Source: Botryllus schlosseri
Taxonomy: Eukaryota
Length of the DNA: 64,000 bases
Direction of reading: 5' to 3'
Assembly (NCBI GenBank): GCA_051294905.1
Contig: CM119379.1
Location: 25,172,001 to 25,236,000 of the forward strand
The position numbers were made by a program, and so were the translations under genes. Positions 1-64,000 of the stretch are shown here, in pieces; position 1 is the stretch's first letter, and each line of letters begins with the position of its first letter. Under the pieces are notes generated by a model, which was not told the DNA's origin, made no database searches, and saw only the letters and a list, made by a program, of their open reading frames with translations.

Positions 1-724
1 AATTGAACCAAATTTGGTGTGTAGGCTTAAATTAGGTAACCTAACAATTTTATCAAATAGCCAGCAGGATTTGAGAAAAAAAGTCATTTTTGAAGAGCCC
101 TAGTATTCATGCATGCGTTTGACGCTAGTCTGCAAGAATTCTCTTCTCGGTATTCAGAAGCGGCCTTGGACAGCTTTAGACATAACTAATATCCGTCGTT
201 TTAGCATTCATATACAGAAATTGACTAGACCTATTCATTGAAACAAACAACTGTGGTCTATTATATTTTTGTAACATAGGCCTACTCAATCAGAGCCGCA
301 AGAAGGCCACCTTGGAGCCGCATGCGGCTCTGAGAGCCGCGGTAGGGTATCACTGGTTTAAAGCGCAGCGGTATTTACTATTTACTACATGCCGAAAAGG
401 GCCCCGTCAATTACTTCGTTTCCATGCACGGCCGACGGACGGCCGAAAGGCCATGTCGCATGCGTTGCACATGTCGACCGTGTTTCCATGACGACTTGAC
501 CAGGCGTAATCCGACCGTGACTTGGCCGAACTAGGTGGACGAAGCGTTCGCGATGACGATTTTGGCTTATACTTACTCGGTGATTATTATGTAATTATTA
601 CCGAGTAAGATTGCGATAAAATGACTCGTTAGAAATGAGCCGAGACGACTTGTATCGGCCATTCAATCATAGGCTATGATTCAATCAAGTAACCCGCTTT
701 GACCTGGAACACGTAGGCCGAAAT

Positions 725-3086
725 CAGAGGTCTCAAACACGCGGCCCGCGACGGCGTTTTGGAATTTCAAGTATTCAACAATATATTCAAGTGCCATATA
801 TCTTTTTTAGATACAAGATCTTAAAGTTCACCCTAAAACTACTATAAAGATCACTGAAATCTCGAAAAAATTGACTATCACATCAATTTTAGAAGCTACT
901 ATGCAGTAGAAGATCTGCTAACGTCACATTTCAAATTCATGATGATAAAACATGACCCTTGATAATTCGTGACTGAAAATTGTGATTTGATTTGGTGCGA
1001 CCTTCTCGTAAAATTACTCGATTTGGGATTGACTGCTGGGTGAGTTAATAAAAATGACTTGAGTTGAGTCAGGTCAAACGGTAAAATCAGAGAAGGATTT
1101 GCGACTCGGAACGGTGACTTGGTATTCCTACGGGCGAAACAATCTATTAAACTGTCATGGGGAATAGTAATATATCAAAACATCGTTGCTTGCGTTGTGT
1201 AGGATATGTAGCCTAGCTATCTAATCAGGTCTGTATGGCTACCATTGGCATTCTGTGACCCCCGTGACGTATAGTTGATTACTTGTTGGGTGTTGTTTGT
1301 TCTCTTCATCCATTTTATTATCGGTGTCGAGAAAGGTATTAGTACGCTCTACAGCTGTTACACCAATGAATTCTTTGCCGATTTGAGATTTCTATTCCAG
1401 GGGTTCTTAACCAGGGTCCGTAGACCCCATCGGGGTACGAAGCACCTCACCAGGATGCACGAGATGCATTGTGGAATTAGGCCTATATGCTGTCGAATAT
1501 TTTATTGGCTAATTTATTCAACTGGAAAATAGTATTGGCGCTATGAGCGATTTTTTGTGAATGGGCTTTCTGATTTTCATATAGGTTAGGGTTACCATAT
1601 TTTTGTTTCACAAATTCCGGACGCTCTTCAGCGCCCACTAGCGGATTTCAAAACGAGGTGTGAGCGCATTGTCTATCAATATAACGTCACACCAGCAACG
1701 CTTTGTCTATCGACTAGAGGTGGTCGCGATCCGGTTCAGGATTATGTGGTTGTGTGTTGTAAGCACTTGTAACCTGGGCCGAAGCCACATATTTTCAGCC
1801 CCATCCCACTGATCTTGGGCCCATCGTAGGGTATTCGATGCAACTTCTGGGGGTTTACTATGCATCTGGTCGTTAAATGATTTGAATGAATTGTGTCAAT
1901 AACATTGGTTCTTCCATATATTACTGTATAGTTTTAATCCTCTCTCCGCTCACATAATCAGAGTCAGCGGTAGAATAGAGCTGGCGGAGGATGATGACTT
2001 AGAAAATGCAAGGGGCGTAATTGTGCATCGTTAAGTCATGTTCATGTCACGCCGATAAGATTATTTATCAGCCTAATGCGGGTGTGCACGTCACCACTGA
2101 GCTATGTAAACACCGCACGTCCGGTGGTTTCCAACCTGATATGGTTGCGAATCCATTTCCAATTTGAAAATGTGCTGTGACCCAGCTCAAAATTTGATGA
2201 GCTGATTACTAATTAAAGGTCGGCATATTTGCCCAGGCTTACTAACAGCCTATGTTGGAAGTTAATTACGTTCAACATCTTCGCGAACCCCAGAATAAAG
2301 GCAAACTACCCCAGGTTTAGAACCACCATCTTTGGTAAAAGCATCCAAACGACCTAAAACGACGACTCCATGAATACCGTTATCTTGTAATTTCGATTAC
2401 AATTAGACTTCTTTTTGTAAATGAATGTTATTTTTTATTTATTTTTGATCGCAGTTTTGCGAGGGGCGGTAGTCCCCATTTAAAACCAATATATATGATA
2501 ATAAATCGCGCGCAGCGCGAAGAAAAATTTCATATAGCAAAAATCTGCCCAAAAATAATCTTGTTTAGGTTGATTTACAAAAAAAAATGTGCTTACTTCA
2601 AGCCTTCAAAATTCCGGACATTTAGGCATATTTTAGAAATTCCTCCCGGACGCAGTTTTAACAGTGAAATTCCGGACATGTCCGGGAAATTCCGGACGTA
2701 TGGCAACCCTAATATAGGTACCATGGGAAATTGTGTTGAAAATGGTCAGGGGCAACGAGAAATCTCATTGGAATCATAGAGGGTGCATGATGCATCCTCT
2801 TCTATGATTTCTACAACTCATTAATTACAAAATAAAAAATGTGCCCCCCACAAAACAATTTTATTCAAATATTTGATTATATGAATTTTTCCGTGTCAAG
2901 CGTGAATACTACAATAGTCAATTATATATCTAAGATGATTGTGGAATGCCTGTCTACAAGGTCCCGTCAAAAAAGGCCTACTTGGAAATAATACAATGAA
3001 TATCCTCATTATTGATGCTATACGGCCCGCGGCGTCATCAAAACTAGGAAATTGGCCCGCGAGCTCATTTGAGTTTGAGACCTCTG
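725..3086. mobile_element. hAT-type non-autonomous element nested in the Harbinger element
   Basis: TIR CAGAGGTCTCAAAC ... GTTTGAGACCTCTG; 8-bp flanks GCCGAAAT / GCCTAAAT (7/8 match). Confidence 0.75.
1587..2711. mobile_element. hAT MITE family E (TAGGGTTACCATA TIR), copy 1
   Basis: TIRs TAGGGTTACCATA / TATGGCAACCCTA; perfect TSD ATATAGGT (1579-1586, 2712-2719); homologous to 11390-12220 in opposite orientation. Confidence 0.9.
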
Positions 3087-3748
3087 GCCTAAATCCAACA
3101 TGTAAAATGGTCATGATAAACCACTTGCTGAAAACTAACAGAAAATAAATAAGATTGAAAAATAGATGAAAATTAGGTGGCATATCTTAGTACGTGGGCG
3201 ATATAGATATGGGATATCGTGGTTCGATAATTTCGAGCACAGACTAGTAACTTGTTGTCTAGTAGTCTACCGGTACTACTGTTTCGTCGTGATTCAGACA
3301 TGGACTCCGAGTGTCTTGTTGATGACTTGCTTACCAGGGAATGTGAATAAGTTCACCTAGTTTGTTGTCAAACCGTAGTTTGCAACAGGACACAAACCCT
3401 CGAATTGTGGTAGCAGCGTATGTGAGCAGATTGCGAAGATTTCGGTAGCCTAGGGGTAATTCTCAGCAGTACCGGTACTATAATAACTTTCGTTGCAATC
3501 GTAATTAAATTCCTGGTTTCTCAATGCGTCCAAGATCTGTCCGGAGTGTCAGCCATGGTTAATCTCATACGAAAAGTTTATAGTAAGTAGCAAATAGCAA
3601 TCCGCTGATCGAAGATGCAGCGCAAGCACGGCCGAACGGCCAAGCCGAATAATTCACTCGATGGCCGACAAGCGTCGGCCGACGGGGGTGTGCTGCGCAA
3701 CAGAAATTCTCTCGTTCGTCGGCCGAGTCTTTTGAAAATGGCCCCGTT

Positions 3749-3962
3749 ATCATCATCATCATTGGTTTATTAGCAATTTTATCAGTTCAATACACCACAA
3801 AAAAATGCGATACAATGAAAAGAAAGGAAGATGTCGAAGCGACTAGGAGTTGTCTATGGAATCAGACACCCACCTAGGCGATGTAAAGAGGAGGCATGCA
3901 CAGTTGCACACTGAATGAAAGTAAAGAAGATAGTATAGTATAGTATAGTATAGTATAGTATA
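3749..3962 (-). mobile_element. L2/CR1-type LINE 3' end (5'-truncated) with (GAT)n tail, abutting a (TAGTA)n microsatellite
   Basis: Near-identical to the 3' UTRs of the RT-bearing copies at 30105 and 60224; minus strand reads AATAAACCAATGATGATG. Confidence 0.8.
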
Positions 3963-4359
3963 CCGTCTGCCGTGCATGGAAACGCAGTTAATGACAATCA
4001 AAGAAAATGCATCACTAAATCAGTAGATAATGCATCTAATCACGGTAAATGTATTCTCACGTGCAGCCTTTCGAATGTTGCACATGAATGATGAGAGTTA
4101 GAACTACGAGAGCGAAAATCAGAGCATTCTTCATTGCGATGCAATTCCAGAGGAACTATATAGAAAATCTACTGAAATAAGTTTTAACAGGTTTATATTT
4201 GCGTTCGCCCTTGTCGATATCAGCATGGGAGCAACCAGGTTCGTAAAGATTCCCTGTCATCTTTATGGCGGTCACAGGAAAGATGATGTCAGTTACACGT
4301 CATCCAATATAATATTGTATTTCTGAACCATGACTATTTCGTAGCGCTTTAAGGCCATT

Positions 4360-4740
4360 GTAATAATAATATAATCTCGTTGTGTAATATTTTTCATCTG
4401 AACAGGTCACACACAATGTACAATGCGATAAGACGCAATGCCATGTCATGAACAGATAGGAGGATGTCGAACGACACGCATCAGTAGCGATCCTTTACTC
4501 TAACATCCACCGCGGCCTAGAGTGCCCGATGTCACAGTTCTTTTCGATGTTGATCTTTTTCCAATAGTTATTTCCATTCCTTGTGAGTGCTTTCATTCGT
4601 CGGGTCTTTTTCTGGGCTTTTTTGTCGCCGTAAGAACGGTAACGGCGGGGGGAGAGGAGCCCAGAAAAACCTCCGACGGGAATCGAACCGGATCCGTCAG
4701 ACTGGTGGGCGCTTATCGTTACCACTACGCTATCTCCCCC
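4360..4740 (-). mobile_element. tRNA-derived SINE
   Basis: Minus-strand head GGGGGAGATAGCGTAGTGG (A box) ... GGTTCGATTCC (B box, 4679-4689), then a body and a LINE-like 3' tail ending in (TTA)n; the tail recurs near 26480-26590. Confidence 0.7.
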
Positions 4741-4839
4741 GATCGATTTCTACCTGACAGTAACGCCGTTCGATGAATATATTAGTAGCCTTGTACGACA
4801 TGTTTTCCGCTGCTAAAGAATGGCGCTAATCCAATTTGT

Positions 4840-5200
4840 GAACTGTTTCTATGCTTTCAATTTTTTGGTTTTCATGAAAATAATGCTACAGGAGAGCTGT
4901 ATAGTTTGAAAAGAGGCAAGCTTGGTGTGCAGACATTTGCCATCGTCGTGCTGATGAGAATGAACTTTGATTCGGTATGAACTGAACTTGGTTTCTGTTG
5001 TATATATTTTGATTCTGAATTTAATTCTATTTTCAAGTTTTTGCGAATTCCCTAATCCTAACGCTAATCTGATTTGAAAAAGCTGAAAATTTTCAAATCC
5101 AACTCTGCTTGGATCATAATGCCAATAAGCCCTTCCCATTAGATGTTCAATTTTACACTAGTAATTTTAAGAATTGGTCCGATCGAAGTGATGCGATAGC
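4840..5200 (-). mobile_element. Partial copy of the CAGACTTGGACAACTAGA MITE family
   Basis: Shares ACCAAGCTTG and AAATTAGATTAGAATTAG-type segments with 25215-26136; no TIR pair seen; boundaries approximate. Confidence 0.55.
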
Positions 5201-6875
5201 ATAAAAACGTCTATTCCAGACTATGAGATAACGTAGTAGAGGTACGCTCTACAGCCGCAACACCAATTGGGCACGAATTTGATTCCATAGATCGACGTTC
5301 GTTGTATCCGAGTGCTGGGGTTTATATGGGCTCCTACTCGCCATCCGATCCGCATAAGCAGTTTACAAAAGCCTAGAACGAAAGTGGGTATCGTGCTAAA
5401 AAAAGTCGGCAGATCAGGAATCATAACAAAGAATATCAGCCAGGTGTTGAATGCATTCGATGCACCATAAATACCAAAACAACAAAAACAAGTGGATTTC
5501 AACGGGTGCGAGATCATAAATACCATTCCCCTCTCGATCAGACGTGCGTTCTTCTTCTTTGAATTAAATTTTATCGGCGTTCATAAGCGTATAGGAAGAC
5601 TATTTCACAGTAATTCGTGAGCTATTTTGTTGATACTCATTTTAATAAAACAGCGAAATTGGAAAGTGTGTTATTGGATATGCCTGGGAATGGGAATTCA
5701 TTCTGGCGCATATAATCATTACGCGAATATGACTTTTGCGGGCGTTAATTGAGAAATGCAGCCCGAAACACCGTTGTAATCAGTAAACAATTGCTGCACT
5801 GCGAGCAACTCAATGCAATGACAGTGCCAAGCCCATTGCTTTGGCGACTTGGCGAATTACTACGATTTGTCAAATATTCATGCACGTAGCAGCATATTCG
5901 CAATGGCACAAATTCAGAATATATTCGATTCGTTTGAACGAGAATATTCTAATAAAAATCGCCGTCGCACGAGCTAACCAACATCGAATTTCAAACAATT
6001 GGAGATTTGGTGGGAGAGTTTCTATTAATGATCCTGCGACATGCGCTCATATGGACGTTGCTTTCGTTACGGTTAGATAATCGCGCTTTCGCGCGACTAA
6101 TGGGCGAAATTCGACCGCTCGACTCGATAATTATGAGAGTAATGCAGATATAAAACAGCACGCCAAGCTGTAAATTCTGTGGATAAAACCAATGGTGTGT
6201 GGTAAAATGTGTTCTCGCCAGGGGTATCTCCGGCCTAGAAGACTTCGGTCATATCGGGTCTCCCAGTCTATACCGTGTAAATTATAGTTAGGAAAATTTT
6301 AAAAATGTATACTATTGGACGTGAATGTTTGTGAACATTGCCTTTACTATATTTCATGGTTGACGAATAAAAGAACTCTCTCTCTCTCTCTCTCTAGGTT
6401 CTCCCCGGCAACCGCAGCGTCTGCATGGCTCCCGCGTTCTCCTAGCACAGGGGTCGGGAACCTTTTTTCGCCCGAATAGCCATATTGACACGGTATTTTC
6501 AAATTTAACTCCCAAAGAGCCATACATGTCAATCAACTGTTACGTCACAATTGTAAATTCGTGACGTAATGGTAGCACTAATAGATAGAATTAGTAGTGT
6601 GCGCCATATTTTCTCTGCTCCCGCTCACATGCGTAGGTGCCATGGTCACTACAGCAGTAGACTACATACCTTGAAACCTTCAATTATTAATATTATTGGT
6701 ACTTCTATCGATGTACATGAATGACCAGATTTTCAACATTTGTACTCACAAAATCACGAAATTTCCATATATATTGTTCGAAAATAAAGCCCGAAAGGAG
6801 AGCTAAGCCACCGGTGAAGCACAAACGGGCCAAGCCTAACCTGTGATAGCACAACGCATCGTAAATAGCTTAGAA

Positions 6876-7076
6876 CAGTGGTTATCAAACTTTTTTAGAC
6901 ACGCCCCATTTTATGATAGTGAAAAATTTTGCGCCCTGAAATATGAAATTCAGACTATACACAGAGCAAAAACTTGACTGGAGATAAAATCGCGCGGAGT
7001 GCTAAAAATTTTTCAGTTGACCGCACCTTCGCGCCCCCTTCATATGCGTTCATGCCCCCCAGTTTGAGCATTACTG
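6876..7076. mobile_element. hAT MITE family D nested in A
   Basis: TIR CAGTGGTTATCAAAC / GTTTGAGCATTACTG; perfect TSD GCTTAGAA; related to 23598-23919. Confidence 0.85.
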
Positions 7077-8013
7077 GCTTAGAATTTGTGTGATTATCTC
7101 TTACTACTATCTCTCTCTCTAGTAGTTTCCCTAAACGCATGAGCAATCTCGTCTTCTTGTTGTTGTGATTGTGCGACGTGCGTGCATGCATATATTAGCA
7201 CCCACGTCTTGTGAGTTATTGGAGTAATAGGGATTAGGCTAGTCGATGCAACTGTTCTTTTGTATTCCAGTTTGATCATTTATTACGGTATTTAACCTAT
7301 GAATAAATGCAAAGTTGCACAGAATTTATAATCAATGATATTAAACGGATGTAATTGTGGCACTGACTCAGAAAATCTAAATATTGATCGACCTCTCAAA
7401 TATTCGGCGTAACACAACGTTGCGATACGCACCTACCTTTTAACGGCGGTGCTAGAAAGCTACTTACCAATCAAGAACATGGATAGCTAAGGCATTGTTT
7501 CGAATTTAAATTTCTAATTGTGAATGTATCTTCCAAGGCAGTTCATTTCTAGGCGTATAGATCAGGAAGAAAATGTGTATTTGAAAACTGCATAGTCAAT
7601 TAGTCATACGAGCGTCGCCATGTCTACCTTTCTCTTTGATCAATCAAGGTATCATGCAATCCAAGATTTCGAGGAGCGCGATGTCGGGTAGATCGAATTC
7701 GCGAGTGATGTTAGTCGCCGGCGCGACAGCAATTTAAATTTGAGGGTTTTGAAAAGGGAGATATGCGTTTCTAACCATGGATACCACACTGTCTTGACCT
7801 CTATAGTTTATGCTACTACGAGAAACATTATTCTGGCAGTTATGAAAATTAACTATCAAGTTGCAAATAGTTGCAGCAATATTGATGAATTAAGCAAAAA
7901 ATTAAAATTTGCTAAAGACCCATATATTATAGCCAAAAGAGCCATATATGGCTCGCGAGCCATAGATTCCGACCACTGTCCAGGGATATCTAGAACTAGA
8001 CAAAGAACTAGAT

Positions 8014-9856
8014 CAGTGTTGCCAATTTAGCGATTTTGTCGCTAGATCTAGCGATTTTGCATTGTGTTTGGCGACAAAAAATACCAATCTAGCGACTAGC
8101 GATAAATCTAGCGACTTTTAAAATATATTTAGCGATTTTCTAGCGATTTTTTTCTCAGAAATATCTGATATCAATTGGTTTTCAGCAGCAAGATTATGCA
8201 CGTTTATCGTATCTTATGCGCGCTACAGTGTCAGCACGCATCGCCGATCTGCATTCAGGTAGAGTGCAGGAATAGGAGCGTCAATACTGACTTTCCTGGT
8301 CAGTGGAACAAAGTTGGCCATAAATTTTCCAGGCATAGAAATCTACAGTGTCACATTCGCCAAACTCGTCAAGATCCTGGCCATTTCACCCTCAACACAA
8401 TACCAGCAATCACAATCATGCTCGTCCTATGCAGTGTGCTATACAAGGTCCGATATCTGAACTCTTTAGTCTTTACATCTTCGTCAGACGAGTTTAGGGT
8501 CCAGCCCTCCCCCAAAAGACTGACATCGTGAGTTTCTAAGGGGCAGTCGGGTTCAAGATAACTGATTAAACTATTTTGCATCAAACTTTTAACACCTATA
8601 CACACGACACGAAACAGTATACTACAGTCTACAACTACAGCATATCGCGATCCAAAATAAATAAATAAAAAAGATTACGTCGCGGAATTTTGACATTAAC
8701 ACAAGATGTAACAACAGAATGAAATTACCCCACAAAAAATTGAAATTTAAAATATATAAATCACGAGTTTCTATGCGCGCTGCTGGATAGCAGAAAAAAC
8801 ATTCTCTAATAAAGATATTTGATGTATCGTCCCGTCGCTTATCTGATGTATAGATACTATTAAGGAAACAGGATGGCCAGGGGCTGTAAGAAGTGATAGG
8901 TACCCTAATTTTCCATCTGTAGTACGCACCTTTAAAATGACATGTCAAACTGGGGGAAAAGCCTGTACCCATGTATAATACGCACCTCTGTACGAGCAGG
9001 TGATCGAGCAAGCGTCTGATACGAGAGCAGCAGAGAAGAAAGGTGTATTAATTAGATTTCTACCATAGCCTGGGGTGTGAACCAGGCAAACGATACTATC
9101 ACACCCTTCCAATGGGTAAAAAACGAGTAGAATACACCTACCAGGGGTGGAAAATAGGTGCAGCAATCAATCAGGTTTATTAATATTTTCATCGTTTCAA
9201 AACATCACAAGACTGCGATACAATGAAAAGATAGGAAGGTGTCGAAACAACTTTGAGTAGCCATTAAGATCAGACACCCACCTTAGCCTGGCAATCAGAT
9301 TTCCACCCAAGTCAGGGCACGATGGCTGGATGTGATGCGCGATTGACAACAAACAAGAAGAAATGTGTAATTGCAAGTTTTTTTCGGGGGAGATTTTTTC
9401 AAAATTCTTGTACCCCGATTTTAGGACAAAAAATTGATTCAAGTGGAAAATTACGGTGCTTATATCGGATTGGCCCTTGTAGGATGTACGATGCTTTTCA
9501 ACCCAAATTCCATTTCAGCGGCAGTAGTTGGTTTCCTGCCAATATATAGTGAGCGGTTATAACTGCAAATCTGGTCACGCAGAGCGGTCTATTTTGTTGA
9601 AATGCACCACACATTTTGTCTGGTTTTGAGATGACTCTTGCGTATTATGAACTAGAATTATGATAAGTTGCATTTGACACAGCTGATTACAATATAACTA
9701 ACAAGAAAAATGGTTATTCTGGTTCAATCTAGCAACTTTAGGAATTAATACAAATTTAGCGACTTTTTTAGCGATTTTATTTCAAGATTTAGCGACATCT
9801 AGCGATTTTCAACGCCAGTTTTAGCGATTTTTGTCCATCCGGAGTTGGCAACACTG
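8014..9856. mobile_element. hAT element C nested in B, with (TAGCGA) subterminal repeats and internal cargo
   Basis: TIR CAGTGTTGCCAA / TTGGCAACACTG; perfect TSD AACTAGAT (8006-8013, 9857-9864); TAGCGAT/C repeats at both ends. Confidence 0.9.
9170..9300 (-). mobile_element. L2/CR1-type LINE 3' UTR fragment inside element C
   Basis: GCGATACAATGAAAAG-GGAAGGTGTCGAAAC-ATCAGACACCCACC matches the other LINE tail copies. Confidence 0.65.
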
Positions 9857-10323
9857 AACTAGATATCGTTCTAGATATCCCTGCCACTGTCCTAGCACGT
9901 GTCGCTATATGTTACGGCGTCAAAAATGCCCTGAGAAAGATCTGATGAAGGACTGAAACAATGAATCGAACGAAAAGGACTAAGGGAGAGCTCTATAGTG
10001 AAAGACAGACGCGAGAAGATCAAGATCGGATAAGGTTACATCGGACACCAGGCTGCGGTGGATTGCCAGACAGAAACTGGTCGTTCCAGCATCCTATTTC
10101 TGTTCGCTACATGGTAGTGTCGCATTTTTTTTCGGCCGCTCAGAGCAGTTCTGCTATCCTACTTTGAAGCGCAATTTTGAGGCAGTCGCCAAGCCAGATT
10201 ATGACGTACAGATTTGCCAATAGAGTGCGACGAGGCCCCGAGGGACCCGCTTTCTTTTTCCAAAGACTGGACTGATAAAGGCTTCTGGACTCCAAGTGTG
10301 TATGCTAATGAGTAGGACATTAA

Positions 10324-10782
10324 AGGGGCACTGCGCTCTAAAAATGATGTGGTCTCAAATTGAAGGTAAAAACGAACAAAAATTTTTGGCCGCGGCCATT
10401 TCCTTCAGAACGCCACCGTAATGGAGCTGCAATTTATTGAAATTTCTACAAGACCAGCTGCCGCGGCTGCTTAACCCGTTACATGGCATGATATCATCAC
10501 CGTCGCACTTGATCGACGCGATTAGGCAGTCACGCAGAGAACGAATTTTAGATTCTAAGTTTCGTTCTCTGCGTGACTGCCTTATCGCGTCGAGCAAGTG
10601 CGACGATGAAGACATCGTGCCATGTAACGGGTTAAGCAGCCGCGGCAGCTGGTCTTGTAGAAATTTCAATAAATTGCAGCTCCATTACGGTGGCGTTCTG
10701 AAGGAAATGGCCGCGGCCAAAAATTTTTGTTCGTTTTTACCTTCAATTTGAGACCACATCATTTTTAGAGTGCAGTGCCCCT
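10324..10782. mobile_element. Palindromic Kolobok-like MITE, copy 1
   Basis: TTAA flanks, AGGGGCAC...GTGCCCCT ends, whole element a near-perfect inverted repeat; second copy at 46702-47191. Confidence 0.85.
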
Positions 10783-11198
10783 TTAACAATCCTTCAGTGG
10801 AAATTGCTTCTCCGAATACGTTTCAGCAGCAAAGCACCTATCATTATTCTACGGCGAACGTGAACTCTACAATAACCAAGTTCGCAGACCGAACACTTAC
10901 TATAACATTTAGTTCCACATCATTCCTACAATTCACCACAACAGCGCGATTCAAATTCGACAAAGATATGATTTGTTACAGAAAATGTATGTTGGAGAGC
11001 GAGCGAAGAACTACAAACAGTAACATTGATCTGTCTGTAGATTCAAACCGACACCATAACTGTTGAATAGATTCATAAAAATTCGATTGAAGTCAAAGAA
11101 GTAATAGTGCAATAATGCTAATAGCGTTGATGTGAGCTTGGCGTGGTCCTTTTTTGCGTCTTCAAAACTCCGTAAATCATGCAGTGGCAGATCCTTTT

Positions 11199-14100
11199 TT
11201 ATTTATTCTTATGTGCGAGCGGTTTCCGGCTTGTTTTCTTCGTCTTGTCGGCTTTTTTGGGCGGTGGAGCGGGATTGGCAGACATGTGCCTCCCGTATAA
11301 GCTGAGGAACGAATAGAATTTGAGGCCGGGTTATAGTACACTGACCAGATCGGCAAGTTTAGAGGAATTAATTGCACGCTGCATTAGATTAGGGTTGCCA
11401 TACGTCCGGAATTTCCCGGACATGTCCGGAATTTCACTGTTAAAACTGCGTCCGGGAGGAATTTCTAAAATATGCCTAAATGGCCGGGATTTTGATCACT
11501 TGAAGTAAGCTCATCATTTTTTCCTAAATCAACATAAACAATATTATTTTTGGGAAGATGTATGCTACATGAAATTTTTCTTCGCGCTGGGCGCGATCTA
11601 GTGTCACATATATTGGTTTTAATATGGGGACTACCACCCTCATAAAACTGCGATAAAAATAAATAAAAACAACATTCATTTCCAGAAATAAGTCTAATTG
11701 TAATCGCAATTACAAGATAACGGTATATTCATTGAGTCGGTATAGGCCGTTTGGATGCTTCATTCAAAGATAGTGGTACTAAACCTGGGGGGTAGTTTGC
11801 CTTTATTCCAGGGTTCATGAAGATGTTGAACGCAAGCAATCAGCTTCCAAAATAGGCCGCGAGTAAGTCTGGGCAAATGTTCCGCCCTTTAGTAATCAGT
11901 TTATCAAATTTTGAGCTGGAATACGGAACATTTTCAATTGGAAAAGAAGTTTCAACCATAAAAGATTGGAAACCACCGGATGTGCGGTATTTATATAGCT
12001 CAGCCTCAGTGGTGTAGTGCGCACTGGCATTAGGATGATAAATAACTTATCGGTGTGACATGAACATGACTTAACAATGTACAATTACGCTCCTTGCATT
12101 TTCGAAGTCATCATCCTCTCTACCATATTGATCGACAATGAGTTCATAGCTCATTTTGAAATCCGGTGGTGGGCGCTAAAGAGCATCCGGGATTTGTCTT
12201 GCAAAAATAAGGTAACCCTACATTAGATGGCTTTCGCCAGAGGAATAAAGTAAAGCAAAAGCCTTTTAAATAGGAGTCTGCAGCTGTTTTGAGAAGAATA
12301 TGATAGGCTGATTTTACGATTGAGCGCTGCGCAAGCTCTGCAGTAGCTCAATTCATGCCAGAAATATGTGTGCAGAAAATTCAGTAGCGACATCCAATAG
12401 TCGCATAATCAAAGGTCATGAAACAATAGTGTTTGATACAACTCACGACTAGGGCCGGTAAGGGACATTCACGGTAAAGTTAATAATCTTTCATCACGTG
12501 ACCTGACGTGTCAGTTCTTAAATGACAAAAACATGTTCATAATGGGCGTCATTATCCTATAGAATTCACATAGTGGCCGAGTAACCGTGCTCGATTACGA
12601 TTCTACATGGCAGATTGCGATAATGGCAGCAATATCAAGTATTCACATACAACCAAATTTCAAAACTGTGAAATTTTAAACTTTTCCAAATTAGACTAAA
12701 ATTACTGAATGTGCGAAAACTTTGAAATTGAATTAAATTGTGTATTAGAAATAAATACAACTAAATTCAAGTTAAAATCAGAGTCCATTCTCATGACTCA
12801 TGTCATGAGCATGATAATGGCTAATGTCTGTACACCAAGTTTGGCTCGTATCGTATGATACAGTTCTCCTGCACTATTTTCAGGAAATTCAGAAATTAGA
12901 TTGAAATTAAAATTAGAGCACAGAAAAAATTTCACAAATCAGACCATCGCTATAATTAGTATAAGATATAACTAGTATTATCTAGCTGTCCAAGTCTGTA
13001 TACTGCTCCGCTTAACAGTCATAACCAACGACGAGACGAAACCGGTGCTATAAAATCCTATTGTCAAGGAATCATTATCGTCGTACATAGTCAATACAGC
13101 TCAGATACTTACTACTCATAGGTCTCCGATTTGATGTATTCGAAAACGTGGGTGATTCCGACCTGCAGCTGATCTCTGATGGGTTGAACCCAGGGATTTC
13201 GGTCCAATTTAAAAACACCTTTCGATCCGGTCAATTCCAGACGCCCTTCACATTAACAAATTGCTTATCAGTCTGCGAGAATAGTGACAGTATTCGTAAC
13301 GCACCTATCTCGGGTGGCAGTACTGTTAATCGATTTCCTTGAACGTGCAGCTCTCGGAGTTTCCGCAAGTCACCCACTTCTTTGGGAACGGAAACCAAAT
13401 CGTTGTCTCTCAAGCTAAGCTGGAAAATGGATGGATATTTTAAAGAAAGCAAATATTGAAAATAGATACAAAAAATGGGTGAGCTCAGCAACACTCCACC
13501 ATAGAAATGATATTTGACTTACAATTTGCAGGTTATGAAGTTTGGACACTTCAGGTGGAATGATTTCGAACTCGTTATCAGCAAGATACAAGGCACGTAA
13601 CGATGCTGCAAATATAACGCAGGCTCAGACCTCCATCAAGTTGCATGCAATCAATGATTGTAGATTATGAGATGTCGTTGAAGCAAGCCAATTATTTGTT
13701 TTGAGTTCTTTATTCCCGAATATTTTCGGCCGACACTCATCAGCGTTAATCGTCATCACCTTAGTGCAGCGCTTTTCAACCTGTGTGACGGTTCGCACTA
13801 GTGCGAATGAAAAAAATTTCAGTGCGAATGACGAAGGTGGTGTGAATAGTGCGAATGAAAATCCGGATCAAGTGCGAATGAAAATCGTGATTAATTGTTA
13901 ACTTTTCTAACATGGAATAATTCAAATAAACCTAATAGGAAATTAAATATCAGTGTAACATTTGTATAGTTGCGACGCAATTGTAAAAACTTAATACGAC
14001 GCACCACTAATCGTAGCTCTCATAAGCCGTAGTGAATTGATATTCATGCACTATAATTTTTACGTAACCAAAAGCCGGGTTTGGAAGCTGGTGTAGTGGC

Positions 14101-17100
14101 AGTATAGAGATCTCTACAATCTATATAGTGGCATACATACAGTATATCAGCCCGTCTGAGCCTGCGACAGGCTGGAAAAATGACATCAAATTGACTTTCT
14201 GCTTTTTTCGCTAAACAATCATCATATTTTCGTAATAACTGTTGGATTAGCGCGAGGCGCGAGGATAGTAGTAAATACTCTCATCACAGACTCACATTTG
14301 CAAGTCACTGTAACGCAAATTTTTAACCTTTCAAGAATTATTGAAGAATGGACCGCAAAGGGTATAATTTTGGGTCGCCACGGTGCCACAGCTATCTGTT
14401 AATAAGTATGTAATATTTATTGAATTTATTGCTAAGAATCCTGCGTTCGTTTTTTTCATATCTGACATCGCTGTGTTGGGTACTGTAGCCAATAAGCGAG
14501 ACTCGCATTAAATGTGGCTTTATCATGAGAATTCATAAGATTTGTCCGACTGATTTTTCTTGAAAACATGGCCGAAGATCGTTGGGATGAGCTAGCGTAA
14601 GGTGTGCAACGAGCGAGTTCAGGCCTATGAGACTCATTCATTTCGATGCCAAACCCCTTGTGCATCGGAGCACATGAAGACGTGAAGTATTGGCGAACAA
14701 ACCGCTGATAAAATGCGGCGCCGAAAAGATATGCGACGACAAAACCTCAGTCTAAATATATGACCGATGCTGGATGGCCAAACCTTTCGAGATGGATTGG
14801 ATATGCGGCACAGAATAGTCCCGTTCTTGCAATCTGAGTAGACATTAGTGCAACTGCCATACGCAGACGAATTTAATTCGCCCTAATTTAGAATCGCGTG
14901 CGTCAAACATGTTTTGTAGAGCTGTGTTGGGTAGAATTGTGGTCTGCGCGTTCTGTCATACATGCCCGTAAAATCGTAGCATAGAACTGTAATATTAAAA
15001 ATAAATTCCTTTTCAAGGGTAACAACTGGAGCCTCGTGGGACCTTTGTGTCAGCTCTGAAAAACGATTTCTGCCAGCAAGCATTTTTTCACTCGCGAAAA
15101 ATACGCTATATGTTGGATAGGAGTGCAAAACAGATTTTAGGACCTGGCCATCCAAGCACTAGTAGACGTTTTTGTACAAATTCCCAACAACATTGTTTTG
15201 CCTAGAAGGGTTTTAGTGAAATAATTGAAAGCAAAACGAGCGAAAAAAGCTGCCTTTTTAATGAGACCCTTGATAGCTTAAGCTACATATAGTAACCAAT
15301 TTGTTGCACACCTGAACAAAATATTGTTAAGTAGGTCTATCTTCATCTTCTTTTTGTATAACAATATTCGATTGGTTTGTGCGAATGAAATTTATTTTAC
15401 AAAAAAAGTGCGAACGGAGCTCAAAAAGGTTGAAAGGCACTGCCTTAGTGAATTGAAAAGAACATTCATTGTATATCAAGAATCGTATCATCAATTGTAT
15501 AACTGATTGTTGAATGTTGATATACATTATTCTTTTTTATTCTCTGCTAGTTGCTGACGGTTACCCCTAACGAGTGTAAAATATTCAGATTTATTTCAAT
15601 ATGAAAGTATTATTCAACTTTATTGTCTGCCGACCCCATTACAACCAAACTCTTACCATCCAATGACAGATCATATTTAAAGGCATTAAACTTTGCTATG
15701 AATTGTGGTGTGACAAAGTTCAGGTATCACAATTAGACATTATTACTACGTGTTTTGTTAACGCATGCGCGGGTCTTGTTGATTGACTCTCGATAATAAC
15801 AGTGACTGCATGAATATATGCACCAGCACCAGTCAGATTTTCATTTCCAATACATCACCAAATCAATAACTTCAGTCAAGGACGCAAAAAATGAATGAAA
15901 AGGGGTATTGATTTCAATTATATTTCCCAATTTCCACAAACATCAGAAATAAAAGATCAACACTTCCACAAATTTTGAGACAGGCTGAAAGATGAATGAC
16001 CAAGTAACACGATTTATTCTCATGATGGAAAAAGAAAGAAATCATTGACAATTTGATCATAGTTTCTTCAGTTTTGGCGATTAAGATATCTCGAGTGTAT
16101 GTCAATCCCTAATGCTGTGTTTGAAGGGGGTCGATCAAGTAGGCTGTGCCTAATCAATAGTCAGCAAAACACTCATATGCACAAGTCTAGAGAAGCCTCA
16201 AAGCACCTGGTAATTATGCAACTTTCCAAGAATTCACTAGGTATGGGTTGTACGATTTTTCCACATCATTTAAAATATTACTTCGAATGTAAGTTCCAGC
16301 AAGCTAATTTTCTAATGCATAGCCATGTACTGTACATTTTGCACTGGAATTCACAGGTAATCGTTGAACACGATTACTACAGTGCATAAGGTACCGAACT
16401 AAATACAATACTCACTCATGAAAAAGAAGTTAGCAGGCAATGATTGTTCTGTGAGATTGTTATACGACAAGTCGAGAATTTCCAGCTTCGGAAATGAGCC
16501 GAATCCCCTCGGCAAATGATAAAGACGATTCATCCTGAAAAACATAGCATTTAGATTCGAATATAAAAATTCAACGGTAGGTCAAAGACACTGAATTGAA
16601 ACCGTATTCCTGGAAAATCCTCGACAGAGCATTATGATCTACTCAATATATGGGAAAATCACAAGGAAAAACCCTGCTTCGCTGAGCATTGGGAACTTAC
16701 ACACACAAGGGTTTAAAATATCCAAAATATACACACGGCCCACCTTTAATTTTGTTATTAGTAAAAACAGCAGGAAAGAGCAAAATGTGGAATAAATGGG
16801 TTTTAGAGTTGTGCGATTATTCATCATCTTCACATTACTCGAATGCCTTATATTGTTAAACTTTGCCAAGTCGTTTTGGCCTCTTTTGAAATTATAGATA
16901 GCCTATTAAGCCAATAAAATAGACAAAATGTGATTGTGATATAAAAGGAAGTATGAAGCAGCACTTAATTAACCACATTAATAGCAATAAAAACGGCTTC
17001 ACCTAGATGACTGCTTCACAGGAAAAAAAATGAACATCACACAGCAATATCCGAAATAGTAGAAAACTCTCAAGAATATCTACGTGTGGTAAGAATATGG

Positions 17101-18701
17101 TAGAAGAACAACAACGCGCATACCCTAAGTTGAGATGCTTCAACTGTTGCATACCGCTGAGAGACGTTGGCAACTCTTCGATTGTGTTATTGAACAGGTT
17201 CAGTAGAGTTAAATTCGACAATTCTCCGATACTCGGCGGTACTGCGGTCAGCTTATTATGGCTCATGGTGAGCTGTGTCAGGTGATCCAGCATCACTAAA
17301 AGCAAAGAGACATCGATCAATGTTGCGTTAGTCACAAGACAAAACACAGAGGTTTCACTTTCACATGCTTCATCAGCAAGGAAAATGAATTGCAGAAACT
17401 AGGTTTTAATAACTTTCTAACGTACACAACTCCGAATGAATACTACAACCCATACAGAAAGAAGCTGCTAACGCAGAAAAATATAATATTGATTCTGAGG
17501 TCAGTAAATCAGTAGCATCTATCAAAAAATGTTGCAATTGCACAGTGGAAGAAAATATAGATATTGATATACCACATTCAACCAGGGAAAAATGTACGAC
17601 CACATTAGGTAGCAAAACAATTCAGCTTCACTAGCAACATTCTCAAGATAATTACTCTTCACTTTTGCAGTGTGTGCTACACATGCATGACTGGATATAA
17701 ATAAACCGTATATAAGAACACGCGCCTCAAGAGTTGTATTCATTTCACCATGAACCCTTCCACTACACAGAGAGCACACGCATCACACCCAAACACTCCG
17801 TGTATGGTGAGGTACAGTCAACAATAATAAAGCAATAATATTTTTTAGGATTGGGCAGCTGACACCAGATTAGCTGTCATAAATATAAAGGGATTTGAAC
17901 ATACTGAGACTTCTTGTCTTTAAATGAATTAACTACATACCTTGCAGATCTGTATCTTATGAAATGCAAGGAAAATGTAATTAGCCAATAATCAAGTAGC
18001 ATTAGTTGATTACAAACATAATGGGTTTAACACATGTCTAATCAGGGGCCAATAACCAAGTAGTAGTAGTAGATTACAAACATGATGGGTTCAACACATG
18101 TCTAATCAGGGGGTCAAGAGCCTTTTCAGGGGGGCACAAAAACTTTACAATCTCTAAATGTACTTTAATATAACAAAAGAAATAGATTAAAATACAATAA
18201 ACTAATGGCACTTCTTGATCACAACTTTACTTTCTTTGTTTTACTGTTCGATTTATTAATATTCTAAGATTTAAGCTGGCTCTTTCCTTTACCAAACCAG
18301 CAATTGTGACATTGTCGGAACATTAACACTGAGTTCAACCATCAATGTGGTAGGCCTATCTTGTTGCTTGTGTGTTGCATTTACGTCATTTTATCATTCC
18401 AGTCACTGCATAAACCAGCTTTATAATTAAAGTAAAGTTTCGTCATCTTTTCAAAAGGTTGAAAAAACAGAGGGAGTGGGGGACCATTGACTTTTTAAAT
18501 TTTCAATTGGGCCCTGGTCTAAGTAATTCTAGCTACCTTGAGATTATGTGTAAAACATGCACTATTAGTAACCTAAAAGAAGTATACAAGCTTACTCAGC
18601 CCAGGAACTTCATTGATGTTCTGTATCCCTTTATCGCTCAGATCGATTTCCTTACACCGCGAGTCTTTCGCATCTTCCACGATTTTCTTAAGCTTCGACA
18701 T
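11199..18701 (-). CDS. RSU1: Ras suppressor protein 1 (LRR protein), 276 aa, 7 coding exons
   Basis: Exons (minus): 18701-18596, 17295-17124, 16534-16416, 13605-13523, 13419-13305, 13245-13113, 11301-11199; all GT-AG, phases consistent, 831 nt in total. Translation MSKLKKIVEDAKDSRCKEIDLSDKG...SHNKLTAVPP...QGNRLTVLPPEIG...NPWVQPIRDQ...YLYGRHMSANP...SRKPLAHKNK is recognisably RSU1. A probable 5' UTR intron donor (GTAAGT) lies at 18782. Confidence 0.97.
11390..12220. mobile_element. hAT MITE family E, copy 2 (in last RSU1 intron)
   Basis: TIR TAGGGTTGCCATA / TAAGGTAACCCTA; perfect TSD CATTAGAT. Confidence 0.9.
12650..12998 (+). mobile_element. Partial CAGACTTGGACAACTAGA-family MITE (right end)
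   Basis: Ends in TCTAGCTGTCCAAGTCTG like 26119-26136; left boundary approximate. Confidence 0.65.
13767..15442. mobile_element. hAT non-autonomous element in RSU1 intron 3
   Basis: TIR CAGCGCTTTTCAACC / GGTTGAAAGGCACTG; perfect TSD CCTTAGTG; GTGCGAA subterminal repeats at both ends. Confidence 0.85.
18043..18516. mobile_element. hAT-like MITE in RSU1 intron 1
   Basis: Ends CAGGGGCCAAT / ATTGGGCCCTG; flanks GTCTAAT / GTCTAAGT (degenerate TSD). Confidence 0.55.
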
Positions 18702-20683
18702 GCTAGTCGAATTAATCTTAAACCTTACGCGAAACATGGAAAAAAGACAAAAATTGATAACAATATATCTGAAGAGACTTACTCAACTTATTGCTTACAG
18801 GTTTTCATAGAAAGTACACCGTGTTAATCGCATAAATTACACAACAGACGGTGCAAGGTAATAAACTTCGAGTATTATACATTGGATAAAACAGAATGAA
18901 AGAACTCCCCTTGTGTCTTTAGACAAAGGTAGGTTCAATTTCAACTAGTGTGGATTGTTTGTCACTATAGATTTCAGAATGAATTGATCTAATTCTGGCC
19001 AACACTTATTGAATCAAGTACTGAATTGGGGCTTTGAGAAGCAAATCGTACAAAATTTCTCGAAGTGTGTTCAAATCGAGAGTCATCACACACAATTGGC
19101 ACCATAATAACAATTGGTTCGCGAAAAGATATGCGCTTTCATCTTTTTTCAGCATGACGATGCTATTTGAAATGAATTTCTTGAAGAAACGATAAATAAT
19201 GGAAATGCTTCATGTATCCGACAAAAATCAAAGAAACGGCAAAGAGGAAGCTCTATCGACATCCAAACACCAAGTGTAAATAACGACAAGCTCTCTCCGT
19301 AAGCGTTAAATCAAATTCAACATTGAATCAAATTCAAGAGATATAGCATTGTAACATAACAGTCCAAATTCCGGCAGAAATCATCAACATGTCATTCGTG
19401 GCGGACATCACAAAAATGGCCTGTACAATATTATACACGCAGGATATAAACACAGACTAGGGCACCACACAAAAAGGACATTGACATCATAAATGTAACC
19501 ACAATGACATATAAAGCTTCATTACATTATCAAGAACAAACCTTGTCAAGGGTCAACTTAAAACGAGCATCATCAGCCATAGAGTAAAACCAGAACTTTG
19601 GACGGATTATATCCTGGCTTATTGTTAATTAGTGCAAGTTTTGATACGCGAGCATCACAAGCAGATTTCATACATCAATACGCGTTCATTGAACTCTCAT
19701 AGGATGCAATGAATAGATTGATGCATGACGCCTGATAATTCATGGCTCTTGATACAAACAAGTACATGTGACACAAATCAGTAGGTTTGATGACAGATGA
19801 CCAAAGAACAATACACGTTGGTTCAATGATCGTGCTTCAAGACTTCGATAACAATTTAATTTGGTACAACTATGCATAAGTTCCAACGTTACGCATGCTA
19901 GCATCCTAGGATTCATAACGTACATATTCATGAACAGTTTTCAGCAAAGCCACAATATATCAGTCACAATCCAACGGTTGGTGTCTCAGCAGTTATGAGG
20001 ATAAAATTCAGCTACATAACTGATTTCATTATTATTACTAAAGATATCCAGGTAAGGAAAGGTGAATACCTTCTGGTAATCAGTTACTGTTAATTTGATA
20101 CTCACTGACACTTTACTGTCATGCACATGAACATAGACAATGATCCCAACATTCATTTGCGATGCTAGTTGCTTAACTGCTGAGCATAATGTCACATATG
20201 TTAGTACACATTACCTTCTGCAATGAGACACTCTAAATGTTAGATTTTACAGCTGTCCAACAAGGTGGAGAGGGCGGCAAGTGTATGGCCGTAAAGGCAA
20301 TGCAAAAAACAACGAAATTCACTGACAGCAATCTACCAACACTAAATGTTAGCTGTTATTGGTCAGTCCTTCTGTGTGCATTTTGCATCACGCTATGATA
20401 GTCATCTGCAAATCGCTACTTTCGCTTTTTCCAGCCCAGGTTCAGGTGAACGCATAATACCAAAGAATTGTTAACAATACCAAATTTGATTAAAGGATAC
20501 CCTACCAGTGTCATTGTTAGCAAAAAACACGATCATAATCTGCGCGATCACATTGTGGTCAGATATCTGCACTTGATCTTTAGACGGCAAATTAATGAAC
20601 ATGCAATATACCATAGGGCACGTAGGCATAAAAAATTAACATCGTATATCGTACCCGACTGGTAAAAGTTTTAATGGTTAAAC

Positions 20684-21325
20684 CTACAATAAACAGCAGC
20701 ATTTCTTGCATTTAGCAACACACCCACCGTCGTCGGGATCGCTACCTGCCTTGACAGCAGTTGCCTCTTTGTTTTTCTGCTCTTTTATTAGCCTTAGTAA
20801 ATCAAAGAACACTTTATCGACGTTACTTCTCGTCTTTGCTGACGTCTCCACGTACTGCACACCCATATTGTCGGCAAATTGCTGCGCATCAGCTTGGCTT
20901 ACTTGACGTTTGTCTTCCAAATCTGATTTGTTACCGACCAGAATAAAGGGTATGTTGGTCGCAGTGGATGAGTCGGCTCCCTTCACGCGCAGAATCTGAT
21001 CACGAAAATCCTGTGTGTCGTCGAAGGATTGCTTTTCCGCTATAGAGAAAACGCACAAGAAGCCTTCTCCGCTTCTAAAGTAATTATCTCGGATAGCAGC
21101 GTAATCTTCTTGCCCCGCTGTGTCAAGTATGTCGATCTGTTCGTCTTCGCCATCTAGAATCACCTTTTTACGGTAGCTGTCCGCTTTGGTTGGTTCGTAG
21201 TCTTCAACAAATTCGTCGTACATAAACTGTAGTGTTAACGCGGATTTCCCGACGCCTCCGCTTCCGACCATTATTACTTTGTGCAGCGCTGGTTGCGCAT
21301 TGGATTTATTTTTATTCGCCGCCAT
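20684..21325 (-). CDS. RAL: Ras-related GTPase Ral (RalA/RalB co-ortholog), 213 aa, uninterrupted CDS
   Basis: MAANKNK start (ATG at 21325; the ORF track begins at an upstream GTG), P-loop GSGGVGKS, Ral-specific effector loop [24 protein letters not shown] and C-terminal CCLL CaaX box. Confidence 0.97.
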
Positions 21326-21544
21326 TTGCGATTTCACCTCTTTTTCAATTCGTTATTGTAAGATTTCGCCTTGAAAACAGTAACAACAACTTATCAAATC
21401 TGTGATAAACCGCGCCCACTGACACAATCTCCTGAGATGGGATGTATTTCTTGACGAGCTCAGTCAACCATAACATGACGCTTGCGCGATGTATCATTGA
21501 TAACTTGTACCTTAGCCTATGCTTGTACTTTCGGTTTCAGTTCA

Positions 21545-22240
21545 TTGTTTGTTAGTTCAGTTTATTATTAAAATTTCATCATTTCAAAACACCACAAGAC
21601 CGCGATACAATGAGAGGGAGAGAGATATGGTATTCTTTTTCGCCTGCACCATCGGGATGCTTTGACGACGGAGATGCGATACGGCCTTTATAGTAAGGTC
21701 CATCTATAAGGTTTGAAAAGATAGGAAGATGTCGAAACGGAAATGTCTTTGCGATCAGACATCCATCCGGACCTAAGCGATGTAAAGAGGAGGCATGCAC
21801 AGTTGCACACTGCACAGTGCACACTGAATGAAATGTAAAAGAAGTTGATATAAAACGACAAGCGACAAAATGAGGTAGCATGTGGCGGTAGGCGAGATAG
21901 ATATGTCAGATCGTGTTTCGGTGAAGTGGAGGGCTGACTACTGTCTAGTACTCATTCAGTAGAAATTAAATTGCTTTTATTTCGACTTGAATGTGGACAT
22001 GCTCGACGACTGACGGTATAGCCGACGAGATACTGTTCCACACATTAGGTCCGGCATATTTGATAGAGCGATGATCTTTCGCGTCGACCATATGATACTT
22101 GGACGACAAGGACGTTCGTGTGTTGTAGGCTACTTGTTCACTTTTGATAACGTGTTAAAGAAATCATTGAAATTTTCGGGGCAGTGACCACAGCGGAACC
22201 GATACATAAACTTTTCGCAAATCTTTTATGCTCAAGACAC
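21545..22240 (-). mobile_element. L2/CR1-type LINE 3' fragment with degenerate RT C-terminus
   Basis: Matches 30105-30690 and 60224-61090 (GTTCCACACATTAGGTCCGGCATATTTGAT); 5'-truncated; boundaries approximate. Confidence 0.8.
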
Positions 22241-22986
22241 CAATTCTTTTGAGCGGTGATTTGTTGGACGCACGACCTGGCTGACCCATTGTGACCCTAG
22301 ATTAGAGTTACCTCGTTATCATGTTTTTTGGATCAAATTCCGGATACTCTTTAACGTCAACTAGCGGATATTACAATGAGAGATTACACATATTGTCAGT
22401 CAATACGACGTCAAGCTACCAAAGCTTCGCCCATTGACTGCATTAGAGGTCGACCGATTATCGACCTGACTAATTATCGATATTTGGAACTTTCCCCATT
22501 ATCGATATCGGCCTATGAATTCTTTTTAATTTCAGTTTTCCCGTTTATCGGCCTGGTGAGTGTGTCGATAATCGGTATCGATATCGGACTGCAAAAATCC
22601 ATATCGGTCGATCTATACTCTATATACAGGAGTGGAACATAGGTTTTGAATTGGGCCATCTCTCATGTGAGCTCTGGTGATTGCTCGAAACAGATTTCTT
22701 CACGGGCCGGATGAAATTTTCCAGTATGAAACTTATATGGTGCGCCGGTTGTGCGTTTGACAGCCCTGCTTTACTGTTAATTCGGTGCGGTTATTTTGTT
22801 TGTGTGTAGTAACCCATCCGGCCGGCCCTTTTCCGCCCAATAAAAGCATTAATCTTGGGTCCGCCATAGGGTAATCGATGCAACTTTTTGCGTACTTACT
22901 ATATGCATCTGCTTGTAAAGATTTGTGAATGAAATCTGTCAATAATATTGGTTCTTCCATATATTATTGTAAAAATATACCAGTAG

Positions 22987-23365
22987 TAGGCTTACCATAT
23001 TTTGGAAATCAAAAAAGAGGACACTTTTTCAGAAATTTGCAACATGCAAAACCGGAGTGAAATTCTCAAAAAGCGGTTAATTTTTCCCACTTTGTGATCG
23101 GTTGACTAAAAAAAAAAAAAAAAAAAAAGGTCTTCACTTCTGCTCAGAGCTGAAATCACCGTTTTTCACTCCGAAATACCCGCCGGAGCTTCACTTCTGT
23201 GCTAATATGCGGCATATCACTCGCAATTTGCTATAAATATGCCTAAATTTTCAAAAAAAGGACAAAATCTCAAAAAAGAGGACAAAAGGGCGTCCTCCGA
23301 GGACACTTTCAAAAAAGTCAAAAAAGAGGACAAATCCTCTTAAAAGAGGACGTATGGTAAGCCTA
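22987..23365. mobile_element. MITE family F (TAGGCTTACCATA TIR), copy 1
   Basis: TIR pair; CAGTAG repeated on both flanks; AAAGAGGAC subterminal repeats; inverted homolog at 60246-60613. Confidence 0.85.
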
Positions 23366-23597
23366 CAGTAGATGTCACATCCGGTGGTTTCCAACCTTTC
23401 ATCGACGCGAGCTCATTTCCAATTTAAAGATGTTTCGTGGTCCGGCTCAAAAAATTATAAGGCTGATTATTAAAAATGTCAGCTTGCTCAGACTTACTCA
23501 CGGCCTCTTTTGGAAGCTGGTGCCGTCAAACATTTTCGCGATCCCCTGAATAAGGCAAACGACCCCGAGGTTTGGAACAAACTGTCTTTGACTAAAG

Positions 23598-23919
23598 CAG
23601 TGGTTCCAAACCTTTTTTTAGACACGCCCCCCTTTATGATAGTGAAAAAATTCTCGCCTCCCCTTATTGTCTTATCACAAAATCCAACCGGGATGCTAGC
23701 AACTCCAACAGATTTTTGATGGCATGGAAGGTTAACTGTTGATGAGAGAATTAAGAAATATGAAATTCGGTGTATAAATAGAGAAACACTCGTGAATTGG
23801 AGGTAAATCGCGCAAAGCGCGGAATTTGTTTCAGTTGATCGCTTCTTCGCGCCCCACTTTCGAGCTTTCACGCCCCCTCCCTTCCCCAGGGGGGCGCTCC
23901 CCCAGGTTGGGAACCACTG
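23598..23919. mobile_element. hAT MITE family D, copy 2
   Basis: TIR CAGTGGTTCCAAACC / GGTTGGGAACCACTG; perfect TSD GACTAAAG. Confidence 0.9.
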
Positions 23920-23949
23920 GACTAAAGCATCTATGCAGCCTTAACCAAC

Positions 23950-24270
23950 TCTAGGAATATACCGTTATCTTTTAATTGCTATTACAATTACACTTTATTT
24001 CAGTAAATGATGATTATTTATATTTATTTTTGATTGTATTCTTTGCGATGGCGGTGCGTGGTCCTTTTATTTATTTACGTTGTATTAAATCACGCGCAGA
24101 GCGAGGAAAAATTTCAAATAGCATAAATCTGCTCAAAACTAATATTATTTATGTTGATTTACGAAAAAAAATTAAGCCTATATACTTCAAGCCTTTAAAA
24201 TTCCGGACATTTAGGCATATTTTAGAATTTCCTCCCGGACGCAGTTTATTTGGGTGGAATTCCAGACATG
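23950..24270 (+). mobile_element. Internal fragment of MITE family E
   Basis: Matches about 2370-2690 (AAAATTCCGGACATTTAGGCATATTTTAGAA-TTCCTCCCGGACGCAG); no TIRs. Confidence 0.7.
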
Positions 24271-24853
24271 TCCTGAAATCGATTTTGAGAAACCGGGGGC
24301 GAAAATAGCAAAGGGGGCGACTGGGGTGCGATGGGGGCAAAATGTTAGAACGTCCGGTTGTACAATTATGCATTTAATAATAAGTTATATATTCAAATAG
24401 ATTATTAAGCTGTAAACAGACGAATGAAAGGCTTAACCGAAACGTGCGCTTGGTACTACCTTCTACTCCAACTCTATTGAGTTGATACAAAAGTCTTTGT
24501 CAGCAGGAACAACAGTCATGCGTGAGCCCTAACCACTGGTTAATTCAATACATATCACTGGTGTATGCTGGTTAGTAACCAGCATACACCAGTGAGATGT
24601 ATTGAATTAGCACAGTCAAAAATGCGTGTCAAAACGGCATACTCTGCATGACGCTAAAAAAGGTCAACTCAACGGAAAAGACGAGGAAAACGGTTTTCGA
24701 GCACCTACCAAAACGGAAAAATTGCCATTTTAGTTTTTTAGTAAATTCGATCACCAACGATCAGAGTAAGGTGAATAATTTTCCCGATTGTATGTCCGAA
24801 AATTTGTGTCGAGAGCTGTGAGTCGAAAAAGATTGGGAACTAATGGCCTAGAC

Positions 24854-26421
24854 CAGCGGTCGGGAACCTATGGCTGGCGAGCCATATATGGCTCTTTTGG
24901 GTATAAGATATGGCTCTTTGCCAAATATTTATTTTTTTACTGAATTGTTCAATATTGAAGCAACTTGTTAGTAAATATTTATCACGACCAGAATAATTAT
25001 TCTCGTGACCGTATAAACATGTCTTTTTGAGTGGTAAAGACGATGCCGCCTTCAGGATTAGAGTATCGATAGTCATTCATGAACATCGATAGTAAATACC
25101 AAGAGTAATTGAAGGTTTCACAATTTCCGTTCACTCATCCTGGCGACAGGTGACGAACTGCCCCACTTGCCTGCCCTGTCCCCACGCCACTGATATATCA
25201 CACGTACATCTAACCAGACTTGGACAACTAGAAAATTTTCAGCTTTTTCAAATTAGATTAGAATTATAATTAGAGCTACACAGTTTTTTCCAAATTAGAT
25301 TAGAATTAGAATTAGAGCTACACAGTTTTTCCAAATTAGATTAGAATTAGAATTAGAGCAACAAATATTTTTCAAATTAGATTAGAATTAGAATTAGAGC
25401 TACACAGCTTTTTTCAAAATTAGATTAGAATTAGAATTACTGAATTCGCAAAAACTTGGGAACTGAATGAAATTGTGAACAAGAAATAAATACAGCAAAA
25501 ATCAAGTTCAGTTCATATCAAATCACAATGCGTTCCCATAAGCATCAGAACGTCTGTACACCAAGCTTGGCTCGTTTTGCACTGACCAGGGTTAACCAAG
25601 ACGCGGGCCACATGCGACCGGCGATCTGATGTGTGATTTTGGAAAAACGCGAAGTAAAGCATTTTGAAATGCTGTGATTGATTTCAGTTTCAAATTATTG
25701 TTGTTTTTTCAAAATATGCGATTCGCCTGTGTCCAACAACACTATTCCGCACTAGCAGAATCGGCTTCGGCGTTATTATTCGTCACAATTACTACTATGA
25801 TCGTACGTACGGTGTAAATGCGATGGCGGCTTGGCAGTTGGCACTAGATTTCCCTGCGCGAGAGGGATATTCTTGTTAACTAGCTGCAAAATGTCGCGGG
25901 CAATGAGGCATTTTCAGTAGAACAATAAATTAGATTAGAATTAGAATTAGAGCGTAGGACCATTTTACAAATTAGATTAGAATTAGAATTAGAGCATTGC
26001 ACCATTTCACAAATTAGATTAGAATTAGAATTAGAGCATTGCACCATTTCACAAACTAGATTATAATTAGATTACTGGCATTTCGCTCTAATTTAGTGAA
26101 ATTAGACAACTAGAATTATCTAGTTGTCCAAGTCTGCATCTAACATTGGGTATATACTGCTGTAGTGATCATGTTTGGCTTCACTCACGCATGTGATCAT
26201 AGGTTCCCGCATTTAGAAGGAGCATCACGACGAAGCTACGTTCTCGTAACTCAAGTTTCGCATGCTCGAATAATGTTACCAGCATGATTGATACGAGTTT
26301 TTACAGAGCAAATGAGGCGCACACGACGAATCCCATGTAGTGAGTTTGCAATAGTGCTAGCATGACGTCACAAATTTAAAATTGTGACGTAACTTCGGAC
26401 GAAAAAGGTTCCCGGCCCCTG
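24854..26421. mobile_element. hAT MITE family A, copy 2 (opposite orientation to 6448)
   Basis: TIR CAGCGGTCGGGAACC / GGTTCCCGGCCCCTG; perfect TSD GCCTAGAC. Confidence 0.9.
25215..26136. mobile_element. Full-length CAGACTTGGACAACTAGA MITE with AATTAG-rich tandem units, nested in family A copy 2
   Basis: 18-bp perfect TIR; perfect TSD CATCTAAC; tandem units of about 43 bp containing AAATTAGATTAGAATTAGAATTAGAG. Confidence 0.9.
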
Positions 26422-26629
26422 GCCTAGACGATGTACAGAAGAGGCATGCATGCATGAATGAAGAGTAATAGATGATAACATAATAATAGTCAATAATCGT
26501 GACTCGTGAGATTATATTTTCGTCAGATCAAGACACACACAATGTGCAATGCGATGAAGTGAACAGATAGGGGGATGCCGAACGGCCAGTTGCGCACTCT
26601 TAATCTGGTATCCAGCTCGGCCTAGTAGC

Positions 26630-28330
26630 CTACCCAGGGCCGTAACAGCACTTCGCCAGCCCCCCCCCAAAACTTTGGTCTCGGGCCCCCCATATGATGA
26701 TAAACCGAACGTCTGGGGGGCTTCGCCCCCCAGACCCCCCTCAGGCTGTATCCTGTACGCCGTTAGCCGCTGCTTATCATCTTACATGGAGCTCCGTTGA
26801 CTGAGTTCGCTTTTCTCGCCTAAACGCGCGAAGCGCGAAAAAATTCTGTAATTCGTGATTGAATCGGTAAATATGATCGGGAATTGCATACGTAGGGGAG
26901 ATGTGGTACCGATGGATCACTGGGACCGAAAATACTTTGAAAATTCTCTATGATAATTCCATGATTACCTCCGTGAACTTGTCTACAATTGCATGCTGGC
27001 AACATCTTTCCTCACATACAAAAAAATTCCACGTGCGCGAACTATGGGGTCTCTCACAGATGTTTTTGTTTTTGGGGGTGTAAAGTAAATTTAGATCGAC
27101 ATATACATTTTTCTTTGCAACCTTCAACACGAACAAACCAGCAATCATTTTTATTGTGAAGTCTGGGGCTTGTATCAGGCTATATAATGGCACTTATTAT
27201 TTTTTTCAGTACTTTCCTTGAGTGGAATTTTTTTCGATTCATGTACAAAATTAGTAGGGTGGGGAGGGGACCGATGATACAATAGCCAAATCAAGCAAAA
27301 TAAACAAGCATTCTAATCATGAAACAAATGAAACATGACTACATTCAGAAAATCTTTATGTAATAATTGCATATGATGTTTTATCGCTATAACGAGGTCT
27401 TTGAAAGTCACACTGTCGATTTTCGGGCAATATGTATGTACCCTCAAATTTATAAGTCCGAGCCTAAATCGAAACGTGATTTTATGACAGCATTTGAGTC
27501 AATATTTACTCTATTATTTGACAGTATCGACCGAAAATTCTTCTTTGGCTTGCTGTAGCTTAGATTATAATACTGAGCAAGAAAAGTTGTTACATCTGAG
27601 TTTTTTTAGGGTATATGTGTCATAGGTCCCCGGGTCGTGTGCCATTGGACCCACCGGGTGGGGACCGATGACACGTTCGAGCAACAAATTTTAAACGTAC
27701 ATAAATATTTTTTGAAAAGACCGATATTCATGTATATGCGCGCGATAGGTAGAGCTTGTATCAAAGTGCTGAGCCAGCAAAAGATCTGCTGTTTTCGGCT
27801 GAACATTTTGGGGCCAGCGATCATTTTCCAATTTTTGATCCATCGGTACCACATCTCCCCTATTGCTATCAATTTTTACCCTCTCTCTGCTCACCTAATC
27901 AGATTTACAGGTAGAGCTGAGTGAGGCGTGTTTGAATAGGTAGGACTAGGACCCCTCAATAATAATTAAACATCTTCGGGCGTATACCCATTGACAGGAA
28001 CGAAACAGCACTTCGTCAGGCCCCTAAAAAATCTTGGGTCTTGGGCTCCCATAGGGTGATAAACCGACCCCCAATGACGTTCGCTTCACCACGAAATTAG
28101 TCGTAGTGTTTAGTGAGCCAGCGCCAAGCGCGAAAATGTTCGATAATTCATGATAAAATCGGTCAATAAGATCGGGAATTGCATATATATTGCTATCAAT
28201 TTCTTGTCCTCTCTGCTCACGTAATCAGATTTACCGGCAGAGCTGAGTGAGGTGTCTTGGAAACTGTAGGGCCCGTTGCTATGACTCCGTAACATAATGT
28301 TATTTCGTGACCCCCTGTCTGCTATATCAA
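26630..28330. repeat. Rearranged non-autonomous DNA-element complex with internal direct and inverted duplications
   Basis: GGGGAGATGTGGTACCGATGGATCA (about 26895) is inverted at about 27837; TTGCTATCAAT...GAGCTGAGTGAGG is duplicated at about 27865 and 28190; no TIR/TSD pair resolved. Confidence 0.5.
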
Positions 28331-28399
28331 AAAATATAGAATCGCCCAAACGTAGGCTACTAAACTAAAAGACACACACGATTTCAAATTCGCATTTCT

Positions 28400-28650
28400 T
28401 CACTGGTATATAATTTCCCCTGCGGGGTGGTATTTGTCTTGTGAGGTTCGCATTGCCAAGACAGGAACATTCGGCGCCATTCATTTAGGCGAAGTTTTCG
28501 GTCAGCATAAGGGCGGTCCTTTTCGGCCAAGGTTTTCTCACTGCCGATCGTTCTAGCACATTTCTTGGAGTCGCTTGTTACATGGCCTAAAACTTTACAT
28601 ATCTTGGTACATCGTGGCGCGATAATGACCAACGCCGATATGCCCATTTC
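28400..28650 (-). pseudogene. Possible degenerate Gypsy integrase zinc-binding fragment
   Basis: Minus frame GNGHIG...TMYQDM*SF..C loosely resembles the GHxG...MYxDV H2C2 region; contains stops; weak. Confidence 0.25.
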
Positions 28651-29404
28651 CATAAATCTTGCTTATTTTTTTGGGGGGGGGTAAGACTTTAGTTTGGGAT
28701 ATAACCGTCGTCATGTGTATGATTTAAAATGCCACAAGGAGGCATAAAAAGGGATTGCAACAGTAACTACTTACTTGGGTGCATTTCAGATATTATACAT
28801 CCACATGAAGTGGTTTTTACATGCCGTGCTGGCAAATTTTTCCAGATAATGGAGAGAAAGAAATACCGCTAAAATATCCGTCAGGTAAGTTCACTGGTAT
28901 TCTATTCAGATTTTCATTCTCCATGGAAAGGAAGCATCAAAACAAACAGTAAACAGTATCCTCGGATAAATTCGTCAAGACCATTGATATCAAAAGTTGG
29001 TTGATTTAATAGTTTTACAGACTTATGAAAGTGTGGAGGATGTACTGGACAAGTCCATGATGCACTTTAATAGGATTTTTTAACATAGTTTTGTTCGCTA
29101 TGCCTTTTAGAAAAAGCAAGCCAAAATTTCTATTGAAGGAGGTATCTAAAGTAGGTAAAAATTAGCCTTTCTCCAAACAGTTTTTTTCCCTATGGGACGA
29201 GTGCTGCCTATTCCCATAGGGGTTCCTTCTGTCGCCAAGGAAACCAATGCAAAGGTTGGAACCTTGACGTGGTGTGTTGGCTTTTTACACTAATACCGAC
29301 CGGCAGCGTCTCTCAATACAAATCACTTGTAAATTAAATGATCTTCATTGAAAACTGAATAGACTCTTGAAGGTACAGAGCTCAAACATACAATAAAATC
29401 ATAT

Positions 29405-29450
29405 TGAAATATTTTCGGCTGACACTCATCGGGGATTATTGCTAGCAACA
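29405..29450 (-). ncRNA. Degenerate hammerhead-motif repeat (inverted partner of 29468)
   Basis: Minus strand CCCGATGAGTGTCAGCCGAAAATATTT; U4 is mutated. Confidence 0.5.
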
Positions 29451-29467
29451 ACAATTCTCTACTAGTT

Positions 29468-29512
29468 GCTGACGATCACGCCTGATGAGTGTCAGCTGAA
29501 AATATTCGGGTT
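29468..29512 (+). ncRNA. Minimal type I hammerhead ribozyme motif (best-preserved copy)
   Basis: ACGC-CTGATGA-G-TGTCAGC-T-GAAA-ATAT-TC-GGGT: all core nucleotides present, palindromic helix III (AATATT), helix I 3 of 4 bp, upstream GCTGAC complementary to loop II. Confidence 0.7.
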
Positions 29513-30104
29513 AATTTTAATTTAAATGAAGATCGTCCTGGACAGTTGAACAATCATCATCTGAACCACATGGAGTACTTTGTCTGTTTGAATATTTTCT
29601 GTTGTACCTTGTTTTCAGATCATATTTTCTGCAGACTGTGGATGCCGTAGAATCGTTCCATACTGAGAACAGATATACCAATGGTATCAAATTAGCATAT
29701 TCGTCAATGTTACTCAACAGCGTCATAAAAAAAATCGGTTACAAACTTACAACTTCACACTGTGGAGCTCTGTACACCAACACAAAGTCTCATTCCCAAC
29801 CTATACATTGGATACGCCAAATATCAAAAAGTAACAGACATTATCAATTGCATATATATATTCAAAAATTGCTGAAGAGTAGAAAATTTCAAATCACAAT
29901 TCTGAATCAGTTAGGCTGAACTTTTCTTGGATAGAGAAGTCAGTTAGGCTGAACTTTTCTTTGATAGAAAAGTTCAGCCTAAGTCAATAATCAGACTGCT
30001 TGAAAGAAAAATCCTGAAAAATAGTTTCATAGTAACATAATATGAATTGATCACCCATAATTCATTCAATTTATAATGTAGGCTACCTCAAGATTGGCAC
30101 AATT

Positions 30105-30690
30105 TCATCATCATCATCATCATTGATTTATTAGCAATGTTATCAGTTCAATACACCACAAAAAATGCGATACAATGAAAAGACAGGAAGATGTCGCAGC
30201 GACTAGGAGTAGTCTATGGAATCTGACACCCACCTTGGCCTAGCCGATGTCAAAGAGGAGGCATGCACACTGAATGGTCAAGAGGAGGCATGCACACTGA
30301 ATGAAAGTAAAGAAGATAGTATATAGAAAAAGAAAGCGACAAGGAATACGGCGGCATGTGATGGAAAGCGAGATCGATAGGTCAGTCGTGGTCCGGTAAT
30401 CTTGAGGATGGACTGTATTTATTTAGTAGTAATTGCTTGTATTTCGACTTCAATGTGGACATGCTTGTCGACTGTCGGATGGCCGGCGGGATACTGTTCC
30501 ACACATTAGGTCCGGCATATTTGATGAGCGATGATCTTTTTGGTCGATCATATGATATTTAGACGACGTTGACGCGCGTGTGTTGTAGGCCTACTTGTGC
30601 GCTTTTGATTCCGAGGTAAAGAAGTCATTGAAATATTCGGGGCAATGACCGCAGTGGAACTGATACATAAACCTGGCGATTTCTTCATCA
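30105..30690 (-). mobile_element. L2/CR1-type LINE 3' fragment
   Basis: Minus translation EEIARFMYQF..CPEYFNDFF..YNTRAS..; 3' UTR with (GAT)n tail; near-identical to 60224-61090. Confidence 0.85.
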
Positions 30691-31360
30691 TATACTCATT
30701 CTTCGATGAACAAGTTACCATTTCTCTTACTGAAGCTCCAGACGTCTGTATAAAATATAAGGGTATGTGTGAATCATGTTTAAAACTGCAATCACTCGAT
30801 ATATGATTACTTACCCCTGTATGATTTACTTAATTTTTGTTATGAGAGGACAACATCCTTGATTTCTATGTGTTAGAGTTTCTCTGGAAGTTGCTCCCGA
30901 ACTGCAGGTTATTTTTCTACCTCCTTCGGCAAATTCGAGTATCAGGTTCACTGGGACCATTAGGCAGCTAGGCAGCTTCTAATCGATAAGATATTCATGG
31001 ATAAGATATTCATGATGGTTTCTCTCATCTGCTTCCGGCACTAAATCAGGTCTACAAATCCTAAAGAATGATCCTTTTTGTTCTTTACTAGCCCGTTTAT
31101 TAGAGTAACTGCAGCCTTAAATCGCGCAATGAGTCGCCATATTCCGTACACTAACTGTTCAACTGCACCTGTTATGAGAACAGACCTGGCGAACAACTAA
31201 ATCGCGAGAAAATCGTCTAACAGCAGAATAAAATGCCATTCCACAAGCGCTGCAGCTGATATTATTTACCTTAGCGACGCGCGTTGTCCCTAATCACTCA
31301 AGCGTAGCCAGCCTAAACGGAGAACAATGGGTCGTCACTCCATCCTACATCCTCTATAGT

Positions 31361-31962
31361 GCTATCATAGTGTCCTATATGGTGTCGAGTGTCGACACAG
31401 GCAGATCTCACGCCTCAGTGAAATTGTATCACGTCACAATTGCCATTTGGCTACAGGCAATTTGACGGTCATTTTTACCGGCTTGCCGAGCAATAAATTT
31501 GGTAAAACGGGTATCAATCGAAAGCTGACTCTGCACTGATTACGAAAATATAAATTTTATTCCGCTCGTGGCCCTGGAACTCCCACAATCAGCCTCGAAT
31601 TTTTCATCGTTATGGAGATTGACATTGGGACGCAACAATGCTGTCTAGCTCTTTTTCTCTTGAGCTACTCTCTCGTTTCGCCAGACAGCATTGTTTCGTC
31701 CCAATGCCAATCTCCATAACAATGAAAAAGTCGAGGCTGATTGTGGGTGTTCCAGGGCCACGAGCGGAATAAAATTTATATTTTCGTAATCAGTGCAGAA
31801 GCAGCTTTCGATTGATACCTGTTTTAACAAATTTAATGCTCGGCAAGCCGGTCAAAAAGGACCGTCAAATTGCCTGTAGCCAAATGGAAATTGTGACGTG
31901 ATACAATTTCACTGAGGCGTGAGATTTGCCTGTGTCGACGCCATTCAGGACAATATGGTGCT
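31361..31962. mobile_element. Foldback MITE family J (arms about 280 bp)
   Basis: GTCGACACAGGCAGATCTCACGCCTCAGTGAAATTG... is mirrored by ...CAATTTCACTGAGGCGTGAGATTTGCCTGTGTCGAC; related copies at 58900-59265 and 59965-61420. Confidence 0.85.
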
Positions 31963-32070
31963 ATTCAAATATATTTCGATTGAATGTTATATTCAATATT
32001 TATATTTAAATGAACCCGAATACGCTGGTCACGTCATATTTTGTGATACTGTTGATGATATGCGACGATT

Positions 32071-32115
32071 GCTGACGATTACCCCCGACGAGTGTCAGCC
32101 GAAAATATTCAGATT
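32071..32115 (+). ncRNA. Hammerhead-motif repeat copy (U4 mutated)
   Basis: GCTGACGATTACCCCCGACGAGTGTCAGCCGAAAATATTC. Confidence 0.5.
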
Positions 32116-33552
32116 CATTTCTATATGAATGTTGAATATAGGCTACTACTATATGAAGTTCCGTACCTCCAAGAAGCTCTTCAAATATATTTCAGTTGAC
32201 AAATATAGCACCATCGTTCCTGAATTAGGTAATTGTCGAAGAACACTACCATTACATAGGTAATCCTGGATACCACCACCAGTGTGAGCTGGGTCAAACT
32301 GTTTTCTTCGTCCAATCAATCGAGTGTTGGACACATATTTTACACCCATGTTCACCAACACCTTTGCCTATTACGGCTCGCATTCCGATTTCCTCCGGAA
32401 GAACCCTTCATTGTAAGAATTTCTGTGCGCACTCCTTGCTACCCGACTCCAAGAAAATATATCGAGAGCAGCTGCGGCTCGACTCGAGTCATAGGCATTA
32501 CCCTAAAAGGGTTACCATATTTTGGAATCGGTAAAGAAGGACACTTTTATCAAATCATAAAAGTTAGTTTACCGTACTTAAAAACAGATGATTTCTGAAT
32601 ATTTACTGTAGATCTTGTAGTGTTGACTATTCAAAAAAAGTCTACACTTTGGCTCGACTCCCGAATTACCAGCTTTTTACGTTACTTTTGTGGTGTTGAC
32701 TGAAGAATAGGCATCACTCTGATTTGACTGCTGAGCGACCCACTCGAACGTCCGCATTACCTATTTCGCGTCGTTTATGCCGTGATTTAACCACCAAGCT
32801 TGACTGGTTCGGCGTGGTCTGGCATAGCCTGTATAAAATTACGCATATTCACCGCCCACACATTTAAATGACACTGAAAAAATTTGATAAGTATAGACTT
32901 AATACACTTGAAATATTTGGGTGACTTAAAACTTTGGAAATAAGATTGCAGTAACTTGATCCCGACACTGGTCTGCGATAAACCATTTGAAAATATGGTT
33001 GGCGGTACCATTAGCTGCATCCTCAAATACCATATCCTACTTCTGAGGAATGCTTGCGGAACAGCCATCCTTGACCACTTCCAGGTTCCATTTTTCAACG
33101 CCTCCCAACCATTATGGAATCTCAGTAGCATGAGCATAAGTCATCAAGCTAACGAAGAAATAAACAAATTTCATCATCTATCAGAAGAGCACGAATGACT
33201 CAACGCATAACTGTATTCAATGTAACTGTACATCCAGAAAGAATTGATCACATATGAAATAAAAATTTGGCCAACCTACTAAACGTCCTTTCCGACGCTT
33301 TCATTCAGAAACAATCACAGTTTTCATGAGTATGAAATGAACAATGAAGATCTGGATATAGCGTTGAAATCTCCAATCAAGATTCATGATGCACTTTCTC
33401 AAGCATCGATAAGCTTCAGGCTTCAGCGCTAGTCCCAATGTCTATGTTTCACTACTTTCATAAGTATTGCATGCAGAAAACACCAGCTAGTGACGACTAC
33501 ATAATCTGATTTGTACATGTATACATAACATAGAGTCTGCCTTGATGTGCTG

Positions 33553-36500
33553 TCACTGCAAATATGTCTTGATAGCCTTGTCAATTCGAACCCGGCAAAC
33601 AGGGCAATGCCGTATTGCTTCCGTGCAATTCCTACAACAACACATGTGCCCGCACGGCACAAACACCATGTCTGCCTGGTTTGCAAAACAGATTTTACAC
33701 ATTCTTTCCTCTTCGATTCTGTTGAGAGCTTCCTGCGAATATGAACATAAACTGGTCAGGTATAGCTCGCGATTTGAAACGGATTTGCGTGGCATTAGAA
33801 ACTTCCCATTATTTTATTCTGTATTTGATTCAATTAGTAGAGCTGGGCACAATGGTTCGAGTCGAGTAGTGAGAGAAATTTCTTTCGAATACTGAAATTA
33901 TGGACTCTAATATTTGGTGACATCTAGTTCATTAACGCTGTGGCACTTGGAATATACTGTTTGGACACAATTACGCATATGCTACATATCGAATGCCGCT
34001 TCTGATAGCTGTGGTCAAGTTGAATTGAAATTGACACAATTTTCGATCACATTATTCATAAGATGGATACAAAAAGCATTACCTGTAGGGATGCGGACGA
34101 CTCGGCTGGTTCTGTAGCAACTTGCTTCGTATGAGTGACTAAAAAACATCACACAATAAGCATGACAATAGCAAATGTACGTACACCAAGCTGGGCTTGT
34201 TTCGCACTATTCACATAGTATTTTTCAAAAATCCAGAAATTAGAGAATTAAAATTGCAACATAGTACCTTATCCTGAATTATATTAGAATTAGATTACCA
34301 GCATTCAGCCTAACTGGACTACCAGATAATTCTAAGTCTGTCATGAATGTAAATACATGAATTGAATATATACCGCTGTTCAGACTGCTTTCCGCAACCA
34401 TCGGTTCTGCGCCGTACATGTCGCGATCGTCATCCTCATCCATCATGGAGACATTGTACTTTCCTGACCCGGGGGAAGGCCCCAGCGACGACGGATGGGG
34501 GTTTGTGGACTCTGAGCTGTACACTGTTGTGTGTTGTTGATTAAAAATCGCCTAGCATGCTGACAGACTTCCTAATCCTATTCCTAAACAACTAGGGCCC
34601 GACCTTTGAAAGAAATATTGGTATTGGCCATTAGAGGTAAAAAAATATCGGCACAAAACGGTTGCTAGCAGTCGTTGAACTATAATTTCGATTGCTAGAC
34701 TGAAAATATTGATATATCTATTATAGGTTACTGGTGTCCATATAAGGGTTTTAACCAAGTCAAAAGGTTCCGGGTCACAAGTCAATCTCACTTTTATAGT
34801 TTTGACAAGAGTCAGGTCGAGTCATTTTCAATTCACCACCGAGTCAAGTCCGAGTCCTAGTCGGCAAGCAGAGAGTCGAGTCCAAGTTATAGTGTTATGA
34901 CTCGAGTCCGATTCCAAGTCAATGGGTTTGTTCAGTTTTGAGTACAATCCGGTTCAACCCACTTTTTTCAACTCGGCTCGCATTCATACTATCGTAGTTT
35001 TTCTCAGTCCTAACGGTTTCTGGCCCAATCTTGCAAGTATCAGGACTGATAGACAAAATACCAATCATGTGGTGACTTTACTATTCTTCGAAGTTAAAAT
35101 GAAATGTCCGTCTTGGCCGTCCTAGTCTCGAGTCATGCACGATGACTCGAGCACAAGTCGAGTCAATGCACAAATTGAATCGAGTCAAGTCACCAAAAAA
35201 TCGAGATTCGAGTCATTACAACCCTGGTTTTCACAGTGGAAAATATACTCAAAAGCATGATTTTCGTTGATAAATCAACTCCTAGTGGCACGGAGTGTAC
35301 AATTTGAGCACTCGAATTATTAGAGTCAATACTCGATTCAAATTCGAGTACTCGAATCAATGTGCTCAACACTACTAATACTATTCTACTTAGCCGCAAC
35401 GCTGACTGTTTTGACCCCCTCAGTGAACCACCAAATCATCAACTACAATTTTTCCCACTATGGAATGTTTACAATATAATATAATTCAAGAGAAAATATA
35501 TACTGACTTGATGGCACCGATGATACTGCCATGCTCGACGGGCCAGGCATTGCAGCCGCCTCGTTCAAGCGATTCTGTTCTTCTTCCTTTTCCTTCTCCA
35601 TTACCGCTTCCAGCAAAGCGGAGACGGAATCAAAAATATCAATCGATTCAGAATCAACCCCCCCGGCGTCTAATTTCTCTGTCAGCGCTTGACGTATCTG
35701 CAGAAATGTCGACACGGTGATATCACCGCAGCGGCGGTACCTACGGTTACATTCCAGCCTCACCAAATGTTCGGAAAAGCCCATCACCAAAATGTTTTTC
35801 ACGACGTCCGATTCCTTCAACGCTTTATCCACTTGTTCCTCTTTTTTTCTCATCTCCTCCTGAAAATAATCCACCAATCACATCAGACAATCTGTGCGAT
35901 ACATTGTTGACATACATTTTCCATTTCCTACCAGTCGCCGACGATTGCCCCTGACGAGTGTCAGCCAAAAATATTCATGTTTATTTCAATATCAATATAC
36001 TATTCAATTGTCTACGGAATTCTGTACCTCGAAGAGTTTTTTTCCGATATATTAACTGCATTAGTCTAATCTGGATTGATTTTCTCTTTTGTTTTTCCTA
36101 TTATAGAAAATTTTACTTCTCTTACCATACAGAACACTGTATTACGTGTATATTCATCAAAATATATGAGGATCATATATCACTCTATGGCTTTATGACG
36201 TTTGAACATTCGAACGACCATGTAGGCTCTGGTTTGACACAAAGATCGCCACAATCATATCGCAGGTACCAGTTTTGTGCCGCATATTTTTGACCGCTTC
36301 GGTAACGCAATAAAGCTATCGGACGCAAATTCAAAAATTTTGACGAGCCGGAGAAAAGAAAAATTCTGGGCATGCACAAGTTTGACGATCTTCCCAGAAG
36401 GAGCATAGATTTTTACTTACTGATTGCGACCGGCATGTCACTTTCGGTTTGCTTCTTTAGATTTTGGGACTTAAATTTTTAGTTAAGTAGAGCCTTTCAA

Positions 36501-39500
36501 ATGAAAATGGTTAATGAATATTTACTAGTTTTACAATTTCCTCATTCATCCGCACTTTCTTGGAAAGTAACAGTATCAAAAACCAAGTCCAGGCAAAATC
36601 GAGTACCCGGGTGATCTGATTCCGGGTTTGAGCATTAAGCTTCGAGTCAAGTCGGGTAATAGAGTTCCACTTATTATGCTGTTGTCACAGTAATAGGCCT
36701 AATGACAGGTTCAAATATACACAGTTTTTGCGTCCACAAGGAAAATGATGATGGATGCGTGTTATCCATAATAATTTTGTATTACTGGACCATGCCTATT
36801 CCGCTGTGGTTAGTCACTGCCACTTGAAAGAAATGTCGTTAGTTGCCGAAATAAGACTAGACGAAGTTTTGGGGCTCCAACGGTGGAAGCACAGTATTGA
36901 AACTCAATTTTTATTTGATAAAATATTACTCCTGAAGATTATACGAAATATTACTCTTGAATAATATCGTATCGAAATATACCCGTATATTTTCGTCTCA
37001 CACTGGTGAGAGGAAATCGTCAGCAACTAATAGGGAATTGAATATAACATTATATATCAACAATCACCAAATATGTGACGATTGTTGATACAAAATTGTT
37101 CTTTCCAATTCTCTACTAGTTGCTGACGATCAACCCTGACGAGTGTCAGCAGAAAATATTCGGGTTCAGTTCAATACGAATATATTATTCAATTACATTA
37201 TATTGAACTTCTGAACCTCAACGAATCTCTGGTACTCTTGGAGCATTTTTTGTTAGAAAAGTTTTGCGCTGCCACAATGAATACAGAATAATATAACTTA
37301 CCCTTGGATCTACAATGGTAGGTGGCGGTGTTGGTCCGCGGGCGCTTCCGGCAGGTGGAATATCTTCCGGTGTTTCATTGCCCTGTCCTTCAGGATCCAC
37401 AGCGGCACCCTCTTGCCGCGCGATAATCGGTCTCGAGAGATGGGCCGCGGTGGACAGGTGACGATAGACGAAATGCTGGCCTTTGACGCTCAGCAAAAAC
37501 TGACAGTTTGGAAACCATTTGGCGTGCTCGACCCAGGGAGCGTCTTCGTAGTCCCAATGCTGGAGACCTCCGTTGCAGTACCAGCATTTGACGCGGTCTC
37601 TCTCTCCTGCGCAAAAAATTTAAGGTATTTCTACAACTAATAACTATGTATCAAACTTTCATATCGGATCTTACGCAAGACACTAAAATTATACTTATTA
37701 GTATCATGAACTACAGTCGAGTCTGCTCAATTCAACCAAAGTGTTCGAATCAGTTGTTAGTTAGATTGTACAGTAGGCCTAGTGTATTTTGATACAAAAC
37801 GATTCAAGAATTACTAGCAATATACTATTTACTGTACTACAGTGTTAAACACACATATAGGGCAGTAATAGTGGCCTACAGTAATTTTTCAAGGGCTGAA
37901 AGACTATCTTCACCCGATAAAAGTACTCCACAAAACAGTAGGAAAGAAAGCAAAGTTAGCCAGATAACTCTTGTGTACCATTCTGTTATACAAGACGGAC
38001 GCAATTGTACCGAAGTAAAAGCAACTATAAGGCTGGCTCGACCTTATACGAGTTCATTGTCTATTGTTAGTGAATGAAACAGCTTTGTTTCACCATAATC
38101 GCTCGTCTTTTGATGAAACGAACAAAGTACTGTTGATTGTGTCATAACGTAACGATAAGAATTGCCACCCTATGTCCGAATTAAGCTGAGAATTGTCCGA
38201 AGTAACCTAGTTTGTTACTTGCAATTTTTACTTTTCTTGCGTACTCGAGCATTTGACCCTTTCAATCCCAGACCATTGTCTCTGTACACCTCGGATTCCT
38301 TGAAAATTGCATTTAATTGCACATTATCCAGGATTCATAGACTCACTAGTTTTCGGTTATTCGACGCGTGTGACGCATCACTATTTAGATCGCATCAAGA
38401 CGCTCTTCGCTGTATGATTTAGGAATCATTTGGAGAACTAGATGTAACCGTGTGGGGAAATCTTCTGAAGGTGGTTTTGCGGTGAGAGAATATTCCCTCG
38501 AGAAGTTGTGGTAAGAACGTACTTTTGGCTAATTTATTTACATGGTTCTAGATTGAATATATTGAAATGAAGTGTAAGGTATTGCTTGTAATCATGTAAA
38601 TATTACAGAAAAAAAAAACGGGAAGGGTCAATCAAGTCTTATTTGTTTTGTAACTCAGAAGTAACATAGGTGTAGGTAACGCGTTGGAGTGCGTCTGAAA
38701 AAGTGTATCTTCATTGTAGTTGTGAGTTGGTTCACAAGTGGAGCTGGCTGAGAGCTGTGATCTGGCAGGAGAAGGAAGACTTGACCATCACTATATTCTG
38801 TACTGTATGCACCTTATTTTCATCCGGTGTTCAGCTTTGTCTCATTAGATATATACTCAAGCAAAGATCATGCCCATAGATGCTATTCTTCATCAACTAC
38901 CCATACTGTATAATATAGTTATTATGCTATTTTGTTAGCTGAAATGCATATTTACTCATTTCTTTCATTTCACCTTTCAAATTCATTATTTATATGTACA
39001 TATTGTCTTGATTTTATCAACAGGTTCTACCAAGATACTGGGTGAAACCAAATGATGTACCCGTAAATGAGGGCATGCTTGTCATAAAAACGATGTAAAA
39101 GATTTGATGATTTGGTTCTTTTTATTGACCTAGCGCAAAATCAACAAGGACAATTTTGAACGTACTATGCAATGTATGGTGTTATTATAGTATACTGATG
39201 TTATCAAAAAATTATTCAACAAAAATTTCGTGAAACACGTCTTGTGGGGACAGATATAAATTGTCTAAGCGAACGCCTGGCACAGTGGCACACCAGTGAA
39301 GGGTTTGATAGCTTCCTTGCCTTACCGCAATGGGCGAAAGTCTCCTGTCAATACGTTCTCAATATGTTGGTGCTAGCTCGGAGTATTGGACAAGATGGCA
39401 TTCACTACTGTACGAGCGTACGTACCCTGCCGATCAAATCGCGTAGTTGAGAAGGTTAGCATTGTTTAATCATCAATCATATTTTATATCTGTGTTAGAG

Positions 39501-42500
39501 CTCACAATTGAAACATGTTTTTCGGATTTGATTTACGGCTACTACTATTGTGCTATATATTATATAGTATATAATGTCAATTGAGCCTCACATCGCTTCT
39601 ACCATTAAGAATAATATTTAGAATATTGCATTAGTGGACTTCCACGTTATTTCTGGTCCAATCAAAATCGGTTAACGTCCTAATCGTGATGTGGGCATTT
39701 CGGAAACACAATCACCCACTCATATGAGGGGGTTGGGTCTCAAAGAGAATCAACATTCCGATCAAAATTTTAGACATTTTAATTAGAATTCTAAGCGGTG
39801 TCACTTGTTGATGCATCACTCTTAAATATTTGCACTATCACTGTGACATACAAGTGTCCAAAAACAGATCATGTGTTAAAACACTTTCAACTAAAGAAGC
39901 AAGATTCCCCAGGAATCCCCCAGAGATCTCTAGATTCATGCATAGCAACCAACCAAATATGGATACTGAACTACAGATTTAGGGGTCCTTTGTTGTCGGT
40001 ACAATGGAGGCAATATCATAACAATGTAGCTACCATTTGGTGAAATAAAACAGAGATGATGCAACCTCCCTTGTACTAATGAATCCATGGTAACAACAGA
40101 GCAGCCTTAAAAACTCAGAATAGTAATTAGTATCGAATTTCCGTTCAGTAAGGAGCTGTAGCTAGTTTCTAAATGTACGTAGTTAGTCATTGATCGCTAC
40201 TTCGAAGTTGCAAGATGTATCTTCACATCTAACACAAAATGATTAAAGACGCTACAAACAGATGCAATTTTCAAAATAGATTCAGCAAGTAGGGGGCTAC
40301 TGTGACGGCAGTTTCACCATGTTTTTATTACGGTTTCACGCATAAAAATGATCCAAACTTACCTCAAAGCTACTTTCTACTTCTAAACTCCAAAATGTAA
40401 CGTAGTTCTGCTTAAAACCTTTAGTAATTGGTGCAAGTAGTCAAAATCTACTCGAGTACTTTGAAAAAGTAGGAGTAATGGTACTCTGTACTGACCTAAT
40501 CTGTCATATCCATTATCAGATGTGTGGATCACACCGGAATTGAAAAAAAAAAAATTTCAGCTTTTTTAGGTTACGGTAAATTAGAATTATAGGTAGGCCT
40601 ACATAGATTTTTCCAAATTAGATTAGAATTAGAATTATTGAATTCGTAAAAACTTGGAAATGGATTTAAATTCCGAATTATAAAGACATGCAACATAAAT
40701 CGATTTCCGTTCACATCAAACCAGAGTTCATTCTTGAATGGCAATTATCTGTAGAGCAAGCTTGGCTGGATTTGCACCATACAGTTCTCCTGTAGCATTT
40801 ACTGGATTAATTCAAAAAAATTAGAATAAAAATGAGGGCATAGAAACATTACCCAAATTAGATTGGATTAGATTACTGACATTCCACTCTAATTAGTCTA
40901 ATAAGACGACTAGAATTATCTAGTTGTCCAAGTCTGTATCCGACGTAAATTCATTACGAATGCATAAAACCGCACAATTCGTGGTTACTAACCAAGGAAA
41001 AAGAAACCGGCTTGCGCGATTTCGTCAGGCGTCGCGGCCATCGTGCCAACCGGCCATCTGCTGTCGAAGGTGTCCAATCTCGTGGCTTCGCTCCTCATGT
41101 GCGGATTCGAAGGAAATCGGCAGGGAAAGTTCCTGCGTCGCTCTTGCTGGGTCTCGGGCTGCGTCGGGACTGGATAGTTGCGAGTCTCGGTGCCCAGGAC
41201 AAATGGGCAGTTGGGAAAATGGGTGCGATGTTCCACCTGGAAAATTTCCATTCACAAATTTTTATAATCAGATTTGTAAATTAAGTGATGATACATTAGT
41301 ATTACGATGCATATTGGTTCTGAACTTAAGTAGCTTGAGTCATTTCTCATGAGTAGCGCTGGACAAAATCGTGTACTTTAGTGATTCGTTTCTGAATAGA
41401 GTATTCAGATAGCTCTCATTATGTCATCATAAAACTACGAGTTCGAATATGTACCTTTTATGCGACCACAAAATATATACTGCCATTTCTAGATTACATT
41501 AAAGATAAGAAATGTCATTTCCACTGTTCTGCATGGCTTTGTACTAGATGATTTGCATGCTGCGATAGTAGCAATCGAGGTTTCAAGGGTTCAACAATGG
41601 AGAAATAGTATAGAAACTATAATTCTACTTGATAAACTAACTTTTAGTGGCAAGAAGTACATAGCTCCAGCAATCGAAAGGATCATCTCTCAAGGCTGGT
41701 GCGCATTTGCGATTCTCACTCTCGCACTAAATTGACCAAAATGAATGAATACGTCATCCCTGAAGGAAAAGCGGGAATAGAATTGAGCGGGGATCTGCAT
41801 GTCGTCACTACCGTGCGTCAAGCTACTTTCACACGGAAACAAAATCGATCGATCTTCTCTGGCCGCAATTTGCACTGAGCATAGTATTCGCAGTGGAAAA
41901 TCAACAGTCGTTGACAAGTATGAGTATTGTGCATAGGCAGGACGATAAGGTCGGGGTAAGCAGCCAAATTGACCAGCCGACAGAAGGCTACTTGAATTTA
42001 CGCACTCTCACAATTGAACCCACAAAGGATCGGCATTCAATATTTGAAAACCAGTCAGCCTTCCCAGAATGAATTCTCACGGATGAACTCTATCGTTCTC
42101 TCCGCGTAAAAAAAAAACGAGAAAGAAGAGGCTCTTTACGTGCCGAGCAAGCAAGAGAAGAGAAGAGAAAGGAAGAGAAAGTAAAAAACACTGTACGCAT
42201 ACGATTTAAACAAGTCTGCACTATGCTTTACTACAAGACTTGAATCGTTACAATTAATAATGACAACCACCTTTTTTGCAATACCGCAATTCAAAATCAC
42301 TTCACTCATGGTCCAGTTGAATATGTTTTGACAGCTACCCAGTAATTATGTCATACAGGACTCTCATAAAACAAATACGGTACTAAAAGTATCCACTATT
42401 TTCCAGAATTCAAGAGACATAAAGTCACAGCATACCGGCACGCTGTCGTGTACAGTCCAATTCCTGAGTACTCCGGCACAGGAAAAGCATTGGGTTCTGT

Positions 42501-45500
42501 CCATATCTCCGAGATAGAAGAAGCCGTTCTTCGCTAAATCTGCCGGCGATACAGTCGGCCGTCTGGTTGGCCAGCGAGCAAAAGAGACAAGCCTGATAAT
42601 TCAAAAATACTAGATCCATGACCAGGAGTGTTATGTCTCCAGGTGATATCGTGGAATCCTTCACATATCACCGGACGAATGATAAATAGAGAAGGAACAA
42701 GTCATAATAATAGGAGAAAACGACAAGATACTACATCGCATTTTCTTTAGAAAAAGTGACACATCAATATAGGTATATATTTCGGAATGTTGCCTTGAAA
42801 CACTTCATAAATTAGAGTAGAATTAGACTACCGGCACTTTGCTATAAATGACAACTTGAAATAAATCTAGTTTTACAAGTTTGCTTGCAACCGCTGGTTT
42901 GTGAGAGCAGAGGTGTAAGTGTGTGACCACTAAGTTACAGTGGCTGTCAGAAGTAGCATATTGGTAATCGTGCAAAAAATATATCCGTATATCTGTTGTA
43001 ATTTACCTATCCAGCTCTCTGTTGAGATACAAACAGTTCAAGAACCGTCGGTGATCGGATGAAACCACGTTCGCCATTCTCCATTCTCTCGGTGGTTGTT
43101 GCGCCGTTGAGTTTCTGTTGACCAGGATACTTGGTTCGCCATTTCCATGGCCTTGGGTGATGATTCCACCTTGAATATTGAACGTGTTGCCAGGTCCGAT
43201 TTCGATGGTGCCACCTTCAAAACGATTGATTTAACGTAATTCGATATTTCATCATATTAACGGGACTAGCACCAATAAAAGTTGAAAAGTATCAAAATTT
43301 TCAATTTATTTTTTGGGTAGAATGACTCACAGTTATTTGAAAAAACAACATCCATATCTATATTTTGCTAATTTTCGTTAGGCCTAGCGCCTAGGTATAC
43401 CATGGTCTGAGTTACAAAACTTCGCAGCAAACTTTTGAAAACTGAATTTTGAGATTTCGAAACAAAATTTCTCCAAGATGAGTTGCGCATGATCCTCAAG
43501 ACTTTAGCAACATGTAGGACTGTCCAATTACTTCTTAAAACAGGCGTTAGATCAGAAAGGGGCATCACAATTTTGAGGTTATCAGGTTGTCGTGTCGGAG
43601 CACTATCCATCTTGTCAAATCCAAATTCTCTGAGATAGAACTACGATTTCTGATATTTTCTTTACAGCATAGAGACACCTAGAAGCGATGCAAATTCCAT
43701 GGTGATGGGGCTAGCCCTTCGCGAGATAGCGCTGTTGAGGTGCTAGAGACCCCTTAATATGAAAAGTAATCTGTTGAAAATTCCAGCAGACAGCTATCTA
43801 TATTTGTTACAACATTTATAGCAACGTGGCACGAAACTTTCATTTTCAGCATCTAATGGCATAACACGCATTTCACATCGATCAATATTACATTCCTTGC
43901 AGCTTTTGTGCAAATGTACACTCAGAAGTGGTCGTTAACAAAGTGCTATTACTTTAACCGAGTTCTCAAATAGGTTTCGCCTACTTGTACTTCTTGCTCA
44001 ATAAGTTACTCTGTGTATTTACACTGTCACTTAAAGCCGGGAGTGCACCATCCATAAACACATCCCAGTTGTCAGTCCCAGTCAAGCGGACGCGACACAA
44101 GAGAGATGAGGGACAAGGAGAAACGAGGAGCAGAAAGAGCTAGAGAGTGACAAGTTGCTTTCATGCGTAGGATTCCCATCCTTCAATCCCTATGTAGTAC
44201 ACGGGAAAAATAATTTGTTTCATTAGTGCTTATTACTGCTTATCTAGGCTACAGTGATTGATTTCGGGGCTAAATTTGCTATATGTCGCGATACAATAGG
44301 ACAATAGGTGCGGTGCCAACTGGTATTGATATTGACAAAGGAAAGCTCATTTGTTTGTTGTCATATGGGTTTGGTATGCGTGTATGAAGCCCTTTGATGG
44401 CCACTTCAAGGGCTTATATTCTCGTGTCGGTGTCGCTCAAAGAAATTACACATGCTACGATTCCTAAAACAATCTAATATCACTGACAGGAAAACATCAC
44501 AGTTTTTGTATTCTCCGAGTTTGAATGCATATTATCGAGACGTCACAGTCACGGCTGGGCGAATATTGTCCCCTATCAGTTGCTATGACACAATCCCACT
44601 AATATCACTGAAAGAGGAACACGAGACTATTCTGAGCACGTCTGCTTACCAAGCAGACTACACACAAAGCCTGCATAGTTTACAAGTCAAAAATACTCAC
44701 CGCCCCGCTGGACTCTTTCAGGTAGATCCCTCGGATACCGTACTCTAACCAAATCACCAGTTCTTGGATCCCGTTGCTCCAACACTTCAACCTGTTATAT
44801 GGAAGCAGATGAAATGGTCTGACGCTGCCATATACGTAGAAACTATGCCGGGATCGCACTGCCAATACTTGAAAGCAACTAAATAGATAATAACCTGATG
44901 CGGTCAAAGTAATCACCGTTACTACTCAAGTAGAGGTAACGCCATAAATTCCAACTAAATTACTAATATCAAGAGGGGAAGTAGGATATAAAATGCATAA
45001 CAACTACTTGGGCAAGTATTTTGATAAAACAGAATTGGTCAAGAGGCCACATGCTTTCAGCAGATATTCAGAGGTGGCGACATTTGAAATTACAGGTACA
45101 GGGGCACTATTTCACACAGTTTTTATGACAATTTCACTCACAGAATTTAAGAGATTTCAAATTACTTAGTAGAATTGGAATCGGTCTATAACCATAGTGA
45201 CCAGATATATTAATAACAAGACCTTTACCACAATCAAATAAACAATCATGGCATGCATAATAAAGATAAATTCAATTACATTTCAATATTATATAGCAGT
45301 GGTTTCCCCTAACTACTTGAGTGTCGGAGTACATATGTATGGTGCCGCATAAAAACCTCAAGCACTTGAAACAAACATTTAAAAGCATATATCTCCGGAT
45401 TACATTATCTGGCTAATTCGAAAGCATGCACATAGACTCCTACAGATTTTATATTTGTTATTTTAGCAATTATAGACGCAGATTTGCAAGCGTTATTCAT

Positions 45501-47958
45501 TGAAACAGACTGCAAATGCATATCATTACTACAGCATAATGTACATGTCGCGAGTGATAGCTCTTCATACATAAATGAACGTATTGCACAAGTTTGCGAG
45601 GGAATATTCGCCGAGTAATATTGGACTTATTATGAATTATGCTTGATTATTAGCCGTTCTGTTGATGGGTCTATCACTAGTTGAACTCACGATACATACC
45701 CTTAGGTGACGGGTATTGATCCATACGATTGACATTAGTCTGCTGGAATTCTCGTCCCGGTTTACAGAAGCGGCCTTGAGCGGCTTAGACATAGCTAATA
45801 TCCATGATTTTAGCATTGATTTTAGTACAGAAATTGACAGGAAGAATTCATAGAAACAAACAACCACTCTCGATCATAATTTTGTGGAATATTCAGGGAG
45901 AGCCGCAGTCAATGAGAGCCACAAGGATCCAGGCTTGAATTCAGTCTTAAATCACTGTGATATAGCCTCAAACTATCAATACACGAGGGCCTTATCAAAC
46001 CGACACCCTACTAGACCATCGTCTTTTCAACCTCAAAAACGATCAACAAAGCTACAGTGCAAACTGTACTCCTGTCTATCCTCGTTGACTTACTTCAGTG
46101 TTTCTTGCATTAAATCCCGAACCAGGTCCTTGAAACCTCGCAAACAAACTTGCGCTCGGAACATTCCCGCATTCTCTACCTCTCGGAAATGGACACGAAT
46201 CCCTACGGCAAACGAAAAAGGATGCAAACTACATTCGAATCCGCATAATTCGGACACCGGATAACCCGGGCAAGTGGGCAACCGTTTTACTCAGCCGAAA
46301 CAGAAATTTTGCTGTTAATTGGAGAATTCTCCGCCTAATTCGGACACAGGTTCGCAATTCCTACTGTTAGGTGATGACTCAATAAACAGCATAAGATGAA
46401 TGATTATGGTGAAACAATGTCATACAGTAACAATGAACTCATAAGGCTATACGAGTTTCATAGTCTCTTCTAGTAGAACAGAAAGGTTTAATTCTTACTG
46501 TTTTGTGGTCATGTGATGTATCCTACTTTTATCAAGTGAAAATACCATTTCAGCCTTTGCTGCATGGCTAAGATGGCTTAGCACTGTGTTTGAAGAATTA
46601 CTGTACCATTTTATTTCGTATATGTGTGTATTGCAGTATTAAATATTTGTTGATTTGTTTGGTATGGAAATACTGTACAATACAGTTAACCTGAAGGTTA
46701 AAGGGGCACTGCGCTCTAAAAATGATGTGGTCTCAAATTGAAGGTAAAAACGAACAAAAATTTTTGGCCGCAGCCATTTCCTTCAGAACGCCACCGTAAT
46801 GGAGCTGCAATTTAATGAAATTTCTTCAAGACCAGCTGCCGCGGCTGCTTCACCCGTTCCATGGCACGATGTCTTCATCGTCGCACTTGCTCGACGCGAT
46901 ATGGCAGTCACGCAGAGAACGAAACTTGGACACATTTCCTTCATAACATCGGCTGACAACTATCTAAAATTCGTTCTCTGCGTGACTGCCTAATCGCGTC
47001 GAGCAAGTGCGACGGTGAAGATATCGTGCCATGTAACGGGTTAAGCAGCCGCGGCATCTGGTCTTGTAGAAATTTCAATAAATTGCAGCTCCATTACGGT
47101 GTCGTTCTGAAGGAAATGACCGCGGCCAAAAATTTTTGTTCGTTTTTACCTTCAATTTAAGACCACATCATTTTTAGAGCGCAGTGCCCCTTTAACTCTT
47201 GTGTTATGCGATCAGTGTAATTACTGAAATTCATTCAGTACGCAACGGTATGGTGTTTTTACTGCATTGTCTGCCTTTATGCATAACCTTTAAATTTGCT
47301 GAATTTGCAGAAGAGACATGTAGGTAGCACTAGCAGTAATGCTCTACATGTTACCTTTTACATGCACAACAGAAAAGGCGGTCTTGATTTGAGAAGGAAA
47401 CTTCGATAAAACAAATAGTTCAGTTTGTTGCTATGGTACATTCCACCTTTTTTTACTCGTATAGTCACATGCAAATATTTAAAGAATGACGATGATCGAA
47501 ATGGCAAGCGTACTGCAGGAATGGATACCAATAAAATTAAGAAATTGGACAAAACGTTTATGCCTGAGAAAGTAGCGTTAAACACTGATGGCTATTAAAA
47601 CAGACAGATTATTGCTCGAAAACATTACAAATCTGAGAAAATCTGATATTCAAATCAGAATGGGCAAATACTCTAATGATCTAAAATACTGCTTGTAAAT
47701 AACTTACTTGTGCCACTTCAATTCTAATGGGTTATCGCTGCTCTCCCATCGTTCCACCGTCCTGCCACAAGCGAAACATTTCACTCTGTCGGTGTAGCCA
47801 GTAAAGTAAAATCCTCCTTTTGCAAGGGCTTTTCTATCCATTGCAGAATGAGCTGGATAGTTGTTGAATGTCGACAGCCTGTAGGATTCCACTCTCACAT
47901 CTCCTACAACGATTTCATGAGCGGTCTCATAAACATATACAAAACTACCCAATTTGTG
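33553..47958 (-). CDS. Baculoviral IAP repeat-containing protein, XIAP-like architecture BIR1-BIR2-BIR3-UBA-RING (no CARD); 5' end unresolved
   Basis: Exons (minus): 47958-47708, 46202-46094, 44791-44701, 43214-43007, 42592-42436, 41236-40993, 37606-37302, 35859-35764, 35697-35508, 34523-34374, 34138-34083, 33732-33553; all GT-AG with matching phases. BIR2 CFSCAGVLRNW..EHRTHFPNC, BIR3 CWYCNGGLQHW..EHAKWFPNC, UBA MGFSEHLIRQAL, C-terminal RING CKIC..CGHMCCC..C..CPVCR..KTYLQ*. Confidence 0.95.
34790..35390. repeat. GAGTC/ACTCGA-rich MITE-like repeats in an IAP intron
   Basis: Dense GAGTCGAGTC / ACTCGA arrays; similar patches near 1050, 32470-32670 and 36590-36660; boundaries approximate. Confidence 0.5.
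35938..35980 (+). ncRNA. Hammerhead-motif repeat copy (G12 mutated)
   Basis: GCCC-CTGACGA-GTGTCAGCC-AAAA-ATATTC. Confidence 0.45.
36975..37165. ncRNA. Inverted pair of hammerhead-motif repeats (minus degenerate about 36975-37045; plus 37122-37165)
   Basis: Plus copy GCTGACGATCAACC-CTGACGA-GTGTCAGCA-GAAA-ATAT-TC-GGGTT; upstream ATCGTCAGCAACTA is the reverse complement of its 5' part. Confidence 0.55.
40540..40936 (+). mobile_element. Partial CAGACTTGGACAACTAGA-family MITE, ending 56 bp from an IAP donor site
   Basis: Ends in TCTAGTTGTCCAAGTCTG; internal AAATTAGATTAGAATTAG; left boundary approximate. Confidence 0.7.
46702..47191. mobile_element. Palindromic Kolobok-like MITE, copy 2 (IAP intron)
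   Basis: TTAA TSD and AGGGGCAC ends; about 30 bp longer central spacer than copy 1. Confidence 0.85.
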
Positions 47959-48603
47959 CTGGAGGTAAGATGATGTTGAAGGTTTACATAACAGATCGGT
48001 TAGTTGAGCTGGTGTGACTGGGTGAGCACTTGTTTCTTGTAATATTCTTATTTACCATGCGAGGGCCATAGAAATATACAGGCCTCTGATATAGCAGGTC
48101 ATGACAGGAACACACTTGTACGAACTACTGAATTTTTAAAACTCGCAACTAGAAATAGAGCTAACAATCTTTGACAATCCGCAACTAACTAATTAAACAT
48201 AACTAACTATTAACTAATAACTGATAATACGAACTACTGAATTACAAATGAGCTAAGAAAGATTGGAGATAGAATCGGCATTCAGAAGGACAGGGTTTCC
48301 AGTTTGAAATGAAATGGGGGTTTTGGCCCCCGAAACCCTCCTCCTGGCTATGCCACTGTTAGTAGTGATGACTCTGAGCTGGCAAAGGCTGCAATTTACG
48401 CCAAATGACGACACACGTTTTTTAGTTGTTCTACAACTAAATTATTTTTAAAATGAGCAGCTAGAACTAGAACTACTCACTTTTTAACATCCGCAACTAT
48501 AACTACTCAAAAAACCTTCTTGTTAGTTGACCGTCAACTATCTACATTGGTAGTTGGTACAAGTCTGCACAGGCAGTTTATCGTCACAACAACAGCATGG
48601 TAC

Positions 48604-48745
48604 CATTTCTGAAGCAGTCATTGGAAGATGCTTACCTGGTGGTATATAAATGCTTTGTTGGCCAGGAGGATCTCTTATGTCATCTGATACCCTTCCGGGC
48701 GCGTCTGAAGCAACTTGGACAAGACTTGTTTGATAATTTTCAGAT
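48604..48745 (-). CDS. Candidate upstream coding exon of the IAP gene
   Basis: Strong acceptor TTCTGTGTTCTCAG; open frame SENYQTSLVQVASDAPGRVSDDIRDPPGQQSIYIPP; donors at 48636 (GTAAGC, phase 1) or 48604 (GTACCA, phase 0, in frame with the BIR1 exon). Confidence 0.5.
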
Positions 48746-51700
48746 CTGAGAACACAGAATAACCCAAAATTGAGATATCTTGTAAGGCCAAGGGTTAACT
48801 GATTAATCAACAAAAACAGCTAGTATTTGCATCAATATGAAGTTTGAGTTTTAAATTCACAGAAAGACTGGACTATCATGCTTAATTCCTTACCCAGTAT
48901 GAAAACGACATGTTGCGGTGTGCCAGATACTGCTTTCAGGCCATGAACAAATATCATCAAGTGGATGTCTTGAATCACAACTGAAAATATACAGTGTAAC
49001 AAACGGATTAAAATTCCATTAGCATTGAGAAAGATGGATCCATTGGTTTAATGCCTTTCTGAGACATCCTAAAGTTTTGTCTCCTCCCATTGCGTCAAAC
49101 ATTAGGCGGAAAAAGGTAATGGGAAGTTTGCAATTACCGGCATATCCCTACATGTCAGATTGCAGGTTCAACTGTTTAATGAAAACAAGTCCAATTCTGT
49201 AGACAGTAATCTGGTCTCGAGTTGCATGTAGTCGGGTTTGTTTCTTCGTCATTGTATCATGGGGGACAATAAAATCACTTTCACATATGGAGAGATTGTC
49301 ACTTGCCCGAAAACAAAGTAGGCTACTTAGACCTTTTCCTAAAATTCCTTTGATATGCGCATGATTTCTTTATTAGACTGCTTTCACATCAATAGGTTTT
49401 ACTGCTGAAAGAACAGTCTTAATTTGTCCAGATTCTATGCAATACGATGGCCAGGGCGGATTAATTTAGATCTTGTGCTCGTGCGCAATACAGCCATCTG
49501 TACTAATTTGAAATGGGAAAGTATCTGGAACATTCCGTCATTTTTTAAAGAAGTTCGCTGTTACTAACCAACAGCAATCCTTTAAATACTAGTCGCCTAT
49601 TTCAAAAACAAACGAGAGCTTCCGGTTTTCACAATTCTTATTCGTTATGACGGGCTGACTTAAACTTAGTCATGGGAACAACTTATCGTACTCAATGGAT
49701 CGGCTACTCCTGCCTATGACAAGTTTGTCGTATTTCTTTCATGTCGACGGGAACTATGTCACTATGTTTAGGTTTGAAATTTGTCTGTTGCTCCATGCTA
49801 AATTCTGTATTGCAATCTGATATTTGGAGTCAGGATATTAACTCAAATAACAACGTTTCGACACAGAAATGCCTAAAGAGAGATAGTTACAGACGGCAAG
49901 AAAACATATGATGAAGCAACAGTGGATAATTTGACATTACAACCAAATTGGATAAACATTCATACTTTGGTTCCTGAAGCATATTCTGCATGTGCATATT
50001 GCCATATGAAGCCTCACTTTACATAGTTTTAGCCTCGACTTTTCTTCTATGCCGTGGATGAAGGTTAATTCACAGATAAGAGTTATGTCGTATTTCTCAT
50101 CGCACTTAGCACACTAGTATTAATGTATTATGTAGGCTACTATGCCAATATTTAATAACTGGTCTCGACTCCAATAAGTTTCAATACACCGCCGTCAACA
50201 CATAAGTGGAAATGGAAGCTAGAGAAATACAAGTGCATAGGCCTATCCGAAATCAATAGATCTACACTTTCTAATAAATACCTAATGCATGGTTGGAAAT
50301 TCGATATCGTTGTTATCAGTCCATCCTGCGGTTCAAGCATATTGGAGTATAGAAGGTTCAAAGGAATTTGAACTACAAATTCAGAAATTGTGCCACTGAG
50401 AATCTGGTGTTGCATAAACAATTGACAAATTACGCTGTATTTAGCATCCAACATGCATTGCACAATGAGCAGCACTTGTGAGTAATGAATAAGAATAACC
50501 CGCACAGTGATAATTCTGGAGTGCATGTGTATCAAAAAAAGCGATAATGTCGGTATGTCGCATTACCACATCTACAGGAAATGCAAGGCTTACCTGGTAG
50601 AACAGGTTTGGTGAACCGAACTCGGGAAAGCAAGTCATACCAAATGATTAGTGTTGTGCATTATTGTTGCGTACATGTGACCATTACTATAAATGAGTAC
50701 AAAATATGTGTAGCAATTTTATCAAATTAAACGTCTTGTCACACTGCATTATATAAATCTAGATATCATTGTGCCTACACAACTACACCAACCTGTAACA
50801 TTGAGCAAATTGTCCATTCCAATAAAATCCATTCCGAGCAAGTAATCGTGCTGGTACCCTTACGTTGTCGACATTTCGAAAGCTCTCTTCGCGTGAAACC
50901 AGATCTTAATTAAGTATTTTATATTATAAAACGATGAACATCAACTACATCATTTTTGAGCTCTAGACAAAATAAACGTTACAAAACAGATCCTTCTAAG
51001 TTCTAACAATCATGTATTCATGCTACATATGATATGAGTTGAGAAGTATTTCTTCAAGATGTCTCATACCAGGGGTCTCCAATCTTTTTGCAACCAAGAG
51101 CTACTTCTTAGGTACTGATTGAAGTGATGAACTAACATTTGCTCCAGCCGTTTACCCGTAGCAGACTGAATTTCCAACAACTGCAATTTCCTCAATATAT
51201 CACGATTATGAATGTTATAATTGCGCCGTACCATAAATAAACCGATGCTAGATTTTGATTGATAGCGATCACCGACCAGAAAAGGTCTCTGAATTAAGAT
51301 TATAACTGGTGAAGTCATTAACTGTTAGCTGATGCAATAATGGCATGTCGGTCAAGGATCTAAGTAGACATGGCCATGCAAAGTGTTCAATGCCACAGGA
51401 TCAAACTCTGTACAAAGACTCTCACCGTCCCTAATTACTGTTGTTGTTGGATATATAACTCGACGTTTTTTACGCCACATTCACTCCTGCTAAGTTAATA
51501 GAAAGAATTGGACACCAAAATCGCAAAAATATCTATGCTACGAGCTACAGTAAACTCAATTTGTTTTTTCGCGCTACACCGCTTTTTATCTAGCTAGAAA
51601 AGCTACATCTGGACACCTGTTAAGTATAAGCTATGTTACATATATCAATATTCGCAGTCTAGCGGTCAAAGATGATGGTTTTGTGACCGCAATGTTGTGA

Positions 51701-52851
51701 AGTCACAAAAATTGCCGATAATTTTTCAGCTTCAATGGCTGATAGCGATAATTCGTTCAAAGTGTAATATCGTCCCGATATTATCGGCGAACCGATAATA
51801 GGTCGGGTTTCAGTATGTGCCCTCTACAGACATCTGGTTAGAATACCAGGATTCCTGACACGCATTTGCGATGAATAAGCATGATATCTCAAGAGTTACT
51901 CTCCATCTGGGGACTTGGAAGTACGCTCCATCTCGCATTGCGTAGAGATGGAGGTTTATGCTATTTGATTAGTGGTAATCTACTATTTTATCTGAAAGAG
52001 TGGCATGCTCTACACAGCACATAGATAAACTTAAAATCATCACTCCATCCTCGGTTTTCTAAAATTTTCATTTGAAATTATGGCTCGGTGGATTGTACCA
52101 TATCATCTCAAAATTTGTAGCTGAGAGTTGGCTTTGTTGAGGATGTTGGATTGAAGAAGTCTGACATATGCTTTAAGAATCGATAATATTATGGTGGCAA
52201 CCAAAGAACCAATGTATTTTCATTTATGAAAAACCTTGCTTGTCATTGCAATTTGCAGTTTCACAACGACATTCCGCCGCCCAGTATCATCAGATACTGA
52301 GTCACATATGATATGGCATTTTCAAATTTTCATGATATTCCTCGAATCGGTTTTCTAGACCGCTGAAAATATGTTGAGTTGACTACTTTCGCCTTTTCGA
52401 ACAGCTAGTTAGATTTGTGTCGGACAAATTGAAATTATACGACATATACAGTCTACATCTAAAATCGAAATTAATATTTATTAATTATTTAATTTTGTCT
52501 GTAATCAAGAAAACGATCGGATTAATTCAATCTGGACAATCACAATTTACCAAAATACTATTTTAAATCTTCGTAATTGGAATTGTGTCAGTTAAATTCA
52601 AATAAGTCGATATATATATTATATAGTCTGTATCTACAAAAAAAGCATATCCTTTCATACAGTGAAAACTGGAAAATTTTTGTGCGGGAGGTTTTTGTTT
52701 AACCAGTCTTTACTGTTGTTAATTTTGAAAACAGGACACAAAAGTTCATTGTTTGTGACTACAGGACAAAAAAAACTTTCAATTTTATTTTCTAGTCATA
52801 ACCCTAATGCACATACACCACTGTACTTTTCCGTGCAAACAGGCACCAAAT

Positions 52852-52935
52852 GGTGGCGGGATAGCGCAGTGATATAATCCACGGCTGCAACACCAATGGG
52901 TTGCGGATTCGAGTCCGACCGAGGTTGACTCCAGA
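52852..52935 (+). mobile_element. Degenerate tRNA-derived SINE head
   Basis: A-box-like TAGCGCAGTGA and B-box-like GGATTCGAGTCC followed by GAGGTTGACTC; no convincing cloverleaf. Confidence 0.5.
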
Positions 52936-53214
52936 ATTCCTACCCAATTGCTGGAGGTCCTCCTTGCTATCTCATCTGTATAAGCGGTGTCTTATAAAAG
53001 CCTAGAAATAGGCTGTGATACAAGTTGGCAGCTACGGAATAAAAATGAAGTAAATTGGCCGGGGGTAAATGGTTATAGTAGTCGACAAACACCATGAATA
53101 CCTCAAAAACAAACATTGAATGGTCAAAGCCTTGGAAGGAATATGTCGAAATACAGTACAATCAGTAGTACATCGCACCACCATGAATACCACAAACCCA
53201 CAAACAAACAAAGG

Positions 53215-53310
53215 CACAAAAAGTTTGGTGCAGCCTGGTGCGCTTTCAGGTGGAGGTCATTTTGCAGTGTTTCAATTTCAATCTCCAATTTCAATAGATT
53301 TCATTATTCC
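53215..53310 (-). pseudogene. Buster/Charlie-type hAT transposase remnant
   Basis: Minus translation NLLKLEIEIETLQNDLHLKAHQAAPNF resembles the LExEIxxLQND..LK....FW segment of GTF2IRD2/EPM2AIP1-like transposases; flanks are degenerate. Confidence 0.45.
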
Positions 53311-55171
53311 GGACAGCAACAACGATTACAGAAAGTTAGAAACATCGTATTAAACTGCGTTGAGGGTAGAAAATCAAAGCTGTGTCAAAAGTGTTTATTG
53401 TTTATAATATATATGTACTGTACTGTCATTTTCATGTTACATGTTAGTGTGATTTAAACAAGAATAGCTAAATCAAACAGTCTGTGTATATGAAGGCCCA
53501 ATGATAAGTGCTGAAATTGGAGCTATTTTTAGAACAGGCTCGCGGGCTACTCATCGCAGGCACCACGTTGGTGATGGTGACTCCTGTCTTAGACTATATG
53601 GAATGTCTATTAAGGCACATTTTGATACTAATTCTGACCACCTGACTATTTGGACTTGGAAAGACTAGAATACACATTGCTGATCTGTTTGGAGCAAACT
53701 TGTCAATTAAGTGTTCTCTGCTTTAATAATCCTCATGCCTACATTGTTTCCAAAACGAAATAGGTTTGATTGGCTGAAAAGATGGGTGTCAGCATCCTGA
53801 AGGCAGATACAAGGCGATAGGAGTGAACGGAGCAAAGGACGAAAGTGCTTCAATTTTTCAAAATATTTGACACCAGTCATTTCTTTGGTTCAATCATATT
53901 GACTACGCCAACTTCTATATCAAAGTCACTTTTTTAATTGAGTTTAAATATTCATAATAGGAATAGACGAGACCTATCCCATAATTGCAGTTTATATGTA
54001 GCTGAGTCTCCGCAATGACAACCATCCAAAAGCTAACATACACTGAATTAACAGTAATACCAAATATATATATAACTGATTCAGTATAGTTGACTCAAAA
54101 TGAAGAGTTCGTGTTTGCGTTCAGTAGAATGTGTGTAGCTAAGCGTGGTTCCGGAACCACTCGCGCGGAACGTTACGCGCGATACTAGAGTGCACGCCCT
54201 ATACTCATAGTCCGCTCATTACATCATGCGCCAGAAATAGCCAGACTGTTTTCCTCACCGGCTGCTTAAATGAGAGTAGTTGTAGATGTTTACAGATGTT
54301 GAGCTTATTCGGCAATAGTCGGTCAGCAAGGTTATGAAATATTTTTCAAGTCTAGACGAAATATTTACCTGTGCTACGTTGCAGCAAAGTTTTTGAAACA
54401 TTAAATAATCAACATTATGTTAATTGAATGAAAATGCAGTCAGTGCCATAGTCAATAACAGGAGATATCGCCTTCAAACAATTTTAACTGCTTGCTTGAT
54501 CTTAGACATGCATCAGAGACACTTCGTTAAAATATACCAGGCAGAACAGTGTACCCCTACGCCATGGCCTAATAACAGAATCTTGCCAAATTTATAAACA
54601 ATTATACAGGCCTACTGCTAACACTATGAACAATTATGCCTATACTTATATAGTGTAACTTGTATTAAGATATCCATGGTGACAAAATATCCGTTTCAGC
54701 ATATTTTATCATTAGGATTTGAAATGACAGCCAACATGTCTAGAGATCGCTAGCTACATTAAATCTCTAATAATATCACCTGCCTAGTCCCCATAGGAAA
54801 TCATTAAGTAACATTGATCACAGAATGAATGACCACATTTCCAGTTATAAAATCACTACAACAATGATCGAATGACCAAGAATGTATGTATTAACGAGTG
54901 CTGCCGTGATCCATGATGATGCGGATCTGTAGAACTATGAAAATTACACAATAACTGAAGTTTTCTGCATGCTTGGTACTAATAAATCGATATTGACGTA
55001 AATCTTAGTACAGTTGAGCTAACAATGAAATCAGCTTTAACATCAGACTGGTAAAATTGACTATCTTGTGCAATAAGCTGAAATGTTCGTACAGCCTTGT
55101 CACAATATACTGTGCCTAAAGAACCTTCTATCATCATGTAATCCATTACCGTATAACAAGAGAGACATTAA

Positions 55172-55951
55172 TCACTTAATCAGGCCATTGCTTAATTTTC
55201 CAATCTTGGGTAGGCTATACATCATAAGTTGAAACAATCGAAATAATAATGGGTTCATACTTGCATAAGTTCCTGGTCCTGGTGCTCCTAGATTTACCGA
55301 CGGCTCTTCCAAAAACAAGCATTGCTCAGTTGTTTCCCAACCAGAATTGTGAGACGAGCTATTGCATCCTTCTGGCAAACCAGACTTTTCCTGTTTTGTA
55401 TGATCGTTTCGGGATCTCAATTGTTTATTTCCTGGTGTTTTTCTTGAAAACTCTTTCAATTCCTCCAGAGGGTCGTCGATTAAATCGTGTTCGGAGAAGC
55501 ATTCCACAACATGCAGCAATTTCAATTTTCTTTTGTACACATTTTTCCATGACTCTCTCAAATTGAACCAATCCTTATCGATCTTATAGTGAGGCTTATA
55601 CAAAAATCCTCGAAAACTTACTGTGACTCCGTTGATCTCTATGACTCCGTTGATCTCTATATAAAGTATGAAAACATACTCCGTTCTCTCACTTTCAAAG
55701 GATTCATCTTTTTCTCTGTTGCCAAATGTGTAGCTCAACATTATATCCGCAAAAAAGCCGTTAAGGAGTATTGACTTCAAAGCACCTTCATTGCTTCGAG
55801 TCTCGGCATCAGGTTTTTTATTTGCATATTGTGACTCCTTGTTAGATGAAGGATTCTCTGTGAATGCCCTTTCATTTCGAGATCGACCACATGTTTGAAT
55901 AGTTTGATCACTTTCTGGATTTGCAATAACAGTGTCTTCATTTACATCCAT
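55172..55951 (-). CDS. Uncharacterised 259-aa ORF (orphan gene or large exon)
   Basis: 780-nt ATG-to-stop frame in AT-rich DNA; in-frame 18-bp tandem duplication (55624-55659); no domain recognised. Confidence 0.5.
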   Translation of the reverse strand: MDVNEDTVIANPESDQTIQTCGRSRNERAFTENPSSNKESQYANKKPDAETRSNEGALKSILLNGFFADIMLSYTFGNREKDESFESERTEYVFILYIEINGVIEINGVTVSFRGFLYKPHYKIDKDWFNLRESWKNVYKRKLKLLHVVECFSEHDLIDDPLEELKEFSRKTPGNKQLRSRNDHTKQEKSGLPEGCNSSSHNSGWETTEQCLFLEEPSVNLGAPGPGTYASMNPLLFRLFQLMMYSLPKIGKLSNGLIK

Positions 55952-56687
55952 TTAGAATCTGCTTTCAGTGCTAACTGTCATTTGGCAGCAAGTGGAATTC
56001 TTAAAACATAATGCAATAATGTCGTTACAAACTATAGTGGTAGATAAACGGTCGCATTCAGCTGGTTCACATTGGTTCCATAGCACTGTCTCACAAAATT
56101 CATGAGATCAGCGAACCGGCTTGCATTACTGATTATTACTGTGAATGACTTTTTAAAACAGAACCAGCTGAAAAAAATATGCGTTTCAATTGACTGGCAA
56201 AAAAATTGAATTCAATCACTGTAGATAATAACATAAGGATCTAGATGAGAAAACATTGACTGCATGGCTTGGCACTCACATTAGGCTAGCAATTTCTGGT
56301 AGCTTCGTGAACAGATATGGCAATCTTATTGCTGATCAAATCTAGCCAAAAGTTACTGTCACAATGATTCCGAAAATATAAATTATAACCTCGTAAGAGC
56401 ACTGCAACGCGCCAAAATTGTTGGAAATTGGCATTGTTCCAAACAATCAGAGCGCAAAATAAAAGCAGACTGCATGACGATGGCTAGTGTCACAAGCAAC
56501 GCAATAGTCTCAAATACAGAGTTGGGAGCTCAGCCAGGTGAAGACCAAGTACTGTCGACTCTGCTTAATTCGGACACTTTCGTTCCACTCATTTTTGGCC
56601 AAATTGAGCATAGAAACAGCTTTGTCTGAATAAAGCGAAAAATCAATTGTCCATTTTGATAATTTATTCATTGCAGAAATTCATTAA

Positions 56688-56735
56688 AACCCTCAGCTTT
56701 TCGAGCTGACACTCTTCAAGGGCAATCATCAGCAA
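56688..56735 (-). ncRNA. Hammerhead-like motif at the 3' end of the Penelope remnant
   Basis: Minus strand GCTGATGATTGCCC-TTGAAGA-G-TGTCAGCT-C-GAAA-AGCT-GA-GGGT; C3 and U16.1 are mutated; about 50 nt after the GIY-YIG stop. Confidence 0.55.
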
Positions 56736-56782
56736 ATGGAGAATTTTAAAAACATGCATCTAGCTACATTGCATACTACCGA

Positions 56783-58588
56783 TTATGACGTCATAGAAAC
56801 AAACAACATGAAGTACAGGCAAACCGCAGAACGCAGATAGTAGCCAATTCTTAGATCGACCAAAAATTCCTTCTGCTGACACAAGCGCGGTCGGTGGATT
56901 TTAATATAAGTCGACCCCAGTGAAGATAGATGGAAATGAGTGCGGCCTCTACCTAATATAGAGAATCTTTCATCGCGATACTTTTTAGCGCAAGATGCAT
57001 TCTCAGCCAAATGCTTGCCGATGGCAGAGTTCATAGCCATGGCCTGATTACGTTCACTACAAAAAATAATTTGCAATTTTGGTCTGAAATTTAAGACATT
57101 GAGAAGATTTGCTCTCATTTTCAGCAAATGTAGTCTTACTGATGAAATGAAGTCTTAAAATTGAGACTGATTCAGCTTTTTAAGACCATATTAAATTGTA
57201 AAGATTATTCGGTCTTAAAATTAAGAATGATTCAGCTTTATAAGACCATATTCAATTGTCAAGATTATTCGGTCTTAAAATTAGGACTGATCAAACTTTT
57301 TAAGACCACATTGAATTATCAGGATTATTCGGTCTTAAAACTGAGACCAATAAACACTTCTTAAAAGACACATTGTGCTTATTGGGACAGTTTTTGATGT
57401 ATCAGTTTTTCCGGTCTTGTTTTGAAGACAAATTTTGCTAATCAAGAAACATCATGGTCCGTGGTCTTATAAATCAGAATGGTAAACTGTCATGAGCCAG
57501 GACCAGGAGCACAAGACGTAATTAGCTTTCTTTGACAAATTTTGATCCATCAAAGGTCATTGCAAATACAATCTAGCGGTGGCTTGAGAGCGGAGAGCCA
57601 AAACGTATTTGGTGGAGCCATGTTTGTCCATTTCTCGCTGGTCACATGTCACACTTCAAATAAGTTAAATACAGAATGCATTTGCGCCAGAACAAGAATT
57701 CAAAGTACTGTACCTTTTCACTGACACAATGGTAGTGGCATGTCGCACCCACCACAAATACTATACTCTAATTAAATTATATATTGTTTTGAGGATTGTA
57801 TACAAAGTGATAAGTGGAATGGACGAGAATGGCCGCCAGGCCTTCATAGTCTGAACCCCGGGGATGCGGTCAGATTGGTGGCTCTCTCCCCAGACACAAG
57901 TACAGTGGCGGCGGGACAAGTGAACATGTGACATGTGAATACCCCGGCCCCAAAGCACTCGTAGTATTTTGATGTAATTTGTCTCTTGATTTTAAGCGAC
58001 AATGGTCTTATTTTCAAGCAATTTCGGTCTCAATTCTGAGACGAAAAATTCTTTAAGTGACTTTTTATAAAAAAAAGTCTTATTTTCAAGCAATTTCGGT
58101 CTTAATTTTGAGACGAAAATTTCTTGTTAAGACCGATTGGTCTTTAAGACATTTTTTCATAAAAAGTCACTTCAAGACAATAAGACCAAAATTGTCTTAT
58201 TATTTTTTGTAGTACGTTCTAGTAATCGCAGATCAGTTACAGCTGCATCTTCGCGAGAGTCCAATGTGCGCGATCTGATAACGTTCGGAACATGTTGTTT
58301 GATGCGTTCCTGCAAGCGCTGAGTTGTTCTTCCCCCGTACCGACAATCACAGTGGCACTTGTAATCATAGACTATATTGCTTTGTTGAGAAGCAGGAAGA
58401 ACATCTTTGCGCGTTGCAGGAAGCAATTTTTTGGTGGTAAACACATTAGTTTTTACGTTATCGTAACAGCGATTTAAAGAAGAAATCAATTGCTTTTCAA
58501 AACGCGAAGCGCAATGAACAGTTGTTATGTATTTGATTAATTGCAGCTGCGCTATACTGCAGTAATTGGCACTGATCACACAAAACAC
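56783..58588 (-). pseudogene. Penelope-like retroelement GIY-YIG endonuclease remnant, split by an insertion
   Basis: N-half SNIVYDYKCHCDCRYGGRTTQRLQERIKQH (58172-58588) and C-half NSAIGKHL..C..FSILGRGR..FHL..YIK..RPRLCQQKEF (56783-57127); removing 57056-58213 and one TSD copy restores the frame LLERNQAM. Confidence 0.85.
57056..58213. mobile_element. Non-autonomous TIR element with subterminal tandem repeats (CACTA-like ends, superfamily uncertain)
   Basis: 15-bp TIR ACTACAAAAAATAAT / ATTATTTTTTGTAGT; ACGTTC on both flanks; about 3.5 copies of a 60-bp repeat at 57152-57360 and related inverted units at about 58005-58130. Confidence 0.8.
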
Positions 58589-58899
58589 ACAGGAGTTATA
58601 CTTTCAAGTTACTTGTATTGTAGGCTACAGTACCGGTAAAACACTCGTAAGGGTTAAAATAGTTCAGTAATTCTTCCAAGGGCTGAAAGACTATTTTCAC
58701 CTGATAAAAGTTTTCGTATACCCTTTGCAAGCCCCTTGCCAGTAATAGTTAAATCATTGATAAGAACTATAGTTTTAGAAATTATTTTTCACTTCGGAAA
58801 TCAGTAAACCTCGGCTGGGCGTATCGCAGTATACGAATCATGTATTACAAAGCAAGTTAAGCAACACACACTAGCGAAATGATACATCTGTGAAGTAAT

Positions 58900-59265
58900 G
58901 ATCAAACTGCAGCAACGCAAGGTGCGATGCAATGAGTATGGTCGAAAAATACCAATGCTGTCCGGCTCTTTCTCCTGAGCTGCAGTCTCGTTTGGTCTGA
59001 CAATATTTTTGCGTCACAATGCAAAGTTCGAGGCTGATTTTGGGGGGTTCCAGGGTTATGAGCACAATAAAATTTATATTTTTGTAGTCAGTACAGCAGC
59101 AGCTTTTCATTGATACACGTTTTATCAAATTTAGCGCTCGGCAATCATGTCAAAAATGGCCCAAAAATTGCCTTTAGCCAAATGGAAAGTGTGACGTAGA
59201 CCAATCGCAGTGAGTTATGAGGTTTGCTTGGCTCCAGACCATTATAGGACACTATGGTGGCACTG
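58900..59265 (+). mobile_element. Family J foldback MITE, right arm
   Basis: Matches 31680-31962 (GAGGCTGATT...CCAAATGGAAAGTGTGACG...AGGACACTATGGTG). Confidence 0.7.
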
Positions 59266-59444
59266 ATTCCGAAAAATCTAATTATTCATAATGCAAGAGC
59301 ACCAGATGACAAAACCCCTCAAAATCGCCAATGAATGTGAAATTCGGCTTTATTGCGTAAAATGGCACGGCAGAGAAACAATAATAAGGCGAATCACATC
59401 AATCAACCTCACTGACTGTTGGCTAGCAATTCAATTCAATCTAA

Positions 59445-59650
59445 TATTAACAATTTCATCATTTCAGTTCACCACAAGACAGTGATACGGGGAAGAGATA
59501 AGAAGGTGTCGAAACGACTTGGAGAGTTGTAGTAGTCTTCGAAATCAGACACCCATCTGGCCTAGGCGATGTAAAAAAGAGGCATGCACCTGCAGTCTGC
59601 ACACTTAATGAAAAGTATAAGCAAAGCAATCCGACAATCGCAGCACAGAG
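59445..59650 (-). mobile_element. L2/CR1-type LINE 3' UTR fragment
   Basis: GTGTCGAAACGACT...ATCAGACACCCA...GGCCTAGGCGATGTAAA..GAGGCATGCAC matches the other copies. Confidence 0.7.
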
Positions 59651-59774
59651 AAACAATACGCAATCGACTTTGTGAACTGACGAAGTAGTATCAGTCGTAT
59701 GTCGTAGTATTAGTCGTGTAGTTGCGACGAATCACATGTATAAAGAATTGAGAAATATTGACATATTTAATTCT

Positions 59775-59830
59775 CTACTAGTTGCTGACGATTAATCCTG
59801 GCTAGTATCATTCGAAAATATCATGGTTTA
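59775..59830 (+). repeat. Degenerate hammerhead-motif repeat copy
   Basis: CTACTAGTTGCTGACGATTAATCCTGGCTAGTATCATTCGAAAATATTC; another degenerate minus copy lies at about 60175-60215. Confidence 0.45.
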
Positions 59831-60223
59831 TTTCAATTTCGATATAATCCGATTGTTTACTAAAGTTCTGTACCTCCAATATTCTCTTCAATAATTGAGG
59901 AAGTTTAATCTATATCCGAGTAGGTGATTGTGTGATTTGCCCAATTTGTCATAAATAGCAGGGTTTAACCATAGTCTCCTACATGGTGTGGGCACAAGCA
60001 AATCTCACGGTTCAGTAAAATTGGTTCACGTCATACTTTCCATTTGGCTAAAGGCAATTTGACGATAATTTTTGACCGGCTTGCCGAGCATCAAATTTGA
60101 TAAAACGGGTATCAATCGAAAGCTGCCGCTGTACTGATAGCGAAAATATGAATTGAATAGTATACTCATATTGAAATGAGCCCGAATATTTCCGGCACTC
60201 ACTCTCGCCGCGCAGCCACTCCT

Positions 60224-61090
60224 CATCATCATCATTGGTTTATTATAGGCTTACCATACGTCCTCTTTTAAGAGGATTTGTCCTCTTTTTTGGCTTTTTT
60301 GAAAGTGTCCTCGGAGGACGCCCTTTTGTCCTCTTTTTTTAGATTTTGTCCTCTTTTTTAAAAATTTAGGTGAGATTTAGAGGAAAATGCGAGTGATATG
60401 CCGCAAATTAGCGCAGAAGTGAAGCACCGGCGGGTATTTCGGAGGGAAAAGCGGTGATTTTAGCTCTGAGCGTAAAGAAGACCTTTTTTTTTAGTCAACC
60501 GATCACGAAGTGGGAGAAATTTACCGGTTTTTGAGAATTCTTCTCCAGTTTTGCATGTCTAAAATTTCTGAAAAAGTGTCCTCTTTTTACATTTCCAAAA
60601 TATGGTAAGCCTAGTTTATTAGCAATTTTATCAGTTCAATACACCACAAAAAATGCGATACAATGAAAAGAAAGGAAGATGTCGAAGCGACTAGGAGTTG
60701 TATATGGAATCAAACACCCACCTTGGCCTAGGCGATGTAAAGAGGAGGCATGCACACTGAATGAAAGTAACAAAGATAGTATAGAAAAAGGAATTAAGCG
60801 ACAAGAAATAGGGCGGCATGTCATGGGAAGCGAGATCGATAGGTCAGTCGTGGTCCGGTAATCTTGAGGATGGACTGTATTTATTTAGTAGTAATTGCTT
60901 GTATTTCGACTTGAATGTGGACATGCTCGTCGACTGCCGGATGGCCGGCGGGATACTGTTCCACACATCAGGTCCGGCATATTTGATAGAGCGATGATCT
61001 TTTCGGTCGATCATATGATATTTGGACGACGTGGACGCGCGTGTGTTGTACTTGTGCGCTTTTGATTCAGAGGTAAAGAAGTCATTGAAA
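60224..61090 (-). mobile_element. L2/CR1-type LINE 3' fragment with RT C-terminal frame
   Basis: ORF 60844-61173 reads HKYNTRAS..SIKYAGPDVWNSIPPAIRQSTSMSTFKSKYKQLLL, typical of L2/CR1 RT ends; 3' UTR and (GAT)n tail split by MITE F. Confidence 0.88.
60246..60613. mobile_element. MITE family F, copy 2, inserted at the LINE poly(A) signal
   Basis: TIR TAGGCTTACCATA / TATGGTAAGCCTA; perfect TSD GTTTATTA. Confidence 0.9.
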
Positions 61091-61933
61091 TATTCGGGGC
61101 AACGACCGCAGACAAGGCAACGACGCTCTCGTATCGCCAGACCGCATTGTTGCGTCACTATGCCACTCTGCATAACAATGGAGAATTCGAAGCTGATTAT
61201 GGGGGTTCCTGGGCCATGAGCGAAATAAAATTTACATTTTCGTAATCAGTACAGCGGCAGCTTTCGATTGATACTCGATTTACCAAATATGATGCTCGGT
61301 AAGTCGGCCAAAAACTACCGCCAAATTGCCTTTAGCCAAACGGAAAGTATGGCGTGGAACAATTTCACTGAGCCGTGAGATTTGCTTGAGTCCACACCGT
61401 ATAGGACACTATGGTATAACAGTAAGCACATGTCAAGCGAAGAAAGTCGGCAGCCATATACAACGCATAGAAATCGAGTCCACAGATGGATGGGGTAAAC
61501 GCGAGTGAGCACTTCACCCTGTAGATTATGAATACAACGGAGGCTTTGAATCCCGTGTTAGGAGCATGTTATTCGTGAGTAAAATATAATTTTTTATCAT
61601 CCACTATATATAATAGCATGAAGCTATAGCATGAAGCGCGGTCCGCCCTGCGAATAAGTAATATGACGCAAAACGGTAGCCTATTCTGTGTTGTAATTAC
61701 TGATGGCAGGGATTTTGATTTACCGCATTTTTTTAAATGTCTCTCGCGAAACGTATTTGTTTGCATGGTGTTCACTGTTCATGGTCTGCTTTGGGCCTAG
61801 CCAACGTCACGGAACTATTAAAAAGCCTAAAACTCGTGTAAGATCATTTATATATGAATTGGGAAAGCAAAGCTTTAAAACAAGATTCGTTAAAGTTTGA
61901 CAAGCGATATTTGTCCGTATTATAGAAGCTAGA

Positions 61934-62882
61934 CAGGGGTTCTCAGCCGCTCTTTGCCCGTGGCCCATTTTACGGTTTGAAAATGTTCTATGGCCCACCT
62001 CTTATCCTAGAGTCATAGTCCCGATCAGGGCGTAGTCATCGCTGGCGCCGATATGCCTATAGGCACTATAGTTCTCTAAAAATCTGCGCATTTTTCTCTT
62101 ACTGATCATTACAAATGTAGACCTTCAAAGTAATGAAATCGCACGAAGTGTGATGAAAATTTTCAAGTTGAATATATCTCCTACAAGAAACAAACGACCA
62201 AAGAGATTTGGGCCCCTTTGAGCTCCCCCCAATTGGGAGTTCTAGGTGCAGCAGGTACGGTCCTGGTAGACTTTTACACTATATACACAGTGATTTCAAG
62301 GCCGGAAATTTCAAACCGACTCCAAACATTAATGCACGCACTGCTCTAAATCCTCAATACATTACGATTCGTTACGGTGGTGCCGTATACTTCGATAGGA
62401 AGTTGAATTGATGATAAATTGCAATTATGGCTATTATTATATTACAATAATACGAACTGCCAAGGTACCGTAAATCTACATCAAATAGCCTACACTTCTG
62501 TCCGAGTTTAATGGACACCTCTTTCAACGGCATACGACCCTGCTGGAATACTTGGTCACTTCAGCACTATAACTTCAAGTTAATATATAATCGAAATTAT
62601 TTTCGTTGCAGTTAACCGTAGGTTGTCGTAGCCGGGGGATAAAAGCCTCCGTTTCCTCTCCCCTTTTCGAATTGTAGATTATGACTCCATACGTGCCATT
62701 ATACGTCCCATCAGAGTCGGATGAATAACTTAAGGTAGCCTACGTATAATGTGATAATATGAATATATTTTTGAGTGAATAACATAACAAATATACCAAA
62801 ATTTTCACTAGTTTTACAATATTCCAAATAGCTCTGTGGCCCACCTCAAATGCTGCTGTGCCCCACCCTTTGAGAACCCTTG
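61934..62882. mobile_element. Probable hAT non-autonomous element
   Basis: Ends CAGGGGTTCTCA / TGAGAACCCTTG with GTGGCCCA subterminal motifs; flanks AGCTAGA / GGCTAGAA (degenerate TSD). Confidence 0.55.
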
Positions 62883-63361
62883 GGCTAGAATATAGCAAAG
62901 TCGTATTTCTTTTGAAGGAAACCGAACAATCGTAATTAAGTTGGTGGTTTTCAACAGGACTTCAATAGAACAACGCATATCACATCTAATAACAAAATGG
63001 TGGCATTAAAGGATGTTTCCAAATGTTGAGTTGCATACTATATGTTGTAACTGCATTTTGATTTTAGAATATTATAAGGTTTCCCGGTCTGCAAATTTTT
63101 GTTTCGAAATTTCACCGTTCCGCAATCTGAAGACGGTTGAGCAACACTGACTTATAAATCACTTCGAGAATATCAAATATCACGTGGATAAATTAACTAT
63201 ACGGATGTAGTAAACTTGTACATGTACAGTTATGATAGATTGAAAAAATAGGAATACAAGTCTACGAACAATTGAAATCGTCGATATCGTTTCACTAACA
63301 AATTACAGGTGGTATGTTTTGGGTAATTCATCACGGAAATGCGTAACTAATGTTCTCTCGT

Positions 63362-63490
63362 TTACTCTCGCGATCATGCGATTACGTGCATCATCGCGAG
63401 AGTAAGTAGATATCGTCGATTGAATTAAAAGAAGGCATCCTCAATCAGCCAATAGGAACCGAGTCCCAACATTGTAAAAGGCGGGAAGAA
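63362..63490. promoter_or_regulatory. Candidate promoter: 13-bp inverted repeat, CCAAT box and E2F-like GGCGGGAA
   Basis: TTACTCTCGCGAT (63362-63374) / ATCGCGAGAGTAA (63393-63405); CCAAT at 63449; GGCGGGAA at 63480; no transcript evidence. Confidence 0.3.
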
Positions 63491-64000
63491 TTTTTCACGC
63501 CGCAATCCGAAGGGACGACGTTAGGTTAGATATCTCTATATTCGAGGGCTGTTTAGTGGCGATATTGATTCCAGATTGAGGATTAGTGTTGATGCGTCGT
63601 AAACTTATGACGACTGGCCTTTTGATCTGGTTATAACTATGTTTTAAATGGTAAATATCATAAAGAAGAGTTTGTGGATTTCATTTGTATGTCTTGACTG
63701 CTTAGTAGTTATGAGGGCCATCAGGAATCTACAAAAGCTTCTAATATATCTGGTGTTGATTTCAAACTGTTAGCCTATGCGAACACCCCCCACCAATTCT
63801 GAACTGAAATCACTTCGCAAAAATATGATATCGCGCAGCATGTGTATGTACATTGTACAATTCTACATAGAGCAGTTGCAGCATATGGATAAATAAGAAC
63901 ACCCAATGACCATGCTCCTACGTTGATTAAGTTTTGCCAAAATTGCCATAACGAAACATTCGAGGTAGACGCGTAGAACAAAGCATGGTCATTGGTCATG

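Follow-up and report, generated by a model that had tools for sequence, protein, structure and literature searches.

The dispersed short repeats in the 64,000-nucleotide stretch of Botryllus schlosseri DNA analysed here (hereafter, the window) are 5'-truncated insertions of an autonomous Penelope-like element (PLE) encoding a reverse transcriptase (RT) with a C-terminal GIY-YIG. On the sequence comparisons described below, we consider it probable that these truncated ends carry a predicted type I hammerhead ribozyme with a one-pair helix II, the loop of which is knotted with six upstream bases. The knot likely replaces the usual loop-loop contact and, by analogy with related ribozymes, may stabilise catalysis.

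The motif, its copies and the host element

The hammerhead motif that had been proposed at 29468 was borne out at 29468-29511 (+) by sequence inspection and by comparison with a young copy, and represents a slightly decayed member of the group that we call family A. The pseudoknot 5' strand (29468-29473) and a cap G (29474) precede the helix I 5' strand (29478-29481), core positions C3 to A9 (29482-29488), G10.1 (29489), loop II (29490-29496, with the knot 3' strand at 29491-29496), position 11.1 (29497; U in this copy and C in young ones), G12 to A15.1 (29498-29501), the helix III palindrome (29501-29506) and the helix I 3' strand (29508-29511). C17 is at 29507, and the cut is predicted after it. 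Relative to the young copy, the core is kept, with a G-G mismatch in helix I and a G10.1-U11.1 combination. The linker of the earlier consensus, GAUC, had to be corrected to GAUU, as read in young copies. An upstream CUGACGA considered as a second core was rejected, since its possible partner strand has no GAAA after it.

Comparison across families supported the type I anatomy with a palindromic helix III. Among ten family representatives the core is invariant except for U3 in one, and helix II is 1 bp with no extra base between positions 9 and 10.1. Helix I is open and ranges from 4 to 8 bp, and helix III is an exact palindrome in eight of the ten (AAUAUU in family A, AAGCUU in seven other families) and an imperfect one in M1 and M3. 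The Rfam hammerhead models gave no match in the window, nor in five loci with good copies (E up to 10), because they are limited for a 1-bp helix II. As the motif is missed by Rfam and by descriptors needing a multi-pair helix II, such ribozymes are undercounted.

Searches with nhmmer, blastn and a covariance model found 11 motif copies in the window. These included all nine copies listed in the preliminary description and two more, at 13715-13757 (-) and 15553-15590 (+). In addition, a loose core pattern matched 16 times, against a shuffled mean of 5.5, with none of 100 shuffles as high. The full catalytic core attributed to the copies was only partly upheld: core letters are kept in some, but compared with the young copy none of the 11 is fully intact.

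The 29468 motif lies in a 5'-truncated PLE end at 29452-29527 (+), spanning -55 to +20 relative to the cut and matching a natural tandem junction at 89% (blastn). Head-to-head with it is an inverted partner at 29356-29449 (-), listed earlier at 29405, in which U4>C breaks the core and the helix I 3' strand is lost. The two unlisted family A fragments are at 13715-13761 (-), with core letters intact and helix I and the knot decayed, and at 15512-15623 (+), with loop II deleted and a small inverted piece at 15446-15490. Another fragment at 32024-32188 (+) has a long tail (+74), a U4>C change and a small inverted piece at 31996-32022. Further downstream, an old family A fragment with a destroyed core (59769-59891, +) and one truncated within the core (60151-60204, -) were identified. 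The copy listed at 56688 does carry the motif, but belongs to a second element family, about 60% identical and with another palindrome. This family B fragment (56689-57055, -) comprises the C-terminal end of the endonuclease (60% amino acid identity to family A; tblastn E 9e-23), the 3' UTR and a decayed hammerhead (56733-56689), and thus joins the motif directly to a PLE ORF inside the window. A further PLE endonuclease fragment, 70% identical in amino acids to family A, is at 58265-58510 (-; tblastn E 2e-32).

Several copies had been described as antisense in introns of IAP genes. Three of the 11 copies do sit in an IAP-like gene, between a BIR exon (37218-37619, -) and a RING exon (33556-33813, -); two of them are antisense, at 35895-36035 (+), with G12>A, and at 37078-37230 (+), with C11.1>A and a helix I mismatch. 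The third, at 36967-37065 (-), is sense, has a destroyed core and stands head-to-head with the copy listed at 37122. The antisense point concerns two copies and shows nothing. Overall, the window copies are ordinary decayed transposon ends; single dispersed copies appear to decay neutrally and to be mostly inactive.

The window contains several other features. The IAP-like gene or genes extend over 33556-48051 (-), with a further BIR exon at 47704-48051. A long near-perfect inverted repeat at 10355-10751, centred near 10553 and with mirror ORFs on both strands, is probably a palindromic transposon remnant; its hairpin was scored by Rfam as mir-999, below threshold. An uninterrupted Ras-family frame of 222 codons, Ral-like by eye, occupies 20684-21352 (-); LRR exons come after it on that strand, at 17003-17398 and 13231-13518. 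At 25240-25439 and 25927-26071 there are two related tandem arrays of 41-42 bp that have an AATTAG-rich core in common. A frame at 60844-61245 (-) has no Pfam match and resembles the C-terminal end of a LINE ORF2.

The host element emerged from the 495-Mb genome, in which a 26-nt tight core has 4,670 exact matches (2,336 and 2,334 on the two strands of the assembly), against none for the reversed-pattern control. Two neighbouring core matches have upstream sequence in common over more than 1.4 kb, and in that stretch core matches 2.9 kb apart flank an inverted pair of RT and GIY-YIG frames with 1,480-bp arms and the motif after each frame. In a genome protein search in which 96 of 9,033 candidates were scored, nine of the 96 kept an 857-860-codon frame without interruption. 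At one locus, units of 2,692 bp are repeated in tandem, and every junction (pLTR) bears the motif, which follows the ORF stop by about 110 nt and precedes the AUG of the next unit by 14 nt. The 860-codon ORF of family A matched RVT_1 in Pfam (E 7.8e-9). Its GIY-YIG assignment relies on the motif in the alignment and on PF01541 in 2 of 120 homologues, Pfam making no GIY-YIG call on the query itself. By eye, the alignment contains the DKG motif and no extra Zn-finger linker, following criteria taken from the available part of PMC8557442. We found 3,215 homologues among 8,000 scored candidates (best 64%), and their first Met aligns with the AUG that lies 14 nt past the predicted cut. A search of viral contigs for relatives of the ORF found none.

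To describe insertion ends, we used 60 genomic copies chosen by the core pattern only. Their 5' ends are scattered between -25 and -1460 and pass without a break into the ORF, while their 3' ends fall at +12 to +38 in 36 copies, at +63 to +76 in 21 and earlier in three; in 26 of the 60 they lie at +28 to +38 after the cut. Truncation together with a two-site tail is reported as a PLE trait (in the sections seen of PMC8557442 and PMC11167929), and the two 3'-end clusters of family A match the optional 30-40-nt tail arising from two start sites. Inverted 5'-truncated partners are present at both window and genomic copies. At one junction (L092), the commoner insertion end (+28 to +38) falls on an AT-rich TT(T/C)AATT of the ORF start, which resembles the AT-rich targets reported for PLE endonucleases (PMC11167929, as far as its text was available).

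The preliminary description had instead proposed a non-autonomous ribozyme retroelement family, which would be retrozyme-like and spread via ribozyme-made RNA. Most copies are indeed short and non-coding, and at two loci there are internally deleted tandem units (359 bp and about 325 bp), every unit containing one ribozyme. However, the repeat forms the end portion of an autonomous PLE with unbroken 857-860-codon frames, and the short copies are ragged 5' truncations. Because of these truncations, the two-site tail and the autonomous copies, the non-autonomous reading is not supported. The 5' ends continuous into the ORF, the lack of any tandem period involving the motif in the window and the restriction of deleted units to 6 of 24 rows, at two loci, also speak against it. 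For the bulk of the copies it is already refuted, and as a general account we consider it very improbable.

The two exceptional loci, found among the 24 rows of one search, carry internally deleted mini-elements in tandem and inverted arrangement that end at the normal tail. At L307:683-2225 (C1, 37.767-37.769 Mb) the mini-element spans -146 to +222 with a period of 359 bp, and intact ribozymes lie 359 nt apart on one strand; at L317:1047-2301 (C9, 10.465 Mb) it spans -114 to +210 with a period of about 325 bp and one ribozyme per unit. As a side reading, these may be nascent retrozyme-like derivatives of the PLE.

Covariation between loop II and the upstream strand

The preliminary description had also proposed a 6-bp pseudoknot between loop II and the upstream hexamer. 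To examine it, related families were gathered without any constraint on the upstream sequence. In the genome, families B/C (about 60% amino acid identity to family A) gave 57 exact matches and families D/F (45-60%) gave 317. A pattern designed to leave out family A gave 66 matches; of 30 examined, 13 were decayed family A copies with the loop changed without compensation, and the rest were D/F loop mutants. Such uncompensated dead copies are as expected of neutral decay, and single copies carry no signal. From metagenomes, 80 of 510 relatives were kept. Nine of the ten metagenome loci with at least 45% identity and reaching the C-terminus carried the motif, forming four families (M1 to M4), and the remaining one, L153, had no motif within 330 nt.

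The ten families use seven different pairs of loop and upstream strand, all of them Watson-Crick: GUCAGC/GCUGAC in families A, B and C, GUCAGU/ACUGAC in D, GCCAGU/ACUGGC in F, GUCAGA/UCUGAC in M4, GUCGGA/UCCGAC in M1, GCGUCA/UGACGC in M2 and AAUGC/GCAUU in M3. Within families, hexamer pairing is perfect in 27 of 30 family A copies, in 18 of 30 B/C copies and, at a fixed offset, in 18 of 30 D/F copies (12 of type F and 6 of type D), the remainder being decayed or truncated. When one representative was taken from each family, the upstream window belonging to a loop was its best or tied-best partner in all ten rows, and only 0-1.7% of the other windows of the same locus pair as well. In a MAFFT alignment in which M1 to M3 are partly out of register, 83.5% of cells are paired, versus 65.4% when shuffled (0/500) and 21-45% when slid, and 17 cells are changed on both sides, versus 5.8 in shuffles (0/500); the ten families are kin, so that pair counts are not independent events and the shuffle figures are not probabilities. 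Four of the six knot pairs and three of the four helix I pairs covary, in agreement with the proposed knot and helix I, whereas G10.1-C11.1 is invariant.

As a control, a complementary run of at least 5 occurred in none of 21 core matches from viral and prokaryote collections, which are at chance level. In the single row of a long-helix-II ribozyme that was scored, the run was 2. The position of the pairing is also constrained: the Watson-Crick run ends at -8, that is 8 nt before C3, in eight of the ten families, and the base next after the knot strand is a G facing the first loop base (U or A), giving a G-U or G-A cap. We looked for a conserved helix IV and discarded it, as only 0-3 non-conserved Watson-Crick pairs are found around the knot strand. 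In eight of the ten families only 7 nt separate the knot strand from the core, with no arrangement of a helix IV with an A-rich linker.

A different origin of the complementarity has to be weighed, in which the motif is a catalytically silent relic retained for some other function, for example as part of promoter or translation-start signals at the 5' end of the ORF, and the pairing reflects a short duplication of the core hexamer. The family A upstream hexamer does repeat the first letters of the core, the motif overlaps the ORF leader and RNA reads show no ends at the cut. In families F, M1, M2 and M3, however, the loop tracks the upstream strand rather than the core (duplex energies of -4.8 to -10.1 versus +1.6 to -4.6 kcal/mol). 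Likewise, the core is invariant across the ten families but for one U3 while the ORFs are 47-62% identical, and helices I and III covary. We therefore regard the relic as improbable. Retention of a compensated knot in elements whose ORFs share only 47-62% identity speaks for selection on folding.

The motif was also compared with its surroundings in two subfamilies whose frames are unbroken, each represented by one copy. None of 44 ribozyme sites differs between them, compared with 8 of 100 in the UTR just upstream of the ribozyme, 342 of 2,529 in the ORF and 239 of 842 at third codon positions. The absence of ribozyme differences has a P of 0.026 on the UTR rate and 4e-7 on the third-position rate; by itself, the UTR comparison is weak.

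A tree of 24 RT/EN segments places the 12 rows with the knot on one side of a branch with 100/99 support, and the other 12, distant PLEs, have a long helix II. The tree was built from 24 hand-chosen rows, with segments from decayed copies, a midpoint root and no named reference elements; two family B rows were taken from the inverted neighbour of the ribozyme copy, and the label 'long helix II' was assigned by eye or proximity for L160, L173, L202 and L220.

Family M4 has two peculiarities. U3 stands opposite G8 in all copies examined (L143, L145, L148, L162, L164 and L205), with A8 in L161, and the ORF AUG overlaps the helix I 3' strand, 3 nt after the predicted cut.

The predicted cut, transcripts and insertion ends

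Folding predictions were not informative about the knotted state. The predicted minimum-energy fold of family A is inactive, with the core paired to loop II, and folding z-scores of -1.4 to +0.2 included none that was significant; minimum-energy folding cannot model the knot. The helix III dimer of family A is nearly energy-neutral (-0.2 kcal/mol).

In several families the predicted fold is a hairpin formed by the two hexamers. This raises the alternative that the pairing is real but acts as a brake or a binding site, the hexamer hairpin holding the core in its loop and keeping the ribozyme off until a protein or partner refolds it, or serving in protein recognition. Insertions derive from RNA reading through the site, and in the accessible text on the Anolis PLE its ribozyme cuts only with protein (PMC11167929), both in line with a brake. 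Against this, the hairpin overlaps neither helix I nor the core and can form together with them. A docked knot accords with the fixed end at -8 in eight of ten families, with the invariant G10.1-C11.1 and with the G-U/G-A cap at the place of the G:A cap in the solved pseudoknot (PK) hammerhead; without the knot the motifs would have no helix II at all. We consider a brake or binding site unlikely, and favour the docked knot.

RNA data were examined for ends at the predicted cut. No pile of ends was found there in three raw-read RNA runs, of which 3-6% each was examined, or in one contig set. Between 62 and 96% of mapped reads run on into other sequence, and read depth is low over the 5' half of the ORF. 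These reads are mostly host transcripts through truncated copies, and are therefore uninformative on self-cleavage; the depth was not taken as evidence on expression.

Of 24 copies that include the start of the ORF, none begins at the cut and 18 extend across the entire ribozyme; cutting therefore does not define the inserted ends. The cut is predicted 3-21 nt before the AUG in nine of the ten representatives (B and M1 by eye) and 41 nt before it in M2, and the cut product would thus keep the whole ORF.

In the mechanism that we propose, the knot would form first in a read-through transcript, docking helix I beside itself, with the upstream strand running directly into helix I and no helix IV. 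With so short a helix III a monomer would not suffice, and two of the predicted motifs would have to pair via the palindromic helix III to cut after C17. For PLE hammerheads, such two-ribozyme (dimer) cleavage is an existing proposal (PMC4209133). It would reduce a minority of tandem transcripts to unit length and place a 5'-OH immediately before the start codon; RNA left uncut (or rejoined) would serve as template, and reverse transcription would begin at two positions downstream of the cut.

A more specific version, which we put forward tentatively and regard as doubtful, is that in one clade of animal PLEs this helix-IV-less PK hammerhead of about 44 nt is intrinsically fast but dimer-gated, and that in tandem transcripts its cut 3-21 nt before the AUG switches the RNA from an uncut reverse-transcription template to an uncapped mRNA of unit length encoding the element's protein. 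Self-cleaving type I hammerheads before fungal-virus ORFs have been linked to cap-independent translation, with modest effects, in the consulted part of PMC13725137. A translation step for a PLE hammerhead is speculation, although the predicted position of the cut upstream of the AUG makes it testable. If true, the role of PLE ribozymes would lie in translation and not in insertion.

Comparison with known systems

PLE hammerheads, a dimer-type helix III and pseudoknot hammerheads with a 1-bp helix II are each already in print separately. We did not find in the literature a pseudoknotted PLE hammerhead lacking helix IV; the catalogue of short-stem-III PLE motifs of Lunse 2017, or Weinberg 2015, may show one. 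PLE hammerheads have been described as slow, without tertiary contacts and dispensable for insertion in vitro. Those of Cervera 2014 resemble the present motif in being type I, with a palindromic helix III and an invariant G10.1-C11.1, and in occurring as thousands of dispersed truncated-PLE copies, with opposite-strand pairs 100-700 bp apart. In contrast to the single pair found here, their helix II is long in the material available (7-8 bp in Schistosoma, at least 3 bp in rows of Fig. S3), all the rows of that figure that we examined having a multi-pair helix II. They also have an extra base between positions 9 and 10.1, which is missing here. Hidden tertiary contacts were tested there in one motif and none was found, whereas here the loop pairs with an upstream hexamer.

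With regard to the element itself, a close likeness is PAc of Anolis (Frangieh 2024, PMC11167929), for which the accessible text describes an RT with a C-terminal GIY-YIG, tandem units and a ribozyme at the pLTR-ORF junction, and also two reverse-transcription starts in the ORF, an optional 30-40-nt tail and no RNA-seq ends at the cut. PAc differs in having a canonical stem II and a cut 26 nt downstream of the start codon, whereas the cut predicted here is upstream of the AUG. In vitro, according to the same portion of that paper, ribozyme mutants had no effect on insertion, cleavage needed the protein and uncut RNA was the template, the last of which is in line with insertions here not using the cut end.

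Metazoan non-LTR retrozymes (PMC7229834; bioRxiv 10.64898/2026.07.22.740005), as far as their published descriptions were available, are likewise type I with a weak palindromic helix III, and in those same excerpts are proposed to derive from PLE pLTRs. They consist of 170-400-nt tandem non-coding units, whereas the element described here is coding and has such units only at two loci.

Knots between stems I and II are used by about 40% of natural hammerheads, according to the available part of Perreault 2011 (PMC3088659). One example described there, a type II ribozyme from a metagenome, has a 1-bp stem II and a 6-bp knot and is fast and knot-dependent, losing activity 20- to 100-fold on shortening of the knot and being rescued by compensation. 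That ribozyme is type II and metagenomic, unlike the present motif; repetitive type I motifs were excluded from the stem-length analysis, and the portion consulted gives no PLE context.

A structural counterpart is the PK hammerhead (Weinberg 2015; PDB 8YDC, Zhan 2024, PMC11300833). In the sections available to us, it shares with our motif A9-G12, a single G10.1-C11.1 and a loop wholly engaged in a 6-bp knot, as well as a distal G cap opposite the first loop base and a partner strand 5' of helix I. In the solved structure the knot is capped by G:A, and a rate of 16 per min is given in the same sections. The two differ in that 8YDC has a 5-bp helix IV whose loop contains the partner strand, together with an A-rich linker triplex, neither of which is present here, and in that its helix III is stable, whereas the one described here would need a dimer. 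If active, the PLE motif would be among the most compact natural pseudoknot hammerheads.
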